Positions 1-62,375 of a stretch of 62,375 bases of DNA are shown here, one piece after another. Each line of letters begins with the position of its first letter. Within the stretch, counting starts at the first letter, position 1. Position numbers and translations under genes: made by a program. This DNA comes from Patescibacteria group bacterium (lineage in GTDB: Bacteria; Patescibacteriota; Microgenomatia; UBA12405): NCBI GenBank assembly GCA_018902845.1, contig JAHIPV010000004.1:1-62375 (forward strand). The letters run 5' to 3'. Below the pieces are notes generated by a model. It was not told where the DNA came from. It worked only from the letters and a program-made list of their open reading frames with translations, and ran no database searches.

Positions 1-140
1 AATGCTCCCAACAAGTCTCTTTTGCTTTTTGGTACTTCACTTTTTCCAGAGTTAAAAACCTTTTAGATCTTAAAAAACTATGGGTCGGTTGGAAAAACCT
101 CTATAACTCAAAAAAAGCACACTAAATTTTACTTAAACTA

Positions 141-217
141 ACGACGTGGCAATCCCCTTGGAAACAATCTTATCTTTTACATATCCAACGGGATTGCCAC
201 GCTTCGCTCGCAATAAC
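141..217 (-). repeat. GC-rich hairpin repeat, family B (rc of GTCATTGCGAGCGAAGCGTGGCAATCCC)
   Basis: CGTGGCAATCCC (145-156) pairs with GGGATTGCCACG (190-201). TTTTACATATCCAACGGGATTGCCACG recurs at 10584..10641. Confidence 0.75.
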
Positions 218-260
218 AAAATTTTTTTATTTATCTTCCGTCTTTCGATTTTTCTCCTTC

Positions 261-305
261 GTCATCCTGAGTAAGTCTTACGACCGAAGGATCTAGCGAA
301 GCGTT
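261..305 (+). repeat. GC-rich hairpin repeat, family A (GTCATCCTGAG...CGAAGGATCTAGCGAAGCG)
   Basis: Near-identical to the copies at 28097, 28212, 2397, 43842, 29337 and 34865. Confidence 0.85.
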
Positions 306-373
306 TTTTTTGAAAATCAAAATTTTAAATTTCGTGTTTGTCTTGAATTTTGATATTTGAATTTAAATATTGT

Positions 374-583
374 TTAGGATTTCGATATTAGGATTTTTGA
401 TTTATAAAAAGGATTACACTTCATCACTCTCTTCACTCCCATCCACCCGCCCTTAACCACTCCATACTTCTCAATAGATTTATAAGTATATTGACTACAA
501 GTTGGATAAAATCGGCAATGACTACCCCTAGAAACATATTTCTTATAAAACACCAGCAATTTCAAAACCATCTTCTTAATCAT
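374..583 (-). CDS. yidD: membrane protein insertion efficiency factor YidD (atypical C-terminal tail)
   Basis: 69-aa ORF with the YidD hallmark CRFYPTCSQY...KCNPF. Its ATG overlaps the stop of the upstream ABC ATPase gene by 4 nt. Confidence 0.8.
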   Translation of the reverse strand: MIKKMVLKLLVFYKKYVSRGSHCRFYPTCSQYTYKSIEKYGVVKGGWMGVKRVMKCNPFYKSKILISKS

Positions 584-1569
584 TCTCTTATAGTCACCTT
601 TCCAAACATCTCTCTTACCACATCTTCCAACCTTGGTTCGTTTATATCCAAATCATCCACATCAAATTCATGCAACAACTCCGAAGCTTTTTTTGGCACT
701 TCTTTTCGTCCTACCTTAATCACTGCCCTTATTCCATTGTTCTCTATCACCTCACCAATCTTTGTCAACCTCTCACTATCTACTTTTCCGTTAAAAATCG
801 GTATTAACACCTTGTAATTCGCATATTTTTTGATCAATTTTTCAATACTTCCATCAAAAACAATCACACCTTTATCAATAATAATTATTCTTTTACAAAT
901 TTCCTTAACATCGTCCATATAATGCGAAGTCAAAATCACAGTTGCTTTATATTTTCTGTTGTATTCCAAGATAAACTCTCTCACTTTTTTTTGCATTACT
1001 ACATCCAAACCAATCGTCGGCTCATCCAAAAACAAAACCTTAGGTTTATGAATCAAGCTGGCAATCAGTTCACATTTCATTCTCTGCCCCAAACTCATCT
1101 TCCTAACCTGTTGATGCATCACTTCTTTAACATCAAGCATTTCCGCTAATTCATTCAATATTTCCTTATAATCCTCATCACTTACTTCATAAATTTCTTT
1201 ATTCAAAACAAAAGTTTCAATAGCCGGCAAATCCCACCAAAGTTGATTTTTCTGCCCCATTACCAGACTGATTTGTTTTAAAAATTCATATTTTCTTTCA
1301 ACCGGCCTAAAACCCAAAACCTGACAATTTCCACTGCTCGGATACAATAATCCACTAAGCATTTTCAAAGTAGTTGTTTTTCCTGCTCCATTTGGCCCAA
1401 TAAAACCCACCAATTCTCCTTCTTCAATATCAAAACTAACTTTTTTTACAGCCTCAATTGTCTTATATTCCCTCTTAAACAAAGCCTTCACACTCCCTAT
1501 CAATCCTTGTTCTCTTTTGTGAATTCTAAAATTCTTGCTTAATTTTTTTAACTCAATTACTTTTTTCAT
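580..1569 (-). CDS. ABC transporter ATP-binding protein (ABC-2 type system)
   Basis: Walker A GPNGAGKTT, signature-like MSLGQRMK, Walker B LFLDEPTIGLD. First gene downstream of two ABC-2 permease genes. Confidence 0.9.
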   Translation of the reverse strand: MKKVIELKKLSKNFRIHKREQGLIGSVKALFKREYKTIEAVKKVSFDIEEGELVGFIGPNGAGKTTTLKMLSGLLYPSSGNCQVLGFRPVERKYEFLKQISLVMGQKNQLWWDLPAIETFVLNKEIYEVSDEDYKEILNELAEMLDVKEVMHQQVRKMSLGQRMKCELIASLIHKPKVLFLDEPTIGLDVVMQKKVREFILEYNRKYKATVILTSHYMDDVKEICKRIIIIDKGVIVFDGSIEKLIKKYANYKVLIPIFNGKVDSERLTKIGEVIENNGIRAVIKVGRKEVPKKASELLHEFDVDDLDINEPRLEDVVREMFGKVTIRE

Positions 1570-1571
1570 AA

Positions 1572-2372
1572 TTAGCTACTAGCACTACTATAACTTTTTA
1601 AGGCAAAATTCCAAAACACATTCGACATTTTCAAAAATACAACTGCCATAACCAAACCCATCGGTATCCACCACCACACCAATTCACCTAACAAAACCTG
1701 CGTCGGAAAACTAACCATAAAAGCCAATGGCAAAATAACCAAAAATACAAACCTCCATGCTCCGCCATAAATACTAAAAGGCTCTTTGGCCATAAACAAA
1801 AACTTCTGAGCCAGCATTGGCAGGGGAGTTGCTTGAACCAACCACATAGACAAAGTAACAACCATCATTCCAACCGAATAAGCTACAACTAACCCACAAC
1901 CAAAAATAATCATAAAAGGAAATAAACTGAGCCAGTTAAAAACCAAATTCCCCAATTTAAACCCAAATACCATCATAATCACTCCAGCCAACATGCTTGG
2001 GATCAAAGCAAAATAAGGCCTCCACAAAGACACCATAAACTGAGAATTCAAAGGTTTAATCAATATCAAGTCCAATTCTCCATTAGCTATCTTCTCAGGC
2101 AAACCTCTTAAATTAAAAATAAAAGCCACTCCCAAAACTATTTCAGCAAATATCATATTAAGTCCATACAACACCATAATTTCATACAAATTCCATCCCG
2201 CCATAGTCTTAATATTCCAAAATAAAACTTTCATTCCCATAACAGTCACAACAAAATAACCAACTTCAACTATAATCTCCAACAAAAAACTCATTCTATA
2301 AGTAGTTTCCAAAGTCGCCGAAAACTTAATCAACTTCCAATAAATTTTTAAATATCTTTTTATCTTTTTCAT
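1572..2372 (-). CDS. ABC-2 family transporter permease
   Basis: 266-aa polytopic hydrophobic ORF, 2 nt upstream of the ABC ATPase gene. Confidence 0.7.
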   Translation of the reverse strand: MKKIKRYLKIYWKLIKFSATLETTYRMSFLLEIIVEVGYFVVTVMGMKVLFWNIKTMAGWNLYEIMVLYGLNMIFAEIVLGVAFIFNLRGLPEKIANGELDLILIKPLNSQFMVSLWRPYFALIPSMLAGVIMMVFGFKLGNLVFNWLSLFPFMIIFGCGLVVAYSVGMMVVTLSMWLVQATPLPMLAQKFLFMAKEPFSIYGGAWRFVFLVILPLAFMVSFPTQVLLGELVWWWIPMGLVMAVVFLKMSNVFWNFALKSYSSASS

Positions 2373-2396
2373 CTATTTTTTCATTCCTTCCTTCTT

Positions 2397-2448
2397 GTCA
2401 TCCTGAGTGATCCGCCAACTGGCGGAGACCGAAGGATCTAGTGAAGCG
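2397..2448 (+). repeat. family A repeat with inner hairpin TCCGCC-AACT-GGCGGA, in the spacer between the two ABC-2 permease genes
   Basis: GTCATCCTGAGTGATCCGCCAACTGGCGGAGACCGAAGGATCTAGTGAAGCG. Confidence 0.85.
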
Positions 2449-2538
2449 TTTTTTTTATTTATTTTTTGTTTTTTATTCTTAATTCACCTGCCGCCCGTAG
2501 TTTTAACAAAGGGGGGTAATTTTTAATTGAAGTTTTAT

Positions 2539-3333
2539 TTAATTCCCATAAGCTTCATATTTTTTTAAACCAAGTTTAAACAAAATCTCACTCAAAAAAT
2601 GAAAAAATCCAATCCAGGCCAAAAGTTGAACAACCTGAAAACCAATCTCAAAGGAACTTAGTCTACCTCGCAATACAGACACAGGTACAAAATATATAAA
2701 TTTAAATGGCAAAAAATTAAAAATCTTCCACAAATTTTCAGGCAACAAATCCAAAGGAAAGCTCATTCCACCAAACATAAACAAAACTATAAATTTCAAA
2801 TGACTCAAGGCCCATACATCATCCATCCAAAAAGCCATATAACTTATCGATAAATCCATAAATGCATGCAAAAAATAAACCAAAAAACAAACCAAAAAAC
2901 CTATCATCGCATTTCCAAAACTCAAACTAATTCCAAAAAAATAACCGACAACAGCTAGCATTGCCACAAAAATCGGCATATAAATAAAAAGTTTCACCAT
3001 TCTCCAAGCAATATTGCCAACTAAAATTTTTACTTTTAAATTATAAGGCTTAATTAATTCAGCCGAAATCACACCGTCTTTAATTTTTTTTGGTAAACTC
3101 TCTGATATATATACATTCGTAAACACTCCAACTATAGGCACTAAAACATAATAAAAAATCATTTGTTTAAAATCATATCCCCCCACATTTAAATTATCTC
3201 TATATACAGCCAACCACACAAATATCACAGTCACCAAACCCATTAACTCAACCAAAAACCAAGTCGCCAACATTCCTCTATACTCAAAGCTTCTCTGTAA
3301 CTCAGATTTAAAAAACACCCAATACTTCTTCAC
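2539..3333 (-). CDS. ABC-2 family transporter permease
   Basis: 264-aa polytopic membrane ORF, same strand and operon as 1572..2372 and 580..1569. Confidence 0.7.
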   Translation of the reverse strand: MKKYWVFFKSELQRSFEYRGMLATWFLVELMGLVTVIFVWLAVYRDNLNVGGYDFKQMIFYYVLVPIVGVFTNVYISESLPKKIKDGVISAELIKPYNLKVKILVGNIAWRMVKLFIYMPIFVAMLAVVGYFFGISLSFGNAMIGFLVCFLVYFLHAFMDLSISYMAFWMDDVWALSHLKFIVLFMFGGMSFPLDLLPENLWKIFNFLPFKFIYFVPVSVLRGRLSSFEIGFQVVQLLAWIGFFHFLSEILFKLGLKKYEAYGN

Positions 3334-3451
3334 ACTTCAAATTATACCCTCAAACCAAAATTCCTCGCCCCTTCAACCCTCAAATCTCCAAATTCCCACC
3401 AAACTGCATACTGCCACTATACAAAATACTATTAAAATGATATAGTACACC

Positions 3452-4639
3452 ATGCAATACAAAAGAACCATTGAAAAACAAATCAAAAAATATTTATCAA
3501 AAAAAGATTACAAAATTCTTTTTATTTGGGGCCCACGTCGATCTGGAAAAACAACTCTTTTAAACAAAATCTCAAAACAAGCAAATGCGCAGTCCGCCTC
3601 TGGAGGACAAACAAAAAATCCAATCTTCAATTTTGACTTGCAATCTGACCAGGATAAATTCACCCCAGATTATCAAACATTAGAAAAAATCGCCCTAAAT
3701 CACTCAATTATCCTGATAGACGAAGTTCAAAATCATCCAGAATCCACCTTGCCATTAAAAATCTTGCACGATCAATTTAAAGTAAAAATTATTGCCACCG
3801 GCAGTAGCGAACTCAAGCAAAAAACAAAAAAATTTGATAGTCTGTCAGGCCGTTTCAAAGAATTATTTTGCTTGCCCTTAAGCCTGGGAGAAATCAAACA
3901 AAATACAAAAATTAAAACATATCAGGAAAAAGAATTTTACCAGCAAATACAAGAAAAAATACAAATATTTGGCAATTATCCGGAAATCTGGAAAGCAAAA
4001 AAAGAAGATGAAAAAATCAATCTTTTACAAAACATTTTTGACACTTACATTCTCAAAGATATTATTAATATCTACAAACTAAAAAATACAAAACTTGCCA
4101 AAGATATCTTAACAAAAATCGCTTTACAACTAGGCAGTGAAGTCTCGTTAAGAGAAATAGCCAACAGTCTTCAAGCCAATGTTTCTACAGTAACAAGTTA
4201 TATTGAAATATTTATCAAAAATTACGTATTATTTCCACTACCATCTTTTAAAACCAACTTAAGAAGAGCTGTTTCAGAAAACCGTAAATTCTACTTTTAT
4301 GATCTTGGTATTCGCAATATTCTAGTTAAAGATTTTCGTTCACTAGATCTAAGACCAGACAAGGGTGGTGTTTTTGAAAACTTCATTATCTCAGAAATCT
4401 TCAAAAACAAAAAAAATAACAATTACAAACTTAACTTATATTTTTATCGAGAATATGGAGGCAAAGAAATTGATTTAGTCCTCGAAAATTACAAAAAAAA
4501 TTATATCTGTGTCGAAATAAAAAGCAAAAAAGACAAATCTCAAAAAATCTTTCCAATTCCACACCAAATAAAAATAATCAATTCTCAAAACTATTTCAAA
4601 ATCATCCCTCAACTCCCAGCCTCTTTTCTTGCTTCTTAA
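3452..4639 (+). CDS. AAA-family ATPase (AAA_14/DUF4143-type)
   Basis: Walker A GPRRSGKTT, Walker B ILIDEVQ, C-terminal region like the paralog at 16353..17483. Carries an in-frame AQSASGG repeat insert at 3587..3607. Confidence 0.75.
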   Translation: MQYKRTIEKQIKKYLSKKDYKILFIWGPRRSGKTTLLNKISKQANAQSASGGQTKNPIFNFDLQSDQDKFTPDYQTLEKIALNHSIILIDEVQNHPESTLPLKILHDQFKVKIIATGSSELKQKTKKFDSLSGRFKELFCLPLSLGEIKQNTKIKTYQEKEFYQQIQEKIQIFGNYPEIWKAKKEDEKINLLQNIFDTYILKDIINIYKLKNTKLAKDILTKIALQLGSEVSLREIANSLQANVSTVTSYIEIFIKNYVLFPLPSFKTNLRRAVSENRKFYFYDLGIRNILVKDFRSLDLRPDKGGVFENFIISEIFKNKKNNNYKLNLYFYREYGGKEIDLVLENYKKNYICVEIKSKKDKSQKIFPIPHQIKIINSQNYFKIIPQLPASFLAS

Positions 4640-4973
4640 TCCCCATCCTCTCAAACATCCTCTTTACTTCTGTTTCTACTTCCCCAAACTTCATCCCAAT
4701 TATCTCTTTTTTCACCAAAAACAACACCAGATAACCTTTTTTAATATTTTTTAAATTCACTCTCACACTCTCTGCCAACAATCTTCTGATTTTATTCCTC
4801 ACCACCGCCTTTTTTGAAATCTTTTTTGAAATCACAAACCCAAATCTCGACTCTCCCTCGCTTCTTATATCCAACGTCACCAACCCAAAAATAGGTGACT
4901 GATGAATTTCCCCTCTAGTCCTAATCTCCTCAAACTCCTTTTTTAGTCTAATAATATTTATCTTCTTCAACAC
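4602..4973 (-). CDS. rnpA: ribonuclease P protein component
   Basis: 123-aa basic ORF with FGFVISKKISKKAVVRNKIRRLL (RNR motif region), directly downstream of rpmH. Confidence 0.8.
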   Translation of the reverse strand: MLKKINIIRLKKEFEEIRTRGEIHQSPIFGLVTLDIRSEGESRFGFVISKKISKKAVVRNKIRRLLAESVRVNLKNIKKGYLVLFLVKKEIIGMKFGEVETEVKRMFERMGIKKQEKRLGVEG

Positions 4974-5063
4974 AACCTATTCTAACCTATTTCTATATAT
5001 AAAAACCCCAACCCTATCTTTTGTTTTTTTTGGAAATTTTGATTTTAAACTTTATATTTAATT

Positions 5064-5219
5064 TTACGCTCTCAATTTCTTCTTCACCGTCAATTTCTTT
5101 CGTCCCTTAATCCTACGTCTTTTTAGCACATTTCTCCCATCCTGCGTCGCCATCCGCTTCAAAAACCCATGCTTTCGCACCCTTTTCTTCTTCTTTGGTT
5201 GATACGTCCTTTTCGGCAT
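5064..5219 (-). CDS. rpmH: 50S ribosomal protein L34
   Basis: Hand translation of the minus strand gives [45 protein letters not shown]... (51 aa). Not in the ORF track because it is under 60 aa. Classic rpmH-rnpA order. Confidence 0.9.
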
Positions 5220-5448
5220 GTTGCTATTCTATCACAAAAATTTTGATTATTTATATAAAAATCTCAAATGCAATTTTCGGCTAAACAATTTTTTAATTTT
5301 TATCTTAAATTTTAATTTTTTTTGAATTTCAGTATTTGTTTTGTTTTGAATTTAAAACTTTTGGATTTTGAATTTATTTAGAATTTCGGATTTGGTATTT
5401 AGGATTTAAAGGTATCAAAATTTGATACCTTTCATCCCCCTTCCAAAT

Positions 5449-5481
5449 TGTGGAAAACTCATCTAAGATTTCTGTGGATAA
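5449..5481. promoter_or_regulatory. two DnaA-box motifs upstream of dnaA (TGTGGAAAA at 5449-5457, TGTGGATAA at 5473-5481)
   Basis: Reverse complements are TTTTCCACA and the perfect consensus TTATCCACA. They lie in an AT-rich rpmH-dnaA spacer. Confidence 0.6.
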
Positions 5482-5575
5482 TCGATTCAACCCTGCCTTT
5501 TATTAAATGTTTTTCTGCCCTAACTATCATTATTATTTATGTTTATTAATTATTATTATTTATTAATTATTTTTT

Positions 5576-5613
5576 ATCTAGTTATCTAGTTGTCCAGTAA
5601 TCTAGTAATCCAG
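5576..5613 (+). repeat. tandem octamer repeat TC(T/C)AGT(A/T/C)A
   Basis: ATCTAGTTATCTAGTTGTCCAGTAATCTAGTAATCCAG. Related arrays at 8738-8772, 36487-36524 and 36998-37030. Confidence 0.75.
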
Positions 5614-5668
5614 TTTTTAATTATTTTTTTATTTGGAAATTTAAATTTTAAATTTTAGATTTATTAAC

Positions 5669-7018
5669 ATGGATCTTGATCAACTTTGGAAAAACACACA
5701 AGAAGAATTAAAAATTGTTCTTGCCCCTGCAGTTTTTCAAACCTTTGTCTCCCAAACTCAGTTAATTTCTTTAAAAGATCAAACCGCCACCATTGCTTGT
5801 CCTAATTCTTATTTAGTCCAAATGAACAACAAGCGCTACTACGATCTTTTTAAATCGGCCCTCGACAATCAAACCAAAAAAAATATCATCATCAATTTTA
5901 TTGACCAACAGCCCATAGAAATCCAAAATTCACCCAAAAAAACATCTACCCCTCTTTTCTCAAAAAATTATTCTACTACCTCTTATGATCCAAATCTTAA
6001 TCCCAAATATACTTTCGATAATTTAATTGTCGGCAACAGCAACAACTTTGCCTTTGCCGCCGCTCAAGGTATTATCAAAAACCCCGGTTTATCTTACAAT
6101 CCTTTCTTTATCTGGGGTGGGGTAGGAGTAGGCAAAACTCATCTTATGCAAGCTATTGGTCATCAGCTTCTAAAAGACAATCCTGATATGAAAATCAAAT
6201 ACTTTCCGGCCGAAACTTTTGGAAACGAATTGGTAGATTCCCTCAAAACCAAAAACATGACCAAATTCAAAAACAAATATAGAAAACTTGATTGCATTTT
6301 AGTTGACGATATTCAATTTATAGCCGGCAAAGAATACACCAAAGAAGAATTTTTCCATACTTTCAACGCTCTTCACATGAACGGTAAACAAATAATCCTT
6401 ACTTCAGACCGCAAACCGGATGAAATTGGTCAACTGGAAGACCGTCTTGTTTCTCGATTTATGGGAGGACTAACCGTAGACATTCAACTGCCGGATTACG
6501 AAATGAGAGTTGCTATCATCAAACAAAATACCGAAAAAAAAGGGATTAAAATGACTAACGAAGCTACTCTTTTTCTGGCTCAAAATATTCAATCCAACAT
6601 TCGTGACATTGAAGGAAAGCTACAAAAACTTTTCATCCAATCCTTAACTGACAAAGTAGGGGAGATAGATATATCTTTCATTCAACAACAATTAAACATA
6701 AATACAAATGATTTTTCTCAAAATCAAGACCGTGCCTCAATGTCTCCTCGCCACATCATTTCTGTCTGTGCTAAATTTTTTCAAGTCAAAACTAGCGATC
6801 TTTGTGGAAAAAGCAGAAAAAAAGACCTTGTCCAAGCCAGACACATAACCGCTCACTTTCTTCTTGACGAAATCAATTTACCACTAGAAAAAGTCGGCCG
6901 TTTACTAGGCGGTCGGGATCACACCAGCATAATGCACGCTCGTGACAAAATTCACCATCAGCTTTCCACTAATCCACAAACCAAACAACTTATCAACCAA
7001 ATCCATACTCTTCTCTAA
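5669..7018 (+). CDS. dnaA: chromosomal replication initiator protein DnaA
   Basis: 449 aa with Walker A GGVGVGKTHL, DDIQF, sensor motifs, and the C-terminal DNA-binding domain ...GGRDHTSIMHARDKI. Confidence 0.95.
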   Translation: MDLDQLWKNTQEELKIVLAPAVFQTFVSQTQLISLKDQTATIACPNSYLVQMNNKRYYDLFKSALDNQTKKNIIINFIDQQPIEIQNSPKKTSTPLFSKNYSTTSYDPNLNPKYTFDNLIVGNSNNFAFAAAQGIIKNPGLSYNPFFIWGGVGVGKTHLMQAIGHQLLKDNPDMKIKYFPAETFGNELVDSLKTKNMTKFKNKYRKLDCILVDDIQFIAGKEYTKEEFFHTFNALHMNGKQIILTSDRKPDEIGQLEDRLVSRFMGGLTVDIQLPDYEMRVAIIKQNTEKKGIKMTNEATLFLAQNIQSNIRDIEGKLQKLFIQSLTDKVGEIDISFIQQQLNINTNDFSQNQDRASMSPRHIISVCAKFFQVKTSDLCGKSRKKDLVQARHITAHFLLDEINLPLEKVGRLLGGRDHTSIMHARDKIHHQLSTNPQTKQLINQIHTLL

Positions 7019-7075
7019 TACTTTCCCACCGTTCATTTTTACTAATCCACTTTCACTTTCCCACACACCAACCAT

Positions 7076-7096
7076 TTATCCACAAAGTTTTCCACA
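7076..7096. promoter_or_regulatory. two DnaA boxes downstream of dnaA (TTATCCACA at 7076-7084, TTTTCCACA at 7088-7096)
   Basis: One perfect consensus and one near-consensus box 3 nt apart. Four CTTTCCCAC copies also occur between about 7021 and 7290. Confidence 0.6.
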
Positions 7097-7355
7097 TTTC
7101 ACTTAGCATTTTCCAACCGAAACTTTACCAAAACCAAACCCCTCTTATAAGTCAACTGTTACTTTTTCGTTTTAACCTCTCGTCACTTTTCGCTTTCCCA
7201 CTACTCAAAACTCTTCATTCTTTTTGATTTTCTCTTGAATCTATAATTAAAAATTAGAAATTAAAAATTAGAAATTCACTTTCCCACCGCCTCTAATACT
7301 ACGACTACTAAATTATTAAATTAATTATTTTATTAAATACATCAAAACCAAAAAT

Positions 7356-8750
7356 ATGTTAAATTTTATTATGACCTTTGTCTTTTTTTTACTATTTTTC
7401 ACATCTATCGCAATTCCTATAAAAAGTCACGCACAACAATGCGTCGAAAGAATTCAAACCTACAAATCGCCCGTAGGCAATGCAGGTGGTCAATGGATAG
7501 ATCATCACCCTGGTTGGGATAGATATGTTATGTACTACTCTATGACCAGTACCATGATAAATGGAAAACCTTCTACTACCATTCCAAGCAACAACGACAT
7601 AAATAACGGTGGCTGGGCCGATCGTATTTGGTACACATGGCATTTTGGTGATGGTCTCAATCCTGATCTTTGGGATCCAGACGATCTTCCAAAGTTAGCG
7701 CTAGATGTTGGAGGACCTGGCGAATCAAAACTAATTGCTGATCCTTTTTTGGTGGAATGGAATGGAATATGGCACATGTATTACGAAGGAACTGATCAAC
7801 CGGATGGTTCTGGAAATAGTATATTTCACGCAACCTCAGAGTCACTGTTTGGACCATGGACTAAAAAAGGAGAAGTACTTGATTTTTATGGATCAAGAGA
7901 CGGTATGGGACCAAGTTGGCCTTCTGCATTTATAAAAGAAGACAATTTGTATTTGATATACACAGACGGAACCGCCCACCTTTTTATTGCACAAGCCACT
8001 GATTCTACTGGTCAAAAATTTAAAACATTAAACAACAACCAAACTATACTTGCCGTCAGCGCCAATAAAGGCCATCTGGTTTATAAAGACAACCGTTTTT
8101 TACTTTTTCATTCAAGAGCAACAGGTGTCCGCCTGTCTGAATCTACCAACATGCTTTCATTTCCTGCCGGGATTACTTTATTTACATTTACTCCAAATGA
8201 CAATGATTGGGATAAAGACGGTATTGGTCTTCCTTTCTATCTTCCAAAAGAAAAGTCCGATTATAAAAAAGAAAGAATATATTATTCCGGAGTTAACAGA
8301 TCTGACGGTATTCATATGAATATCGGTGTATGTACGCTAGACTCTATTCCTCTTAATACTCCCACTCTTCAGCCCACCAACACTCCACCGCTATTTCCCA
8401 CAAATACACCTCCATCAGGGATACCACAGCTTCCCACAACTCATCCTACCAACACTCCCGTTTCTATATCCCCTCCCATTCCTACCAATACACCCATTCT
8501 CATTCCCAATTGTCTCTCCTGTTCCTCTCTTCCAGCTAAATCATCCGGTAATGCTAATTGTGATACCAAAATTAATATCTCTGACTTTGCTATCTGGAAA
8601 ACAGAATATCTAAAATACAGAGACCAACCTCTACCGGCCAATAACTACAACTCAGACTTTAACTGTGATCAAAAAGTAACCATCTCTGACTTTGCCATCT
8701 GGAAAACAGAATACCTAAAAACAAGACAATCTAACTGTCTAGTAATCTAG
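7356..8750 (+). CDS. secreted beta-propeller glycoside-hydrolase-like protein with Pro/Thr linker and two dockerin-like repeats
   Basis: N-terminal signal/TM segment. ADPFLVEWNGIWHMYYEG and LFGPWTKKG resemble GH43/32-type propeller blades. PTNTP linker, then duplicated CD(T/Q)K(I/V)(N/T)ISDFAIWKTEYLK. Confidence 0.55.
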   Translation: MLNFIMTFVFFLLFFTSIAIPIKSHAQQCVERIQTYKSPVGNAGGQWIDHHPGWDRYVMYYSMTSTMINGKPSTTIPSNNDINNGGWADRIWYTWHFGDGLNPDLWDPDDLPKLALDVGGPGESKLIADPFLVEWNGIWHMYYEGTDQPDGSGNSIFHATSESLFGPWTKKGEVLDFYGSRDGMGPSWPSAFIKEDNLYLIYTDGTAHLFIAQATDSTGQKFKTLNNNQTILAVSANKGHLVYKDNRFLLFHSRATGVRLSESTNMLSFPAGITLFTFTPNDNDWDKDGIGLPFYLPKEKSDYKKERIYYSGVNRSDGIHMNIGVCTLDSIPLNTPTLQPTNTPPLFPTNTPPSGIPQLPTTHPTNTPVSISPPIPTNTPILIPNCLSCSSLPAKSSGNANCDTKINISDFAIWKTEYLKYRDQPLPANNYNSDFNCDQKVTISDFAIWKTEYLKTRQSNCLVI

Positions 8751-8772
8751 TCATCTAGTCATCCAGTTATCC
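8738..8772 (+). repeat. tandem octamer repeat TCTAGT(A/C)A overlapping the stop of 7356..8750
   Basis: TCTAGTAATCTAGTCATCTAGTCATCCAGTTATCC. Confidence 0.75.
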
Positions 8773-8814
8773 ATTTTATAATTTATAATACTTATAACTC
8801 CTTATAACCAATTT

Positions 8815-9939
8815 ATGAAATTTTCAGTTTTACAAGAAAATCTAAACACCGCCTTAACCCATGTTTCTCGCTTTGTTTCCGCCAAAACTCAGCTTCCTAT
8901 TTTAAAAAATATCCTTTTTGCCATTGACAATGGCCGTCTCAAGCTCTCTGCCACTGATCTTAAAATAGGTATCAATTATTGGATCGGTGCCAAAATTGAA
9001 AAAGAATCTTCCATTACAGTTCCAGCCAAAGAAATCACTGAATTTATTTCTTATCTTTCTCCAGGGAAACTAGACATATCAGTCAACGATAAATCTCTTT
9101 TAAGTGTCCATTCTCCCAATGCCCAATCTTCTTTTACTACTATGCCTTCGGACGATTTTCCTACTCAAAACACTTCCGAAAAAAAATACACTTTTGATCT
9201 GGATTATTCCCTTTTGTCAGAAACCGTTGCTCAAATTGCTTTCGCCGCCGCCACCGACGACAACAGGCCGGTTTTAACTGCCGTTTTATGGCAATTCACT
9301 CCGGATGCTTTCACCATGGTTGCCACTGACGGTTTCCGTCTTTCTATAAAAACCAGTAAATTAATCAATCCAATTAATTTGGACAAACAGCAATCTCCTG
9401 TCACCTTTTTGATTCCTTCAAAAGCATTGTCAGAGATCGTTAGGCTTTCTAAAAATGAAAAGAAAATCAATGTGGCTCTAACAAATGACGAAAGGCAAGT
9501 TGTCTTTGTTCTGGAAGATCTAGAGCTTCTTACTCGTCTTATAGAGGGGGACTATCCGGACTATCAAAAGATAATTCCAAAAGAATTCAACACCAAACTA
9601 ACCATCGATAAAGAAGACTTTTCTCAAGCTATCAAAATCGCTTCAGTTTTTGCTCGGGAATCAGCCAATATAGTTCGTTTTAAGGTTGACAAAAATTCAG
9701 TTGAACTTACTGCTAACGCACCCCAAGTTGGTCAAAACAAAAACACTCTGGAAGCAAAAGTAGAAGGTGAATCCATGGAAATTGCTTTTAACTACAAATT
9801 TATTTCCGATTTTTTAAGTATTTGCAAAGGAGATTTTGTTACTGTCAAACTAAACCAATCTCTTTCTCCTGGAATCTTTGAAGATCAAAACGATCCCAAC
9901 TTCACCCACGTCATCATGCCCGTTAGATTACAAGATTAA
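8815..9939 (+). CDS. dnaN: DNA polymerase III subunit beta (sliding clamp)
   Basis: 374 aa starting MKFSVLQENLNTAL... with ...DGFRLS... and a clamp-typical C-terminus MPVRL. Confidence 0.9.
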   Translation: MKFSVLQENLNTALTHVSRFVSAKTQLPILKNILFAIDNGRLKLSATDLKIGINYWIGAKIEKESSITVPAKEITEFISYLSPGKLDISVNDKSLLSVHSPNAQSSFTTMPSDDFPTQNTSEKKYTFDLDYSLLSETVAQIAFAAATDDNRPVLTAVLWQFTPDAFTMVATDGFRLSIKTSKLINPINLDKQQSPVTFLIPSKALSEIVRLSKNEKKINVALTNDERQVVFVLEDLELLTRLIEGDYPDYQKIIPKEFNTKLTIDKEDFSQAIKIASVFARESANIVRFKVDKNSVELTANAPQVGQNKNTLEAKVEGESMEIAFNYKFISDFLSICKGDFVTVKLNQSLSPGIFEDQNDPNFTHVIMPVRLQD

Positions 9940-9962
9940 AAATTTATTTATTAAAAAACAAA

Positions 9963-10469
9963 ATGCTACCAAAAAAAGAAAAACACACAAAAACATCAAC
10001 GGTCGAATTTAATCAAACGGCGAATTTATTATTACAGGGAGTATTAGACGCAGAAAGACAAGCTTTTTCTAAAATTATTAAACAAGACAATCCAATGGGT
10101 AATCCGCCTTTTCACCAAAACTTCGAAAGATTAGAACCAAACGGCCCTCTACTTTTACCTGAAGGTAAAATCGTTGTTGTTTCGTTAGGTGGCGCTCACC
10201 TACTTGCTCTCTGTGCCACCGATTCTGGGCGCGTCGACTGCATGATGCAAGATACTGGCCCTGACATTTCTATTTCACTTGCACCAGGTGATTCTATTGG
10301 CAGAAGCAGAGAATCCGGATGCAAAATTGTAATAAGTGATTCAAGGATCAGCAGACAGCACATTATTGTTCAACATGGCGAAAACGGATTTTTTTTACAA
10401 AATCTCGGCCCAACCAACGGAACTTGTGTTTGGGATTCGGAATCAAACATTCAAACAAAACCAGCCTAA
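9963..10469 (+). CDS. FHA domain-containing protein
   Basis: C-terminal half GRSRESGCKIVISDSRISRQHIIVQ...NLGPTNGTCV matches the FHA core (GR...D..VSR.HA...S.NGT). Confidence 0.7.
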   Translation: MLPKKEKHTKTSTVEFNQTANLLLQGVLDAERQAFSKIIKQDNPMGNPPFHQNFERLEPNGPLLLPEGKIVVVSLGGAHLLALCATDSGRVDCMMQDTGPDISISLAPGDSIGRSRESGCKIVISDSRISRQHIIVQHGENGFFLQNLGPTNGTCVWDSESNIQTKPA

Positions 10470-10525
10470 TTCCTAATTTTAAGTTTCTAATTAAATCTAT
10501 TTTTTTTATTTTACTTTTCCCTTTC

Positions 10526-10641
10526 GTCATTCTGATCCCGATCAATCGGAGGACGAAGCAATCCAGTCGGGATCAATCTTGCCTTTTACATATCCAACGA
10601 GATTGCCACGTCTTCGCCAACTGGTGAATCCTCGCAATGAC
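10526..10641. repeat. family A variant (10526-10580) followed by a family B copy (10584-10641)
   Basis: GTCATTCTGATCCCGATCAATCGGAGGACGAAGCAATC..., then TTTTACATATCCAACGAGATTGCCACG...CTCGCAATGAC. Confidence 0.8.
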
Positions 10642-10737
10642 AAAGTTTTTAATTTTTTAACCGTAATGCAACTATCATCCCCACAATCCCGCTCAAAATT
10701 AAAATTAATTTATTTCTTTTCCAAAATTCCTTCATTT

Positions 10738-11745
10738 TTATTCATCGGTTAAAAGATTAATTCCCAAAAACACATCAATCAATCCAGTACTAAGACTACT
10801 CTTTCCATTAACAAAAAAGTAAGGTATCAATTCTTCTTTTTCACTTAAATATAAATAACCAAAATAACCACTTTCAATTATCGTTCTTTCTATCACTTCT
10901 TCTTGAGAAGATAAGTCAAATTCGCTTGTTCCATCCACATCCAAAACTACAAATTCTTCAGCCTTGCTTAATTCAACTTCTTTCATTGTTTTAATCAAAG
11001 ACATCTCTTCTTTTTTAACAAATTTTGAGGGCAACTTTATTATTAATTTAATTAATTCCCCGTTTTTCGAATACCTTGCAGAAATCGGAGCTCCTTGGTT
11101 ATAAAATATTGGCTGTCCCTCCAAGCTATAAATTAGCTTAAATTCAACAATTTCAGCAGTTTTTTTATCTGATTCTACAAACCTAGGCCCTTTTGTCTTT
11201 TCATATTCAATTTTTATCACACTCAAACCCATTTCTTCTTGTGCCAAAAAACCATTTGATAACAAATCCACCAATTTTTGACTCATTTTATCAACATCTT
11301 CCCACTCTTTTTTACTATCAGTTAGCAGGGGAGATATCAACAGATTCTTACTATATTCGGCCTCCATTTTTTTATTATTAATATGAAAATCAACCGAATC
11401 TTTGTCATCATAAAATACCAATATATTCCCGTCATCTAGTTTGTTTATTTCCCCCTCTAATCCAAGTATCTTGGCTAAATTAATAGCATTTTCATCACTT
11501 ATTACCCTTTCTTTAACTGTATAACGAATAGTTTTTTCCGGCAAAATTATTTCTTCTTCTAGTCCCCAGGATATTTGATTAGGAGCGTTAAAACCACTGG
11601 CTGGTGTAATTGTTGCTACTGGAATTCTTGTTGGGCTGATTTTCACACTTTCCTTGTCACTTTCTTCTTTACTTCCCAGCCTTATAAGTACCAGCAAAAA
11701 TATAAAACCCACCAAAACCAGAATTATTATTGTTTTTTTCTTCAT
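10738..11745 (-). CDS. membrane-anchored hypothetical protein (T4SS-like cluster neighbour)
   Basis: 335-aa ORF with an N-terminal TM helix, 9 nt downstream of the M23 peptidase gene. Confidence 0.55.
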   Translation of the reverse strand: MKKKTIIILVLVGFIFLLVLIRLGSKEESDKESVKISPTRIPVATITPASGFNAPNQISWGLEEEIILPEKTIRYTVKERVISDENAINLAKILGLEGEINKLDDGNILVFYDDKDSVDFHINNKKMEAEYSKNLLISPLLTDSKKEWEDVDKMSQKLVDLLSNGFLAQEEMGLSVIKIEYEKTKGPRFVESDKKTAEIVEFKLIYSLEGQPIFYNQGAPISARYSKNGELIKLIIKLPSKFVKKEEMSLIKTMKEVELSKAEEFVVLDVDGTSEFDLSSQEEVIERTIIESGYFGYLYLSEKEELIPYFFVNGKSSLSTGLIDVFLGINLLTDE

Positions 11746-11754
11746 ATTTTTATT

Positions 11755-14733
11755 TTATGGCACGCTAACGTTGCAATCACTAACTCCAACACACCCTCGT
11801 GGGATTTGGAAACCTTTTGGTGCAGGCAAAAATTGTCGGATATCCCTAAGTGCGCTATTAACTATTTCATAATGGATATGATTGCCCGTTGAATTTCCTG
11901 TATTGTTTACATAGCCAATCACTTGTCCTCTGCTTACCTCAGTACCACAAACCCCGGAAGCATACCCAGCTAAATGTCCGTATCTGCTTATAAAACCTAT
12001 GCCTCCGCAAGACCCATGCAAATCAATAAAAAAACCATAACCATGCCCATTTCTACAGCTTACTCCTCCGTTATGGGTAGCTACTACCGGCTGGCCATAG
12101 CCAAGAGCTATATCAATCGACTCAGTTAGCGAACCATAATGACTATAACTTGTTGCTGGTCCTTGTGAAACCGAACCGCTATTAACTGGCCATATATTTG
12201 GGCATTCTTCTGGAACTTCTCCCTCAAAAAGTATCTCTCCTTCTCCGGCTTCACCAAAATAGCCTCCCTCTTCCGTATCACCACCACCCATACTAGGCAC
12301 AAAAAAAGAAGCCTTATTGGCATTACCAACTCCCAAGATGAAAAAAAGAATAATCACACCAACCACCACCGGCGCTATACCTATAGCTATCGGTGCCGCC
12401 AGTATTCCTCCTATTGCCGAAGCTATTCCTATCCCGCCAGATATAATTTTCCCGGGTAATCCGCCAATTCCCAAAGTATCTTCTACAAATCTCTTGATAC
12501 TTGGTAATCTTATATTTAGTTTTTCCTCCAAAAAATTACTCACCTTGCCGGCAATTTTCTTGACCTTTTTAAATAAGCTAGCTACTTTGCCTACCGCCAT
12601 CAACACCACAGCCACTATCGGTGCCGCCGGCCCCGAAGCTATCGTCGCCAACAATCCTCCTCCGGCCGCCGCCCCCGTTGCCGCCGCTCCGGTTACTGCT
12701 GTTCCAGTCGCCGCTGCTCCTCCGCTGGCCGCTACTTTTCCTGCTCCACTAGCTAATTGTGTGATTGCTTTTGTAAATGCATTTCTAAAACCCTCTTTTG
12801 CCGCCATAGCCATAAAATTACCCGCCGCTTCTCCAGCTCCTTGTATTCCTATCTTTGTTCCTATGTTTTCAGCCAGTTGAACTACTTTCCCCTGAACCCC
12901 AAATTTTTCAGCTACTTTCCAGGCTAAATTCCTAGTATTAAATCTTTCAAAAAAAGCCACCTTCTCCTGAACCATTCCCAAAAATTTCCCAAACTGGCTA
13001 TCGGTTCCAGCTAATTCCACTATTTGGTCAACTTTTCCAAAAATTCCCTCTACCGGCATCTTAACTTTATACAAAACTCCGGGATCTTCAGCTGTTCCTA
13101 TTAATCTTTCTCTTAAACTAACTATTCCTCTGAATTCTTCCTCGTTTATTCTGCACACCCTTGTAAAAACATCGGCTTCTTCCATCCGCAAAGGACTGGC
13201 TTCTACATTTAATTCGGGATTTTCAGTATTAAGTCTTTGAATTTCTAACCCTGCATTGTTTTTATCAACAGGACTAAGCTCTTCTTGAGCATAAACCATC
13301 CTCATTGTCGTTTTTGCATATTGGCTAAAAGTTGCCACTTCCTCCACACTTAAACCCTCATCACTATTAATTTCAATAAATTCTGTTACGGCCTTTTCCG
13401 CAACTTTCTCTGCTTTATACAAGCCAAAAACTTCTCTATTAGTTCTCTTGTTAGCCGTCGCCTCCACTATCACATCAAGTTCTTTCACGCTAGTTACCAA
13501 AGCATCAAATTGCTCATCGGGTTCAATTTTTCTAACCAAATCTTGAAACAAGCCAACCTTTGTCATCCCCAAACCACCAGTTTCGTCAACGGCTGTTTCC
13601 AGCCTCGTTTCTACTAAACTTCCAACCTCTCCTGCCCAAACTTCTTTGATTCTTGACTTAACAACTTCGACCGTTCTTTCTTCCCTTACCGCTCTACTAT
13701 CTGTTTTTACTACCGTTTTTATTTCATCAACCCCAACACTTACAACCTGGTCTTTATCTGCCAATACACCATTTTCTTTTAACTCTTTTACAAAAACTCT
13801 TGCCAGCCTATCCGCTTTAACTTCAATTTCCGCTTTTACAACCGCTATTTCTGCCATTTCCCCTAATCTGACTATTACTCCATCGGTAGTTTGACTCCCT
13901 ATATCTCTTAAAACACCTGATTTTTCAACTTGACTTTTTATTTCTTCTATTGTTTTTCCCAGACTATCTCCTCCGCCTTTCTTTTCTTTTTCTCTTCTTT
14001 CTAACATTTTTTCTACAGTTGCCTCTGTTGTTTTAGCCACTACCTCTTTTGCCTTTTCTTCGGATAATCCGACATTCTCAAGAATTCCAATTTCCACTAC
14101 TTCTTCTCTAGCCAAAATATTTATTATTAATTCTTTTTCTGTCGCACTTATACCAGCCCTTTCAGTCAATTTACTTTCCTGCAAGGCTCTTGCTGTACTC
14201 TCGTGAGCTTCTTTATATCTTTGGATCCATTCAGTTACCTGCGATCTTTCAATGTTATATTTCCTCACCAACTGATCTATAGCACTACCCTCATCAGTTT
14301 TGCTTTTCAAATACGCTTCATATTCTGCCAACAATTTTTCCAATTCTTGTTTATCCAACGCCCTCGTCCCCATTTTCTTTTCCGCTACTTCTACAATTTC
14401 TTCTGCCTCAATTTCCAATTCTGATTTTATTTTTTCCCATAATTCTTCTGTTGCATCCGCTATTGCAGTCTCGGCCGGAAATACTCCCAGCTCACTAACA
14501 ATACTTTCAATATTGTCGGGGACATTTTTTCCCATTTGTCCAAAAATTGCATTAATTGCACCAACCAGATTCCTATCAGCCTCAGATAAATTTTTTATAC
14601 CCTCCAAGCCTTTCAACACTTGCCCCACCGTCGCATATCCTACTTGCCAGTCAAGGGTGTTTTTTACTTTAGTATCAACCTCAGTTCCTTCAAACAAATC
14701 ACTTCTTCTACTGTTTTGACCATCTTTTGCCAT
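11755..14733 (-). CDS. large membrane protein with C-terminal M23 (LytM-type) peptidase domain; candidate T4SS cell-wall hydrolase/channel component
   Basis: 992 aa: acidic coiled N-terminal two-thirds, Gly/Ala-rich TM segments, then C-terminal HGYGFFIDLH...GNSTGNHIHYEI (HxxxD/HxH M23 motifs). Confidence 0.8.
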   Translation of the reverse strand: MAKDGQNSRRSDLFEGTEVDTKVKNTLDWQVGYATVGQVLKGLEGIKNLSEADRNLVGAINAIFGQMGKNVPDNIESIVSELGVFPAETAIADATEELWEKIKSELEIEAEEIVEVAEKKMGTRALDKQELEKLLAEYEAYLKSKTDEGSAIDQLVRKYNIERSQVTEWIQRYKEAHESTARALQESKLTERAGISATEKELIINILAREEVVEIGILENVGLSEEKAKEVVAKTTEATVEKMLERREKEKKGGGDSLGKTIEEIKSQVEKSGVLRDIGSQTTDGVIVRLGEMAEIAVVKAEIEVKADRLARVFVKELKENGVLADKDQVVSVGVDEIKTVVKTDSRAVREERTVEVVKSRIKEVWAGEVGSLVETRLETAVDETGGLGMTKVGLFQDLVRKIEPDEQFDALVTSVKELDVIVEATANKRTNREVFGLYKAEKVAEKAVTEFIEINSDEGLSVEEVATFSQYAKTTMRMVYAQEELSPVDKNNAGLEIQRLNTENPELNVEASPLRMEEADVFTRVCRINEEEFRGIVSLRERLIGTAEDPGVLYKVKMPVEGIFGKVDQIVELAGTDSQFGKFLGMVQEKVAFFERFNTRNLAWKVAEKFGVQGKVVQLAENIGTKIGIQGAGEAAGNFMAMAAKEGFRNAFTKAITQLASGAGKVAASGGAAATGTAVTGAAATGAAAGGGLLATIASGPAAPIVAVVLMAVGKVASLFKKVKKIAGKVSNFLEEKLNIRLPSIKRFVEDTLGIGGLPGKIISGGIGIASAIGGILAAPIAIGIAPVVVGVIILFFILGVGNANKASFFVPSMGGGDTEEGGYFGEAGEGEILFEGEVPEECPNIWPVNSGSVSQGPATSYSHYGSLTESIDIALGYGQPVVATHNGGVSCRNGHGYGFFIDLHGSCGGIGFISRYGHLAGYASGVCGTEVSRGQVIGYVNNTGNSTGNHIHYEIVNSALRDIRQFLPAPKGFQIPRGCVGVSDCNVSVP

Positions 14734-14771
14734 TACTAAAAATTATAGCTTATTTTTACCTTATTCTAATT

Positions 14772-15404
14772 TCATCTTAAATACTTTCTAACCTCTTCAC
14801 TCAAAAATTTCTTTATTTCATCATTACTTATTTTTGCATCTATCCACTCTACGGCCATGTCTTCGATATCATCAAAATAAACCAATTGTTCTAAAAACAA
14901 CTTTTCCGAAAAAACACCGCCAAATCTTTTTTCAGTCTCTTTAATCAAGCCTTTCAAGTCTATCTTCTCCTTTTTTAAACACCAAAAAATATCTGCATAG
15001 TCCCTCCATGCGCCTCTTCTGCCAACAGCATAAGCCTTATTTGACAATAAATCTCTAACATCAAACAATTCAATCGACCCGCTTTTTATTTTTTCATATC
15101 TCGCTTCAAAGGGAAAATAAACAAAACTTATTTTAATTTCCTCTTTGTATAAAACTGTTAACTCATTGCTCGAATCAATCACAATTTTAATGTTTTCTTT
15201 TCCAAAAATTTCTTTTACTCTCAACAAAAACCTTTTGCCAACACTTTTTTCACAAAAAATATCAAAATCATACGAAATCCTGTGTTTTAATTGCAAAGCC
15301 AAACCGGTACCTCCTGCTAACGCTCCAATATCCCTTAAAATAGCCAGTTTTTTCCATACTGCCAATCTTTCTTTATCAAATATTTCAGTATAAAGTTTTG
15401 ACAT
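14772..15404 (-). CDS. nucleotidyltransferase, AbiEii/AbiGii toxin family (type IV TA)
   Basis: LAGGTGLALQLKHRISYDFDIF motif typical of AbiEii-like NTases. Start moved to the internal ATG (MSKLYTEIF) at 15404. Confidence 0.6.
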   Translation of the reverse strand: MSKLYTEIFDKERLAVWKKLAILRDIGALAGGTGLALQLKHRISYDFDIFCEKSVGKRFLLRVKEIFGKENIKIVIDSSNELTVLYKEEIKISFVYFPFEARYEKIKSGSIELFDVRDLLSNKAYAVGRRGAWRDYADIFWCLKKEKIDLKGLIKETEKRFGGVFSEKLFLEQLVYFDDIEDMAVEWIDAKISNDEIKKFLSEEVRKYLR

Positions 15405-15651
15405 ATTTACCAGAATCCAGGTTTTCCTCAATTCTTAAAACATAATTCTTAATAAAATTAAACGCTTCTTTAGTATAAATTTTAGTTGGTTTATTCATAA
15501 ATATATTTCTAATTTCTTCAACACCTGTTTTCTTTATCAACTCTTTTACATCATCAAGATCTCCATACATCAACACCTGATTAATTTTATACACTTCATC
15601 ATTTTTACCTAGTTTACCCTTACTTTTCGACCAAACCACTCCCTGTTTCAT
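15385..15651 (-). CDS. hypothetical 88-aa protein, possible partner of the AbiEii-like gene
   Basis: ORF overlaps the start of the downstream NTase gene by 20 nt. No domain recognised. Confidence 0.45.
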   Translation of the reverse strand: MKQGVVWSKSKGKLGKNDEVYKINQVLMYGDLDDVKELIKKTGVEEIRNIFMNKPTKIYTKEAFNFIKNYVLRIEENLDSGKYVKTLY

Positions 15652-15658
15652 GTCTAAA

Positions 15659-16054
15659 TTATACTACAAATCTTACCTTTTTCCCTAATTTGTCAAAATC
15701 TTCATCAAAAGATAACACTTTTGTTTTTTCACTTTTACTTTTTAAATAAATTTCAGCATCCACCCAATCCAAAAAAGTTTTCTTTTTAATTAAATTCAAA
15801 ATATCCAAACATTCATCCAATTTTTCAACTTCAAACAAATCTGAACTTAAAAGATTTATCAATTCATCAACGGCTTTTTTTATACTCAAACCCATTCTTT
15901 TACTAGTCAAAACCCAAAAGCTCTCCATAACTACCGTAAATCTAATATCAAAAATCTCATCCTCGTTTTCTATAAAATAATTTTTCAACAATTCTGTCTT
16001 GCCTGTACTATCATCAACCAGAATATGAATTAATATATTCGTATCTACATACAT
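15659..16054 (-). CDS. vapC: PIN-domain toxin VapC
   Basis: MYVDTNILIHIL... N-terminal acidic PIN motif and C-terminal SFDEDFDKL. Overlaps the upstream antitoxin gene by 10 nt. Confidence 0.8.
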   Translation of the reverse strand: MYVDTNILIHILVDDSTGKTELLKNYFIENEDEIFDIRFTVVMESFWVLTSKRMGLSIKKAVDELINLLSSDLFEVEKLDECLDILNLIKKKTFLDWVDAEIYLKSKSEKTKVLSFDEDFDKLGKKVRFVV

Positions 16055-16305
16055 ATTTTTTCTGCTCTTTCTTCTCTTGTTTCTTGAATTGCCAATTCAA
16101 CATCTAAGGCCTTTTTTAACTTAATTTGTCCAAAAACTTTTTCTATTTTTCTCTTTCTATTAATCAGTCTGATTAAATTATTTCTTTCATCCACTATTTC
16201 AAATACCATCTTTTCTCCGGGAACTAAGCCCAACAAATCCACAAAATCTTTTGGGAAAGTAGCCTGTCTTTTACTGGTCAAACTCATTACATAATCCATA
16301 TCCAT
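16045..16305 (-). CDS. vapB: AbrB/MazE/SpoVT-family antitoxin VapB
   Basis: TSKRQATFPKDFVDLLGL (SpoVT-AbrB looped-hinge motif), immediately upstream of the PIN gene. Confidence 0.8.
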   Translation of the reverse strand: MDMDYVMSLTSKRQATFPKDFVDLLGLVPGEKMVFEIVDERNNLIRLINRKRKIEKVFGQIKLKKALDVELAIQETREERAEKICM

Positions 16306-16352
16306 TACTATACCACACCTACATTACCAATTCCACCGGTAGTCTAATTATC

Positions 16353-17483
16353 TTACACCACAAACTTCAAAAAATTCTCTCTATTTATAACCTTAAACTC
16401 CGCATTTTTATATGTCTCCTTCCACAATTTTGGAGCCTTAATTTTTTTATCTCCCCACTTAAACTCAAACCCAAACAATTTTCCACCTCTTTCTTCCACC
16501 AGATCAATTTCTTTTTTATCCCAAGTTCTCCAAAAATAATTATTACAATATATTTTTTTATATGACTGTTTTTTCATTCTTTCAATAAAAAGAAAATTCT
16601 CCCACAATTTCCCAATATCATCTCTTGTTTTAAGATCATTAAAATTGTTAATCAGCGCATTTCGAACCCCGTTGTCGTAAAAATAAAATCTGGAATTTTT
16701 ATAAATTTCTTTCCTTAAATTCCTTGAAAATCCATAAACTCTCTTAATTACAAAAACTTTTTCCAATAAATCCAAATATTTCTCAACCGTTCTTTGATTA
16801 ATTGACAAATTATTAGCCAACTCATTAAGAGATACTTCATTTCCAATTTGAAAAGCAATCAACTTAAGCAATTCCAGTATTTTATTTGCTTTTCTGATCT
16901 CGTCAAATTCCAACAAATCACGATATAAATAATTATCAACCAAAGAATTTAGTATTTCTCCTTTTTTAGTAATATTTTTTTCTACAATTACATCAGGATA
17001 TGTACCGTATATCAGTCTACTTCCTAACTTTTCTCTTGACTCAAAAACTTCTTCAATTCCACTGAGTTCAAGCTGGGCAATAGGGAACAAGGTAAACTGC
17101 CATTTTCTGCCTACCAACGGTTCTCCAACTTGATTAGCCAATTCAAAAGAAGATGACCCGGTTGCAATTACCTTAATATTTTCAATATGATCCACAATTA
17201 ATTTCAAATTAAGTCCTATTTTGTTAACCTTTTGCGCTTCATCGATAACTACCAGTTTGTTGTTACCAATATTTTCCTTCAAGATATTTATCGATTGACT
17301 GCTAAGCCAATTTTTAACTTCTCTGTCTTCTCCGGACAATAATAAATATTTTTCTTTAATATCCTTTAAAATTTCATTCAATAAGGTTGTTTTTCCTGCT
17401 CTTCTTGGACCATAAATTACCACCACCTTATTAGGTTCAATTCTCTTTATAATTTGTTTTTTGATAAATCTTGGAATCAACAT
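16353..17483 (-). CDS. AAA-family ATPase (AAA_14/DUF4143-type), paralog of 3452..4639
   Basis: Walker A GPRRAGKTT, Walker B VVIDEAQ. Start moved to MLIPRFIKK (ATG at 17483). Confidence 0.75.
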   Translation of the reverse strand: MLIPRFIKKQIIKRIEPNKVVVIYGPRRAGKTTLLNEILKDIKEKYLLLSGEDREVKNWLSSQSINILKENIGNNKLVVIDEAQKVNKIGLNLKLIVDHIENIKVIATGSSSFELANQVGEPLVGRKWQFTLFPIAQLELSGIEEVFESREKLGSRLIYGTYPDVIVEKNITKKGEILNSLVDNYLYRDLLEFDEIRKANKILELLKLIAFQIGNEVSLNELANNLSINQRTVEKYLDLLEKVFVIKRVYGFSRNLRKEIYKNSRFYFYDNGVRNALINNFNDLKTRDDIGKLWENFLFIERMKKQSYKKIYCNNYFWRTWDKKEIDLVEERGGKLFGFEFKWGDKKIKAPKLWKETYKNAEFKVINRENFLKFVV

Positions 17484-17677
17484 AATACAAATATTTATAT
17501 CATTTCTTGTACTACAATGCAAGTACTAATCAAATTACGTGTATTGTTGATCTAAACCTAGACTTTTTTTAGTTCACATTACAAACCAAAAAACCCAATT
17601 TCCGTCACTTAATCAGCACAAATCACACTAAATTAATTTGCTGGCATGTTAACAAACGAAGATCAAGAAAGAGAATA

Positions 17678-18100
17678 TTAATCAAAATTTTTCTCAAACT
17701 CCTTTACATCCACCATCTTAACTCCACCCACTTTTTTTAACACCAGCAAATCCTTATCCCCACTAACCAAAAAATCAGCTTCGCCGACCAAAGCATATGC
17801 CAGCAAATAATCATCTTTTGGACCTCTGGTTACAGCGGGTATTTCTTCTTTAATCGTAGGAATTATTTCTCCGATTTCTAGTAAAATCCTTACAAACCCT
17901 TCCGGTTCTTCTTTTTTTATCTTATTTTTTAAATATTTTTTACTTAAAACTTTATTTGTAAATTCGTTTATCAATTCTTCAGGCAATAAAATTACATATT
18001 TTCCCAAAATACCCTTATCAGCGATTTTACTAATTCGCGATTTTCCGCTAAAATCCAGCAAATAACTTATCAAAATATTTGTATCAAGAAGCACCCTCAT
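17678..18100 (-). CDS. PIN-domain toxin
   Basis: MRVLLDTNILISYLL... and ...LVSGDKDLL, a PIN family signature. Confidence 0.8.
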   Translation of the reverse strand: MRVLLDTNILISYLLDFSGKSRISKIADKGILGKYVILLPEELINEFTNKVLSKKYLKNKIKKEEPEGFVRILLEIGEIIPTIKEEIPAVTRGPKDDYLLAYALVGEADFLVSGDKDLLVLKKVGGVKMVDVKEFEKNFD

Positions 18101-18416
18101 ATTTTACTTTTCCTTCTTTAATCAAATCCACCACTATTTCCGAAGAAAATCTATCAGCCAATTTTTTAATATCTTTTCTTTTCAAGCCAACATTTCTTTT
18201 TTTAATTCTCTTTTTCAAACTTCTCATTTGATCTAATAGCATTTCTCTTTTATATTTCTCTCTCAACTCAACTATTTTTTTATATTTTGTATAAGAAAGC
18301 AAAACCATTTTGGGCTCACCATAACTTTCTACCACCACATCCATCTTGTTTGTCCAATTCATTACAGCGCCAAACCTAGTTTTTGCATCACTGGCTGATA
18401 TATTTTTAACCAACAT
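18084..18416 (-). CDS. Phd/YefM-type antitoxin
   Basis: ISASDAKTRFGAVMNW...VVVESYGEPKMVLLSY resembles the Phd/YefM N-terminus. Overlaps the PIN gene start by 17 nt. Start chosen at ATG 18416. Confidence 0.6.
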   Translation of the reverse strand: MLVKNISASDAKTRFGAVMNWTNKMDVVVESYGEPKMVLLSYTKYKKIVELREKYKREMLLDQMRSLKKRIKKRNVGLKRKDIKKLADRFSSEIVVDLIKEGKVKYEGAS

Positions 18417-18540
18417 ATTAACCATTATATCAACCAACATTTCGCTTGTCAACAATACCAACAAATCTTTATTTTTTATACTCTTGACAATAACTTACAA
18501 GGTATATACAATTTAAATATTATCAAACCTATATTTATTC

Positions 18541-18834
18541 ATGTTTTTACCTGATCCTATTGAGTTTCAATGGGACAAAGGCAATAAAGACAAAAACCTA
18601 TTAAAACACGATGTTTCTTTAGAAGAAATTGAACAATCTTTTTTTGATTCACACAAAAAACAGTTTGAAGACAAACTTCATTCTAAAAATGAAAATCGTT
18701 ATATATTAATTGGAAAAACAAGAAAAAATAGAATACTTTTTATCATTTACACAATAAGAAAAAACAAAATCAGAGTCATTTCTGCTCGTGATTTAAACAA
18801 AAGGAGATATTACTTATATGAAAAAACAACTTAA
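18541..18834 (+). CDS. brnT: BrnT-family toxin (DUF497)
   Basis: FQWDKGNKDKNLLKHDVSLEE...IRVISARDLNKR, the typical BrnT pattern. Confidence 0.8.
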   Translation: MFLPDPIEFQWDKGNKDKNLLKHDVSLEEIEQSFFDSHKKQFEDKLHSKNENRYILIGKTRKNRILFIIYTIRKNKIRVISARDLNKRRYYLYEKTT

Positions 18835-19087
18835 ATTACCAAATTTCAAAAACGAAGACCAAGAAAGGGAATACTGGTCAAAATTTGATCCGGGTGAATA
18901 TTTTGAGGCCAAAGATTTTAAAGAAGTTCATTTTCCCAATCTAAAACCAACCACTCAACAAATTTCTATCAGATTTCCATTGCATTGGATTTATGCCATA
19001 AAAGAAAAAGCCAATAAAATAGGCATACCTTATCAAGCTTTGATCAAAAAATTTGTCAGCAGTGGTTTACAGATCTCAAATTCCTAA
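18818..19087 (+). CDS. brnA: BrnA-family antitoxin
   Basis: Overlaps brnT by 17 nt. LPNFKNEDQEREYWSKFD... with a C-terminal RHH-like segment. Paralog at 52590..52880. Confidence 0.75.
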   Translation: MKKQLKLPNFKNEDQEREYWSKFDPGEYFEAKDFKEVHFPNLKPTTQQISIRFPLHWIYAIKEKANKIGIPYQALIKKFVSSGLQISNS

Positions 19088-19117
19088 GTCTTTCTCAAGC
19101 TTTACCAAAATTCTTAT

Positions 19118-21643
19118 TTACCCAAACATCTCTTCATAGCTTACATTTTCTTTTTTGTCTTTCTTGTTTTGTTCCCCATCTGTTTTTACCGGCTCAGCAT
19201 TAACAGGGGGTCCCTTCTTAAAATCCTGGTTTATTTTTTTGTTATGTTCTGTCCATTTATTTTCTTCCGGCAATCCGGTTGGTTTTTCTTCTGCAATAGG
19301 GGATTTTACTGGAACTTGCGCTTTTGTAATTTTTGGCATAACCGGTAACGGAGGAAGTTTGCCTCCTCCGCTTGATTTAAACAACTCTCCGTATTTGGGT
19401 AATTTACCAAAACTTCCAAAATTTCCTACCAGTTTTTTCTTTTGTTCTTCCGTTTCTTTTTTTACTCTTTCTTCTTCATCTTTGGCGATTTTATGTTTTT
19501 CTATTTCTACTTTTTCTTTTTCTTCAAGTTTTTTTATTTTTTCTTCTAGGTCAAATTCACTAGTAGTTTTATCATCTTCTCCGACTACCTCTACAGCTAG
19601 CTTGCCTCCAGCCAGATTTTGATCCTTGCTTTCTACTGCTGGTGCCGATATTACTGTTGGAGTTGGAGTTGGAGTTGGAGTTGGAGCCTTATGACTTGTC
19701 AACTTTGCTGGTTTGCTTCTCATTGCTTCTTTCAAAACATCGGCCTGTTTTTTCATCTTTAGTATTTCAGACGGATCCGAGGTAATCAACCTGTGCTCAT
19801 CTGGACTGGCAATTACCCTTATAGCCACATGGTTTTGGCCGGCAAAAAATATTCCCTCTCCTTGATCAGCTGTAAGCAGTAACTGTTTTTCTCCTTCAGA
19901 TAGATAAAAAACTTCACCGATTTTATCTATAGCCGCACTATGTTGTTTCAGGAGTATTTGTATAGCCGAATTAGTCACTATTTCCTTTCCATACTCTGAT
20001 TGTAAAAAATCGTCTACATCTTGCGTTATTGTGGTGGTTCCTAAAAAGTATTTTCTTCCTCTTTTTACTATTCCTCTCAAAAAATCCGCCGAGTCTTCGT
20101 GTTTCATTAATACCCAGGCTTCCTCAACTACCAAAATTCTTTTCTTAAGGTCTCTTCTTATTACCGTCCAGATATAGTCAAGAATTATATGCATTGCCAC
20201 AGGACGCAACGCTTCTTCCAGATTTCTTATCCCAAACACCACAAACTTATTTTTAAGGTCAACTGTTGTTTTTTGGTTAAACACTCCGGCAAAAGATCCT
20301 TTTATATACTTTTCCAGTCTGGCCGCCAAAGATTGTGCTTTTTCTTCCTCCATTCCTATTAGGGATTTATACAAATCTTCAATCAAAGGAGCTTCCTTGT
20401 TTTGAGTTTCGGTATCTGGTGTTATACCTTTCATTTTGTAAGCCGCCATTACCGCCTTATCTATCATTGATTCTTCTATTGGATCCAGTTTTCCCAGCAT
20501 TACTTTCAAAAGTTTATGCAAAGCCAAAACTTTCGAGTTTAAAGCATTTTCGCCTTCTTCCACCATCAGGGACAAATCAAAAGGGTTTATTTTAGAATCT
20601 TCACTATAGCCAAAAGCAATATACTGCCCTCCCACTGCCTCACACAAATCTTCATATTCATTTTCGGGGTCAATCACAATTATCTCAGTTCCCAGCATCA
20701 ATGATCTCAAAACCTCCAGTTTGATCATGTAAGATTTTCCCGCTCCTGAAGTGGCAAATACTACTGAATTATAATTTTCCATTCCAAAACGATCAAAAAT
20801 TACCAGTGAACCGTTATGTTCGTTGATGCCGTACATTATTCCGTTGTCGTCTGATAAATCGGAAGATACAAAAGGAAAAGTAGTTGCCAGAGAAGTTGTA
20901 TCCATGTTTCGGGTAATTTTAAGCCTATCATCGCAAATTGGTAAGGTTGTAATAAATCCTTCTTCCATTTGTAGTGTTGTTTTTTTACTGATAATCATCA
21001 AGGCCCCAAGGCTTGATTCCAGATTTTTTGTTATTTTGTCCAGCTCTTTTTTTTCGTCACAGGATATAGTCACATACAAACCAAATTGAAAAAATCTCTC
21101 TTCTCCTTTGACTAAATCTGCCTGTAAATTAAGCGCATCTTCTAGTTTGGCTTGTGTTGCCGGGTTAACGATTTTTCCTCTTTGAATGTCAGTACTAAGT
21201 TCTGCTTCCATTTCGGCTATTTTTCTTCTTAAATCATCCAAAATTTCCTTACCGTCAATCGGATATATATACATAGAAACATTCAAGGACGCGTCAAAAT
21301 TAACCAAGGGAGATAACCAATTCATTCCCACAAATCGCGGATAACCGGCCACAAACAAAGTTCGGTAATATTTATTGTTAATCCTGATATGATTAAAATC
21401 GACCTCAATTGCCGATGGAGCAATTATATCTTTGGTCGACACCAAACCTTCCACAAAATCTCTCTCTGGTCCGGCTTCGCTTGACTTTGGATCTTTTTTC
21501 TTTCTCAAATCCAAAATTTTCCCAAAAACGCCTTTCTTTTTACTGCTAACCATCGCCACCGGAGCTTCTTTTTGTTGAAGATCCTGTCTGTTTGTTGCCG
21601 TTTCGACATTTTCTGTCTTTTTTTTAAATATTTTATTCAGCAT
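19118..21643 (-). CDS. VirB4/TrbE/PrgJ-like type IV secretion ATPase with long low-complexity C-terminal tail
   Basis: Walker A FATSGAGKSY, Walker B ILVVEEAW. About 200-aa Lys/Glu/Pro-rich tail after a (PT)n linker. Confidence 0.85.
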   Translation of the reverse strand: MLNKIFKKKTENVETATNRQDLQQKEAPVAMVSSKKKGVFGKILDLRKKKDPKSSEAGPERDFVEGLVSTKDIIAPSAIEVDFNHIRINNKYYRTLFVAGYPRFVGMNWLSPLVNFDASLNVSMYIYPIDGKEILDDLRRKIAEMEAELSTDIQRGKIVNPATQAKLEDALNLQADLVKGEERFFQFGLYVTISCDEKKELDKITKNLESSLGALMIISKKTTLQMEEGFITTLPICDDRLKITRNMDTTSLATTFPFVSSDLSDDNGIMYGINEHNGSLVIFDRFGMENYNSVVFATSGAGKSYMIKLEVLRSLMLGTEIIVIDPENEYEDLCEAVGGQYIAFGYSEDSKINPFDLSLMVEEGENALNSKVLALHKLLKVMLGKLDPIEESMIDKAVMAAYKMKGITPDTETQNKEAPLIEDLYKSLIGMEEEKAQSLAARLEKYIKGSFAGVFNQKTTVDLKNKFVVFGIRNLEEALRPVAMHIILDYIWTVIRRDLKKRILVVEEAWVLMKHEDSADFLRGIVKRGRKYFLGTTTITQDVDDFLQSEYGKEIVTNSAIQILLKQHSAAIDKIGEVFYLSEGEKQLLLTADQGEGIFFAGQNHVAIRVIASPDEHRLITSDPSEILKMKKQADVLKEAMRSKPAKLTSHKAPTPTPTPTPTVISAPAVESKDQNLAGGKLAVEVVGEDDKTTSEFDLEEKIKKLEEKEKVEIEKHKIAKDEEERVKKETEEQKKKLVGNFGSFGKLPKYGELFKSSGGGKLPPLPVMPKITKAQVPVKSPIAEEKPTGLPEENKWTEHNKKINQDFKKGPPVNAEPVKTDGEQNKKDKKENVSYEEMFG
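19658..19687. repeat. (TGGAGT)x5 hexanucleotide tandem repeat inside the VirB4-like CDS
   Basis: Read directly. Encodes the PTPTPTPTPT linker on the minus strand. Confidence 0.8.
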
Positions 21644-21650
21644 TTTTTCT

Positions 21651-21687
21651 TTGCCTCGCCGAAGCTTTAGCCCAGGCGGGTTTTTTT
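21651..21687. repeat. GC-rich repeat, family D (GCCTCGCCGAAGCTTTAGCCCAGGCGGG + T-run)
   Basis: Shares AAGCTTTAGC...AGGCGG(T/G)TTTTT with 52961-53001 and GCCTCGCC(A/G)AAGC with 35701-35716. Confidence 0.65.
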
Positions 21688-21796
21688 AGTTTTAATTTTT
21701 ATTTTTCCTTTTCTAATTTTAAATTTTAGATTTGTTTAGTATTTAGATATTAGAATTTAGGATTTAATTTGGAAATTTAAATTTTTGATTTTGAAT

Positions 21797-22498
21797 TTAT
21801 TTTTTTGTCGTTACTATTGGAGACACATAATTTAAACTTTGTATTTTTTGGTTGGCGAAACTTTCTTCGTTGTATATTTTGTAAAAAAGCTGTACCAGTT
21901 CTCTTGTATCCAGCGGTTTTATTTCTAATCCCAAACGCGAAAATAGCCTCATGACATGATCTCTTTTTGGTTCTAAACTAGCCATTGCCTTTTCTAAAAT
22001 ATATTCTTTGTTGTAAGGCAATTTTTGTGATTTTTTTAAAGGATTCATTCCCGAAAATAACGTCTTGTCGGCCGTTTGGATCCCTAATTCTATTAAAGAA
22101 AATGGAACTACAACATAAAAAGACTTAGATAACACGTCATTTTTTCTTACCGTTTCTTCAATAAAAGCTCTATACAGCCGAATTCTGTCTTTCAGTAATG
22201 GATTATGTTCTTCGAATTCGGCATTTTTTAATTTTTCCAAATACAAACTAACATCTTTTGTATTTGACCGAATCACAATTTGAATTGGAAATGTCAAAGA
22301 ATTCAAAATACCACCATAGGCAAATACCAAAGCCGACTGCTCCCTTTCTGACAATAAATCAAAGTTAACCGACGATAACTGCATTACTAATGCACAAGAA
22401 CCATTTTTTAATATTACAATCCCGTCAATCACATCTTCTATTGGCAGATGTTCCTGAGTGCTTCCTTTGATGGCGATTTTAAGTGGATCACTTTTCAT
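21797..22498 (-). CDS. hypothetical protein of the T4SS-like cluster
   Basis: 233-aa ORF between the PrgI-like and VirB4-like genes, same strand. No motif recognised. Confidence 0.5.
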   Translation of the reverse strand: MKSDPLKIAIKGSTQEHLPIEDVIDGIVILKNGSCALVMQLSSVNFDLLSEREQSALVFAYGGILNSLTFPIQIVIRSNTKDVSLYLEKLKNAEFEEHNPLLKDRIRLYRAFIEETVRKNDVLSKSFYVVVPFSLIELGIQTADKTLFSGMNPLKKSQKLPYNKEYILEKAMASLEPKRDHVMRLFSRLGLEIKPLDTRELVQLFYKIYNEESFANQKIQSLNYVSPIVTTKK

Positions 22499-22539
22499 AA
22501 GTAGTTAATTTATAATACCCAATTTTCATCCACAATTCC

Positions 22540-23472
22540 TCACTTGGCTTGTATTTTTACTGGTTCCAAAATTTCCCCCCTTAATTCGATTTCTACTCTA
22601 TAAAATTCGTACCCTTCTTTCTCGGTAATTATCAAATATTTGCCGTTAGCCAGTTGATTTGCTGATTTAAATTGACCCAAAGAATTAGTTCTAAATACTC
22701 TGACAGGATTTCCTTTTCCATCTTGAACTTCAACAATAGCCTCTTCTACTATTTGCCCATCTTTTCCCGTAACCATTCCAGACAGTACATTTGCTATTTT
22801 TGGTGTTACTGGCATTGGTACTCCGCCAAACACCACATCTCCGGTGGCTTCCAGTTTATCAGCCCTCTTTAGATTCAAATCGGTCTTTTTGTCTCTCCAG
22901 TTCTCTTTGCTAGACGGAGAACTTTTTGGTTGAGCTTCTTTCTCAACAATTTGTTTGTCGGGTTGGGGTTTTTCGGTTATTTTTTCTTGTTTTTTTTCTT
23001 CAGTTTTATAATCTTCCACCGAAAGCTCAACATCTTTTGTTTTGTTTCCGAATGCTAATTTTGGCAGAGAACCTATAAATTCATTTACCTTTTCTTCGTC
23101 TTTTGCAGATACTTCTAAATCATCTTTTCCTTCATATTCTTCTAATCCTTTTTTTGTCATATCAATATCCAGCCAATTCTTGTCTTTTACTTTTTTCCAC
23201 AAATAAAAAGTAGGGGAATAAATACTTTTTATAAACGCCAATAACCATGTTTCCAACGGCCTATCCTGAAAGGGGACAAACGCCATCATTATTCCCCCCA
23301 GACCGAATAACGCCATCAGGGGATATTTGATCAAAAAAATCAGCTTGCTTGAATTTATTAAAACGGCAATAACCACTCCACCCGCCGCCTTTCCAAACTG
23401 TTTTAAGGTCATGTCTCCTACCAATTTAAACTCGTAGCTGGAAATTTGTTGTGGTATCGGATGTTGTTCCAT
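22540..23472 (-). CDS. PrgI-family (VirB3-like) membrane protein with C-terminal carboxypeptidase-regulatory-like domain
   Basis: N-terminus IPQQISSYEFKLVGDMTLKQF plus two TM helices, as in PrgI-family proteins. C-terminus GMVTGKDGQIVEEAIVEV...GKYLIITEKEGYEF. Confidence 0.65.
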   Translation of the reverse strand: MEQHPIPQQISSYEFKLVGDMTLKQFGKAAGGVVIAVLINSSKLIFLIKYPLMALFGLGGIMMAFVPFQDRPLETWLLAFIKSIYSPTFYLWKKVKDKNWLDIDMTKKGLEEYEGKDDLEVSAKDEEKVNEFIGSLPKLAFGNKTKDVELSVEDYKTEEKKQEKITEKPQPDKQIVEKEAQPKSSPSSKENWRDKKTDLNLKRADKLEATGDVVFGGVPMPVTPKIANVLSGMVTGKDGQIVEEAIVEVQDGKGNPVRVFRTNSLGQFKSANQLANGKYLIITEKEGYEFYRVEIELRGEILEPVKIQAK

Positions 23473-23519
23473 TATCTAAATTCTACCCCAAGTAAATCAA
23501 AGTAGTAAGATAATTTAAA

Positions 23520-24140
23520 ATGAAAAGCAAACATTACAACACTCGTTATGGATTTTTTGTCGGATCCAAAAAGGGATACACTGGTTTTAGAAACAGATTA
23601 AGAGTAAAAAAATTTACTAAATTAATCGATCCGCACAAAGAAGAAAAAATACTGGAAATTGGCTGTAATACTGGAATTTTACTATCAAACCTTTCTAGAT
23701 TTTCCGACAAAGTTTACGGAATAGATGTTAACAAGCAAGTTATAGAAAAAATAAATTCAAAAAAAGTCCAAGTTATGTCAGCCACCAAACTCAAGTTTGC
23801 AGATAATTATTTTGACAAAATTTGCGCCTTTGAAGTTATAGAGCATATTGCAGAATTTGACCAAGCTTTTCGTCAAATTTACCGAGTTCTCAAAACTTCT
23901 GGTACTTTTTATATTTCCTTTCCGGTAGAAATCATTAGAGGTCAATCTGCTCTATTAGATGCAATTGTCGCTCACAAAAATCCATTTTTTGCCAGAAAAC
24001 TTCATGTTCATAAATTAAATCCGACAAAAATAAAAAAAATTATAAAAGATATTCCATTCAAAATCATTCAATCAAAAATCATTTTTATACCAATGCCATC
24101 CTTTTTTATGGTTTTACAAAAACAAAATCGAAGGATCTAG
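23520..24140 (+). CDS. class I SAM-dependent methyltransferase
   Basis: Motif I ILEIGCNTG and a type-11 methyltransferase pattern. Confidence 0.8.
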   Translation: MKSKHYNTRYGFFVGSKKGYTGFRNRLRVKKFTKLIDPHKEEKILEIGCNTGILLSNLSRFSDKVYGIDVNKQVIEKINSKKVQVMSATKLKFADNYFDKICAFEVIEHIAEFDQAFRQIYRVLKTSGTFYISFPVEIIRGQSALLDAIVAHKNPFFARKLHVHKLNPTKIKKIIKDIPFKIIQSKIIFIPMPSFFMVLQKQNRRI

Positions 24141-24161
24141 CCAAGCGTTATATACTTACCC

Positions 24162-25109
24162 ATGTCTCGTCTTCTAATAGTCGATGGTCACGCAGTCATC
24201 CATCGTGCTTATCACTCCATCCCAAAAAATCTCACTCATAACGGCAAAATGGTTAACGCTGTCTATGGTTTTTATTCCATGCTTCTTTCCAGTATTACCC
24301 AACTTACCCCCAAATACGTTATTGTTTGTCTTGATTCTCCTGGTCCTACTTTCCGAGACAAAGAATATATAGGCTATCGGGCTCAGCGTAAACCATCCGA
24401 TCCCGAACTTATCAGCCAATTTCCTTTAGTCCAAAAATCCCTGGAAGAAAGCACTATTCCTTCTTTTTCTATTGGTGGTTACGAAGCCGACGATATTATC
24501 GCTACTATTGCAAAAAACAAAGCCCCATTTGTATCAAAAGTTACGGTCATTACCGGTGACAAAGATTTAATGCAACTGGTAAATGCCAAAACACAGCTTT
24601 TTATGCCTGTTCGTGGCATCTCGCAAACCAAAACTTTTTTTACCAAAGATGTCAAAGAAAAACTGGGCATATATCCAAAACAAGTTGTTGATATGAAAGC
24701 TTTAATGGGGGATCCTTCAGATAATTACCCCGGTGTTCATGGTATTGGACCCAAAACCGCCATCACCCTTTTAAACCAATACAAAAATCTTGACAATATT
24801 TACAAAAATATAGACAAAATCAAAGACTCGCTAAAAACTAAATTAAAAAAAGACAAGGAAAATGCCTATTTATCCCAAAAATTGGCTCAATTAGTTTATA
24901 ATGTTCCGGTTAAATTTTCTCTCAAACGTGCAAGGTGGAATGAAACTAAAATACAAAATTTACTCAAACTTTTTAAAACCTACAATTTCAAATCTCTCGC
25001 CTCCCGTTTGGAAAAACAAACAAAACCCAAGACCACTCGCAATCTACCAAAGGCACTCCGCTCGAGTCCGAAGGACGAGCATCGGAGCAACCAACAATCT
25101 CTTTTTTAA
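24162..25109 (+). CDS. 5'-3' exonuclease (Pol I N-terminal/FEN-like, stand-alone)
   Basis: LLIVDGHAVIHRAYH, ITGDKDLMQL, and H3TH GDPSDNYPGVHGIGPKTA. Confidence 0.85.
   Translation: MSRLLIVDGHAVIHRAYHSIPKNLTHNGKMVNAVYGFYSMLLSSITQLTPKYVIVCLDSPGPTFRDKEYIGYRAQRKPSDPELISQFPLVQKSLEESTIPSFSIGGYEADDIIATIAKNKAPFVSKVTVITGDKDLMQLVNAKTQLFMPVRGISQTKTFFTKDVKEKLGIYPKQVVDMKALMGDPSDNYPGVHGIGPKTAITLLNQYKNLDNIYKNIDKIKDSLKTKLKKDKENAYLSQKLAQLVYNVPVKFSLKRARWNETKIQNLLKLFKTYNFKSLASRLEKQTKPKTTRNLPKALRSSPKDEHRSNQQSLF
25056..25088 (+). repeat. hairpin-repeat-like segment forming the 3' tail of the 5'-3' exonuclease CDS
   Basis: CTCCGCTCGAGTCCGAAGGACGAGCATCGGAG (self-complementary) encodes ...RSSPKDEHRS... Confidence 0.5.
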
Positions 25110-25158
25110 ATTTCCTTGCATTGACAAAAATACATTGTTATTATAAAATATCCTTACC

Positions 25159-25425
25159 ATGACATATTCAGCTACAATCACCAGCAAAAGACAACTCACT
25201 ATCCCAATTATGCTTTACAAGCAATTAAAACTTGAAAAAACCAGAAAAGTAATCGTTTCTGTTGAAAACGGAATTATTAAAATTCAACCAGCCCTAAATT
25301 TTGTTAATCAAGTTGCAGGCTCTTTTGAAATGCCGGATAAATACAAAAATATGGATATTGACAAAATCATTAAAACAGCCAAGGAGTCATATTTTAAGGA
25401 AAAATTTAAAAATAAACTTTCATGA
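25159..25425 (+). CDS. vapB: AbrB/SpoVT-family antitoxin VapB
   Basis: ITSKRQLTIPIMLYKQLKL. 4-nt overlap with the downstream PIN gene. Confidence 0.8.
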   Translation: MTYSATITSKRQLTIPIMLYKQLKLEKTRKVIVSVENGIIKIQPALNFVNQVAGSFEMPDKYKNMDIDKIIKTAKESYFKEKFKNKLS

Positions 25426-25820
25426 TTTTTGTCGATACAAATTACTTCCTCCGGTTTTTTTTAAAAGATAATCAAAATCAATGCAAAATTGCCCAAAAAC
25501 TATTTCAACAAGCATCTATTGGCAAAATAAAACTATTTACATCAATTATCGTATTCTTCGAAGTTTATTGGGTATTAAAAAACATTTTTAGTGAAAAAGA
25601 TCCAAAAGTTTTTTCAATCCTTTTTTTAATTCTTGATATGAGCTTCATTCAGATCCCCAAAAGAGATTTGCTCAAGGATTGTTTAACAAATATAGAATTT
25701 TACGATTTCGACATGGAAGATGCCTATAACGCAATTTATGCCTTAAAAAACAAAACTCTTGGGTTTAAAACTTTTGACAAAAAGCTTCTCAAAAAATTCA
25801 ACCTCCTAAATTCAAACTAA
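25422..25820 (+). CDS. vapC: PIN-domain toxin VapC
   Basis: MIFVDTNYFLRFFL... with the PIN acidic residues. Confidence 0.8.
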   Translation: MIFVDTNYFLRFFLKDNQNQCKIAQKLFQQASIGKIKLFTSIIVFFEVYWVLKNIFSEKDPKVFSILFLILDMSFIQIPKRDLLKDCLTNIEFYDFDMEDAYNAIYALKNKTLGFKTFDKKLLKKFNLLNSN

Positions 25821-25878
25821 TCTTTCTTTATTTGATTATTTTTCCTCCCACCAACAATCTTTGTTTTAAAATACCAAT

Positions 25879-27075
25879 ATGCCAAAAAAACAAGCATTAG
25901 CGCAGTCCGCCTCTGGAGGATTAAAAATCGCTCTTGTTCACGACTATCTTAAAGAATTTGGTGGAGCTGAGCGTGTTTTAGAAATTTTGTCAGACATTTT
26001 TCCCAACGCTCCTATTTATACAACTCTTTATTTACCCAAGTTTTTTGGTCCTCATCGTCAGCGCTTACAAAAAAAATGGCAAGGTAGAATACACTCCTCT
26101 TTTTTTCAATTTATTCCTTTTGCTTCAAAACTTGTCAGCCCTCTTCGTTTCCTCTCGTCGTTAGCTTTCAAATTTTTTAATTTTTCCAAATATGACATTA
26201 TTATTAGCTCTGCCACCGGCGCTTATTTTCCCAACTCTCTGAACAAAAAATCAGCCAAATTATTTTGTTATTGCCACACTCCTCCCCGCTATCTTTACGG
26301 TCTTCCTACTGCCAGAGATTTAAAAAAATATCCAGTAATAAATTTTTTGGCCCAAATTGCCAATCATTTCTTGAGACTTTTTGATTTTCACTGGGCTCAA
26401 AATGTTGACCAATTTATAGCTAACTCCAACACAGTCAAACAAAGAATCAAAAAATTCTACCGCAAACCCGCCATTATCATTAACCCACCCATCGACCTTC
26501 CATCTGGTGTCACCCCGCCATGGCGGAGCTCCGATGGAAAAAACCTGTCATTGCGAGCGAAGCGTGGCAATCCCGCTGGGATTTCACCTTTTTACCTTAC
26601 CGGTGGTCGTCTTGCTCGTGCCAAACGCTATGACATTGCCATAAAAGCCTGCAACAAACTTAAACTTCCTTTAAAAATCTTTGGCCGTGATTTTGCTAAC
26701 TTTTCACAGGAACTCAAATCTATGGCTGGCCCTACCGTAGAATTCTTAGGCGAAATAACCCAAAAAGAAAAAAAACAATTGTTCCGGCAAGCCAAAGCTC
26801 TTTTTTTCTGTTCCGATAACGAAGATTTTGGCATGCTTCCCCTTGAAGCCATGGCTTATGGTTGTCCTGTTATTGCTTACAAAAGCGGGGGAGCAGAAGA
26901 AACTGTTGTAGACGGTAAAACCGGTGTATTTTTTCACAAACTTACTTCAGACTCCTGTATCACCGCTATCAAAAAATTTCAGAAACTAAAATTTAGTTCC
27001 CAAACCTGTCGTTTCCACGCTCAAAACTTCAGCCAACAAAAATTCACTTCAAAAATCAAACACCTATTCTTTTAG
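25879..27075 (+). CDS. glycosyltransferase family 4 (GT-B), with repeat-derived in-frame inserts
   Basis: LKIALVHDYL...GGAERV N-terminus and EDFGMLPLEAMAYGCPVIA (the E-x7-E region). Confidence 0.8.
   Translation: MPKKQALAQSASGGLKIALVHDYLKEFGGAERVLEILSDIFPNAPIYTTLYLPKFFGPHRQRLQKKWQGRIHSSFFQFIPFASKLVSPLRFLSSLAFKFFNFSKYDIIISSATGAYFPNSLNKKSAKLFCYCHTPPRYLYGLPTARDLKKYPVINFLAQIANHFLRLFDFHWAQNVDQFIANSNTVKQRIKKFYRKPAIIINPPIDLPSGVTPPWRSSDGKNLSLRAKRGNPAGISPFYLTGGRLARAKRYDIAIKACNKLKLPLKIFGRDFANFSQELKSMAGPTVEFLGEITQKEKKQLFRQAKALFFCSDNEDFGMLPLEAMAYGCPVIAYKSGGAEETVVDGKTGVFFHKLTSDSCITAIKKFQKLKFSSQTCRFHAQNFSQQKFTSKIKHLFF
26505..26583 (+). repeat. family B repeat plus CCGCCATGGCGG palindrome inserted in-frame in the GT4 CDS
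   Basis: GTCATTGCGAGCGAAGCGTGGCAATCCCGCTGGGATT (26547-26583) translates to LSLRAKRGNPAGI. Confidence 0.8.
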
Positions 27076-28005
27076 CCACCTTTCCATATCCAAAGCCGCC
27101 TTACATCCCATTCCCGCCGCCACAATTCCTTGTTTATAAGCATTGTTCACGCAATCCCCAGCTCCAAATATCCCATCTACAGATGTCATTGTTGAATATT
27201 TTTTGTCCACTCCAACCTTTATATGTCCTGTTTTTTCCATTTCTACCAAACCAGTCAAAAACTTAGTGGCTGGATCGCTTCCAATTGCTACGAACAATCC
27301 GTCTATTTCAATTATTCTTTCTTTTCCTGTTTTGTTATTTACAATTTTTATTTTTTCTAACTTTTCATCTCCCAAAAGCTCTTTTACTTCCGTACTCCAA
27401 ACAACTTCAATCTTCTTATTTTCAAAAACTCTTTTTTGCTCTATTTTTGTCGCCCTCAGCTCGTTTCGTCTGTGAATCAAATAAACTTTTTTTGCAAATC
27501 TGCTTAAAAAAACCGCTTCTTCGCAAGCTGTGTTACCTCCGCCTGTTACTGCCACTACCTTGTCTCCAAAAAACATTCCATCACAGGTAGCACAGCCACT
27601 AACTCCTCTTCCTATCAATTCTTTTTCTTTCTCTATGCCTAGCCATCTTGCTTTCGATCCTGTAGCCACAATTACTGTTTTTGTTTCCAAGATTCCGTTA
27701 TTTTTTAATTTTACTCCAAAATTTTTTTGAATCTTTAAAATTTTTTTAACTATTCCTTGTTTTATTTCTCCCCCCAAGTTTTCAACCTGTTTTTGCATGT
27801 CCATCATCAACTTTATTCCGCCAATCCCATTTGGAAATCCGGGGTAATTTTCTACTACCGCAGTAATGGTCAATTGTCCCCCTGGTTGATCACCGCTCGC
27901 AACTACTGCTTTTAATCCAGCTCTTACCGCATAAATTCCCGCCGTCAATCCTGCCGGCCCCGAACCAATAATCACCACATCGTATTTTCTTTTACTTTCA
28001 TTCAT
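27064..28005 (-). CDS. trxB: thioredoxin-disulfide reductase
   Basis: GSGPAGLTAGIYA FAD motif, redox CATCDG, and the GGGNTACEEA NADPH motif. Confidence 0.9.
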   Translation of the reverse strand: MNESKRKYDVVIIGSGPAGLTAGIYAVRAGLKAVVASGDQPGGQLTITAVVENYPGFPNGIGGIKLMMDMQKQVENLGGEIKQGIVKKILKIQKNFGVKLKNNGILETKTVIVATGSKARWLGIEKEKELIGRGVSGCATCDGMFFGDKVVAVTGGGNTACEEAVFLSRFAKKVYLIHRRNELRATKIEQKRVFENKKIEVVWSTEVKELLGDEKLEKIKIVNNKTGKERIIEIDGLFVAIGSDPATKFLTGLVEMEKTGHIKVGVDKKYSTMTSVDGIFGAGDCVNNAYKQGIVAAGMGCKAALDMERWLKE

Positions 28006-28037
28006 ATTCTTATTTTATCCTATTTAAACCATTCTTT

Positions 28038-28245
28038 GATATTCTCCGCTCCCGCTCAGAATGACGCTCGCCTCCTGTCATCCTGAGTGTACCCCCGTCA
28101 TCCTGAGTGAGTCTTACGACCGAAGGATCCCATTGTCAAACACCCCTCCTTTGGGATTCTTCGCTCTCGCTCAGAATGACGCCTTTCTTCCCGTCATCGA
28201 CCCTACCACCCGTCATCCTGAGTAAGTCTTACGACCGAAGGATCT
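28038..28245. repeat. cluster of about six family A copies in both orientations
   Basis: Reverse copies at 28038-28065 and 28151-28180. Forward copies at 28077-28090 (partial), 28097-28130 and 28212-28245. Confidence 0.85.
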
Positions 28246-28313
28246 CGTTTTTGTTTTATTCATAAATCATAAATCCTGTTTTAGTTTTACTTTTTCCTGT
28301 TATTATTAAATAA

Positions 28314-29234
28314 ATGACAAGAGACACTCGTAAATTAATCAAAATGATTCTTGGATTGACCACCAACAAATTTTCCTTATTTTTTTGGTTTTTTGTTCGT
28401 TTTATTTCAGCCACTTTTCCGCTTCTTTCAGTTTATCTTTTTTCTCGCATCATTAAACTTCTGGAAAATGGATACAGTCAGGCAGAGGCAACCAGATTAA
28501 TAATAAACATCTTTTTGGTTTTTATTATTGATAATCTCACTCGTCTTCTTTCCACCAACAATTTAAATTTTGTTATTGGCAACATTCAAAACGATATTCA
28601 TAATCTTCTCAGCACTGGTCTAAAAACCAGAGACAAAAAAATTCGTCACAAATCCGTTCAGGCCATTCGAAATTTTTCCGACGCTGTCAATACTACTTTG
28701 ACCATACTAAAACAACCGGGCGTTGACAGCATTGTTTCTTTTGTTTTCATACCAATCATTCTTTTTTTCCTTGATTTCCGTGTTTTTATTCTTCAACTTG
28801 CCTATATGCTTGTTTATTTCTGGATGGATGTTTACACCACCGAACGCTACGCCAGAATCAAAGATATTCACAACGCTAAAGTAGAGATTTACTATGCCAA
28901 GTTTCAGGATTCAAACAAAATCAAAAGAGAACAAGGACAGCTTGTCAGACAATTCAAAAAACTTTGCCACTGGAATTTCTTTGAATGGTTCACTCTCCAG
29001 ACTACCGCCAATCTTTTTTACACCATCATTCTTTTCTATCTGGTTCTTTCGGTTTCGGCAGGAGAACAAAAAATATCTGATCTTATTTTAATAATGGGCT
29101 ATGTAACTTCCACTCAGACCTTTCTAAACTCCATTAGTAACATCAAAGACTCCCTGGCTGATACCAAAGTTGCTCTCAACCGTCTCATAAACAGCCGTCA
29201 CTATCTCGCCATCGACTTCGACGACCTGACCTGA
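28314..29234 (+). CDS. ABC exporter transmembrane-domain-like protein (no nucleotide-binding domain)
   Basis: 306-aa six-helix-type ORF resembling the N-terminal half of MsbA-type exporters. The ORF stops before any Walker motif. Confidence 0.5.
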   Translation: MTRDTRKLIKMILGLTTNKFSLFFWFFVRFISATFPLLSVYLFSRIIKLLENGYSQAEATRLIINIFLVFIIDNLTRLLSTNNLNFVIGNIQNDIHNLLSTGLKTRDKKIRHKSVQAIRNFSDAVNTTLTILKQPGVDSIVSFVFIPIILFFLDFRVFILQLAYMLVYFWMDVYTTERYARIKDIHNAKVEIYYAKFQDSNKIKREQGQLVRQFKKLCHWNFFEWFTLQTTANLFYTIILFYLVLSVSAGEQKISDLILIMGYVTSTQTFLNSISNIKDSLADTKVALNRLINSRHYLAIDFDDLT

Positions 29235-29336
29235 TACACACACTGTCCAGTTTTTACTATTATTATGTGGGATTATATCTAAACCTCTCAAAATCAAAAT
29301 CATTCTATTTGAGACTGTTGAATATCATCTTCACAT

Positions 29337-29430
29337 CGTCATCCTGAGTGTAGCGAAGGATCTAGCGTTAGCGTAAAATACGGCACTTCGTGCCTAGATT
29401 CTTCTCCCGCCACGGCGGGATCAGAATGAC
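29337..29430. repeat. two family A copies in opposite orientation
   Basis: GTCATCCTGAGTGTAGCGAAGGATCTAGCG (forward) and GATTCTTCTCCCGCCACGGCGGGATCAGAATGAC (reverse). Confidence 0.85.
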
Positions 29431-29491
29431 AAAGAGTTATTCAACACCCTCCTGTTGAAAATTGGAATTTGAAAATTGAAAATTAACTAAA

Positions 29492-30409
29492 ATGCCAGAA
29501 CTTCCCGAAGTTGAAATCGTTCGCCTGTTTCTTCAAAAAAACATCATTGGCAAAACTATTGCCAAAATTACTATTCTTAATCCCAACAGTTTTATAGGCA
29601 ACTTTAAATTAGCTATAAACAAAAAAATTACTCAATTAACCCGCAGAGGCAAACAGCTCTCAATATTTTTATCAAACGATTGTCTTCTTCTTATTCATCT
29701 AAAAATGACCGGCCAGTTAGTTTATCAGCCTTGTCTAAACCAATTAGACACTGTCATCCCGAGCAAAGCCGAGGGATCCCGTCGGAATAAACACAGAACT
29801 TTCCTTGGTCATCCCACTCCCAAACTCAATCACAAACCATTGCCCAACAAATCCACTCGTATTATTTTCACTTTTTCAGACAAATCCATTCTTTTTTTTA
29901 ATGATCAGCGTAAGTTTGCTTGGGTCAAAATCATCAAAAAATCTCAACTCAAAAAATCTCAATCTAATCTCGGTCCCGACATATTAAGCCTTCGTTTTAC
30001 CTTTAAGTATTTTTATTCTCAGCTCCAATCTTCTTCTCGTCCTATCAAAAACTTGCTTCATGATCAATCCAAATTTGCCGGTATCGGTAACATTTATGCC
30101 AATGATTCTCTTTTTCTTGCCAAAATTCATCCTCAAACACCAGCCCGAAATATTAGTCCAAAACAATCCCAGCTACTCTATTCCTCCATCAAAAAAATCA
30201 TTAAAGAGGCTGTTAGTTTTGGTGGCTCCACCGCTCGTGACAATCAATATATTCGTCCGGATAATACCAAGGGTTCTCAACAATACAATTTTCGTGTTTA
30301 CCAAAAAGAAGGGGAATTATGTAAAAGATGCGGACACAAAATTGTCCGTCTCAAGCTTTCCGGCCGTTCGGCCTTCTATTGCCCTCATTGCCAAAAACAG
30401 TTAGAATAA
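29492..30409 (+). CDS. mutM: formamidopyrimidine-DNA glycosylase
   Basis: N-terminal MPELPEVE, H2TH region, and C-terminal zinc finger CKRCGHKI...YCPHCQ. Contains an in-frame repeat insert at 29753..29785. Confidence 0.85.
   Translation: MPELPEVEIVRLFLQKNIIGKTIAKITILNPNSFIGNFKLAINKKITQLTRRGKQLSIFLSNDCLLLIHLKMTGQLVYQPCLNQLDTVIPSKAEGSRRNKHRTFLGHPTPKLNHKPLPNKSTRIIFTFSDKSILFFNDQRKFAWVKIIKKSQLKKSQSNLGPDILSLRFTFKYFYSQLQSSSRPIKNLLHDQSKFAGIGNIYANDSLFLAKIHPQTPARNISPKQSQLLYSSIKKIIKEAVSFGGSTARDNQYIRPDNTKGSQQYNFRVYQKEGELCKRCGHKIVRLKLSGRSAFYCPHCQKQLE
29753..29785 (+). repeat. family A-like repeat inserted in-frame in mutM
   Basis: GTCATCCCGAGCAAAGCCGAGGGATCCCGTCGG encodes VIPSKAEGSRR. Confidence 0.75.
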
Positions 30410-30413
30410 TCTT

Positions 30414-30938
30414 ATGAAATCAAAATTTACCAAAGCTATTTTTTTTATTTTTCTTTTCACTTTCTTTTTATCTCCAACCCTAGCCATAAGTAGCACAGAT
30501 GATTTCACCCCAACCCCAACCCGCATTCAAGTTCGTCAGGAAGCCCAAACCGCTATTCAAGAAAAAAAAGGAATTCTCACTCAAGTCAGAAAAAACGCCA
30601 TTAACAGAATTCACAATCGTATTAGAAGCAGAATCGTTGCCAGATATAATTATCTTCAAAAATTTAAAGCCAGAATTGAAAATCGTATTTTAGAAAAAGA
30701 ACAAAATGGCAAAGACATGTCTTATGCCAAAAACAAATTAGCCGAAGGTGCACAGCACGAAGAATCTTATGCCGTCAATTTAGAAGCCTATGAAGCTGAA
30801 TTAGATAAAATTTTAAATTCAGAAAGCCCAAAAGGTTTAATGCCCCAACTTCGCCAAATTCTCAAAGACCTTGGCGACAATCTACGCAACATCCGCAAAA
30901 CTCTTATTGGAGCCACCAAATTATTGGTTCATTTATAA
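30414..30938 (+). CDS. secreted hypothetical protein
   Basis: 174-aa ORF with a signal peptide and helical, charged remainder. Confidence 0.5.
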   Translation: MKSKFTKAIFFIFLFTFFLSPTLAISSTDDFTPTPTRIQVRQEAQTAIQEKKGILTQVRKNAINRIHNRIRSRIVARYNYLQKFKARIENRILEKEQNGKDMSYAKNKLAEGAQHEESYAVNLEAYEAELDKILNSESPKGLMPQLRQILKDLGDNLRNIRKTLIGATKLLVHL

Positions 30939-30939
30939 A

Positions 30940-31242
30940 ATGAAAAAACTTACAATCCTCTCAATCTTATTTTTATCTGCTCTTTTTTTATCCGCTTGTA
31001 ACAAAAAATTACCGATAAATAACAACGCCAATACTGATATACCCTCAACTATCAAACAAGACGATCTTACTGTAGATGAATCAGGACAGGCAGGGGATTC
31101 GGCGACTTATTCAGAAGAAAATATTCCAGAAGAATCCGATCTTTCAGGTTTAACTGACCAAGAACTACTAGACAAACTAGAAACCCTGGAAGATGAATCC
31201 TTCGATTCAGATCTTGACGAAATCACCACCGAACTAAATTAA
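30940..31242 (+). CDS. small acidic lipoprotein (hypothetical)
   Basis: Start moved to MKKLTILSILFLSALFLSAC (lipobox LSAC). The track ORF 30871 begins upstream inside the previous gene. Confidence 0.55.
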   Translation: MKKLTILSILFLSALFLSACNKKLPINNNANTDIPSTIKQDDLTVDESGQAGDSATYSEENIPEESDLSGLTDQELLDKLETLEDESFDSDLDEITTELN

Positions 31243-31510
31243 TTTAAGACTTGTCATTACTGCTCTCGCTTTATCACATAAAATTCGGACTCTCCATGGG
31301 TGGGCAAGTGTTTTTCAAATCAGGAAATTAGACCTGCCAGCCTGTGGCACGGCACGGCGTGTGGGAACACCACGCCGATCAAAAACCATTGGCTCGAATT
31401 AAAAAACGCAAAAATTTAAAAATGACAAAAAAAGAATATACACTGATCTTGAACTTTAGGTGGAATATTTCTTCAACCATGTTTTCTATTTTTGATAAAA
31501 TACGATTAAT

Positions 31511-32944
31511 ATGACAAGTTTTGACAAAACAGAACCTTTGTTGTTAAAGATTGATAAGGCAATTAAGCAGTCTACAGAATCAGACGGGGTTGAATTTAAA
31601 GACGCTAGGGGTGGACTCCCTTCAGATGTTTGGAAAGCCATATCTGCCTTTTCAAACTCTCCAGGAGGTGGAATAATTGTTTTTGGGGTAGTTGAGAATG
31701 AAGAAAAAAGGACGTTTGAAGCGGTAGGTAACTTGGATATTGCTACCCTGCAAGAAAAAATAGTCTCTCTGTTTCAAGAAAAGATAAAAAATGCAGGTAT
31801 ATACAACCTCAAACCTCTTGCATATAAAAATACTAATATCTTAGTCTTGAGTGTTAGTGAAACCTCGAAAGAACATAAGCCCTGTTATCACGTAGACTTT
31901 GGATTACCCAGGGGAGCTTTTATTCGTTCGGGCAATGTCAACAGAAGCATCACAGAGGAAGAGATGAGGTCCTTTTTAAGATTTTCGCCTCAATATAAGT
32001 ATGACAAAATTTCGACCCAGTTAAGTAAAAACGTTTTATCAGGGGGGAAGTTATCTGACTATTTAAAAAAAAGTGCCGAGAGAACTAATCGAAAATATAT
32101 TGGCATCAGTGATAAGGTTTTAAACAATCTAGGTATCTTAGTGAACTCTGACGATGGAGAAATTTTTCCTTCGTTAGCAGGGTTGCTTATTTTTTCTAAA
32201 GATAATCCGCAGAAGTATGACATATGCCGTCGGTATGTAGTTAGGTGTGTTAGATATTCAGGAAAGACCGTTACAACAAAAATAATTGACAAGCAGGATA
32301 TTGAAGGAACATTAGATATTTTGATAAACCGGACCTTGAAGTTTATATTAAGGAATATTTCGTTAAGGGCAAAAATTATCGGCGCAAAACGTGAGGAAAC
32401 TTATCAATATCCAGATAAGGCTATTAGAGAAATCATTGCGAACGCCATTATTCACAGAGACTACCAAATAACGGGAACATATGTTCAAGTTGCAATTTTC
32501 TCTGACAGAATTGAGATTTCTAATCCCGGAACCCTTCCCCCGGGAGTAACTATAGAAAATCTAAAAGATTCCCAGTTCAGTCGCAATGAAATCATCGCAA
32601 GGATAATGAACGACCTAGATTATATGGAAGAGTTCGGTCGGGGAATTGATTTGGTTTATAGACTTATGGATGAATGGAACTTGGTTGAGCCTTTATTTAA
32701 AAATAAATCTAATACTTTTAAAGTTACATTATTAGGAGAAGATTATTCTGGACTTAATGAAAGACAAGTGGAAATGTGGTACTTAATGCAGAACGAAGGT
32801 AGTATTACGGCTCGTTCTGCACACGCAATATTTTCGGGTGTTTCAAGAGCCACAATCAACAATGATTTACAAGGAATGGTCAGTATGGGGTTAGTAGAGA
32901 GTAAGGGGGCATCAATAAACACTTTTTATATTCCAAGTTATTAG
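31511..32944 (+). CDS. AlbA_2 (Schlafen-like) DNA-binding domain + HATPase_c_4-type protein (often annotated RecG-like/transcriptional regulator)
   Basis: ESDGVEFKDARGG...ISAFSNSPGGGIIVFGV N-terminal domain, REIIANAIIHRDY...SNPG central domain, and a C-terminal wHTH-like end. Confidence 0.7.
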   Translation: MTSFDKTEPLLLKIDKAIKQSTESDGVEFKDARGGLPSDVWKAISAFSNSPGGGIIVFGVVENEEKRTFEAVGNLDIATLQEKIVSLFQEKIKNAGIYNLKPLAYKNTNILVLSVSETSKEHKPCYHVDFGLPRGAFIRSGNVNRSITEEEMRSFLRFSPQYKYDKISTQLSKNVLSGGKLSDYLKKSAERTNRKYIGISDKVLNNLGILVNSDDGEIFPSLAGLLIFSKDNPQKYDICRRYVVRCVRYSGKTVTTKIIDKQDIEGTLDILINRTLKFILRNISLRAKIIGAKREETYQYPDKAIREIIANAIIHRDYQITGTYVQVAIFSDRIEISNPGTLPPGVTIENLKDSQFSRNEIIARIMNDLDYMEEFGRGIDLVYRLMDEWNLVEPLFKNKSNTFKVTLLGEDYSGLNERQVEMWYLMQNEGSITARSAHAIFSGVSRATINNDLQGMVSMGLVESKGASINTFYIPSY

Positions 32945-33013
32945 AAGCAATTAGGAGCAATAATATTTGCATTCTTTTTTAAGCTTAAATTCGACAAAAA
33001 CAACCTTAATTCT

Positions 33014-33043
33014 AATTAGGAGCAATTAGGAGCAATTAGGAGC
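33014..33043. repeat. (AATTAGGAGC)x3 perfect tandem decamer; a fourth copy (GCAATTAGGAGCAA) at 32947..32960
   Basis: Read directly, downstream of the stop of 31511..32944. Confidence 0.85.
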
Positions 33044-33149
33044 CACATTTTAAATTGAATAAACAACAACAGAAAGAAACACCAATGGTATAAAATATTT
33101 TCACAAAAGATCATCTTGATTTTTGCTTTTTTCTTCTATAACTTTAGTT

Positions 33150-33332
33150 ATGAGCGGAAAAACAATTGACCGTTTAGGTCTAAATCAATCAAGCATACGA
33201 GAACAAGCAAAAAAAGCATCCAAGCTAACAGATTTCAATCAAGTCGGTCCACTACGTCCTCGTCGCGGTCATCGCGGTCCTTCTGAATTTGCACGATCCA
33301 AGCGAAAATCAGGCTTTGGAAAAGGAAGATAA
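33150..33332 (+). CDS. small basic hypothetical protein
   Basis: 60-aa ORF from ATG 33150 (the track uses an upstream TTG). Arg/Lys-rich C-terminus. No homology recognised. Confidence 0.3.
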   Translation: MSGKTIDRLGLNQSSIREQAKKASKLTDFNQVGPLRPRRGHRGPSEFARSKRKSGFGKGR

Positions 33333-33339
33333 TTTACTC

Positions 33340-34212
33340 TCACCACCCACCACTGGCTCCGCCACCACCACTACTTCCTCCTCCAAATCCACCTCCGCCA
33401 CCGCCTCCGCCAGAAAACCCACCTCCAGATTTCCAAAAACTAGTGGACTTTCCGCTTTTTTTTAGTTTTTTATAATTCCCGGACAAAATAAAATCCAAAA
33501 TCAATCCAAAAATTCCCAGTATTATTCCCACCAGTAAACCCCCCATAAGTAATCCCAATATCATTCCTATTACTCCGCCCGTAGTCCACTCCTTGCTTCT
33601 TCCCAAAAACGACATCAAATAAATAATCACTATAAATCCAACAATCACCCATATTCCAGAAGCAAATTCTTGTCTCGCCGGCTTGCCCGCCGTAACCTTG
33701 GTGGAGGTGGGAACCTCTGATAAAGCCGAACTTCCGTCTTTTATATATTCTTCAATCTTACTCACTCCATCCCACGTCCCTCCTTCGTAATCTTCCTTTT
33801 TAAACTTCGGGCTAATTTCATCTCTAATAATACTCCCGGCTCTGCCATCATTAATCACTCCTTCCAATCCATAGCCCACCTCAATTCTTATTTTTCTATC
33901 ATCCCTCGAAACCAACAACAACACTCCATTATCTTCATCCTTTTTCCCAATCCCCCAATTTTCAAACACCTCTACCGCATATTCTTCAATTTCTACTTCA
34001 GGTAATTTTTCTATCGTTAGCACCGCCACTTCAGCACTTGTTTCCTTTTCCAGTTTATCCAATTCATTTTCTAACTTAAGCTCAAATTCTTCGCTATACA
34101 AATCAGCCAAATCATTTACCCAACCTTTATAAGAGGGGATAGTATAATCCACCGCCCCCGCCGTCCCTGCTATAAGCAAAAATCCAAATAATATTAAAAA
34201 AACCTTTTTCAT
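33340..34212 (-). CDS. TPM-domain (YgcG-like) membrane protein with Gly-rich tail
   Basis: Signal peptide, GWVNDLADLYS...RIEVGYGLEG TPM motifs, TM helices, and a poly-Gly C-terminus. 4-nt overlap with lemA. Confidence 0.8.
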   Translation of the reverse strand: MKKVFLILFGFLLIAGTAGAVDYTIPSYKGWVNDLADLYSEEFELKLENELDKLEKETSAEVAVLTIEKLPEVEIEEYAVEVFENWGIGKKDEDNGVLLLVSRDDRKIRIEVGYGLEGVINDGRAGSIIRDEISPKFKKEDYEGGTWDGVSKIEEYIKDGSSALSEVPTSTKVTAGKPARQEFASGIWVIVGFIVIIYLMSFLGRSKEWTTGGVIGMILGLLMGGLLVGIILGIFGLILDFILSGNYKKLKKSGKSTSFWKSGGGFSGGGGGGGGFGGGSSGGGGASGGW

Positions 34213-34772
34213 TCTAAATCAAACTCTACACTTGGTGCTTTTTCTGCCTCTTCTACCGCCTCAAAAAAACTTCTCTCCTCAAATCCAAGCATTCCTGCAA
34301 TTAAATTCTTTGGAAATTGCTTAATCTCCACGTTATAAGGAGTTACTAGATCATTAAACCTTTTTCTTTCTACCGATACTCTGTTTTCAGTACCAGCCAA
34401 TTCATCCATCAATCTTTGTACGGTTTCATCAGACTTTAACTCAGGATAATTTTCCATTATCACCAAAAGTCTCCCCAGGGATGACTCAATTTGTCCCATT
34501 GCTTCAGTTTTTTCATTCACGCTTCCGGCTCCGGCATATCTTGTTCTGGCTTCGGCAATAGACTCAAACACATCTCTTTCCTGTTTCATTACTGCTTCAG
34601 CTGATTTAACTAAGTTCGGGATCAAATCAAATCTTCTCTGATATTGTGTTTCCACTTGTGACCATTGATTATCAATTCCTTCACTTTTGCCTATCAAGCC
34701 ATTATAAGTACTTACTCCCCACATTCCGCCAAAAACTAACACTCCGGCAATTATTAATAATGTTTTTTTCAT
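34209..34772 (-). CDS. lemA: LemA family protein
   Basis: N-terminal TM helix plus YNGLI...QWSQVETQYQRRFDLIPNLV, a LemA signature. Confidence 0.85.
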   Translation of the reverse strand: MKKTLLIIAGVLVFGGMWGVSTYNGLIGKSEGIDNQWSQVETQYQRRFDLIPNLVKSAEAVMKQERDVFESIAEARTRYAGAGSVNEKTEAMGQIESSLGRLLVIMENYPELKSDETVQRLMDELAGTENRVSVERKRFNDLVTPYNVEIKQFPKNLIAGMLGFEERSFFEAVEEAEKAPSVEFDLE

Positions 34773-34864
34773 ATTTTGAAATCTTCAAACCACTAATAAT
34801 TACATTCTACACCATACTTTTCATGCTATCATCAACTAATACAAAGAATACTGAATGGTTCTTC

Positions 34865-34908
34865 GTCATCCTGATCACCCGCAGGGGGAGAAGGATCCAG
34901 CGAAGCGT
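34865..34908 (+). repeat. family A repeat
   Basis: GTCATCCTGATCACCCGCAGGGGGAGAAGGATCCAGCGAAGCG. Confidence 0.85.
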
Positions 34909-34969
34909 TTTTGTTTAGAAATTAAGAATTAAAAATTAGAAATTAATTAAGCAACAGGAGGTGAGTTAA

Positions 34970-35221
34970 TTGGCAAATACAAAAGTAGGAAAAATAGTTC
35001 ATTTTTTCGACAAAATTCTAGTCGCTGTTTTACAGCTTACCGATGCTTCACTTAAAATCGGAGACGAGATATTAATAGGGGAAGAGGACGAAGGTTTTAC
35101 CCAAACCGTTTCTTCTATGCAGGTAGACCACCAAGCCGTTGAAGAAGCCAAAAAAGGTGACGAAGTCGGTCTTAAGGTCGACCAAGTCGCTAAAAAAGGC
35201 GACAACGTTTACAAGCTCTAG
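34970..35221 (+). CDS. translation elongation factor-like (EF-Tu domain-2-like) small protein
   Basis: 83-aa ORF with a TTG start 7 nt after AGGAGGTGA. Beta-barrel-like IGDEILIGEE...KKGDEVGLKV. Confidence 0.55.
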   Translation: MANTKVGKIVHFFDKILVAVLQLTDASLKIGDEILIGEEDEGFTQTVSSMQVDHQAVEEAKKGDEVGLKVDQVAKKGDNVYKL

Positions 35222-35270
35222 ACAAAAGCTTCTCACATCAAAAAACCACTATTTTTGATAAGGTCGAGTT

Positions 35271-36662
35271 ATGCACAAAAACTTAATTTTACTTCTCATT
35301 TTTTCTTTTCTCCTCCGCCTTATTTCTCTTAATCAATCCCTTTGGCTTGACGAAGCCATTTCAGCCAATGTTGCCACAAATTATTCATATTCGCAAATTA
35401 TTACCAAGTTCTCACCATCTGATTTTCACCCACCCTTTTATTATATTTTCTTAAAATTTTGGACATCAATCTTTGGCAACTCAGTAATTTCTCTCCGCCT
35501 TCCTTCTGTAATTTTCTCTCTTATCACCGGCTATTTTATCTATCTAATTGCAGGATTCTGGTCTTCGGCTTTCTTTCTTTTAAATCCTTTAGTAATCTAT
35601 TACTCCCAAGAAGCCCGCATGTATTCTATGGTTGCCTGTTTTCTCACTATCGCTTTTTATTTTTTTATCACCTCGCCAAAACTCTCAGTGGCGGCGGGCT
35701 TCGCCTCGCCAAAGCCTTGGCGTAGGCAGGTCTTACTCTTCAATATCTTCATAATCTTAAGTCTTTTTACCTTTTATGGCTCCATATTCTTCATTCTCAC
35801 CCTCTTTCTCTACTCCATTTTTAAAAGAAACAAGCACTCCTTTCCCTTATTTTTTCCTTTTTTCTTAACTCTTCTCCTTCTCTCTCCCCTTATTCTCACT
35901 CAACTAAAAAATTCTCAAATATCTCTTTCATCCGTTATTAATTGGTCATTGGTATTAGGTAAAGCTAATTTAAAAAATCTTTTACTCATTCCTTTAAAAT
36001 TCTTCTTTGGCCGTATCTCTTTTTATCCCAAAAAGCTCTATTATTTAATCAGTGGCGCTTGGACTTTGTTTTTATCTTTCCAAATTTTTAAAAATTGCTT
36101 AAAAAACAAAGCTAATCGCAAATATTTCTTTTTTCTCCTCACTCCATTGCTTATGGCCTTTTTAATTTCTTTCAAATTTCCCATGCTTCAATACTTCCGC
36201 TTTTTATATCTACTGCCTATTTTTAGTATTCTTTTGGCTTGTGGGCGTCATTCTGAGAAAGCATTAGCGACCGAAGAATCCCACTGGAATCAAATAACAA
36301 TATCTTTAGTCTTTCTCACTCTTTCTTTAATTTATCTCCTAAATCCCAAATTTCACCGCGAAGACTGGAAATCTCTTGGCTTATCTTTACCCCTAAACTC
36401 AACTATTTACATGATTCCATCCTTTTCTGATCCGCTTCAATACTATCGCCCCGACCTAAAAATCCAGGATATTCGAAATTTAAATTCCAGTAATCAAGTT
36501 GCCCAGTCATCTAGTAATCTAACTATCCTTCCCTACGGATTTTCAATTTACGCTTTTCATCACCAGCAATTACTAAAAAATCTGGATTATACCAATACTT
36601 CCACCACCAACTTCCGCCAGCTCACTCTTGAGACCTGGTCAACTTCCCTGTCATCCTTCTGA
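35271..36662 (+). CDS. GT39/ArnT-like (PMT_2) membrane glycosyltransferase, with repeat-derived in-frame inserts
   Basis: Polytopic 463-aa ORF. N-terminal LRLISLNQSLWLDEA motif typical of dolichyl-phosphate-mannose-type transferases. Confidence 0.7.
   Translation: MHKNLILLLIFSFLLRLISLNQSLWLDEAISANVATNYSYSQIITKFSPSDFHPPFYYIFLKFWTSIFGNSVISLRLPSVIFSLITGYFIYLIAGFWSSAFFLLNPLVIYYSQEARMYSMVACFLTIAFYFFITSPKLSVAAGFASPKPWRRQVLLFNIFIILSLFTFYGSIFFILTLFLYSIFKRNKHSFPLFFPFFLTLLLLSPLILTQLKNSQISLSSVINWSLVLGKANLKNLLLIPLKFFFGRISFYPKKLYYLISGAWTLFLSFQIFKNCLKNKANRKYFFFLLTPLLMAFLISFKFPMLQYFRFLYLLPIFSILLACGRHSEKALATEESHWNQITISLVFLTLSLIYLLNPKFHREDWKSLGLSLPLNSTIYMIPSFSDPLQYYRPDLKIQDIRNLNSSNQVAQSSSNLTILPYGFSIYAFHHQQLLKNLDYTNTSTTNFRQLTLETWSTSLSSF
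35669..35730 (+). repeat. family D-like repeat in-frame in the GT39-like CDS
   Basis: ...GGCGGCGGGCTTCGCCTCGCCAAAGCCTTGGCGTAGGCAGG encodes AAGFASPKPWRRQ. Confidence 0.65.
36247..36280 (+). repeat. family A repeat in-frame in the GT39-like CDS
   Basis: GTCATTCTGAGAAAGCATTAGCGACCGAAGAATC encodes RHSEKALATEES. Confidence 0.8.
36487..36524 (+). repeat. octamer repeat array inside the 3' part of the GT39-like CDS
   Basis: TCCAGTAATCAAGTTGCCCAGTCATCTAGTAATCTAAC, read in its only stop-free frame (SSNQVAQSSSNLT). Confidence 0.65.
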
Positions 36663-36997
36663 GTTCATATCTAGCATCGTTAAGTACACCCTCTATTCTC
36701 CATACCACAGGCTTATATAAAACATCACTAGGTACTTTCCCCGTTCTTGTCAAAATCGGATAAAAAACTTTATCATCAATAGTTTGAACAACTCTCGCAA
36801 TTTTGCGATTGATCCTATTCATTCAATTAATATTCTATACACCACACAATACTTTGTCAATAACATATCTTATAAGTCAATCTAATCTTCCCATTTTTTC
36901 TCTTAATCTTCTCCAAAAACACCCCTCCGTTATTCTCAATTACCTTTTCTTCATTCTCATTTTTTAATTCTTATTAGTCTTTTTTGTTGTTTCTATT

Positions 36998-37030
36998 TGT
37001 CCAGTAATCTAGTAATCTAATTATCTAATT
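36998..37030 (+). repeat. octamer repeat array
   Basis: TGTCCAGTAATCTAGTAATCTAATTATCTAATT, just 3' of the alkylation-repair gene stop. Confidence 0.7.
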
Positions 37031-37031
37031 T

Positions 37032-37748
37032 TTATCTCTTCATTGCTTTTCTTTTCCATTCTTCCGGCATTTTTTCTATTGCGTATCTTAATGCAGTTCT
37101 TGGCATTTTGTCTTTTCTTTTCATTACAAAATCCATTACTTTTTTTGCATATACATTACTGGCTTCTTTAAGCATCCATCCATATCCTTTTTGCACCAGA
37201 TCATCAGAATCCGTTAGCAAGATATCGGCTATCTCAAAAACTTCATCCAAATATTTTTTCTCTCTACGAACCGGATAAATTAAGCTTACGCTTGCCGCTC
37301 TTCTAAACCATCTATTTTTACTTTTGGCCCACATTTTTAATCTAGGCAAAAACTGGGGAAATCTAGCCAAAAAATATCCAACCGTATGAGTACAAAAATC
37401 ATCACAAGCTCCCCAGTTGGACACATATTTTTTAATCCATTTTTCCCATCTTTCAAAATCTTTTTTCTCAAACCTATCTTTAATTCTAAACACCCACTCA
37501 AACACTATGGTTCTGTATTCGCCAATCTGCAATTCCATCAATTCTTCACTAATTTCAAAAATTTCACTTTTACTCCAATTTTTCATCACTCCAAAATACT
37601 TCTTGGCCACTTTCCGCCTGTTGGGCACTCTTACGCCCATCATCACTACCTTTTCTATAAAAAAATTCTTCGCTCCTTTTTTATATTCCACATCTGCCAA
37701 CCATTCCAGTTCTTTTTTAATACTTTCCAATAATCGTTTCTTATTCAT
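37032..37748 (-). CDS. DNA alkylation repair protein (AlkD-like HEAT-repeat family)
   Basis: 238 aa with ...WVSNWGACDDFCTH... and ...KGYGWMLKE..., characteristic of the DNA_alkylation family. Confidence 0.75.
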   Translation of the reverse strand: MNKKRLLESIKKELEWLADVEYKKGAKNFFIEKVVMMGVRVPNRRKVAKKYFGVMKNWSKSEIFEISEELMELQIGEYRTIVFEWVFRIKDRFEKKDFERWEKWIKKYVSNWGACDDFCTHTVGYFLARFPQFLPRLKMWAKSKNRWFRRAASVSLIYPVRREKKYLDEVFEIADILLTDSDDLVQKGYGWMLKEASNVYAKKVMDFVMKRKDKMPRTALRYAIEKMPEEWKRKAMKR

Positions 37749-37757
37749 AAAATTTGA

Positions 37758-38717
37758 CTACAGTCTTCTTCCTTTTTTCTCCCACTTAAACAAAACACCC
37801 AAAGATTGTCCGGTATGTATTCGTTTAATAATTTTTGCCAAAAGAGAAGCTATCGATAATATTTCCATTTTAGCAAAACGTTTTTCTTTGCTAATTGGTA
37901 CCGAATCAAGAAATAAAACTTTATCAACACAGCTTTTTTGTAAATTTTCACTTGCTTTTCCTGATAGCAATCCATGTGTGGCACAAACAATTATTTTTTT
38001 AGCACCCCGTTCTTTAAGTACCTCTGCCGCCACTACTATCGATCCGCCGGTATCGATTATATCGTCTATAATTACAGCGATTTTTCCTTTTACTTCACCT
38101 ACTACATGGGCCACCTCCGCGCAATTATGTTTTTTTCTGATTTTATCGATTACAGCTATTGGTAAGCCCAGCAAATCTGCCATTTTATTGGCTCGTTTTA
38201 ATCCACCGATATCCGGTGATACCACCACCATGTCCTTATAACGCTTTTTCTTTAAATATTTTGCAAATAATGGATATCCTACAAAATGGTCTACAGGAAT
38301 ATCATAAAAACCTTGGATTTGGTCAGCGTGTAAATCTATTGTCAACAATCTATCGGCTCCGGCTTTGCTAATCAGATTAGCCACCAACTTTGCCGTGATT
38401 GGTTCCCTTGAATCGGCCTTTCTGTCTTGGCGGGAATAACAAATAAAAGGGCAAATAAGATTAATTCTTCCTGCTGATGCTCGTTTTAACGCATCTACCA
38501 ATATCAAAAGTTCCATCAGATTATCATTAACAGGGGACACCAGGCTTTGAATTACAAAAACATCATTGCCTCTTACTTTTTTACCTACCCGAACATAAAT
38601 TTCCCCACTGGCAAAGTTTTTTATTTCTACCGGAGACAAGGGGATTTTTACCAACCGCGCTACTTTTTTGGCCAAAACAGGATGAGATCTACCAGAAATC
38701 AATTGTAATTTCCTCAT
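37758..38717 (-). CDS. prs: ribose-phosphate pyrophosphokinase
   Basis: 319 aa with NFASGEIYVRV, the PRPP-binding loop VIIDDIIDTGGS, and YSRQDRK. Confidence 0.9.
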   Translation of the reverse strand: MRKLQLISGRSHPVLAKKVARLVKIPLSPVEIKNFASGEIYVRVGKKVRGNDVFVIQSLVSPVNDNLMELLILVDALKRASAGRINLICPFICYSRQDRKADSREPITAKLVANLISKAGADRLLTIDLHADQIQGFYDIPVDHFVGYPLFAKYLKKKRYKDMVVVSPDIGGLKRANKMADLLGLPIAVIDKIRKKHNCAEVAHVVGEVKGKIAVIIDDIIDTGGSIVVAAEVLKERGAKKIIVCATHGLLSGKASENLQKSCVDKVLFLDSVPISKEKRFAKMEILSIASLLAKIIKRIHTGQSLGVLFKWEKKGRRL

Positions 38718-38737
38718 CTATTTCTATTCTAACACCT

Positions 38738-39898
38738 TCACTCTCCAATAATAAAAAGTTCTTCTTCTGCTCTTGTCACTCCCGTATATAGCCACCTTCT
38801 CCACATTTCTTCATCCATTTTTGAAAACCTTTCCTCAAAAAGAATTACTCGTTTAGCCTGTCCTCCTTGAGCTTTATGAACCGTCAAGGCATAACCAAAA
38901 TCCATCAAATCTCCTTTTAAAGTTTTCGATCTCCTTTTTCCAAAATTCATTGCATCTTGTTTGCCAAACTGCTCTGCCAAAATCAATCCGCTATAAATGC
39001 CGGTTTCGTCGTCCATTTTAATTTCAGTTTCATACCACTCTTCATTTTTTTTACCAATATTTTCAATGGTTCCCAACATTCCATTAAAAACCTGAGACTC
39101 GTGATTATTTCGCAAACAAATTATTCTGTCACCGCTTGCAGGGGCAGGCGATTCAAACCCCAGCGCCTCTCTTATAAAATTATTCAATTTCACTCGTGTC
39201 CAATTATAGCCACACAAAATCAAGGTCTCTTTATTGTAATTTCTTAATAATTCCTCCGATCTTTCCTGAGCATCTATACTGTTTTTTTTCATTTTTACCA
39301 CCCGGTTGTCATAGTTGCACACAGGAATTCTTCCCGTTTCCCTAGCTAAAATCGACAGTTTAATAATCGGATTATCTTCGGCCTGTCTGTGAATTTTGCT
39401 AAGTTTTAAAGTCGGTTTTTCCATTAAATTAAAATTTCCTCTGATTGGAGGCAATTGTCCATGATCTCCCACCGCAATAATCCTTATTCCAAAAGAGCAC
39501 AAATCCATCCAAATCATTTCATCTACCATCGAAGCTTCATCAATAATTATCAAATCTCTGTCCAATTTATCCTTTTTTTTCCACCCAGTAATTTCTTTTT
39601 TGCTGTTTACGATAGGTGAATAAATTAAAGAGTGTATCGTGCTTACACTATCTTCGTCATATAAAGACTTGGACTCAATTAATTTATTTTTCAACACCCT
39701 CGTCGCTTTGCCGGTATAACTGCAAAAAGCAATCTCCATTTTTTTATTCAATCTAGTTAGTTCTTTCCGAAACACAGAAATCAAAGTCGTTTTTCCTGTC
39801 CCCGCATACCCTCCCAAAGTAATATATTGGCTATTATTTCCATTAAACCACCCCATCAAACTCCCCAAAGCCTTTTTCTGATCTATCGACAATTCCAT
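38738..39898 (-). CDS. RecD/Dda-like SF1B helicase (AAA_30 + UvrD_C_2)
   Basis: Walker A GYAGTGKTT, Walker B IIIDEASMV, GDHGQLPP, and ALTVHKAQGGQAKRV. Confidence 0.75.
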   Translation of the reverse strand: MELSIDQKKALGSLMGWFNGNNSQYITLGGYAGTGKTTLISVFRKELTRLNKKMEIAFCSYTGKATRVLKNKLIESKSLYDEDSVSTIHSLIYSPIVNSKKEITGWKKKDKLDRDLIIIDEASMVDEMIWMDLCSFGIRIIAVGDHGQLPPIRGNFNLMEKPTLKLSKIHRQAEDNPIIKLSILARETGRIPVCNYDNRVVKMKKNSIDAQERSEELLRNYNKETLILCGYNWTRVKLNNFIREALGFESPAPASGDRIICLRNNHESQVFNGMLGTIENIGKKNEEWYETEIKMDDETGIYSGLILAEQFGKQDAMNFGKRRSKTLKGDLMDFGYALTVHKAQGGQAKRVILFEERFSKMDEEMWRRWLYTGVTRAEEELFIIGE

Positions 39899-39908
39899 GT
39901 AGATTACT

Positions 39909-40154
39909 TTAGCAGTTTTCTATCTCTTCGTTTACAGTTTCAATCAAAAGGGTATGTACAATTTGTACCCACCCTTTTTTTAATTCAGGATCGCGCAATC
40001 TCATTCTTTGAATATATTGTTTTGCATCACCCGAATCGATCAAAGCTAGAACCACATCCTCAACTACAAACCACCATTCTTTTTTATAAATCCTCTTTCT
40101 AGCCTTTTTACCCTTAAAAATCGAAATTTTTGTATTCTTTACCACTTCGTCCAT
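39909..40154 (-). CDS. short Bro-N-domain protein (N-terminal paralog of 41700..42524)
   Basis: RKRIYKKEWWFVVEDVVLALIDS aligns with IRRIWFKKQWYFSVVDIIQALTDS of the 274-aa protein. Confidence 0.55.
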   Translation of the reverse strand: MDEVVKNTKISIFKGKKARKRIYKKEWWFVVEDVVLALIDSGDAKQYIQRMRLRDPELKKGWVQIVHTLLIETVNEEIENC

Positions 40155-40224
40155 AATCGTCTGTTAATTATTAATATTCTTCATTTTATACCCGAATAAA
40201 ACCCAAAATCAACCAACAAAAAAA

Positions 40225-41613
40225 TTAGTTTTTCCTTACCGGTTCAGACACCACTTTCTTTTGCGTAACCTCATAAAATCCCATCTTTCCACTATTTCTA
40301 CCTATACCAGACATCTTATATCCTCCAAAAGGTGAGTTGTCAGAAAAGTAAGATGTATTATTGATACTTATCTGTCCTGCCTCAATTTTCAAAGCCACTC
40401 TTTTTAATTGCTCAAAATCACTTCCGTAAACAAAAGCGCTCAATCCATAAATTGTCTTATTTGCCAATTCTATTGCTTCTTTTTCTGTCTTAAATGACAA
40501 TATCGGCAAAACAGGCCCGAAAACTTCTTCTGTCAAGACTTTCATATCCATAATTAGATTTGTCAAAATAGTTGGTTTATAAAATGCACCATTTAAATCA
40601 CCAACAACATCTCCTCCAGTAATCACTGTTGAGCCTTTCTTTTTTGCATCTTCTACTTGCTCGATTAACAAATCCAATTGTCTCTTGGTAACCAGAGGAC
40701 CAATATCAGTGTTTTTATCCATCGGATCCCCAACCTTCATGCTCTCAACAGCTTTTTTCATTCTTTCTATCACTTCACTATAAATGCTTTCATGAACAAT
40801 CAATCTTTTTAAAGCACAACAAACTTGCCCACAGCACAAAAACCTTTCCGCAAGGGCGTGCTTGCACGCCATATCCAAATTTGCGTCTTTAAAAATTATC
40901 CCAGGGGAAGAACCGCCCATTTCTAAAGTTGCTGGAATAAATTTCAAAGCAGCTTTTTCATATAAATAACGTCCTATTTTTGTACTGCCGGTAAAATGAA
41001 TAGCGTCAATGGCTTGATTAGTCAGCATGTCTCCTACCTTTCCATCCCCATAAACTTCACTGAATACACCTTCGGGAAATCCCGCCTCTTCCATAATTTC
41101 TTCCAATATTTTTCCGGTTAAAGGACATTCTTCCGAATGCTTGAAAACAATGGTATTTCCAGCCAGCAATGGTTGAATACATGAAATAAAAAAGTTAGAT
41201 GATGGAAAATTCCATGGAACAATCACCACCATTATCCCATACGGTTCAAAGTACAAAATATTTTTTTGAGTTTCACTCTCATCCAATATTTCAGGTTTCA
41301 ACACTTCTCTGGCAATTCTTATGTTGTTTTCAATGCCAAAAAGATCAAACTCCACATCTTCCCGACTCTCTTTTATAACTTTTCCAACTTCTTTAGTTTG
41401 TATTTCGGCTACTTCTTCACCTCTTTTTTTATAAACAGCCATAAGTTTCTCAAAATAGGGTATTCGATCTTCTAAAGACATCTCTTTCCATCCAAGCTTA
41501 GCTTTTTGTGCCTTGTTTACCTTTTCTATAATTTCTTCTTCTCTGGAAATTTCCACTTCATCAATTTTTTCGTAATTTCTGGCAGGATTAGTTGATATTA
41601 GTTTTTTAAGCAT
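40225..41613 (-). CDS. NAD(P)-dependent aldehyde dehydrogenase
   Basis: 462 aa with VPWNFP, catalytic ELGG-like LEMGGSSP, and the GQVCCA cysteine motif. Confidence 0.9.
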   Translation of the reverse strand: MLKKLISTNPARNYEKIDEVEISREEEIIEKVNKAQKAKLGWKEMSLEDRIPYFEKLMAVYKKRGEEVAEIQTKEVGKVIKESREDVEFDLFGIENNIRIAREVLKPEILDESETQKNILYFEPYGIMVVIVPWNFPSSNFFISCIQPLLAGNTIVFKHSEECPLTGKILEEIMEEAGFPEGVFSEVYGDGKVGDMLTNQAIDAIHFTGSTKIGRYLYEKAALKFIPATLEMGGSSPGIIFKDANLDMACKHALAERFLCCGQVCCALKRLIVHESIYSEVIERMKKAVESMKVGDPMDKNTDIGPLVTKRQLDLLIEQVEDAKKKGSTVITGGDVVGDLNGAFYKPTILTNLIMDMKVLTEEVFGPVLPILSFKTEKEAIELANKTIYGLSAFVYGSDFEQLKRVALKIEAGQISINNTSYFSDNSPFGGYKMSGIGRNSGKMGFYEVTQKKVVSEPVRKN

Positions 41614-41699
41614 TTTTTTTATTTCTTGACAATTCTACTATAGTCTACCATCCTAATTCTCTGATTGACTTCGTATTTTATTCGGGTATAGAATAAAAC

Positions 41700-42524
41700 A
41701 TGGACAATAAACTAACGTCAAATTCTCAGCCGGTAATTTTTCAGCAAAAAGAAATCAGAAGAATATGGTTCAAAAAACAATGGTATTTTTCTGTTGTTGA
41801 TATTATTCAAGCCCTGACTGACAGCGTCAATCCAAGAAACTATTGGCACAAAATGAAAAAAAGAGAAAAAAGGGAAACCCGGTTTCAGTTGTCGACAATT
41901 TGTCGACAACTGAAATTAATATCTTCAGATGGTAAAAAATATCTTACCGACTGTGCCAATGTTCAAAATACTTTAAGAATCATCCAGTCCATTCCCAGTA
42001 AAAAAGCAGAACCATTCAAACTTTGGCTTGCCAAAGTCGGCAAAGAAAGGATAGAAGAAATCCAAAATCCGGAATTAGCCATGGCCCGTATGAAAAATTT
42101 ATACCGCCAAAAAGGCTACCCTGAAAATTGGATTGAAAAAAGAGCCAGAGGTATAGCCATAAGAAATGAGTTAACCGATGAATGGAAAAACCGCCATGTA
42201 TATCATAGCCTAGAATTCGCCATATTAACCAACGAAATCATGAACGAAACTTTTGGAATGAAAGTCGGGCAATACAAAAAATATAAAAAGTTAAAAAAAG
42301 AAAATTTACGGGACCACATGGATGACATGGAGTTAATATTTACCATGTTGGCCGAAGCCACCACAACCAGAATTACCCGCAAAAAAAATTCAAAAGGTTT
42401 TCCAAAACTAAAAAAAGATGCCAAACAGGGCGGTCAAGTAGCTGGCAGAGCCAGAAAAGATGTTGAACAAAAAATAGGTGAAAAAATCACCTCACCCCAA
42501 AACTTTTTTCACCACCTCATTTAA
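41700..42524 (+). CDS. Bro-N / DinD-like (DNA-damage-inducible protein D family) protein
   Basis: N-terminal Bro-N segment. The C-terminal half (FAILTNEI...LRDHMDDMEL...AGRARKDVEQKIG) resembles E. coli DinD from memory. Confidence 0.65.
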   Translation: MDNKLTSNSQPVIFQQKEIRRIWFKKQWYFSVVDIIQALTDSVNPRNYWHKMKKREKRETRFQLSTICRQLKLISSDGKKYLTDCANVQNTLRIIQSIPSKKAEPFKLWLAKVGKERIEEIQNPELAMARMKNLYRQKGYPENWIEKRARGIAIRNELTDEWKNRHVYHSLEFAILTNEIMNETFGMKVGQYKKYKKLKKENLRDHMDDMELIFTMLAEATTTRITRKKNSKGFPKLKKDAKQGGQVAGRARKDVEQKIGEKITSPQNFFHHLI

Positions 42525-43124
42525 ACTACTAATCCTATTCAACCCCAAACCCTCATCACTTTTTTGTCTATCAAGCCAATACACCGTCAAATCTTTTCTT
42601 TTTAACAATTCTTCTACAACATATTTTTTATCGTCAACAACAATAGCTCCAAAGGGCAATGAATCAATTACTTTTTTTTTAAGTTTTCTCCTGTAAATAC
42701 CAATATAATTATTGTCAAAAAATTTAAATATTCCAGAATTAATCAATTTTGTAATTTGATATTTTTTTTGTCCTTCAGAAAATATTCCCAAAATACATTT
42801 CTTTTTCAATTTTTCCAAAACCTCAACCGTTTCAGTAAAAAGCGACTTGTAATAGCTATCTTTTTTTTCAAAAATAATCTTCTTCAGTAAAATCGAACTA
42901 ACCTTAAAATTATCGGTCAACAATTCTGAAAGTTCATCGGGATTAAAATCGGTTGAAGAGTTTAAGCTCTTGACATATCTATTCAAAATTTTTTCAAACT
43001 TTTCATTGCTCGTATTACAAGCTTGCACAATCTTTTTTGTACATAACCGTCCAATCTTCTCAGAGTCAATTAATGTATTATCAATATCAAACAAAACAAT
43101 TTTTTTATCTTTTTTACTCATCAC
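42492..43124 (-). CDS. HAD-superfamily hydrolase
   Basis: VLFDIDNTLIDS motif I. Confidence 0.65.
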   Translation of the reverse strand: MMSKKDKKIVLFDIDNTLIDSEKIGRLCTKKIVQACNTSNEKFEKILNRYVKSLNSSTDFNPDELSELLTDNFKVSSILLKKIIFEKKDSYYKSLFTETVEVLEKLKKKCILGIFSEGQKKYQITKLINSGIFKFFDNNYIGIYRRKLKKKVIDSLPFGAIVVDDKKYVVEELLKRKDLTVYWLDRQKSDEGLGLNRISSLNEVVKKVLG

Positions 43125-43767
43125 ACCTCAAACTTTCTCTACACTCAAGTCTCCCGTCTTCGTCTGTTATCATGTCGCAAGTTCCGCACATTGATTTTGC
43201 CGATTCCTGCGCTTTTTCAATCTCAGCATTCATGTCCTTAAACTCAATATCACTCGGTACTTCAAAAATAGAATCATCTGTCCTCCACTCCTCGCATTTA
43301 TAATCCATTTTTGTATCTATATTATTGCTATCCTCATAGCTCATTCCGCCGTAATCTGCACCCGTGTCATCGACTTCTTCTTCATTTTTATCCCAACCCT
43401 CAGCTTTCATTTTCATGCCATTGCTACCTTCCGAAGACCAAGTATAAGTCCATTCTCCATCACTAACAAAATAGCTTTCTATCTCTTCTCCGTCTGTTCC
43501 AATATTTTTAAAATCACCTCGCACTTTCTTGCCCGAAACATAAGTAATTCCGGACGCACTGCTATTTTCGTTTTTAACTTCATAAGCGCATTTCACCGGC
43601 TTTCCCTTTAATACCAAATCTCTCAAAGACCCGCTAAACAAACCGTTTTCTTCCTCTGATACCGTAATTTTACCCCCATTACTCTCCGGAACTTGTTTCT
43701 TTTTGACACATCCGCCCAACATTAATCCAGTTAACATCAACAACGCCAATATTTTTATTTTTTTCAT
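43114..43767 (-). CDS. lipoprotein, hypothetical
   Basis: Signal peptide with lipobox LGGC. 217 aa, acidic. Confidence 0.6.
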   Translation of the reverse strand: MKKIKILALLMLTGLMLGGCVKKKQVPESNGGKITVSEEENGLFSGSLRDLVLKGKPVKCAYEVKNENSSASGITYVSGKKVRGDFKNIGTDGEEIESYFVSDGEWTYTWSSEGSNGMKMKAEGWDKNEEEVDDTGADYGGMSYEDSNNIDTKMDYKCEEWRTDDSIFEVPSDIEFKDMNAEIEKAQESAKSMCGTCDMITDEDGRLECRESLRCDE

Positions 43768-43841
43768 ATGCCCTTAATTTATCAAATTTATATTACAATT
43801 TCATCAATTAAATCAAGATTGTAAATATCATTTACCGTGTC

Positions 43842-43886
43842 GTCATCCTGAGTCCGATTCATCGGACGAAGGATCTAGCGTTAGCG
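43842..43886 (+). repeat. family A repeat with inner hairpin GTCCGA-TTCA-TCGGAC
   Basis: GTCATCCTGAGTCCGATTCATCGGACGAAGGATCTAGCGTTAGCG. Confidence 0.85.
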
Positions 43887-43928
43887 TTTTTTCAACAATC
43901 TTTTCAATCATAATTCCCATTTTATCAT

Positions 43929-43958
43929 CTTGACGGATATACACCATAGTCCATATAA
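43929..43958 (+). promoter_or_regulatory. sigma70-like promoter for the RHH-PIN pair (TTGACG-18 nt-TATAAT)
   Basis: TTGACG at 43929-43934 and TATAAT at 43953-43958, 7 nt upstream of ATG 43966. Confidence 0.45.
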
Positions 43959-43965
43959 TGTATAT

Positions 43966-44214
43966 ATGAACAGATATCAAATCTATTTAAACTCAGGCAC
44001 GGTATCTATTTTTGACAACCTTGCCGACGAATTAAACACATCAAGGTCAAGAATTATTCAAGATGTTTTAGATCGCATAGCCATAGAATATAAAAAAATA
44101 CTTAATGTGCAAATTGCCTTAAAAACCAAAAATAATCCATTGCTAAAAATGGCAGGCTTTGCCAAATCAAAAAAAAACAATTTATCCAAGGATGTTGATT
44201 CTATCTACAAATGA
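43966..44214 (+). CDS. ribbon-helix-helix (CopG-like) antitoxin
   Basis: Start moved to MNRYQIYLNSGTV...SRSRIIQDVLDRIA (RHH pattern). 4-nt overlap with the PIN gene. Confidence 0.65.
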   Translation: MNRYQIYLNSGTVSIFDNLADELNTSRSRIIQDVLDRIAIEYKKILNVQIALKTKNNPLLKMAGFAKSKKNNLSKDVDSIYK

Positions 44215-44630
44215 AACACAAAATATTTGTTGACACATGTGCCTGGTTAGCTCATTTTCTAAAAAACGACATTAATCATAAGATAGCAAAAAATTTTCTA
44301 AAACAAGAAATCAAAAAAAATTCGCTTATATGTACATCGAATTATGTTATTGATGAAGCAGTTACCAGACTGAGATACGATAGTGGGTGGTCAAATACCT
44401 CAAAATTTATTGAATTTATCAAAAACAGTATAAAAAGCAATTGTTTAATCGAATTTTTTGTTGATGAACAAATCGAATTGGACAGTTTTAATCTATTAAA
44501 AAAATATACAGACAAGAAATTATCTCTCACGGATGCCAGTATAATCGCTATTTGCAAAAAATATAAAATCCATACAATTTTTACATTCGATTCTGATTTT
44601 CAAAAACTAGGAATTTCAATATCTCCTTAA
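44211..44630 (+). CDS. PIN-domain toxin
   Basis: IFVDTCAWLAHF... and ...SLTDASIIAICKKY...TFDSDF. Confidence 0.8.
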   Translation: MKHKIFVDTCAWLAHFLKNDINHKIAKNFLKQEIKKNSLICTSNYVIDEAVTRLRYDSGWSNTSKFIEFIKNSIKSNCLIEFFVDEQIELDSFNLLKKYTDKKLSLTDASIIAICKKYKIHTIFTFDSDFQKLGISISP

Positions 44631-45694
44631 TGAAAAAAACTTTCTTGTTTTTAACAGTAATTCTTCTTTCTCTTTTTCTTTTTTATTTCTTTTCACTCAA
44701 ATCAAACAAATCAAAGACCCATCTTTCTTCTCCACTATCTCAAATTACAAAAACAATACCCACCCCCACCCCCACACCAAAAATCCAAGCCTCTCTAATA
44801 GCCGTCGGTGATATTATGCTCTCTCGTACAGTCGCCCAAAAAATAAAACAAAATAGTCCCGACTATCCATTTACAAAAACAGCAGACTTTTTACAATCAG
44901 CCGATTTACTTTTTGCCAACTTAGAAACCTCTTTAACAGAAGGTCGGGCCATAAACAGCGGTGAAATGCTTTTTAGAGCCGACCCAACTCTAGCTCAAAC
45001 TCTAAAAAAGTATAATTTTTCTATTCTGTCTCTAGCCAATAACCACACTCCTAATTTTGGCAACAAAGGATTGCTGGATACTTTTCAATATCTCTCCCAA
45101 GCTGGTATCAAATATGTTGGCGCCGGCCAAAATCAAACCAAGGCCGCCCAACCTCAATACATAAAAAAAAATGGCATTAAATTCGCCTTTTTAGCCTACA
45201 ACGACTCTGATGTAGTTCCGCTTTCTTATTTTGCCACCCCAAACAGCCCCGGTACTAATCCTATGAATCTTGATAGTCTAAAATCTCACATAAAAACAGC
45301 CAAACAAAAAGCTGATTTTGTTATTGTCTCCATGCACTCGGGCAATGAATACGTCAACAATCCCAATCAATCGCAAATAAATTTTGCTCATACAGCCATT
45401 GATGCTGGGGCCGAAATTGTCATCGGCCACCATCCCCATACTATTCAAATATTAGAAAAATACAAAAATAAATTTATTTTTTATAGTCTTGGTAATTTTA
45501 TTTTTGATCAAATGTGGTCACAGCAAACCAGACAAGGTTTGGCCATAAAAATATTTTTTAATCAAAATGAAATAGAAAAAATCGACCTGATCCCAGTCCT
45601 GATTAATGATTATTGCCAACCCCAAATTATTACCGACCAAACTTACTCCCAAAAAATTCTAAAAAAACTAAACTACGATCTCACCAAGCTATGA
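44630..45694 (+). CDS. CapA-family (PGA_cap metallophosphatase-like) protein
   Basis: AVGDIMLSR, ANLETSL, LANNHTPNFG, HSGNEY, and GHHPH motifs. Confidence 0.8.
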   Translation: MKKTFLFLTVILLSLFLFYFFSLKSNKSKTHLSSPLSQITKTIPTPTPTPKIQASLIAVGDIMLSRTVAQKIKQNSPDYPFTKTADFLQSADLLFANLETSLTEGRAINSGEMLFRADPTLAQTLKKYNFSILSLANNHTPNFGNKGLLDTFQYLSQAGIKYVGAGQNQTKAAQPQYIKKNGIKFAFLAYNDSDVVPLSYFATPNSPGTNPMNLDSLKSHIKTAKQKADFVIVSMHSGNEYVNNPNQSQINFAHTAIDAGAEIVIGHHPHTIQILEKYKNKFIFYSLGNFIFDQMWSQQTRQGLAIKIFFNQNEIEKIDLIPVLINDYCQPQIITDQTYSQKILKKLNYDLTKL

Positions 45695-45900
45695 CCCACT
45701 TCTTCTCTTTCTCTTTCTTCTCAACAATCTCACTGGCACCCTTACTGTCGGCAACTCTCCCGTCTTAAAGTACGCCGTTTCAAACGCTTTTACTGCCGCA
45801 GGTGGCGGTGTCCGCCCGTGATAATGTTGCTCTAAAAAATTACCATCCTTTATTTCTACTATTGTTCTCGCCATGTCCTCATAATATCACACTTACAAAA

Positions 45901-47337
45901 ATGTTAAAATCCTTCATGCCAAATAAATCAAACAAATCTCAAGCATCCAAACTTTCCCTAAAACGCCAGTTTTGTTTTGACAAATGGAGCAGTACCACTA
46001 TTAATAAAGCTTACAAATTTTCCGATGATTACAAAACTTTTTTAACCAACAACAAAACCGAAAGGGAAGTGGTGGAAACGGTTACAAAATTATTAACAAA
46101 AAACAATTTCACCCAAATTAATTTCACAAACAAACCCCCCAAAAACTGGAAAAAGTTATTTTTAGTCAATCGCCACAAAGCCCTCATTTTTGCCATTAAA
46201 GGCAAAAAATCGACATCCTCGGGTATTAATGTCATTGCTTCTCATATTGATTCGCCTCGTCTTGACATAAAACTAACTCCAATTTATGAAAAAGAACATT
46301 TAGCCTACATGAAAACTCATTACTATGGTGGTATCAAAACTTATCAATGGACCACTCTGCCACTAGAGCTTAGAGGAGTAGTGGTTTTGGAAAATGGCCA
46401 AAGAATAAAAATCAATATTGGTTCTAAGTCAACCGATCCTGTTTTTATTATTACCGATCTTCTGCCTCATCTCTCCGAAAAACAAATGGAACTAAAACTA
46501 AAAGATGCCATCATGGGTGAAAATTTAAATTTACTTATTGGTTCCAACTCAACAAAAAATAAACAATCTAAACAGAAAGTCAAAGACAATATTCTAAATT
46601 TATTAAACCAAAAATATGCCATCAAAGAAGAAGATTTAATTAGCGCCGATCTCGAAATTGTTCCCGCCGGTTCGGCCAGAGACATAGGCTTTGATTCATC
46701 CATGATTGCAGGTTATGGACAAGATGATCGTGTTTGCGCTTATGCTTCCATCCAGGCCGCTTTGAATATAAAAAATCCAGACAAAACTACCGTAGTTATT
46801 TTTCTCGACCGTGAAGAAATAGGTTCTTATGGCAACACCGGCGCCATTTCATCTTTTTCCAAAGATTTTATTGCTTCACTTTTGGCCGCCGAAACTAACC
46901 AGTTTGACGAAAACCAGCTTCGTGACTGCCTGTCCGCCTCGTCTGCCATTTCAGCCGATGTCACTGCCGCTTTTGATCCTCACTTTGCTGATGTTTCTGA
47001 TCCTATTACTGCCGTTCGCATGGGTGCTGGATTAGTTTTAGAAAAATACACCGGTGGCAGGGGAAAGGGTGGTAGCAATGAAGCCTCAGCTGAGTATATG
47101 GCCAAAATCAGAAAAATTCTAAATAGCAACAAAGAAATTATCTGGCAAGCCGCTTCCGGAACTGGTAAAGTCGATTTTAGGGGTGGAGGAACGGTATCTA
47201 TATTTTTCTCTCAACATAATATGGATGTTGTTGATGCCGGCATCGCTCTTTTTAACATGCATGCTCCTTTTGAAGTCGCTCACAAAGGGGATATTTATTC
47301 CGCTTATCTAGCCTTTAAGCAATTTTTACTCAGCTAA
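45901..47337 (+). CDS. M18-family aminopeptidase
   Basis: Start moved to MLKSFMP (ATG 45901). SHIDSPRLDIK, DDRVCAY, and DREEIGS motifs. Confidence 0.8.
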   Translation: MLKSFMPNKSNKSQASKLSLKRQFCFDKWSSTTINKAYKFSDDYKTFLTNNKTEREVVETVTKLLTKNNFTQINFTNKPPKNWKKLFLVNRHKALIFAIKGKKSTSSGINVIASHIDSPRLDIKLTPIYEKEHLAYMKTHYYGGIKTYQWTTLPLELRGVVVLENGQRIKINIGSKSTDPVFIITDLLPHLSEKQMELKLKDAIMGENLNLLIGSNSTKNKQSKQKVKDNILNLLNQKYAIKEEDLISADLEIVPAGSARDIGFDSSMIAGYGQDDRVCAYASIQAALNIKNPDKTTVVIFLDREEIGSYGNTGAISSFSKDFIASLLAAETNQFDENQLRDCLSASSAISADVTAAFDPHFADVSDPITAVRMGAGLVLEKYTGGRGKGGSNEASAEYMAKIRKILNSNKEIIWQAASGTGKVDFRGGGTVSIFFSQHNMDVVDAGIALFNMHAPFEVAHKGDIYSAYLAFKQFLLS

Positions 47338-47340
47338 TTT

Positions 47341-47637
47341 CTAAATTCTCTTTTGTGGGAGCATTACTGAACGAGCTTGTTGTCCCGTATTATCCATTGT
47401 TCCTCTAGACATAACCGCCTTACCACCAGAAGCATCAACTAGTTTTCGTTTTTTGCTAACATGTTCTAAACCACGATTGCTCGCTCCATTTCGTCGACTA
47501 TTATCATAAAAAAACACTTTTCCGTTACTTCCCCCACAATCTCTAGGCAACCAAATCCCGAGCTTTGCACTTCTAAACGTCAATTCCGTCATTTCCTCCA
47601 AAGAAAGCGCTTTTTCTGTGTATTCCATCATAAGCAA
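47341..47637 (-). CDS. hypothetical protein
   Basis: 98-aa ORF with no overlap with neighbours. No motif recognised. Confidence 0.4.
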   Translation of the reverse strand: MLMMEYTEKALSLEEMTELTFRSAKLGIWLPRDCGGSNGKVFFYDNSRRNGASNRGLEHVSKKRKLVDASGGKAVMSRGTMDNTGQQARSVMLPQKRI

Positions 47638-47684
47638 ATTATACTACTTATTCCCCAATAATCAATACTATAAGACAATTATTC

Positions 47685-48044
47685 TTATTCTTTGACTATG
47701 TGTCTTGTCATCACCATGAATGTATCCGTAACCCTCACCATCCCTCTTGGTACTGACTCCGCGCCCCAGTCTATAGGCTCTCCAACTTGAGCCAAAGTCC
47801 CCATCGGATCTTTTGATTCAATATCCAGATGAACCCTTGGTGGTCTTCCATCTGGCCACAATTGAACTTCAAACTCAACCTCATCACCAATCTCAAAAAA
47901 TATTCGCCGATGATCTTCGACCGGTCTTGCCTCTCCTCTAATACCCAAATCTCTCATTGCTACTACAATTGCACCATATTCTTCTTCACTAACTACATTT
48001 ATTCCAACATGAGTTACTCTAATTCCTTGTTTTGTTTCTGTCAT
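47685..48044 (-). CDS. small VOC/glyoxalase-like protein (tentative)
   Basis: 119 aa. THVGINV...FEVQLW pattern is weakly reminiscent of the VOC fold. Confidence 0.4.
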   Translation of the reverse strand: MTETKQGIRVTHVGINVVSEEEYGAIVVAMRDLGIRGEARPVEDHRRIFFEIGDEVEFEVQLWPDGRPPRVHLDIESKDPMGTLAQVGEPIDWGAESVPRGMVRVTDTFMVMTRHIVKE

Positions 48045-48140
48045 TTTTTTTTATTAATTTTTAACTTTTCGCGATTATAGGACTTTCGATTTATACTGTC
48101 AAAGTTGACGAACACTTCCGACAGTGATAGACTTTATCCC

Positions 48141-49019
48141 ATGAACCAAATTTATAAGACCTTGTCCGGTTTTGGTCTTACCAAAAACGAAATCAAAGTT
48201 TACCTTCAAACCTTAAAAGAAAACCAGCTTTCCCCGTACAAAATTTCAAAACTGACCAAAATCCCCCGCACTACTGTTTATGACATTCTCATGAATCTTT
48301 CTTTCAAGGGTTTAATAAAACTAAAACAAAGCGATGGTTTTACAAAGCAACAAACAACTATTACTGCAAAAAACCCATCGGTTTTAAGGGATATTCTTTG
48401 GAAAAAAAGAAAAAAAATATCAAACCTGGAACTTGATATTGTTGATATTCTTCCTCAGTTAAAAGGGGATTTTCACAAAGATGAATCCAATGCAGATTTT
48501 AAGTTTTATTCCGGCATAAAAGGTGCAAAAAAAGTTTATCTCGGAGAATTAGATCAAGATATCAACACGCCCATTCTTGCCTTTGAAAACCTTATGCCAA
48601 TGGACATCTTTGGTCGTTATCAAATGAATAAAGATGTTTCCAAAGGAACCAAACAATCACAAAAAAATATAAAAGAAATAATTACTCTAAACGACTGGGC
48701 CATGCATGTCATCTCTTATCAATTCGGCCGTGATCCAAATTATATAAAAACACGCCAAATCAGAACGATCGACAACCCTATTTTTTCTATCAATCAAAGA
48801 ATTGCCATCCAAGACAATAGAATCAGAATCACCACTGCCAAAGACAGTGAAACTTGGGGTTTAATCATCAAAAGTCCCTCTCTTGCCAAAACTTTAGCCT
48901 CAATATTTCACATACTTTGGTCTCAAGCCGTCCCACTCACAAAAAACATCATCGATTCTTGGGGTCCCAATCAATTTTTACTCGCCGAAATTTCCAAAAA
49001 ATCAACCAAATCAAAATAA
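48141..49019 (+). CDS. TrmB-family transcriptional regulator
   Basis: Start moved to ATG 48141. FGLTKNEIKVYLQTL...SPYKISKLTKIPRTTVYDILMNL wHTH. Confidence 0.7.
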   Translation: MNQIYKTLSGFGLTKNEIKVYLQTLKENQLSPYKISKLTKIPRTTVYDILMNLSFKGLIKLKQSDGFTKQQTTITAKNPSVLRDILWKKRKKISNLELDIVDILPQLKGDFHKDESNADFKFYSGIKGAKKVYLGELDQDINTPILAFENLMPMDIFGRYQMNKDVSKGTKQSQKNIKEIITLNDWAMHVISYQFGRDPNYIKTRQIRTIDNPIFSINQRIAIQDNRIRITTAKDSETWGLIIKSPSLAKTLASIFHILWSQAVPLTKNIIDSWGPNQFLLAEISKKSTKSK

Positions 49020-49030
49020 AAACACTCAAA

Positions 49031-49324
49031 TTATTCCATTAATCTATTATATATATACTTCAAGGTCTTTCTTCTTTTACCCAAAACCCATACCAATACA
49101 GCTTCTATCCCTATCATTGGCCATTCCGCCCATTTTCCGTAACTCAAATGAATCAAACCCAGTAAATTGTTCGAAGCTTTTATCCACGTCTCGTGCCACA
49201 GCTCGGTCAGCCAAATTTTCGCTCCAAAAACCTGTAGCAGGTCTCTGGTCAAATGAAAACTCAGTAACAATATTACAAAACTAAAAAATACTATTTTTTT
49301 CTTCACCCTTTTCATCAATTCCAC
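49031..49324 (-). CDS. small membrane protein, hypothetical
   Basis: 97-aa ORF with hydrophobic helices. Confidence 0.4.
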   Translation of the reverse strand: MELMKRVKKKIVFFSFVILLLSFHLTRDLLQVFGAKIWLTELWHETWIKASNNLLGLIHLSYGKWAEWPMIGIEAVLVWVLGKRRKTLKYIYNRLME

Positions 49325-49592
49325 ATTTTAGATAATATCAGATTTTTTGCTTAAATAAACCACCTATTTTTCAATCTCGCTTCCTTCGTTTCTACTGCCC
49401 CATCAAACCCTCCTCTTCTCCTTTTCTATACCCCCAAAATCATTTCCACTACCCCAAGATAAGTTGCACATGACAAGCCTGCCAACCCCATCACCACCAT
49501 TTCAGTCCAGTGTCTTACAATTAATTTCTTCATACTTATTTTTACCCGAATAAAAACCGAAAGTCAATATACCAAATTAGCTTTAAGTTTAC

Positions 49593-50321
49593 TTAATCCA
49601 CCAACAGCCACATCATCCCAATCCCAACTAAAAATATCACAAAAGATAAAATTGATTTCTTTAAACTTTTCTCTTTTCTAATTTCGGGCAAAAGATCGCT
49701 AGCCCCTATATACAAAAAACCGCCAGCCGCCAAAGGTAGCAAAAATTTTTCCATCGCTACTCCCGATTCACTTATAAAATATCCCAGCAAAGCCCCAAAA
49801 ACAGCCGCCAGTCCGCTCAAAAAATTCATTAACAATGCTTGCCTTTTTTTAAATCCGGCATGAACCAAAACACCAAAGTCTCCAATTTCTTGTGGTATTT
49901 CATGAACCAATATAGCCAGACTGGTTGACATCCCCAAGGGGATACTATTAACAAAAGCCCCTGCAATTACCAATCCGTCAACAAAATTATGTATTGCATC
50001 TCCAAAAAGATTCATATAGCCAAAACTATGTATTTCGCATTCACTTTCATGGCAATGTCGCCAGCCCAAAACCTTTTCAAGTACAAAAAACAGCAAAAAA
50101 GACAGTAGGGTAGTGTTAAGTACCATCTTTGTTTCCAGTTCTTCCATTGCCTCTGGCAATAAATGCAAAAATACTCCACCCATTAATGTTCCGGCTGACA
50201 AAGATACCAAAAACACCAGCACATTTTTTAAGGTTTTTTTACTCAAAATTATTCCTACCAACCCTATCAAGGAAACAAGACTTATCAACAAAGTCGCGCC
50301 AACAATCCACATTAATCTCAT
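49593..50321 (-). CDS. ZIP-family (ZupT-like) metal transporter
   Basis: HNFVDG and HEIPQEIGDF motifs. Start moved to MRLMWIV (ATG 50321). Confidence 0.8.
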   Translation of the reverse strand: MRLMWIVGATLLISLVSLIGLVGIILSKKTLKNVLVFLVSLSAGTLMGGVFLHLLPEAMEELETKMVLNTTLLSFLLFFVLEKVLGWRHCHESECEIHSFGYMNLFGDAIHNFVDGLVIAGAFVNSIPLGMSTSLAILVHEIPQEIGDFGVLVHAGFKKRQALLMNFLSGLAAVFGALLGYFISESGVAMEKFLLPLAAGGFLYIGASDLLPEIRKEKSLKKSILSFVIFLVGIGMMWLLVD

Positions 50322-50346
50322 ACATAATTCTACCAGTCCTCCAACC

Positions 50347-50967
50347 CTAAACCTCAATTATCTGAATCGAATCATTATTAACCCAAACGTATTGTTGATC
50401 TGTTAACGGAGTTATTTTTACTCCTTCGGTATACATCGCCTCAAATCTTTTTAAGTATTCATTACGAAAGGCATCACTTCCCCAGTGGGGTAATATAGAC
50501 AAATCTATTATTTTCAGTCCAGTCGATTTTAAACCAGGTGCCTTTGACCGATCGTCGATAGTTGAAACTAAATCAATTCTAGTTCCAACAATCATTGATC
50601 CAGCGCTTGAACCAATATAAATCATTCCACTTTCAATTCTATTTTTAATAATTTCCCCGCAACCAGTTTTAATCACTTGGTCCAGTAAATAAAATTCATT
50701 TCCGCCACAAAAATAGACTATTTGTTTGTCTTCTAATTTATTTTCAATTTCCTCCCTAGTCATTCCATTAATTGAAAATTCATCAACACTAAAACCAACG
50801 TCAATTAATTTGCCCTTTTCAGCTCTAACCCACCAATGGTCTTCATCCTCTACTTCGGCAGCAGTATTAATAAAAGCCAAGTTAAATTCTTTTGGTGTTT
50901 TTGGCAACTTTTTAACGATATCATCTATCACACAATCACCGCTCGAAGTCAAAAATAGTTGTTTCAT
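50347..50967 (-). CDS. peptidase S51 (dipeptidase E-like)
   Basis: FCGGNEFYLL and GSSAGSMI (nucleophile Ser) motifs. Confidence 0.7.
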   Translation of the reverse strand: MKQLFLTSSGDCVIDDIVKKLPKTPKEFNLAFINTAAEVEDEDHWWVRAEKGKLIDVGFSVDEFSINGMTREEIENKLEDKQIVYFCGGNEFYLLDQVIKTGCGEIIKNRIESGMIYIGSSAGSMIVGTRIDLVSTIDDRSKAPGLKSTGLKIIDLSILPHWGSDAFRNEYLKRFEAMYTEGVKITPLTDQQYVWVNNDSIQIIEV

Positions 50968-51099
50968 AGGCTATTTTATCAACACCAATTAAAAAATACC
51001 CAAATATATACCATCACACCCGGCCATGTTTAAATCGCCAGGCAATTTATTACCCGGCAGAGAGTATACCTAAAAATCTATATCCATCTTCTTAACTTT

Positions 51100-51603
51100 T
51101 CAGACTTTGGCAAAAAGTATCATATAATGATGCCCGTATTTTTTCTCACACTTTGGGCAATATGCATAATGGATATAGTACTCATCATTTTTGGCAACCT
51201 TTTTCCCTGTTTTTTGTAAATACACATTCATGTCTTTTACAAATTTGGGGATTGCGTTATATGGGCCTTCGTATACCTTGGCAATAAAGGTACCGGAAAT
51301 TTTAACATTATTTGCTCCCGCAACATTTCCGGTTACAGAAATATAAATATTTGATTTGAATGCGCTTGGATCCTGGAATAAAACCAAAACCTCATCTTTT
51401 TTTGCATCTATCTTACTTGCACCTGTTGCCAGTTCCATCATTTTAGTTATCTTTTTTCCAATCATCGGTGGAAAGGGAATATGAAAAAGTGTAGGAATAG
51501 TCTCCTTGACAAATTGTTTGTTGTTCCAATCGAATGTTTTTTCGTCCCATTTTTTCGGATTAAATTCAGGACAACACTCATTCTTTGTAGTTTTTTTATT
51601 CAT
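51100..51603 (-). CDS. conserved hypothetical protein
   Basis: 167-aa ORF with a Cys pair CPKCEKKYG at the C-terminus. Family not recognised. Confidence 0.45.
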   Translation of the reverse strand: MNKKTTKNECCPEFNPKKWDEKTFDWNNKQFVKETIPTLFHIPFPPMIGKKITKMMELATGASKIDAKKDEVLVLFQDPSAFKSNIYISVTGNVAGANNVKISGTFIAKVYEGPYNAIPKFVKDMNVYLQKTGKKVAKNDEYYIHYAYCPKCEKKYGHHYMILFAKV

Positions 51604-51757
51604 AATTTATAGATTAATTATAAACCCCGCTCGCTTTTGCACCAAATCCATTCAATTCTGCTTCACCAACCCGCCCTGTCCCAAGTATCCCTGCAAGATA
51701 TTCCACTCCCGCAACAAGAGTTTAATATTACAGTGACTTTTTGCTAAACTTTGAAAG

Positions 51758-52402
51758 ATGAAAAAGCCAATTGCGGTACTTTTTGACATGGATGGATTGA
51801 TGGTTGACAGTGAATTGACCAGAGCAGAATCATTTAAGAACGTAATACGAAATCATGGTGTTGTGGTCAAAGAAAAAATACCTCACGTTATTGGAGTAAG
51901 AGTCTTGGACAATTGGGTCATTATGAAAGATAAATATGGTTTAAAAGAAGATCCAGCAAAATTAATGGAAGAAGGGGAAGAAGAATACACTAAGCTAATC
52001 GAGAAAAAAATGCCGATTACCATGCCAGGGCTATTTCAATTAATTGATTATATTAAAAAAGTAAACATCAAAAGAGCGGTAGTTTCATCAGCTGGAATAA
52101 GGCATATTAAGATAAAATTAGAAAAATTAAAATTAACTGATTTTTTTGAAACAATGGTTTCCGGAGATATGCTTACCAAGGGAAAGCCTGATCCAGAAGG
52201 ATATTTGTTAGCAGCAAAAAAACTTGGAGTAGATGCAACAGATTGTCTAGTTCTCGAGGATGCTCCTTCTGGTGTTCAAGCTGCCAAAGCGGCCGGAATG
52301 TTATGTGTTGCGATTCCGAGTACTTATACTAAAAACGGTGATTTTTCTCAGGCGGATTTGATATTAAAAGATCTTAGAGAAGTAATTGCAATATTGAAAT
52401 AA
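51758..52402 (+). CDS. HAD-family hydrolase (beta-phosphoglucomutase-like)
   Basis: LFDMDGLMVDSE, SSAG, KGKPDPEGY, and EDAPSGVQAAKAAGM. Confidence 0.85.
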   Translation: MKKPIAVLFDMDGLMVDSELTRAESFKNVIRNHGVVVKEKIPHVIGVRVLDNWVIMKDKYGLKEDPAKLMEEGEEEYTKLIEKKMPITMPGLFQLIDYIKKVNIKRAVVSSAGIRHIKIKLEKLKLTDFFETMVSGDMLTKGKPDPEGYLLAAKKLGVDATDCLVLEDAPSGVQAAKAAGMLCVAIPSTYTKNGDFSQADLILKDLREVIAILK

Positions 52403-52468
52403 GCATTACATAACCAAGCAAGATTTCATTTTTTTTTACGACAAATTCTAAAAACAAAAATTAAGTTC

Positions 52469-52497
52469 TTGACATCTGTATGACATTGTATTACCAT
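52469..52497 (+). promoter_or_regulatory. candidate promoter/operator of the brnT-remnant/brnA pair
   Basis: TTGACA (52469-52474), 17 nt, then TACCAT. The region contains the direct repeat TGACATCTGTA/TGACATTGTA. Confidence 0.35.
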
Positions 52498-52502
52498 ATA
52501 TT

Positions 52503-52603
52503 ATGGAGTTGAAAGAGCTGGTTTGGGACGATTTTAATATTATATTGTTACTGCTAGAGACTCTAGTAGTAAAGAAAGGAAATTAATAAATGACCAAAAA
52601 TAA
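52503..52603 (+). pseudogene. brnT: decayed brnT (internal deletion plus frameshift)
   Basis: The ATG frame gives MELKELVWDDFN (compare EFQWDKGN of intact BrnT). A second frame gives IVTARDSSSKERKL (compare RVISARDLNKRR) and ends 14 nt inside brnA, mimicking the intact pair's overlap. Confidence 0.45.
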
Positions 52604-52880
52604 AACAAAAACCATTCCAAATTTCAAAAATCGACAGCAAGAAGCCAAGTTTTGGGACACCCACGATTTTACTGATTTTTTGGATCAAACAAAAAAAGTA
52701 AATTTAAAAGTCAATTTAAAAGCACCGAAAGATGGTGTTTTAACTATTAGACTTCAACCCCAACTAAAAAAACACATGAGTCAACTAGCTACAGAAATGG
52801 GTACCCAAACTTCCACCTTAGCCCGTATGTGGCTTATTGAAAAACTAAAGACATTAACTCCTCCGTATCAGTCAACATAA
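52590..52880 (+). CDS. brnA: BrnA-family antitoxin
   Basis: IPNFKNRQQEAKFWDTHDFTDF... parallels 18818..19087. C-terminal RHH-like STLARMWLIEKL. Confidence 0.7.
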   Translation: MTKNKTKTIPNFKNRQQEAKFWDTHDFTDFLDQTKKVNLKVNLKAPKDGVLTIRLQPQLKKHMSQLATEMGTQTSTLARMWLIEKLKTLTPPYQST

Positions 52881-53047
52881 TTATTTTATCCGAATTCATC
52901 GCTCTGTCCCACCTAGCGGACTTTGTCCGCGCACCGCCGACATAGCCTTTGGCGACGCACGGCCGGAGCCAAGCTTTAGCGAGGCCAAGGCGGTGTTTTT
53001 TGATTGATGTTCGAACATTTTTTGACGAAAACCCCCAATAAGGAAGC

Positions 53048-53195
53048 CAGCCCTGCCGTCGCTCGGAAACCTCGCCACCCCGCAAAAAAGTTTTCTTCAC
53101 AATTTTTGATTTGCGCGCGCCGATTTTTTTCTTCTAAAAGGAAAAGAAAACTTTTGTGCGGGGTTCTGCTCTTAACGAGCAGGACGGCGGGGCTG
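53048..53195. other. 148-nt imperfect long hairpin (left flank of the R-M/RT cassette)
   Basis: CAGCCCTGCCGTCGCTCG (53048-53065) pairs with CGAGCAGGACGGCGGGGCTG (53176-53195). ACCCCGCAAAAAAGTTTTC (53077-53095) pairs with GAAAACTTTTGTGCGGGGT (53146-53164). 50-nt apical loop. Confidence 0.65.
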
Positions 53196-53215
53196 TCCAC
53201 AATTTGATTTCGCTC

Positions 53216-53258
53216 GGGCGTGGCGGAATTCCCCCCAAACCCCCCTTCCGCCACGCCC
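53216..53258. other. perfect 13-bp stem hairpin with C-rich loop
   Basis: GGGCGTGGCGGAA (53216-53228) and TTCCGCCACGCCC (53246-53258). Loop TTCCCCCCAAACCCCCC. Confidence 0.75.
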
Positions 53259-53329
53259 TCGCGGGGACGATTCTTTTTTTCGGCGGAATTTGAGGCTGTG
53301 CCAATTTCATTGGCGCGCCACCTTTTGTC

Positions 53330-54067
53330 TTATTTTATCAGATTCCAATTATCAAGGAAATAGTCCATTTCGTGATCCATATTTCCGAGATATACCTTAT
53401 CATTTCTAAACTTTATATTCACACGATAGCGTTTTCCGTGTCCGACTTCCAAAATTGCTTTTTCGTGTACTTTCTTTTCAACTTCGTGAAATGGCAAAAT
53501 CAAAAAATTACTTTTCTTTTCGCCGTGCAAAACAAAAATATAATAAATATTGCCGTTGCTGTGGCGTTCAAATGATACTTTACGAATATCAAAAACATAA
53601 GTGTCAAAACTATTAAGATTTGAAGTTTTGACCTGAATACCAAACAATTGATTATCTTTGACCGCCACAATGTCCATTCCAACATCTACGCTCATTATGC
53701 TGGCATTGAAACCACGAAAAAGCAATTCGCTACATACCAAATGCTCGCCACCTTTTCCAGTAAATCCTCCAGCGATAACAATTTTTTCTTCCTCCTCTTT
53801 TTCCGCTTCAATAATCTTTGGCGTTTCTTTGATTTCTTTTTTGTTTGGATTGAGCGCAAAAGTTCCGGGCGCGGTTTTGATAAAATCCGAGCCTTCAACT
53901 TTGTTTTTAATATCTACCGTGATTTGTGCGTTCATTGACGCTTCCGGCGTCGCGCCCTCTGTTTCCAAGATGCCAGATTCCAAAGCCAGCCGAGTGATTT
54001 CGGTATAGTGCAAAGGCGTTTTTGCCTTTTTTAATATCTCAATCGCAGATTGCTTGAATGTATTCAT
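53330..54067 (-). CDS. HARE-HTH/Mrr_N-like winged-helix + PD-(D/E)xK nuclease-fold protein
   Basis: N-terminus SAIEILKKAKTPLHYTEITRLALESG...APGTFALN. C-terminus GGEHLVCSELLFRG...VDVGMDIVAV...GIQVKTS (E...D...QxK pattern). 5 nt downstream of the RT gene. Confidence 0.6.
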   Translation of the reverse strand: MNTFKQSAIEILKKAKTPLHYTEITRLALESGILETEGATPEASMNAQITVDIKNKVEGSDFIKTAPGTFALNPNKKEIKETPKIIEAEKEEEEKIVIAGGFTGKGGEHLVCSELLFRGFNASIMSVDVGMDIVAVKDNQLFGIQVKTSNLNSFDTYVFDIRKVSFERHSNGNIYYIFVLHGEKKSNFLILPFHEVEKKVHEKAILEVGHGKRYRVNIKFRNDKVYLGNMDHEMDYFLDNWNLIK

Positions 54068-54072
54068 AAATT

Positions 54073-55575
54073 TTAGCTTTCATAACTAAACACTTGTATT
54101 TCCCTTCTCTCAATTTTAGGCTTAATTTTATCTATAACTGCCCGATTAACAAAAACGCCGTTGCTCAATATATCTTTTACTGTTTTTTCGCTTATCCAGT
54201 CGTTTGTAAATATCTTTTGTTTGTAATCTCCATAAGCATATTTGCAAAGAGTCTCGTCAAAATCTAATTTTAATTTCAATCCAAGCGCGATTCTTTGGAT
54301 CCATATTTCCAACAAACCAGCATTCGAAAGTGTCCCTATTTTTTCTTGGACTCTTACTAATAAATCAAGTTGTGATTGCTTTGACAATTTTGGAATATAG
54401 TCAGACATCAAACCAGCAATGAAAGGAAAACAATTCGGGTTATTGTAACCTATATCAATCAGAATTCCAGTTATTGTTTTTTCTTGGTATTTATAATGTT
54501 CTGATTTAACCACATCTATAATTTTTGATAATCTATTTTTTAGAATTCCTGAGTTAGGAAATTTTTTACCGATTTGTTGAATTATCAATAATTGTCGCAG
54601 CAACTCAGTTTTTGATAGTTTTTTAGGAACCAATCCATACTTTAACGAATCAACTTTATCGTCTTTTATTGAGCCACCAATAATATCTTGATTGAAGCAG
54701 GTTTTGTTTGTATTTAAACGAAAACCTAAATCAAGTAACACCTCGCTAAGACTTTTTAGAATAATATCTCCATCGCTAATGTCGTTAACAAAAATTCGAT
54801 AATCGTCTCGGTATCTTAATATAAAGTATTTTTTACTTTCAATAATTTTATTCAATTTTTTCGATAATTCACAATCCGCATATCCTAGAACAATTTCCGC
54901 AATAAAATCCATTAAACTACTTCCTTCTGGTATACCGTTGGTTTGACCATTATTCATTGCCTGAAGATGACAATCAATCTTATTGCCAAACAACTCATTA
55001 TAACCCCTCTTTTCCTTTCCAATTTTTTTTGTATGTATAGCCCATGGCAAAGAGTGGGTATAAATTGATCCATAGCAACTACTGATATCTGTGTGATATA
55101 TAAACTTATAATCTAGTGCCAACGAAATTGATTTTTTTTCTACATTATTTACCCATTGAGTAATCTGCGCCGCTTTTTGCTTTCTCTTTCCCGACGGTAT
55201 TACAGGCATACTTTCACATCTAATATTTTTAGATTTTTGAAATTCCTTAAAACAATTTTGTAAAAACTTCCAGTTATCTTTTTCAGTTATAATGTTGACC
55301 AGCGAAACATACAACAACGGATTTATAATTTGATACTTTCTCCATGCATATTTACCATCCTTATTGCCGTATAAAATGTGATTTATCGTTTCTTTTTCTT
55401 TTGCTTTATTTAAGTCTGATAAATCTAGTACTTTTTTCTTAAATGCCTTATCGGTAGCAGATAAAACATTTTTAAAAACAAAATAATCGGGTAACTCAAT
55501 ATTTGAAAAAACCTCTTGTGTTAAAAAGAATTTTTTGGCATCTGTGTGATTTAGATTAAGAATATTTTTTGCCAT
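54073..55575 (-). CDS. reverse transcriptase (UG/Abi-like: N-terminal RT domain + about 170-aa helical C-terminal domain)
   Basis: Motif A YHTDISSCYGSI (D163 = 55087-55089), motif B NGIPEGSSLMDFIAEIVL, motif C ILRYRDDYRIF (YRDD = 54802-54813), motif E-like LGFRLNTNKT. Confidence 0.8.
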   Translation of the reverse strand: MAKNILNLNHTDAKKFFLTQEVFSNIELPDYFVFKNVLSATDKAFKKKVLDLSDLNKAKEKETINHILYGNKDGKYAWRKYQIINPLLYVSLVNIITEKDNWKFLQNCFKEFQKSKNIRCESMPVIPSGKRKQKAAQITQWVNNVEKKSISLALDYKFIYHTDISSCYGSIYTHSLPWAIHTKKIGKEKRGYNELFGNKIDCHLQAMNNGQTNGIPEGSSLMDFIAEIVLGYADCELSKKLNKIIESKKYFILRYRDDYRIFVNDISDGDIILKSLSEVLLDLGFRLNTNKTCFNQDIIGGSIKDDKVDSLKYGLVPKKLSKTELLRQLLIIQQIGKKFPNSGILKNRLSKIIDVVKSEHYKYQEKTITGILIDIGYNNPNCFPFIAGLMSDYIPKLSKQSQLDLLVRVQEKIGTLSNAGLLEIWIQRIALGLKLKLDFDETLCKYAYGDYKQKIFTNDWISEKTVKDILSNGVFVNRAVIDKIKPKIERREIQVFSYES

Positions 55576-55577
55576 AT

Positions 55578-56753
55578 TTACAATTCACCGTTAAAAGCCC
55601 TTGCCAAAACAGAAGGCATTAAGGCGGTTGTTATCAAAAATTGTTTTGATCTTTCTTTTTTAATTTCTTCTTTTTTATTTTCAATTAAATTTAAATGATC
55701 AATAACTTTTTGTTGCTCAGCAATTGAATCTGGGAAAGAAAATACTAATTTCTTTATTTTGTCTTGATTAAGAATGGGCAATGTAGTTGCGGGGCATAAA
55801 CCTCTTATTGTTGAATAGTTTGCCTTGAACCAGTAATAAGCAAATTCTGGTAATATATTTTCTTTAAATCTAATTCCTGTAATTTGTTGATTTGAAGTCG
55901 CCTCGTTTTTCAAAATCCCTACTTTTCCAAGAGTTGCGCCTATTCCGATAAATAAAACGGTCCCGGCTTTATAAATTTTTACCTTTCCATCATCAATCGC
56001 GAGTTTAGAAATTTTGCGATATGAATTTTCGAGATACATCTGCCCCTTAAAATCAGAAGGGGTGAACCAATTTAGCTCTTCTTTGAAATATTTTTGTTCG
56101 CCTGATGGTGGGGTTGTTCCTGTCTTAATCTCATCAATCAGATCACCTATTTTTTCTTTTTTCCAACCCGTATCGCTAAAAATTTTACTTAAGGCAGATG
56201 GCACAATAGCATTAACCGCTTTTTCAATATAATTTTCTGCATTGATAATTGATTTAGTGCGTTCCTCAATCTCCTTAATCTTTTTTACAATCCGCTTTTG
56301 TTCAAGAAGTGTTGGAAGCAAAATTTCTTTGTTTAAGAATAGTTCTTCTTGCAAATATCTTCTGTTTGTTGCACCTTGACTGGAAGCAATACAAAATTCT
56401 AAGAATTTAGCAGAGTGAGAAAAGTAAAAGAAAAAATCGGGACTAATTTTTGTTAGATCCAATTCGTAAGCCCAAAAATTACCCGTAATAATTCCACCGT
56501 CAGCTTCTTCGGGGATTATGCCGAAAGCACCGTTCCTAGCGTCGATTTTTGATAGCAATAACCAACCTGCTATAACAGTAAATTGATTTTTTGTTCCTAT
56601 TCTCGATCCAACAACTTCATCTCTCACGCAAATGCCTTTATTGTGCATTTTTATAGTAATGCGCTTGTATGTTTTTTTGTCATCAAGAACAATTGTCTCT
56701 TTTTTTCTGAGAAGAAAATCACTAATTTTATATTGCTTCCAATCGCTTTTCAT
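55578..56753 (-). CDS. hsdS: type I restriction-modification specificity subunit
   Basis: 391 aa with two TRD halves separated and ended by conserved helical spacers (LPTLLEQKRIVKKIKEIE, IAEQQKVIDHLNLIE). 2 nt after hsdM. Confidence 0.85.
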   Translation of the reverse strand: MKSDWKQYKISDFLLRKKETIVLDDKKTYKRITIKMHNKGICVRDEVVGSRIGTKNQFTVIAGWLLLSKIDARNGAFGIIPEEADGGIITGNFWAYELDLTKISPDFFFYFSHSAKFLEFCIASSQGATNRRYLQEELFLNKEILLPTLLEQKRIVKKIKEIEERTKSIINAENYIEKAVNAIVPSALSKIFSDTGWKKEKIGDLIDEIKTGTTPPSGEQKYFKEELNWFTPSDFKGQMYLENSYRKISKLAIDDGKVKIYKAGTVLFIGIGATLGKVGILKNEATSNQQITGIRFKENILPEFAYYWFKANYSTIRGLCPATTLPILNQDKIKKLVFSFPDSIAEQQKVIDHLNLIENKKEEIKKERSKQFLITTALMPSVLARAFNGEL

Positions 56754-56755
56754 AG

Positions 56756-58189
56756 CTATTTAATTAAATCCTTTATCTCCGAAAGTAACGATATTATTGT
56801 TTTTTCTGACTCTTCAATTTTAGCAATTAATTCCTCTGGTGGAAGATGCTCAAACTCCGCTTTTTTGTTCGGATTTTTTACATCAAGATTGTAGTTACTT
56901 TTGATAATTTCCTCTACCGGCACAATCCACGATTGTTCGGTTAATTCTTTCTTTTCCCATAATTTTTTGGCTTCTTCAAAATATACGCTCTTGATTGGCT
57001 TTGATTTTGAAAAGTTTTTTAAACCTTCTGGCAACGGCATTTCATAGTAAAAAATTTCTTTTGTTGGTCCTGTTTTTTCAAAAAATAAAATATTTGTCGG
57101 AATGTTCGTATAAGGTGCGAAAGAACCGTTCGGCAAACGGACGATGTGGTGCAAATTAAATTGCTGAAGCAATTCCTTTTTTGTATTTACATAACTTTGA
57201 TCATCAGTTTTGAATAACACGCCTTCGGGGAAGATAATCGCGCACTTTCCGCCGTCTTTAAGTGAGCGCAAACAATGTTGCAAAAATAAAATCTCGGTTT
57301 GAGCAGAAGGATAAGGAAAATTTGACTCAATACCTCGCACAGTTCCGGAAAATGGCGGATTTGTGAGAATGATGTCATATTTTTCGGTGAGGTTGAAAAG
57401 ATTGATTGAAAGCGTGTTCATTTTACGGATATTTGGTGTAGCGATTCCGTTAAGCATCATATTCATCGTTCCCAAAATAAACGGCAATGATTTTAATTCT
57501 TTTCCATAAAAAGATTCTTTTTGCAAAAATTCTTTATCTTTGGTATTTTTTTCTTGCGGACGCATAAAATGATACGCCTCAGTCAAGAAGCCGGACGGCC
57601 CATTGCAAGGGTCATAAATAGTTTGTCCGATTTTTGGAGATATCATTTCCGTCATAAAACGAGCAATAACGCGCGGAGTGTGAAATTCAGCAAGTGGTTT
57701 AATATCTGACGATTTCATGCGAGCAAAAAGACCTTCGTAAATACTGGAAACTGCGAAAGAATCTTCATCGCCAAAAAAGTCCACACTAGCCAACACATCC
57801 ACAACTTCACGGAGTAAATAGCCGTCTTCCATTCTGTTTTGAGTATTGTTGAAAATTTCTGAAATAATTTCTTTTGTGCGATTGCCGGAAAGAGTGCGAA
57901 AATATGGAAAAAGTTTTATTTGCACAAATTCTAAAAGATCTGGTCCTGTAATATAAGAATCCTTGCCAGTCCACACACTCCAGCGATATTCATTATCAAT
58001 ATTACGGTTGTAGGTTTTGCCTTCAAATGTCGCCTTGGCTTCATATTCGTTTTCTATTTCTTCATATACTTTCAAAAACAAAAGCCACGAAAACTGCTCA
58101 ACATACTGCAAAGCGCCCGTTGTTCCGGGGTCTTGGCGCATTTTATTGCATGCGCTCCATAATTTATTTGAAATTGAATCGTTTGCCAT
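56756..58189 (-). CDS. hsdM: type I restriction-modification DNA methyltransferase subunit (N6-adenine)
   Basis: HsdM_N-type N-terminus (LWSACNKMR), motif I DPCNGPSGFL, and catalytic TNPPFSG. Confidence 0.9.
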   Translation of the reverse strand: MANDSISNKLWSACNKMRQDPGTTGALQYVEQFSWLLFLKVYEEIENEYEAKATFEGKTYNRNIDNEYRWSVWTGKDSYITGPDLLEFVQIKLFPYFRTLSGNRTKEIISEIFNNTQNRMEDGYLLREVVDVLASVDFFGDEDSFAVSSIYEGLFARMKSSDIKPLAEFHTPRVIARFMTEMISPKIGQTIYDPCNGPSGFLTEAYHFMRPQEKNTKDKEFLQKESFYGKELKSLPFILGTMNMMLNGIATPNIRKMNTLSINLFNLTEKYDIILTNPPFSGTVRGIESNFPYPSAQTEILFLQHCLRSLKDGGKCAIIFPEGVLFKTDDQSYVNTKKELLQQFNLHHIVRLPNGSFAPYTNIPTNILFFEKTGPTKEIFYYEMPLPEGLKNFSKSKPIKSVYFEEAKKLWEKKELTEQSWIVPVEEIIKSNYNLDVKNPNKKAEFEHLPPEELIAKIEESEKTIISLLSEIKDLIK

Positions 58190-58202
58190 AGTTTATTTTT
58201 CG

Positions 58203-60695
58203 TTAATTTGCATAAATTTTTTCCTGCAAGCGATCAACATTTTGCCGAAGTGCTTGCGGATTGCCGAAGGCTTTTTGCGAATACATAAAGCCGGGCATTG
58301 GATATACATCAAAAACATTGGCTTTTGTAATTTCCGTTACTCCGTTTTCCTGATATTTCAAAAGCAATCCGCTGACAATTTTTTGCTGTTCCTTATTAAG
58401 ACTTTTCAAAAATTCTTGTTCACGATTTAAGACGGCATCAGTTCTTTCTTTTCGTGAGTGCAGATTTTCGCCAAATCCAAGATTCGCCAAAAGATCGTAT
58501 TCATCGGCTTCGGTATTATTGGTGATTTTGGCAAGCATACGGATATGGATACCTTGATTTTCCAATTCAGTAATAAGCTCGTCTCTGGATTCTTGCTTGA
58601 TCCATTGCGTTTTCAATTCATCAGTATTTTTAACAACTTTTCCAATTTCCTCCTTGGAATAAGCAACATATTCTTTAAGCGTTAGCCTTTTGCCTAAAAT
58701 ATCAACTTCAAACATCATTTCATCCTCAATAAAAACAGTAAGACCATGAACTTTTATCGGCGGAACAGGTTTTTTCTGGGCAACTAGCTCAATTTGAATT
58801 TGCTCCTTGTCGCTTATTTGCGTTTCAATGGTAATTTCTCTGTGCTTGAAGCCGTTTGCCGCCACATAGAGTTTTATTTTCCCTTCCGGAATATTGGAAA
58901 AGCTAAATTCACCGCTTGCGTTTGTTCTTGTTTGCGTTTGCTCATTTGGCGATAATTGAATTGTCATCAAGGCATTTTCAACAGGTGCGAGCGAATCTTC
59001 TTCAACAACAATTCCATTAAGAAAATTGATTTTTGGCGTGTCTGGTTTGATTTCGGGCTTGCCCTCAATCCATTCGTCAATCAATCTTGTGGCATTAGTA
59101 TAATCAATTACCCGATACCAAAATTTGCCTTTTTCTTTTGAAATACGACTACCTCGCCCCATAATCTGTTTGAAAACTATTGGCGAGCGTATCGGCTTCA
59201 TAAAAACAATATTTTGAACTGTGGGCGCGTCAAAACCAGTGGAAAGTAAATCAACAGTAGTGGCAACAACTGGAACATTTTGCGCTTGATCTTGAAAAGT
59301 TTTTAGAAGCGCCAATGAGTCAGTTTCTTCTGAGACAATCCGGATTGCATAATTTGGAAAGCCAAGGTAAGCAAAATGATTTTGTAAATGTTTTGCGACT
59401 TCGCCGGCATGCTCCATGGTTACGCAAAAAACAATTGTTTTTTGCATTTCGCCATAAGTTTTAATGAGTCCGGCAAGATGTTCGCACATTTTCTCGGTTC
59501 TATCTGGCAAAATGATACCTTTTTCAAACTGTTCCATTTTGTAAAAATCATTCGGTTCAGCTTCGTCCGGTATTTCGACTCTCGCTCCTTTTTTAACGGC
59601 ATCTTCAATATTTACTCCATCTTTATCAATATTGAGTTTTACTTTGTGAAGCAAAAAGTTAGCAAGAAACCCATCGTCAATTCCTTGTGCCATGCTGTAA
59701 TCGTAAACGGCCTGATTTTCCTTCTTTGGATCACCGAAATATTTGTAGGTGTTTATATTTTCATCTTGTTTCGGCGTTGCGGTCATTCCAAGCTGAATTG
59801 CTGTTGAAAAATGCTTTAGGATTTCGTTCCAAGTACTAAATCCGCTTCTGTGACACTCATCAATCACAATTAAATCAAAAAAATCTTTGGGATACTGCTC
59901 AAAAATTCTTTTTCCGTCTTTTTCGCTCCACATTGCCTGATAAATACTAAAATAAATGTCGCGAGCCGTTGGAGCTTGCCCCTCTTCAATATATCCACGC
60001 GCATTTCCAAATGGTTCAAAAGTATTAAAGGCCTGATCTCGTAAAACATTTCTATCTGCAAGGAATAAAACACGGCGGATTTTCTTTGCCTGTTTTAATT
60101 TCCAAGCGATTTGAAAAGCTATGTTTGTTTTGCCCGTGCCTGTAGCTAGGTTTAATAAAATCCGCTTTTGACCTTTGGAAATTGCTTCAATTGCACGACG
60201 AATAGCGACTTGCTGATAATAGCGAGGGTTGGTATTGAAAGTTTGTTTATTATAAGCGGTAGCGAGTGGCAAAACTTCTGTTTCGGATAATTCTTTCGCT
60301 TTCAAATATCTTCGATAAAGTTCATCTTGCGTTGGAAAAGTTTCAATTGTTTTTTGTGTGTTGTTTGTAAAATCAAATTCTTCAATTTCGTGTCCATTGG
60401 TAGAATACGCAAAAAGTATATCTAGCCGTTCGGCGTATTCTTTGACTTGTTGCATACCGGAAACGGCGGGCTTTCCTTCTTCCTTTGCTTCAACGACTGC
60501 AAGAGGTAGAGCTTCATTGAAATATAAAATGTAATCGGCTTTTTTTGGTTCTTTTCGTTTTGATTCATCGCCAACGAGAAAAATCTTTCCGTCAGTAAAA
60601 TAATATTCACGAGTAATAAAATCTTCAGTCCAGCCGGACTGTTTTATTTTTGGATCAATTATTTTTGCTCTTGTGTCTGCTTCGTTATATGCCAT
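58203..60695 (-). CDS. hsdR: type I restriction enzyme R subunit (EcoEI-like C-terminus) with an inserted carboxypeptidase-regulatory-like beta-sandwich
   Basis: N-terminal NEADTRAKIIDPKI nuclease region, helicase motifs LATGTGKT / VIDECHR / MTATP / QIMGRGSR. Insert NALMTIQL...TNASGEFSFSNIPEGKIKLYVAANGF (about 58815-59020). Confidence 0.9.
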   Translation of the reverse strand: MAYNEADTRAKIIDPKIKQSGWTEDFITREYYFTDGKIFLVGDESKRKEPKKADYILYFNEALPLAVVEAKEEGKPAVSGMQQVKEYAERLDILFAYSTNGHEIEEFDFTNNTQKTIETFPTQDELYRRYLKAKELSETEVLPLATAYNKQTFNTNPRYYQQVAIRRAIEAISKGQKRILLNLATGTGKTNIAFQIAWKLKQAKKIRRVLFLADRNVLRDQAFNTFEPFGNARGYIEEGQAPTARDIYFSIYQAMWSEKDGKRIFEQYPKDFFDLIVIDECHRSGFSTWNEILKHFSTAIQLGMTATPKQDENINTYKYFGDPKKENQAVYDYSMAQGIDDGFLANFLLHKVKLNIDKDGVNIEDAVKKGARVEIPDEAEPNDFYKMEQFEKGIILPDRTEKMCEHLAGLIKTYGEMQKTIVFCVTMEHAGEVAKHLQNHFAYLGFPNYAIRIVSEETDSLALLKTFQDQAQNVPVVATTVDLLSTGFDAPTVQNIVFMKPIRSPIVFKQIMGRGSRISKEKGKFWYRVIDYTNATRLIDEWIEGKPEIKPDTPKINFLNGIVVEEDSLAPVENALMTIQLSPNEQTQTRTNASGEFSFSNIPEGKIKLYVAANGFKHREITIETQISDKEQIQIELVAQKKPVPPIKVHGLTVFIEDEMMFEVDILGKRLTLKEYVAYSKEEIGKVVKNTDELKTQWIKQESRDELITELENQGIHIRMLAKITNNTEADEYDLLANLGFGENLHSRKERTDAVLNREQEFLKSLNKEQQKIVSGLLLKYQENGVTEITKANVFDVYPMPGFMYSQKAFGNPQALRQNVDRLQEKIYAN

Positions 60696-60699
60696 ATTT

Positions 60700-60900
60700 T
60701 TATTTAAACAATTCTGCCGTCTCCACGCCGAGGGCTTTGGCTAGTTTTTCCAATGTGTCCACCGTAGGATTCGGACTTTCGCCTGTTTCTATCTTAACAA
60801 CGGTATTTAACGCCAAATCAGCGTCTTTTGAGAGGCGATCTTGTGAGATTCCTTTTTTGATTCGCAATTTGCGGATATTTTCGCTAACTGTATTTGCCAT
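60700..60900 (-). CDS. XRE-family helix-turn-helix regulator (controller-protein-like position)
   Basis: 66 aa with IRKLRIKKGISQDRLSKDADLALNTVVKIE (HTH_3). Stop lies 4 nt before the hsdR start. Confidence 0.8.
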   Translation of the reverse strand: MANTVSENIRKLRIKKGISQDRLSKDADLALNTVVKIETGESPNPTVDTLEKLAKALGVETAELFK

Positions 60901-60922
60901 ATTGGTTTGACTTTGATAAACT

Positions 60923-60952
60923 ATTATAATACACTACTTATATTGAGTGTAT
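60923..60952 (-). promoter_or_regulatory. candidate -10 box plus 7-bp-arm palindromic operator upstream of the XRE gene
   Basis: Minus-strand TATAAT (60923-60928). ATACACT (60929-60935) - 10 nt - AGTGTAT (60946-60952). Confidence 0.4.
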
Positions 60953-61134
60953 ATCAACTTGCTTAATACAATGGTATCAAAAATATTAAAATTTGGCAAA
61001 CAAAAAGGGAGTTCATTCGACACAACGCGCGCACGGGTGGGTGGGGCAAGCGTTATTCCTCTTTTATCTTCTCTTTTGTTTTCTGTCCCGCCGTCCGTCC
61101 GCCGAAAAGTTTTGGGGGCGAAGCCAAAGCAGGC

Positions 61135-61175
61135 GGGCAAAAAGGAAGGGGGTTGGGGGGAAGGAATTTTTGCCC
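61135..61175. other. 9-bp stem hairpin with G-rich loop (mirror of 53216..53258)
   Basis: GGGCAAAAA (61135-61143) and TTTTTGCCC (61167-61175). Loop GGAAGGGGGTTGGGGGGAAGGAA. Confidence 0.7.
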
Positions 61176-61194
61176 TTTTGCGATTCAGAATAGA

Positions 61195-61349
61195 GCGTTT
61201 CCGCTTTTCTCTGATTAAGAGAAAACCAAAACAGAAAATTTTTCATCTCCTATTAAAAGAAAAAAATGGGGTGCAGAAAAAAATAAAAAATGTAATGAAA
61301 AAATTTCTGTTTTGGTTTGCCGTAGAGGAGCGGAGGCAAGCGGAAACGC
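61195..61349. other. 155-nt imperfect long hairpin (right flank of the R-M/RT cassette)
   Basis: GCGTTTCCGCTT (61195-61206) pairs with AAGCGGAAACGC (61338-61349). AAACCAAAACAGAAAATTTTTCAT (61223-61246) pairs with ATGAAAAAATTTCTGTTTTGGTTT (61295-61318) at 23/24 positions. 48-nt A-rich apical loop. Confidence 0.7.
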
Positions 61350-61684
61350 ACATCATTATTCTGGATTCTGTTCAAAAAAAGTTAGAATTTCAACCAAAAG
61401 GTACCGCCATGAAAAAATCAGAGTATGACCTCTGGTTTTTTCATTTATGATGATATTAGTTGTGATGGAAGAAGGTGGGAATATGGTATGATGCAAATAT
61501 ATGACAAATGGAGAAGTTACAATGAACGAACTCATGGATTTTTTGGTGGAAAATGTGGCTACCAACAGAGATGCATCAGATGGAACATCGGATATTGGAT
61601 ACCATTTCTACATTTAATGGCGTAGAATTATAATTTTATTCACAGACCACCTCACGTATATTTTCTTACCCTGACGATACCGCA

Positions 61685-61722
61685 GACCCCCGGCGGAGCC
61701 TGGCCTGGCTCCGCCGGGGGTC
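61685..61722. terminator. perfect 16-bp GC-rich stem-loop in the GC-rich terminal segment
   Basis: GACCCCCGGCGGAGCC / GGCTCCGCCGGGGGTC with a 6-nt loop. No clear U-tract. Two further GC hairpins at about 61779-61808 and 61836-61872, downstream of the minus-strand ORF. Confidence 0.35.
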
Positions 61723-61906
61723 TTCTCGAGAAGATCCCTCACTTTGTTCGGGATGGGAAAAGAAATAAAATGCGAACGCCCCCGGTGTACTCGGTACACA
61801 CGGGGGCGTAAGGTTAGGGGGAAGGAACTTGGTGTGGCAGGTACTGCGGGTTTGGACCGCAGACCTGCCACGAGATGAGGTAGTTTGCCCCTGACGCGCC
61901 AGCGGG

Positions 61907-62375
61907 TTAGAACCGCTGGGTGCCGAATCCGATGAGGGTGTAACCCCCCATCGGGATATCGTTCCCGGCCGGGTGCTTGCGCACCGCAGCCAACACGTCG
62001 CTCGCCTGCACCACGGCACCGTTGGCCGTGCAGCGGCCGATGCCGTCCTGCGTGGCCCCGCGGAGCTCCACGACCTGGTACACACCATCGATCCCCGAGG
62101 GGATGGTGGTGTGCACGAGGGTGCCGGTGTTGATCACCGACCCCTCGTTCCAGGCGTCGGCGCACATCACGGCGCCGTTGAGGACGCCTCCGTCCATGAC
62201 GACGGTGGCCACGGGTGCGGGCGGGGTGCGGGTGCTCCACCAGGCGGTCAGACCGCCGATGGCGCCGGCGCACACCAGGCCCAGGAGGGCCAGGAGCAGG
62301 GCGAGGGCGATCAGGCCGGCGCAGCCCATCCAGCGCCGGTTGTTGCGGGGGGGCGGGGGGGGCTGGTCCACGACG
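61907..62375 (-). CDS. partial membrane-anchored hypothetical protein from a high-GC source (5' end may run off the window)
   Basis: Frame with the sensible composition: TM helix GCAGLIALALLLALLGLVCAG, then a Gly/Val/Thr-rich domain. The competing overlapping frames are Arg-rich high-GC artefacts. Confidence 0.45.
   Translation of the reverse strand, partial: VVDQPPPPPRNNRRWMGCAGLIALALLLALLGLVCAGAIGGLTAWWSTRTPPAPVATVVMDGGVLNGAVMCADAWNEGSVINTGTLVHTTIPSGIDGVYQVVELRGATQDGIGRCTANGAVVQASDVLAAVRKHPAGNDIPMGGYTLIGFGTQRF

Follow-up and report, generated by a model that had tools for sequence, protein, structure and literature searches.

Large serine recombinase (LSR) islands that carry defence cargo at tRNA genes (SCC-type/Ccr elements, Prochlorococcus tycheposons) have the LSR at one end beside the target and insert conservatively at a short common core, leaving the tRNA intact. 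Their cargo is variable and often defensive, and filled and empty sites occur in one population. The locus described here resembles them in all of these respects. In the CPR (Patescibacteria) CRISPR is mostly missing and a reliance on restriction-modification (R-M) is presumed, and the transfer of R-M systems between such tiny genomes is, to our knowledge, little understood. A patescibacterial genomic island with a complete type I R-M system has been described (PMC12455944), and a term search of that paper showed no mention of recombinase, integrase, tRNA or inverted repeat. Full-text searches of the literature found no description of the arrangement of arm, LSR and tRNA-Ser reported below.

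The locus was analyzed within a stretch of DNA of 62,375 nt, referred to as the window, in which two structured blocks bracket a defence operon. Each block is probably a copy of a non-coding arm that belongs to a family of small integrative islands in Patescibacteria; the two copies are inverted relative to each other and have diverged. The features of the locus are as follows.

52988..52993, + strand: attL crossover core AGGCGG, the last bases common to the window and the empty site
52988..53047, + strand: left arm, outer (distal) part, GGCGGTGTTTTTTGA..GTTCGAAC..AAAACCCCCAATAAGGAAG
53048-53195, + strand: left long hairpin, the Y-shaped palindrome L, inner arms 53077-53097 / 53144-53164
53216-53258, + strand: left small hairpin, the type A palindrome, 13-bp stem, loop TTCCCCCCAAACCCCCC
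53259..53327, + strand: left arm, conserved inner end, …CGGCGGAATTT, hairpin, then GGCGCGCCACC
53330..60695, - strand: variable cargo operon; limits of similarity to loci with different cargo, 60692 and ~53336
53330-54067, - strand: HARE-HTH/PD-(D/E)XK-like protein
54073-55575, - strand: Abi-P2-class reverse transcriptase (RT), E 9.6e-169
55578-56753, - strand: HsdS
56756-58189, - strand: HsdM
58203-60695, - strand: HsdR, EcoAI family
60700..60900, - strand: conserved HTH gene (controller/C-protein-like), 66 aa; Pfam HTH_3 1.8e-14, PADLOC 'control protein' 1e-10
60901..61134, - strand: right arm, conserved inner end and promoter-like region, TTGCCCCACCCACCCGTGCGCGC…CGGCGGACGG
61135-61175, - strand: right small hairpin, the type B palindrome, stem GGGCAAAAA / TTTTTGCCC, G-rich loop of 23 nt
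61195-61349, - strand: right long hairpin, the Y-shaped palindrome R, inner arms 61223-61246 / 61295-61318
61350..61411, - strand: right arm, outer part, GGCGGTACCTTTTGGTTGAAATTCTAAC…
61412..62375, no strand assigned: non-island flank, ~230 nt AT-rich, then 67% G+C from ~61640

Inverted arms and their palindromes

The initial annotation had described the two blocks as mirror images, each with a long and a small hairpin. All four hairpins were found where it had placed them, and inverted local alignment and nhmmer showed that the mirrored arrangement is true homology beyond shared composition. The left block aligned to the reverse complement of the right block with a local score of 55, against 20.6 ± 2.2 for shuffled sequences, none of which (0 of 300) reached 55. 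The direct orientation gave a score of 20 against 19.2 ± 2.3, and 118 of the 300 shuffles reached it. By nhmmer, positions 52985-53255 paired with 61411-61097 on the opposite strand (E 1.9e-14 and 4.5e-18), and the homologous register of the blocks is inverted over ~300 nt. The short direct-orientation matches that had been listed as well (53050-53094 with 61086-61113, and AAAAG-rich strings) lie outside this register, at chance level. No third copy of the block was detected by nhmmer within the 62-kb window; with the family spread across genomes instead, a dispersed repeat inside its own genome was ruled out.

Folding of both blocks, which had been proposed as a check, gave structures much more stable than those of shuffled sequence on either strand (z -5.6 and -4.2 for the right block, -6.2 and -4.8 for the left). 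Palindrome L is built from three elements: an outer stem, a long inner hairpin (AT-rich loop, arms 95% complementary) and a side hairpin on the 3' side. The inner arms of palindrome R (24 nt, 96% complementary) are spaced by 48 nt, and this palindrome has 87-96% identity to its counterparts in two other loci, L056 and L108. The type A loop TTCCCCCCAAACCCCCC is a polypyrimidine mirror repeat, and the type B loop at 61135-61175 reads TTCCTTCCCCCCAACCCCCTTCC on the - strand.

Both blocks belong to a modular non-coding arm of 340-450 nt of conserved sequence that was found in dozens of CPR MAGs; many of the matches lie in MAG bins assigned to other phyla, where mis-binning is possible. Four parts can be distinguished: the outer end, GGCGGTG…GTTCGAAC, which is like a tRNA-Ser 3' end; an optional Y-shaped long palindrome, missing from short arm types; one or two short palindromes with the near-invariant loop TTCCCCCCAA(A)CCCCC(C)TTCC; and a conserved inner end. 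The outer part of the left arm (52988..53047) is att-like, with similarity to the 3' end and T-loop of a tRNA, and position 52988 is the exact start of conservation across loci, each of which has its own upstream flank. At the left inner end, similarity in the multi-locus alignment stops just past GGCGCGCCACC (~53327; BLAST limits 53324-53336), with L038 diverging earlier, near 53300, and beyond it the cargo begins at once with a different gene in each locus. The right inner region (60901..61134) is common to L001, L096, L105, L121 and L087, and the right outer part (61350..61411) terminates in a junction of the flank-to-arm type, not in a recombinase gene.

The palindromes vary in sequence and keep their architecture. 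The long palindrome exists in at least five sequence variants, and double-sided changes affect 14 of the 21 pairs of its inner stem. Among 71 small palindromes, whose stems have at least six distinct sequences, the pair census gave 906 Watson-Crick, 14 G-T and 14 A-C pairs. One loop, next to a common flank, was also found turned one way in L019 and the other way in L087. This stem covariation could be explained by gene conversion between arms, without selection for structure.

The strong folds predicted for the blocks (z -4 to -6), together with the covarying stems and the conserved loop, would also be expected of a structured non-coding RNA. Each block would then encode an RNA that acts on the defence operon, as a regulator or in antisense, or that serves the RT as template or partner, and the inversion would reflect two gene copies. 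C-rich or GGA-rich loops are typical of regulatory RNAs, and an RT gene lies within the cargo. We nevertheless consider an RNA quite unlikely. A scan of the whole window with Rfam 15 gave no match at gathering score, just generic-hairpin matches of 19-27 bits to miRNA-precursor and sRNA models, far below threshold. There is no conserved promoter, and the left block has no terminator. Either strand folds and G-T pairs equal A-C pairs (14 each); since the stems covary without strand bias, there is no sign of RNA-specific structure, and the G-U versus A-C comparison, being symmetric, is uninformative as a strand test. Moreover, short arm types lack the long hairpin, the arm runs continuously into the att core, and the same arms surround cargo without an RT. 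The RT itself is of the Abi-P2 class, and RTs of this class have been reported to synthesize DNA without an RNA template. A retron- or DRT-type RNA partner was rejected on its class, the RT-less cargo and the missing Rfam match, and the suggestion that the blocks are two copies of an RNA element found no particular support.

Very unlikely, too, is a role as bidirectional terminators or insulators that prevent read-through into the toxic R-M cargo and into its neighbors, with the symmetry as a by-product. The left block does lie between convergent genes (a brnA-like gene ends at 52880 on the + strand, the operon at 53330 on the - strand), and GC-rich hairpins in an AT-rich genome fit such a role. 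However, the genes on either side of the right arm in sibling loci are divergent and need no terminator between them, and a near-invariant loop within 340-450 nt of conserved sequence exceeds what termination requires. The left block has no hairpin followed by a T-run (none in 52500-53500, 1.5 expected), and none of the terminator matches in the right region falls within the palindromes of the arm.

Left junction, recombinase and cargo

A metagenome contig, L137, has 99.8% identity to window positions 49307-52993 and then continues into tRNA-Ser(cga) and tRNA-Arg. In this empty site the core AGGCGG is the 3' end of tRNA-Ser(cga). Past the core L137 reads AGAGTATAGGATTCGAACC (tRNA-Ser on the - strand) and the window reads TGTTTTTTGATTGATGTTCGAAC, so that the break falls on the first bases of the left arm. 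The start of the left arm thus coincides exactly with the break, which places the attL of the island in the left block. The insertion at this site is conservative, with GGCGG in common, and the crossover is narrowed to a 5-6-nt identity and no further. The contig thereby provides the cassette-like polymorphism that the initial annotation had looked for, in a form other than the predicted one: downstream of brnA the flank is followed by tRNA-Ser and tRNA-Arg, in this order, and not by the sequence to the right of 61.36 kb.

The absence of an integrase, noted earlier for the inside of the cassette, holds for the 62-kb window, in which neither an LSR nor a tRNA was found, but not for its siblings. 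Five sibling assemblies show the right arm inside the island, which runs on into an LSR gene. An LSR gene adjoins the arm in ten loci (L001/L011, L079, L085, L087, L089, L094, L096, L117, L118, L121); in L001/L011, whose island is identical to the window up to 61175, it lies directly beyond the right arm. The LSRs have the Pfam domains Resolvase, Recombinase and Zn_ribbon_recom. The 3' end of the gene adjoins tRNA-Ser in L096, L079, L085 and L087 and tRNA-Asn in L118, and the tRNA-Ser genes at the LSR end are intact according to ARAGORN. The last ~130 nt of the LSR gene recur as an inverted copy upstream of it; these repeats are 113-147 nt long and 98-100% identical even where the LSRs share just 44-55% identity. 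The core GGCGG was present in flank/arm, LSR-end/arm and LSR-end/tRNA junctions, which form the series IR2/TGGCGG/tRNA, IR2/GGCGG/arm and flank/GGCGG/arm. L001 stops 8 nt past the LSR-end repeat, and its sequence thus ends before the attR of the window's lineage. The arms sit 60-290 nt inside the core, and typical LSR attP sites have a shorter reach than this, so that any link between the arms and recombination is tentative.

The proposal that the blocks are the ends of an 8.3-kb mobile cassette is therefore correct in that they are inverted copies of one structured element, but the bracket itself is not the mobile unit, because only its left outer end is an island boundary and the right arm is internal in the siblings. 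The bracket is the cargo bay of an LSR island. A non-autonomous transposon of the DDE or foldback type (a MITE pair or a composite), with the blocks as its terminal inverted repeats and the 8.3-kb cassette mobilized as a unit by a transposase in trans, is in our view highly improbable. The inverted orientation of the blocks, their sharp conserved outer ends, their occurrence in several contexts and varied cargo between the same ends would suit such an element, as would a bracket that contains no recombinase in the window. Against this, target-site duplications were found at none of the paired junctions, no transposase is linked to the family while an LSR is in ten loci, and the right arm is internal to the island in the siblings. 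The outer ends coincide with tRNA 3' ends, here that of tRNA-Ser, where the empty site shows conservative insertion with GGCGG shared.

An island of a tRNA-Ser LSR whose arms flank exchangeable cargo is likely to account for the locus as a whole. Inverted arm pairs around cargo were found in L096 (376 nt, 98%), L117 (173 nt, 99%), L128 (133 nt, 99%) and L120 (76 nt, 97%), and the expectation that the same ends would occur around other cargo was borne out in L096, L105, L117 and L128. L096 carries a helicase and an N6/N4 MTase; L105 carries two Dam-type MTases, an AlwI REase and an AAA_13 protein. A census of 52 cargo ORFs contained 11 MTases as well as Tsp45I, GmrSD, MTES_1575, AAA_5 and Cap15; cargo elsewhere is often R-M or other defence, and part of it is unrelated to defence. 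A literature search for 'Abi-P2' together with type I restriction found nothing, so the window is the single case seen here of the association of RT and R-M. Carriage of the arms by phages was also considered and dropped, as a scan of IMG/VR gave just one contig with a family member.

The 66-aa HTH protein is 93-96% identical in L096, L087 and L121 despite their different cargo, and its gene is a constant backbone at the head of the cargo operon. The adjoining region 60901..61134 contains the palindrome ATACACT-N10-AGTGTAT, which by its sequence is a putative operator, and a promoter-like match at 60953-60926 on the - strand.

The right flank beyond 61175

Contig JAHIMY010000023.1 matches the window at every base as far as 61175 and has no relation to it thereafter; the identity of the window with L001 ends at this position, with unrelated sequence further out. 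The palindrome at 61135-61175 is a hybrid, with the distal flank GCAAAA of the L056/L108 type and the proximal flank GCCTGC of the L001/L096 type. The stretch 61412..62375 is missing from the five sibling assemblies and encodes, on the - strand, an actinobacterial-looking membrane-protein ORF. The right flank past 61175 is a recombinant or an assembly chimera.

It is quite possible, if somewhat short of an even chance, that the position of the right block is an assembly artefact, produced when the contig crossed between two loci through the 35-41-nt identical type B palindrome and a second time into a high-GC organism; no cell would then contain the bracket of the initial annotation. The break in identity with JAHIMY010000023.1 at 61175 points this way, as do the LSR-type right flank in four other assemblies, none of which has the flank of the window, the two variant types on either side of the type B palindrome, and the 67% G+C of the final 740 nt. 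Three right-flank ORFs, looked up for independent assemblies of the window's arrangement, gave no record. On the other side, the right arm is a genuine family member, given its 87-96% identity to L056 and L108, independent MAGs also contain hybrid palindromes, and the siblings keep an inverted arm (unit 3 and the type B palindrome) at this place. An artificial join would thus leave intact the conclusion that inverted arms bracket the cargo.

Small palindromes with flanks of two variants were found in the window and in L113, L112, L066, L045 and L074; as read from these sequences, arm variants recombine with one another. Variant breakpoints also fall outside the palindrome loops (inside the long hairpin in L006, at 53264 in L004, at 53300 in L038, and in L112), and site-specific recombination restricted to the loops of the small palindromes was rejected on these grounds. 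Homologous recombination explains the hybrids equally, because the loops are the longest identical stretches between variants, and the spread of breakpoints fits homologous or illegitimate recombination as well as a site-specific process. The LSR-less arrangement of the window may have arisen by recombination within the type B palindrome, or by chimeric assembly there.

Proposed mechanism and comparison with known systems

In its excised form the island would be a circle with two inverted copies of a segment made up of LSR 3' end, GGCGG and arm, which would divide it into an LSR segment and a cargo segment in the manner of the 2-micron plasmid. The LSR would join one copy (attP) to the tRNA end (attB), and integration would yield the order flank/arm, cargo, inverted arm, LSR, tRNA. 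The circle junction would not be recognizable in assemblies, because the predicted junction is identical to the internal inverted copy. Cargo could be exchanged between elements by recombination, with the arms and the HTH/promoter module as constant flanks. The conserved loop, the covarying stems and the lack of strand bias suggest that the palindromes may act as single-stranded or cruciform DNA. Our best guess is that they are a cis signal needed on both strands, for example in priming, replication or transfer of the excised element; as a secondary guess, they could stimulate recombination or serve as insulators.

A more far-reaching version, which we think unlikely, is that the arms are cis signals in single-stranded or extruded DNA, with a near-invariant mirror-repeat loop of polypyrimidine (polypurine on the other strand) and one signal per strand by way of the inverted pairs, and that together with the inverted duplication of attP they define a new minimal CPR element, strand-symmetric, 2-micron-like and driven by a serine recombinase. 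If true, this minimal element could replicate, amplify or enter cells as single strands, and defence cargo would be shuttled between very distant CPR lineages. Palindromes that were replication, transfer or recombination signals would represent a new type of cis element.

The tRNA-Ser serine-recombinase island, with its constant HTH/promoter module and a cargo bay between structured arms, offers a concrete vehicle for R-M systems that comes with exact attL coordinates and an empty site. The LSR and its sites also suggest themselves for development into a genetic tool for CPR bacteria. The loop motif is widespread and easy to search, marks the islands in MAGs, and may be of use in finding defence cargo and repairing assemblies. 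Palindromes with this motif are frequently located at contig breaks.

Compared with the known LSR islands at tRNA genes, the att-proximal region is here duplicated in inverted orientation over 300-500 nt including the LSR 3' end, and therefore cargo and LSR each lie between long, near-identical inverted repeats. Other differences are the conserved palindromes within the arms, with their near-invariant polypyrimidine loop, and the CPR hosts; neither an excision factor nor a replication gene was seen. R-M operons with a C protein share the small HTH gene and operator-like palindrome at the head, and the cargo here is often R-M as well; in the islands, however, HTH gene and promoter are a constant backbone that also precedes unrelated cargo, which suggests a general switch for cargo expression that serves the island and is not tied to one R-M system.

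The yeast 2-micron plasmid has two unique segments between 599-bp inverted repeats that contain the target of its recombinase. The predicted circle would resemble it in layout only, with two segments, inverted repeats carrying the recombinase site and a recombinase gene that would stay intact in either orientation. Integration of such a circle would produce the layout seen in L096, L087, L079, L085, L117 and L118. Unlike the plasmid, the island has a serine recombinase instead of the tyrosine recombinase FLP and integrates into a tRNA gene, and it has no known origin of replication or partition genes.

With hairpin signals of single-stranded DNA (integron attC sites, single-strand origins of rolling-circle plasmids, the T-shaped flip/flop repeats of parvoviruses) the arms have in common that structure is kept and stem sequence is not, that the long palindrome is Y- or T-shaped, and that inverted copies lie at both ends of a module; here, neither an integron integrase nor a Rep/HUH protein is nearby. 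Direct reading of the small palindromes at 53216-53258 and 61135-61175 showed no GTT core where the stem begins, the place of the conserved GTTRRRY core in attC, and a serine recombinase, not the tyrosine integrase of integrons, is linked to the arms. While attC sites are arranged in direct orientation and conserve the base of the stem, the arms are inverted and conserve the loop.

Inverted hairpin blocks flanking a defence operon

The four hairpins proposed in the initial annotation all lie at the positions given there, and they form two GC-rich blocks on either side of a single minus-strand operon.

Hairpins of the left and right blocks
53048-53195: left long hairpin
53216-53258: left small stem, 13 bp
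61135-61175: right small stem
61195-61349: right long hairpin, inner arms of 24 nt, 96% complementary, with 48 nt between them

Genes of the operon between the blocks
60700-60900, minus strand: 66-aa controller-type HTH
58203-60695, minus strand: HsdR, EcoAI family (E = 2e-219)
minus strand, same operon as HsdR: HsdM
minus strand, same operon as HsdR and HsdM: HsdS
54073-55575, minus strand: Abi-P2-class reverse transcriptase (PADLOC, E = 9.6e-169)
53330-54067, minus strand: HARE-HTH protein, weak PD-(D/E)XK match

Folding of both blocks on both strands gave z-scores of -4.2 to -6.2 against dinucleotide shuffles. The mirror arrangement suggested earlier reflects real homology, as the left block aligned to the reverse complement of the right with a score of 55 (shuffles 20.6 +/- 2.2). 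The alignment score in direct orientation was at chance level, and the short direct-orientation matches listed in the same annotation were not significant. Using nhmmer, 52985-53255 was paired with the opposite strand of 61411-61097 (E = 1.9e-14 and 4.5e-18); the window yielded no further copy of the block. In the pairwise alignment of left and right, the stems were altered on both sides (CCCCGC/GCGGGG versus CAAAAC/GTTTTG) and the loop of the small hairpin was kept (CCCCCCAA(A)CCCCC).

The reverse transcriptase and the HARE-HTH protein are the final two genes of the type I R-M operon, with which they may constitute a combined defence module; nothing on an association of Abi-P2-class reverse transcriptases with type I R-M was found in the literature. 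HsdR carries a CarboxypepD_reg-like beta-sandwich insert (residues 559-645) between the helicase and the C-terminal domain, which is unusual for the EcoAI family. The window contains no tRNA genes and no Rfam matches at gathering score.

The arm family and its palindromes

A loop-motif scan over one genome per species returned at least 119 stretches. Among the matches listed, the majority were near-verbatim copies of two small palindromes, type A (stem - TTCCCCCCAAACCCCCC - stem) and type B (GGGC..GGGCAAAAA - TTCCTTCCCCCCAACCCCCTTCC - TTTTTGCCC..), and the majority came from Patescibacteria MAGs of many classes; some of these listed matches were unrelated repeat families and some came from bins labelled as other phyla. 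By multi-locus alignment the blocks were delimited as inverted copies of a non-coding unit, the arm. The left arm spans 52988 to about 53327, after which each locus has a different gene. The right arm begins at 61411 and runs inward, with similarity extending across the promoter and the HTH gene as far as 60692, just past the HTH stop codon. Arms are modular: all share an outer end (GGCGGTG..GTTCGAAC), at least one small palindrome and an inner end (CGGCGG..AATT.., a hairpin, GCGCCRCC), and the long palindrome is restricted to some arm types. In one contig (L062, 5183-5305) a tRNA-Ser is followed after 33 nt by a left-arm-type long palindrome and the usual outer arm segment is absent, which is a truncated or alternative junction.

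In a set of 71 small palindromes the stems had at least 11 different sequences; 906 of their pairs were Watson-Crick and just 14 were G-T and 14 A-C, and therefore the stems covary and neither strand is favoured. Their loop was near-invariant. The Y shape of the long palindrome is made up of an outer stem, a long inner hairpin whose loop is AT-rich, and a short hairpin on the 3' side. At least five sequence variants retain it, and 14 of the 21 inner-stem pairs showed double-sided changes. The small-palindrome loop is a polypyrimidine mirror repeat, and against one and the same flank a given loop reads in one orientation in L019 and in the other in L087. The hairpins matched no Rfam family, and neither a conserved promoter nor a canonical terminator was found for them, so there was no evidence for RNA-specific structure. 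These results are compatible with a signal at the DNA level that the hairpins would display as single-stranded or cruciform DNA; the stem covariation could also be a product of conversion between arms in a palindrome.

Small palindromes joining flanks of different variant types were observed in the window and in L113, L112, L066, L045 and L074, showing that arm variants recombine. This needs no dedicated site-specific exchange at the loops, since variant breakpoints also lie outside the small palindromes and no identical stretch between variants is longer than the loops.

Recombinase, tRNA junctions and the empty site

Homologues of a large serine recombinase (LSR) adjoin the arm in ten loci. 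In every complete case the LSR gene is enclosed by an inverted repeat of 113-147 nt (98-100% identical), of which one arm is the 3' end of the gene and the other an inverted copy upstream that directly abuts the structured arm at its outer end. Even LSRs with just 44-55% protein identity share this design. In L096, L079, L085 and L087 the LSR gene meets tRNA-Ser 3' end to 3' end, as it meets tRNA-Asn in L118, and the core GGCGG is common to three junction types.

Junction types
LSR end / TGGCGG / AGAGG…: tRNA
LSR-end copy / GGCGG / TGTTTTTTGA…: arm
unrelated flank / GGCGG / TGTTTTTTGA…: arm

A metagenome scan with the HAD hydrolase adjoining the island as query yielded L137 (Ga0180007_10012415), a contig that matches window 49307-52993 at 99.8% identity. 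It continues as …GAGGCCAAGGCGG / AGAGTATAGGATTCGAACC, a minus-strand tRNA-Ser(cga) followed by tRNA-Arg, where the window reads …GAGGCCAAGGCGG / TGTTTTTTGATTGATGTTCGAAC. L137 is an empty site of the island and locates attL at 52988-52993. The initial annotation had envisaged an empty site joining brnA to the sequence right of 61.36 kb; an empty site does exist, but it shows that on its right the island naturally borders tRNA-Ser. A GC-rich, hairpin-rich flank of 107 nt (52881-52987; GCGGACTTTGTCCGC; CACCGCC…GGCGGTG) separates a brnA-like gene from the island. Since it is unchanged in the empty site, it is part of the host region that lies downstream of tRNA-Ser, and it may represent an attB arm or a terminator. 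The adjoining gene (52590-52880) encodes a CopG/BrnA-type antitoxin, whose toxin partner may be encoded by a small upstream ORF. GTCATCCTGAGTRAGYCTTACGACCGAAGGATCT, a second dispersed repeat, forms a hairpin, often followed by a T-run, in intergenic positions adjoining tRNA genes (window 257-310, 2395-2465, 28080-28130 and 28212-28245; L137 3779-3841 and 4936-5002) and has the look of a genomic element of REP or terminator type.

In the simplest reading, the integrated layout would be flank / arm → cargo ← arm · LSR-end copy · LSR → / tRNA. Its source would be a circle with two inverted copies of the unit LSR end / GGCGG / arm, which would part the cargo segment from the LSR segment and one of which would have acted as attP. 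The circle, its excision and LSR activity are what we infer; both the short core identity at the junctions and the lack of target duplications are in keeping with a serine recombinase. Repeat arms are near-identical within loci and clearly diverged between loci, which points to ongoing gene conversion or inversion between arms. Two derivatives lack the LSR, the recombinase segment being deleted and the inverted repeat around it reduced to its outermost 8-21 nt: L034 (60-100 and 3560-3590), with the island between two convergent tRNA genes, and L067 (minus strand), near tRNA-Ser.

Variable cargo, sibling assemblies and known systems

The expectation that the same ends surround other cargo was borne out, as inverted arm pairs enclose different genes in L096, L105 and others. 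L096, a 139-kb long-read contig, has 376-nt arms (98% identical) around a helicase, an N6/N4 methyltransferase, two unknown ORFs and an HTH 94% identical to that of the window. L105 carries two Dam-type methyltransferases, an AlwI endonuclease and an AAA_13 ATPase together with an HTH, and the arm pairs of L117, L128 and L120 are 97-99% identical. A census of 52 ORFs located behind HTH homologues contained 11 DNA methyltransferases, nucleases (Tsp45I, AlwI, MTES_1575, GmrSD), AAA_5, AAA_13 and Cap15 proteins, and non-defence genes such as transporters.

Exact-protein look-ups recovered the identical operon on 19 contigs. One of these siblings, L001 (JAHIMY010000023.1, NCBI), is identical to window 44073-61175, as far as the distal edge of the right small hairpin, and unrelated beyond it. 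On the outer side of this hairpin L001 has a third copy of the unit (79% identity to the left block), and beyond that copy lies an LSR gene (Resolvase, Recombinase and Zn_ribbon_recom domains). This flank is common to four further assemblies from other sources, and the window-type right flank occurs in none of those four. The right small hairpin of the window has a distal flank (GCAAAA) of the L056/L108 type, tied there to the same long hairpin as in the right block, and a proximal flank (GCCTGC) of the L001/L096 type, tied there to the HTH cassette. The final 740 nt of the window have 67% G+C and encode an actinobacterial-looking protein. Because of these mixed hairpin flanks, the GC-rich end and the different flank of the siblings, the right flank of the window is either a recombinant made within the identical palindrome of 35-41 nt or a chimeric assembly. 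At 61640-62375, where G+C rises abruptly from ~36% to 67%, there are several GC-rich hairpins and a minus-strand ORF for a membrane-anchored protein; the sibling assemblies lack this segment, which probably represents foreign DNA or a chimera at the contig end. In two metagenome contigs the cassette recurs at 99.7-99.99% identity with different left contexts, which are either rearrangements or chimeras: L004 departs from the arm at 7690/7691 (window 53264), 5 nt short of the small palindrome, and enters a gene for a P-type ATPase, and L006 changes to another arm variant within the long hairpin (4700-4889).

No description of the arm/LSR/tRNA arrangement was found in the literature. A type I R-M island has been described in a patescibacterium (PMC12455944), and a term search of that paper gave no mention of recombinase, integrase, tRNA or inverted repeat. 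In kind, the island belongs with integrative islands that an LSR moves into a tRNA gene and that carry defence cargo, which are already known. Compared with known LSR/tRNA islands, it is unusual that the att-proximal region is duplicated in inverted orientation, so that cargo and recombinase each lie between long identical repeats in a 2-micron-like layout. The conserved structured arms with their near-invariant loop and the constant HTH/promoter module at the head of swappable cargo are likewise unusual, and all of these features occur in CPR bacteria (Patescibacteria).
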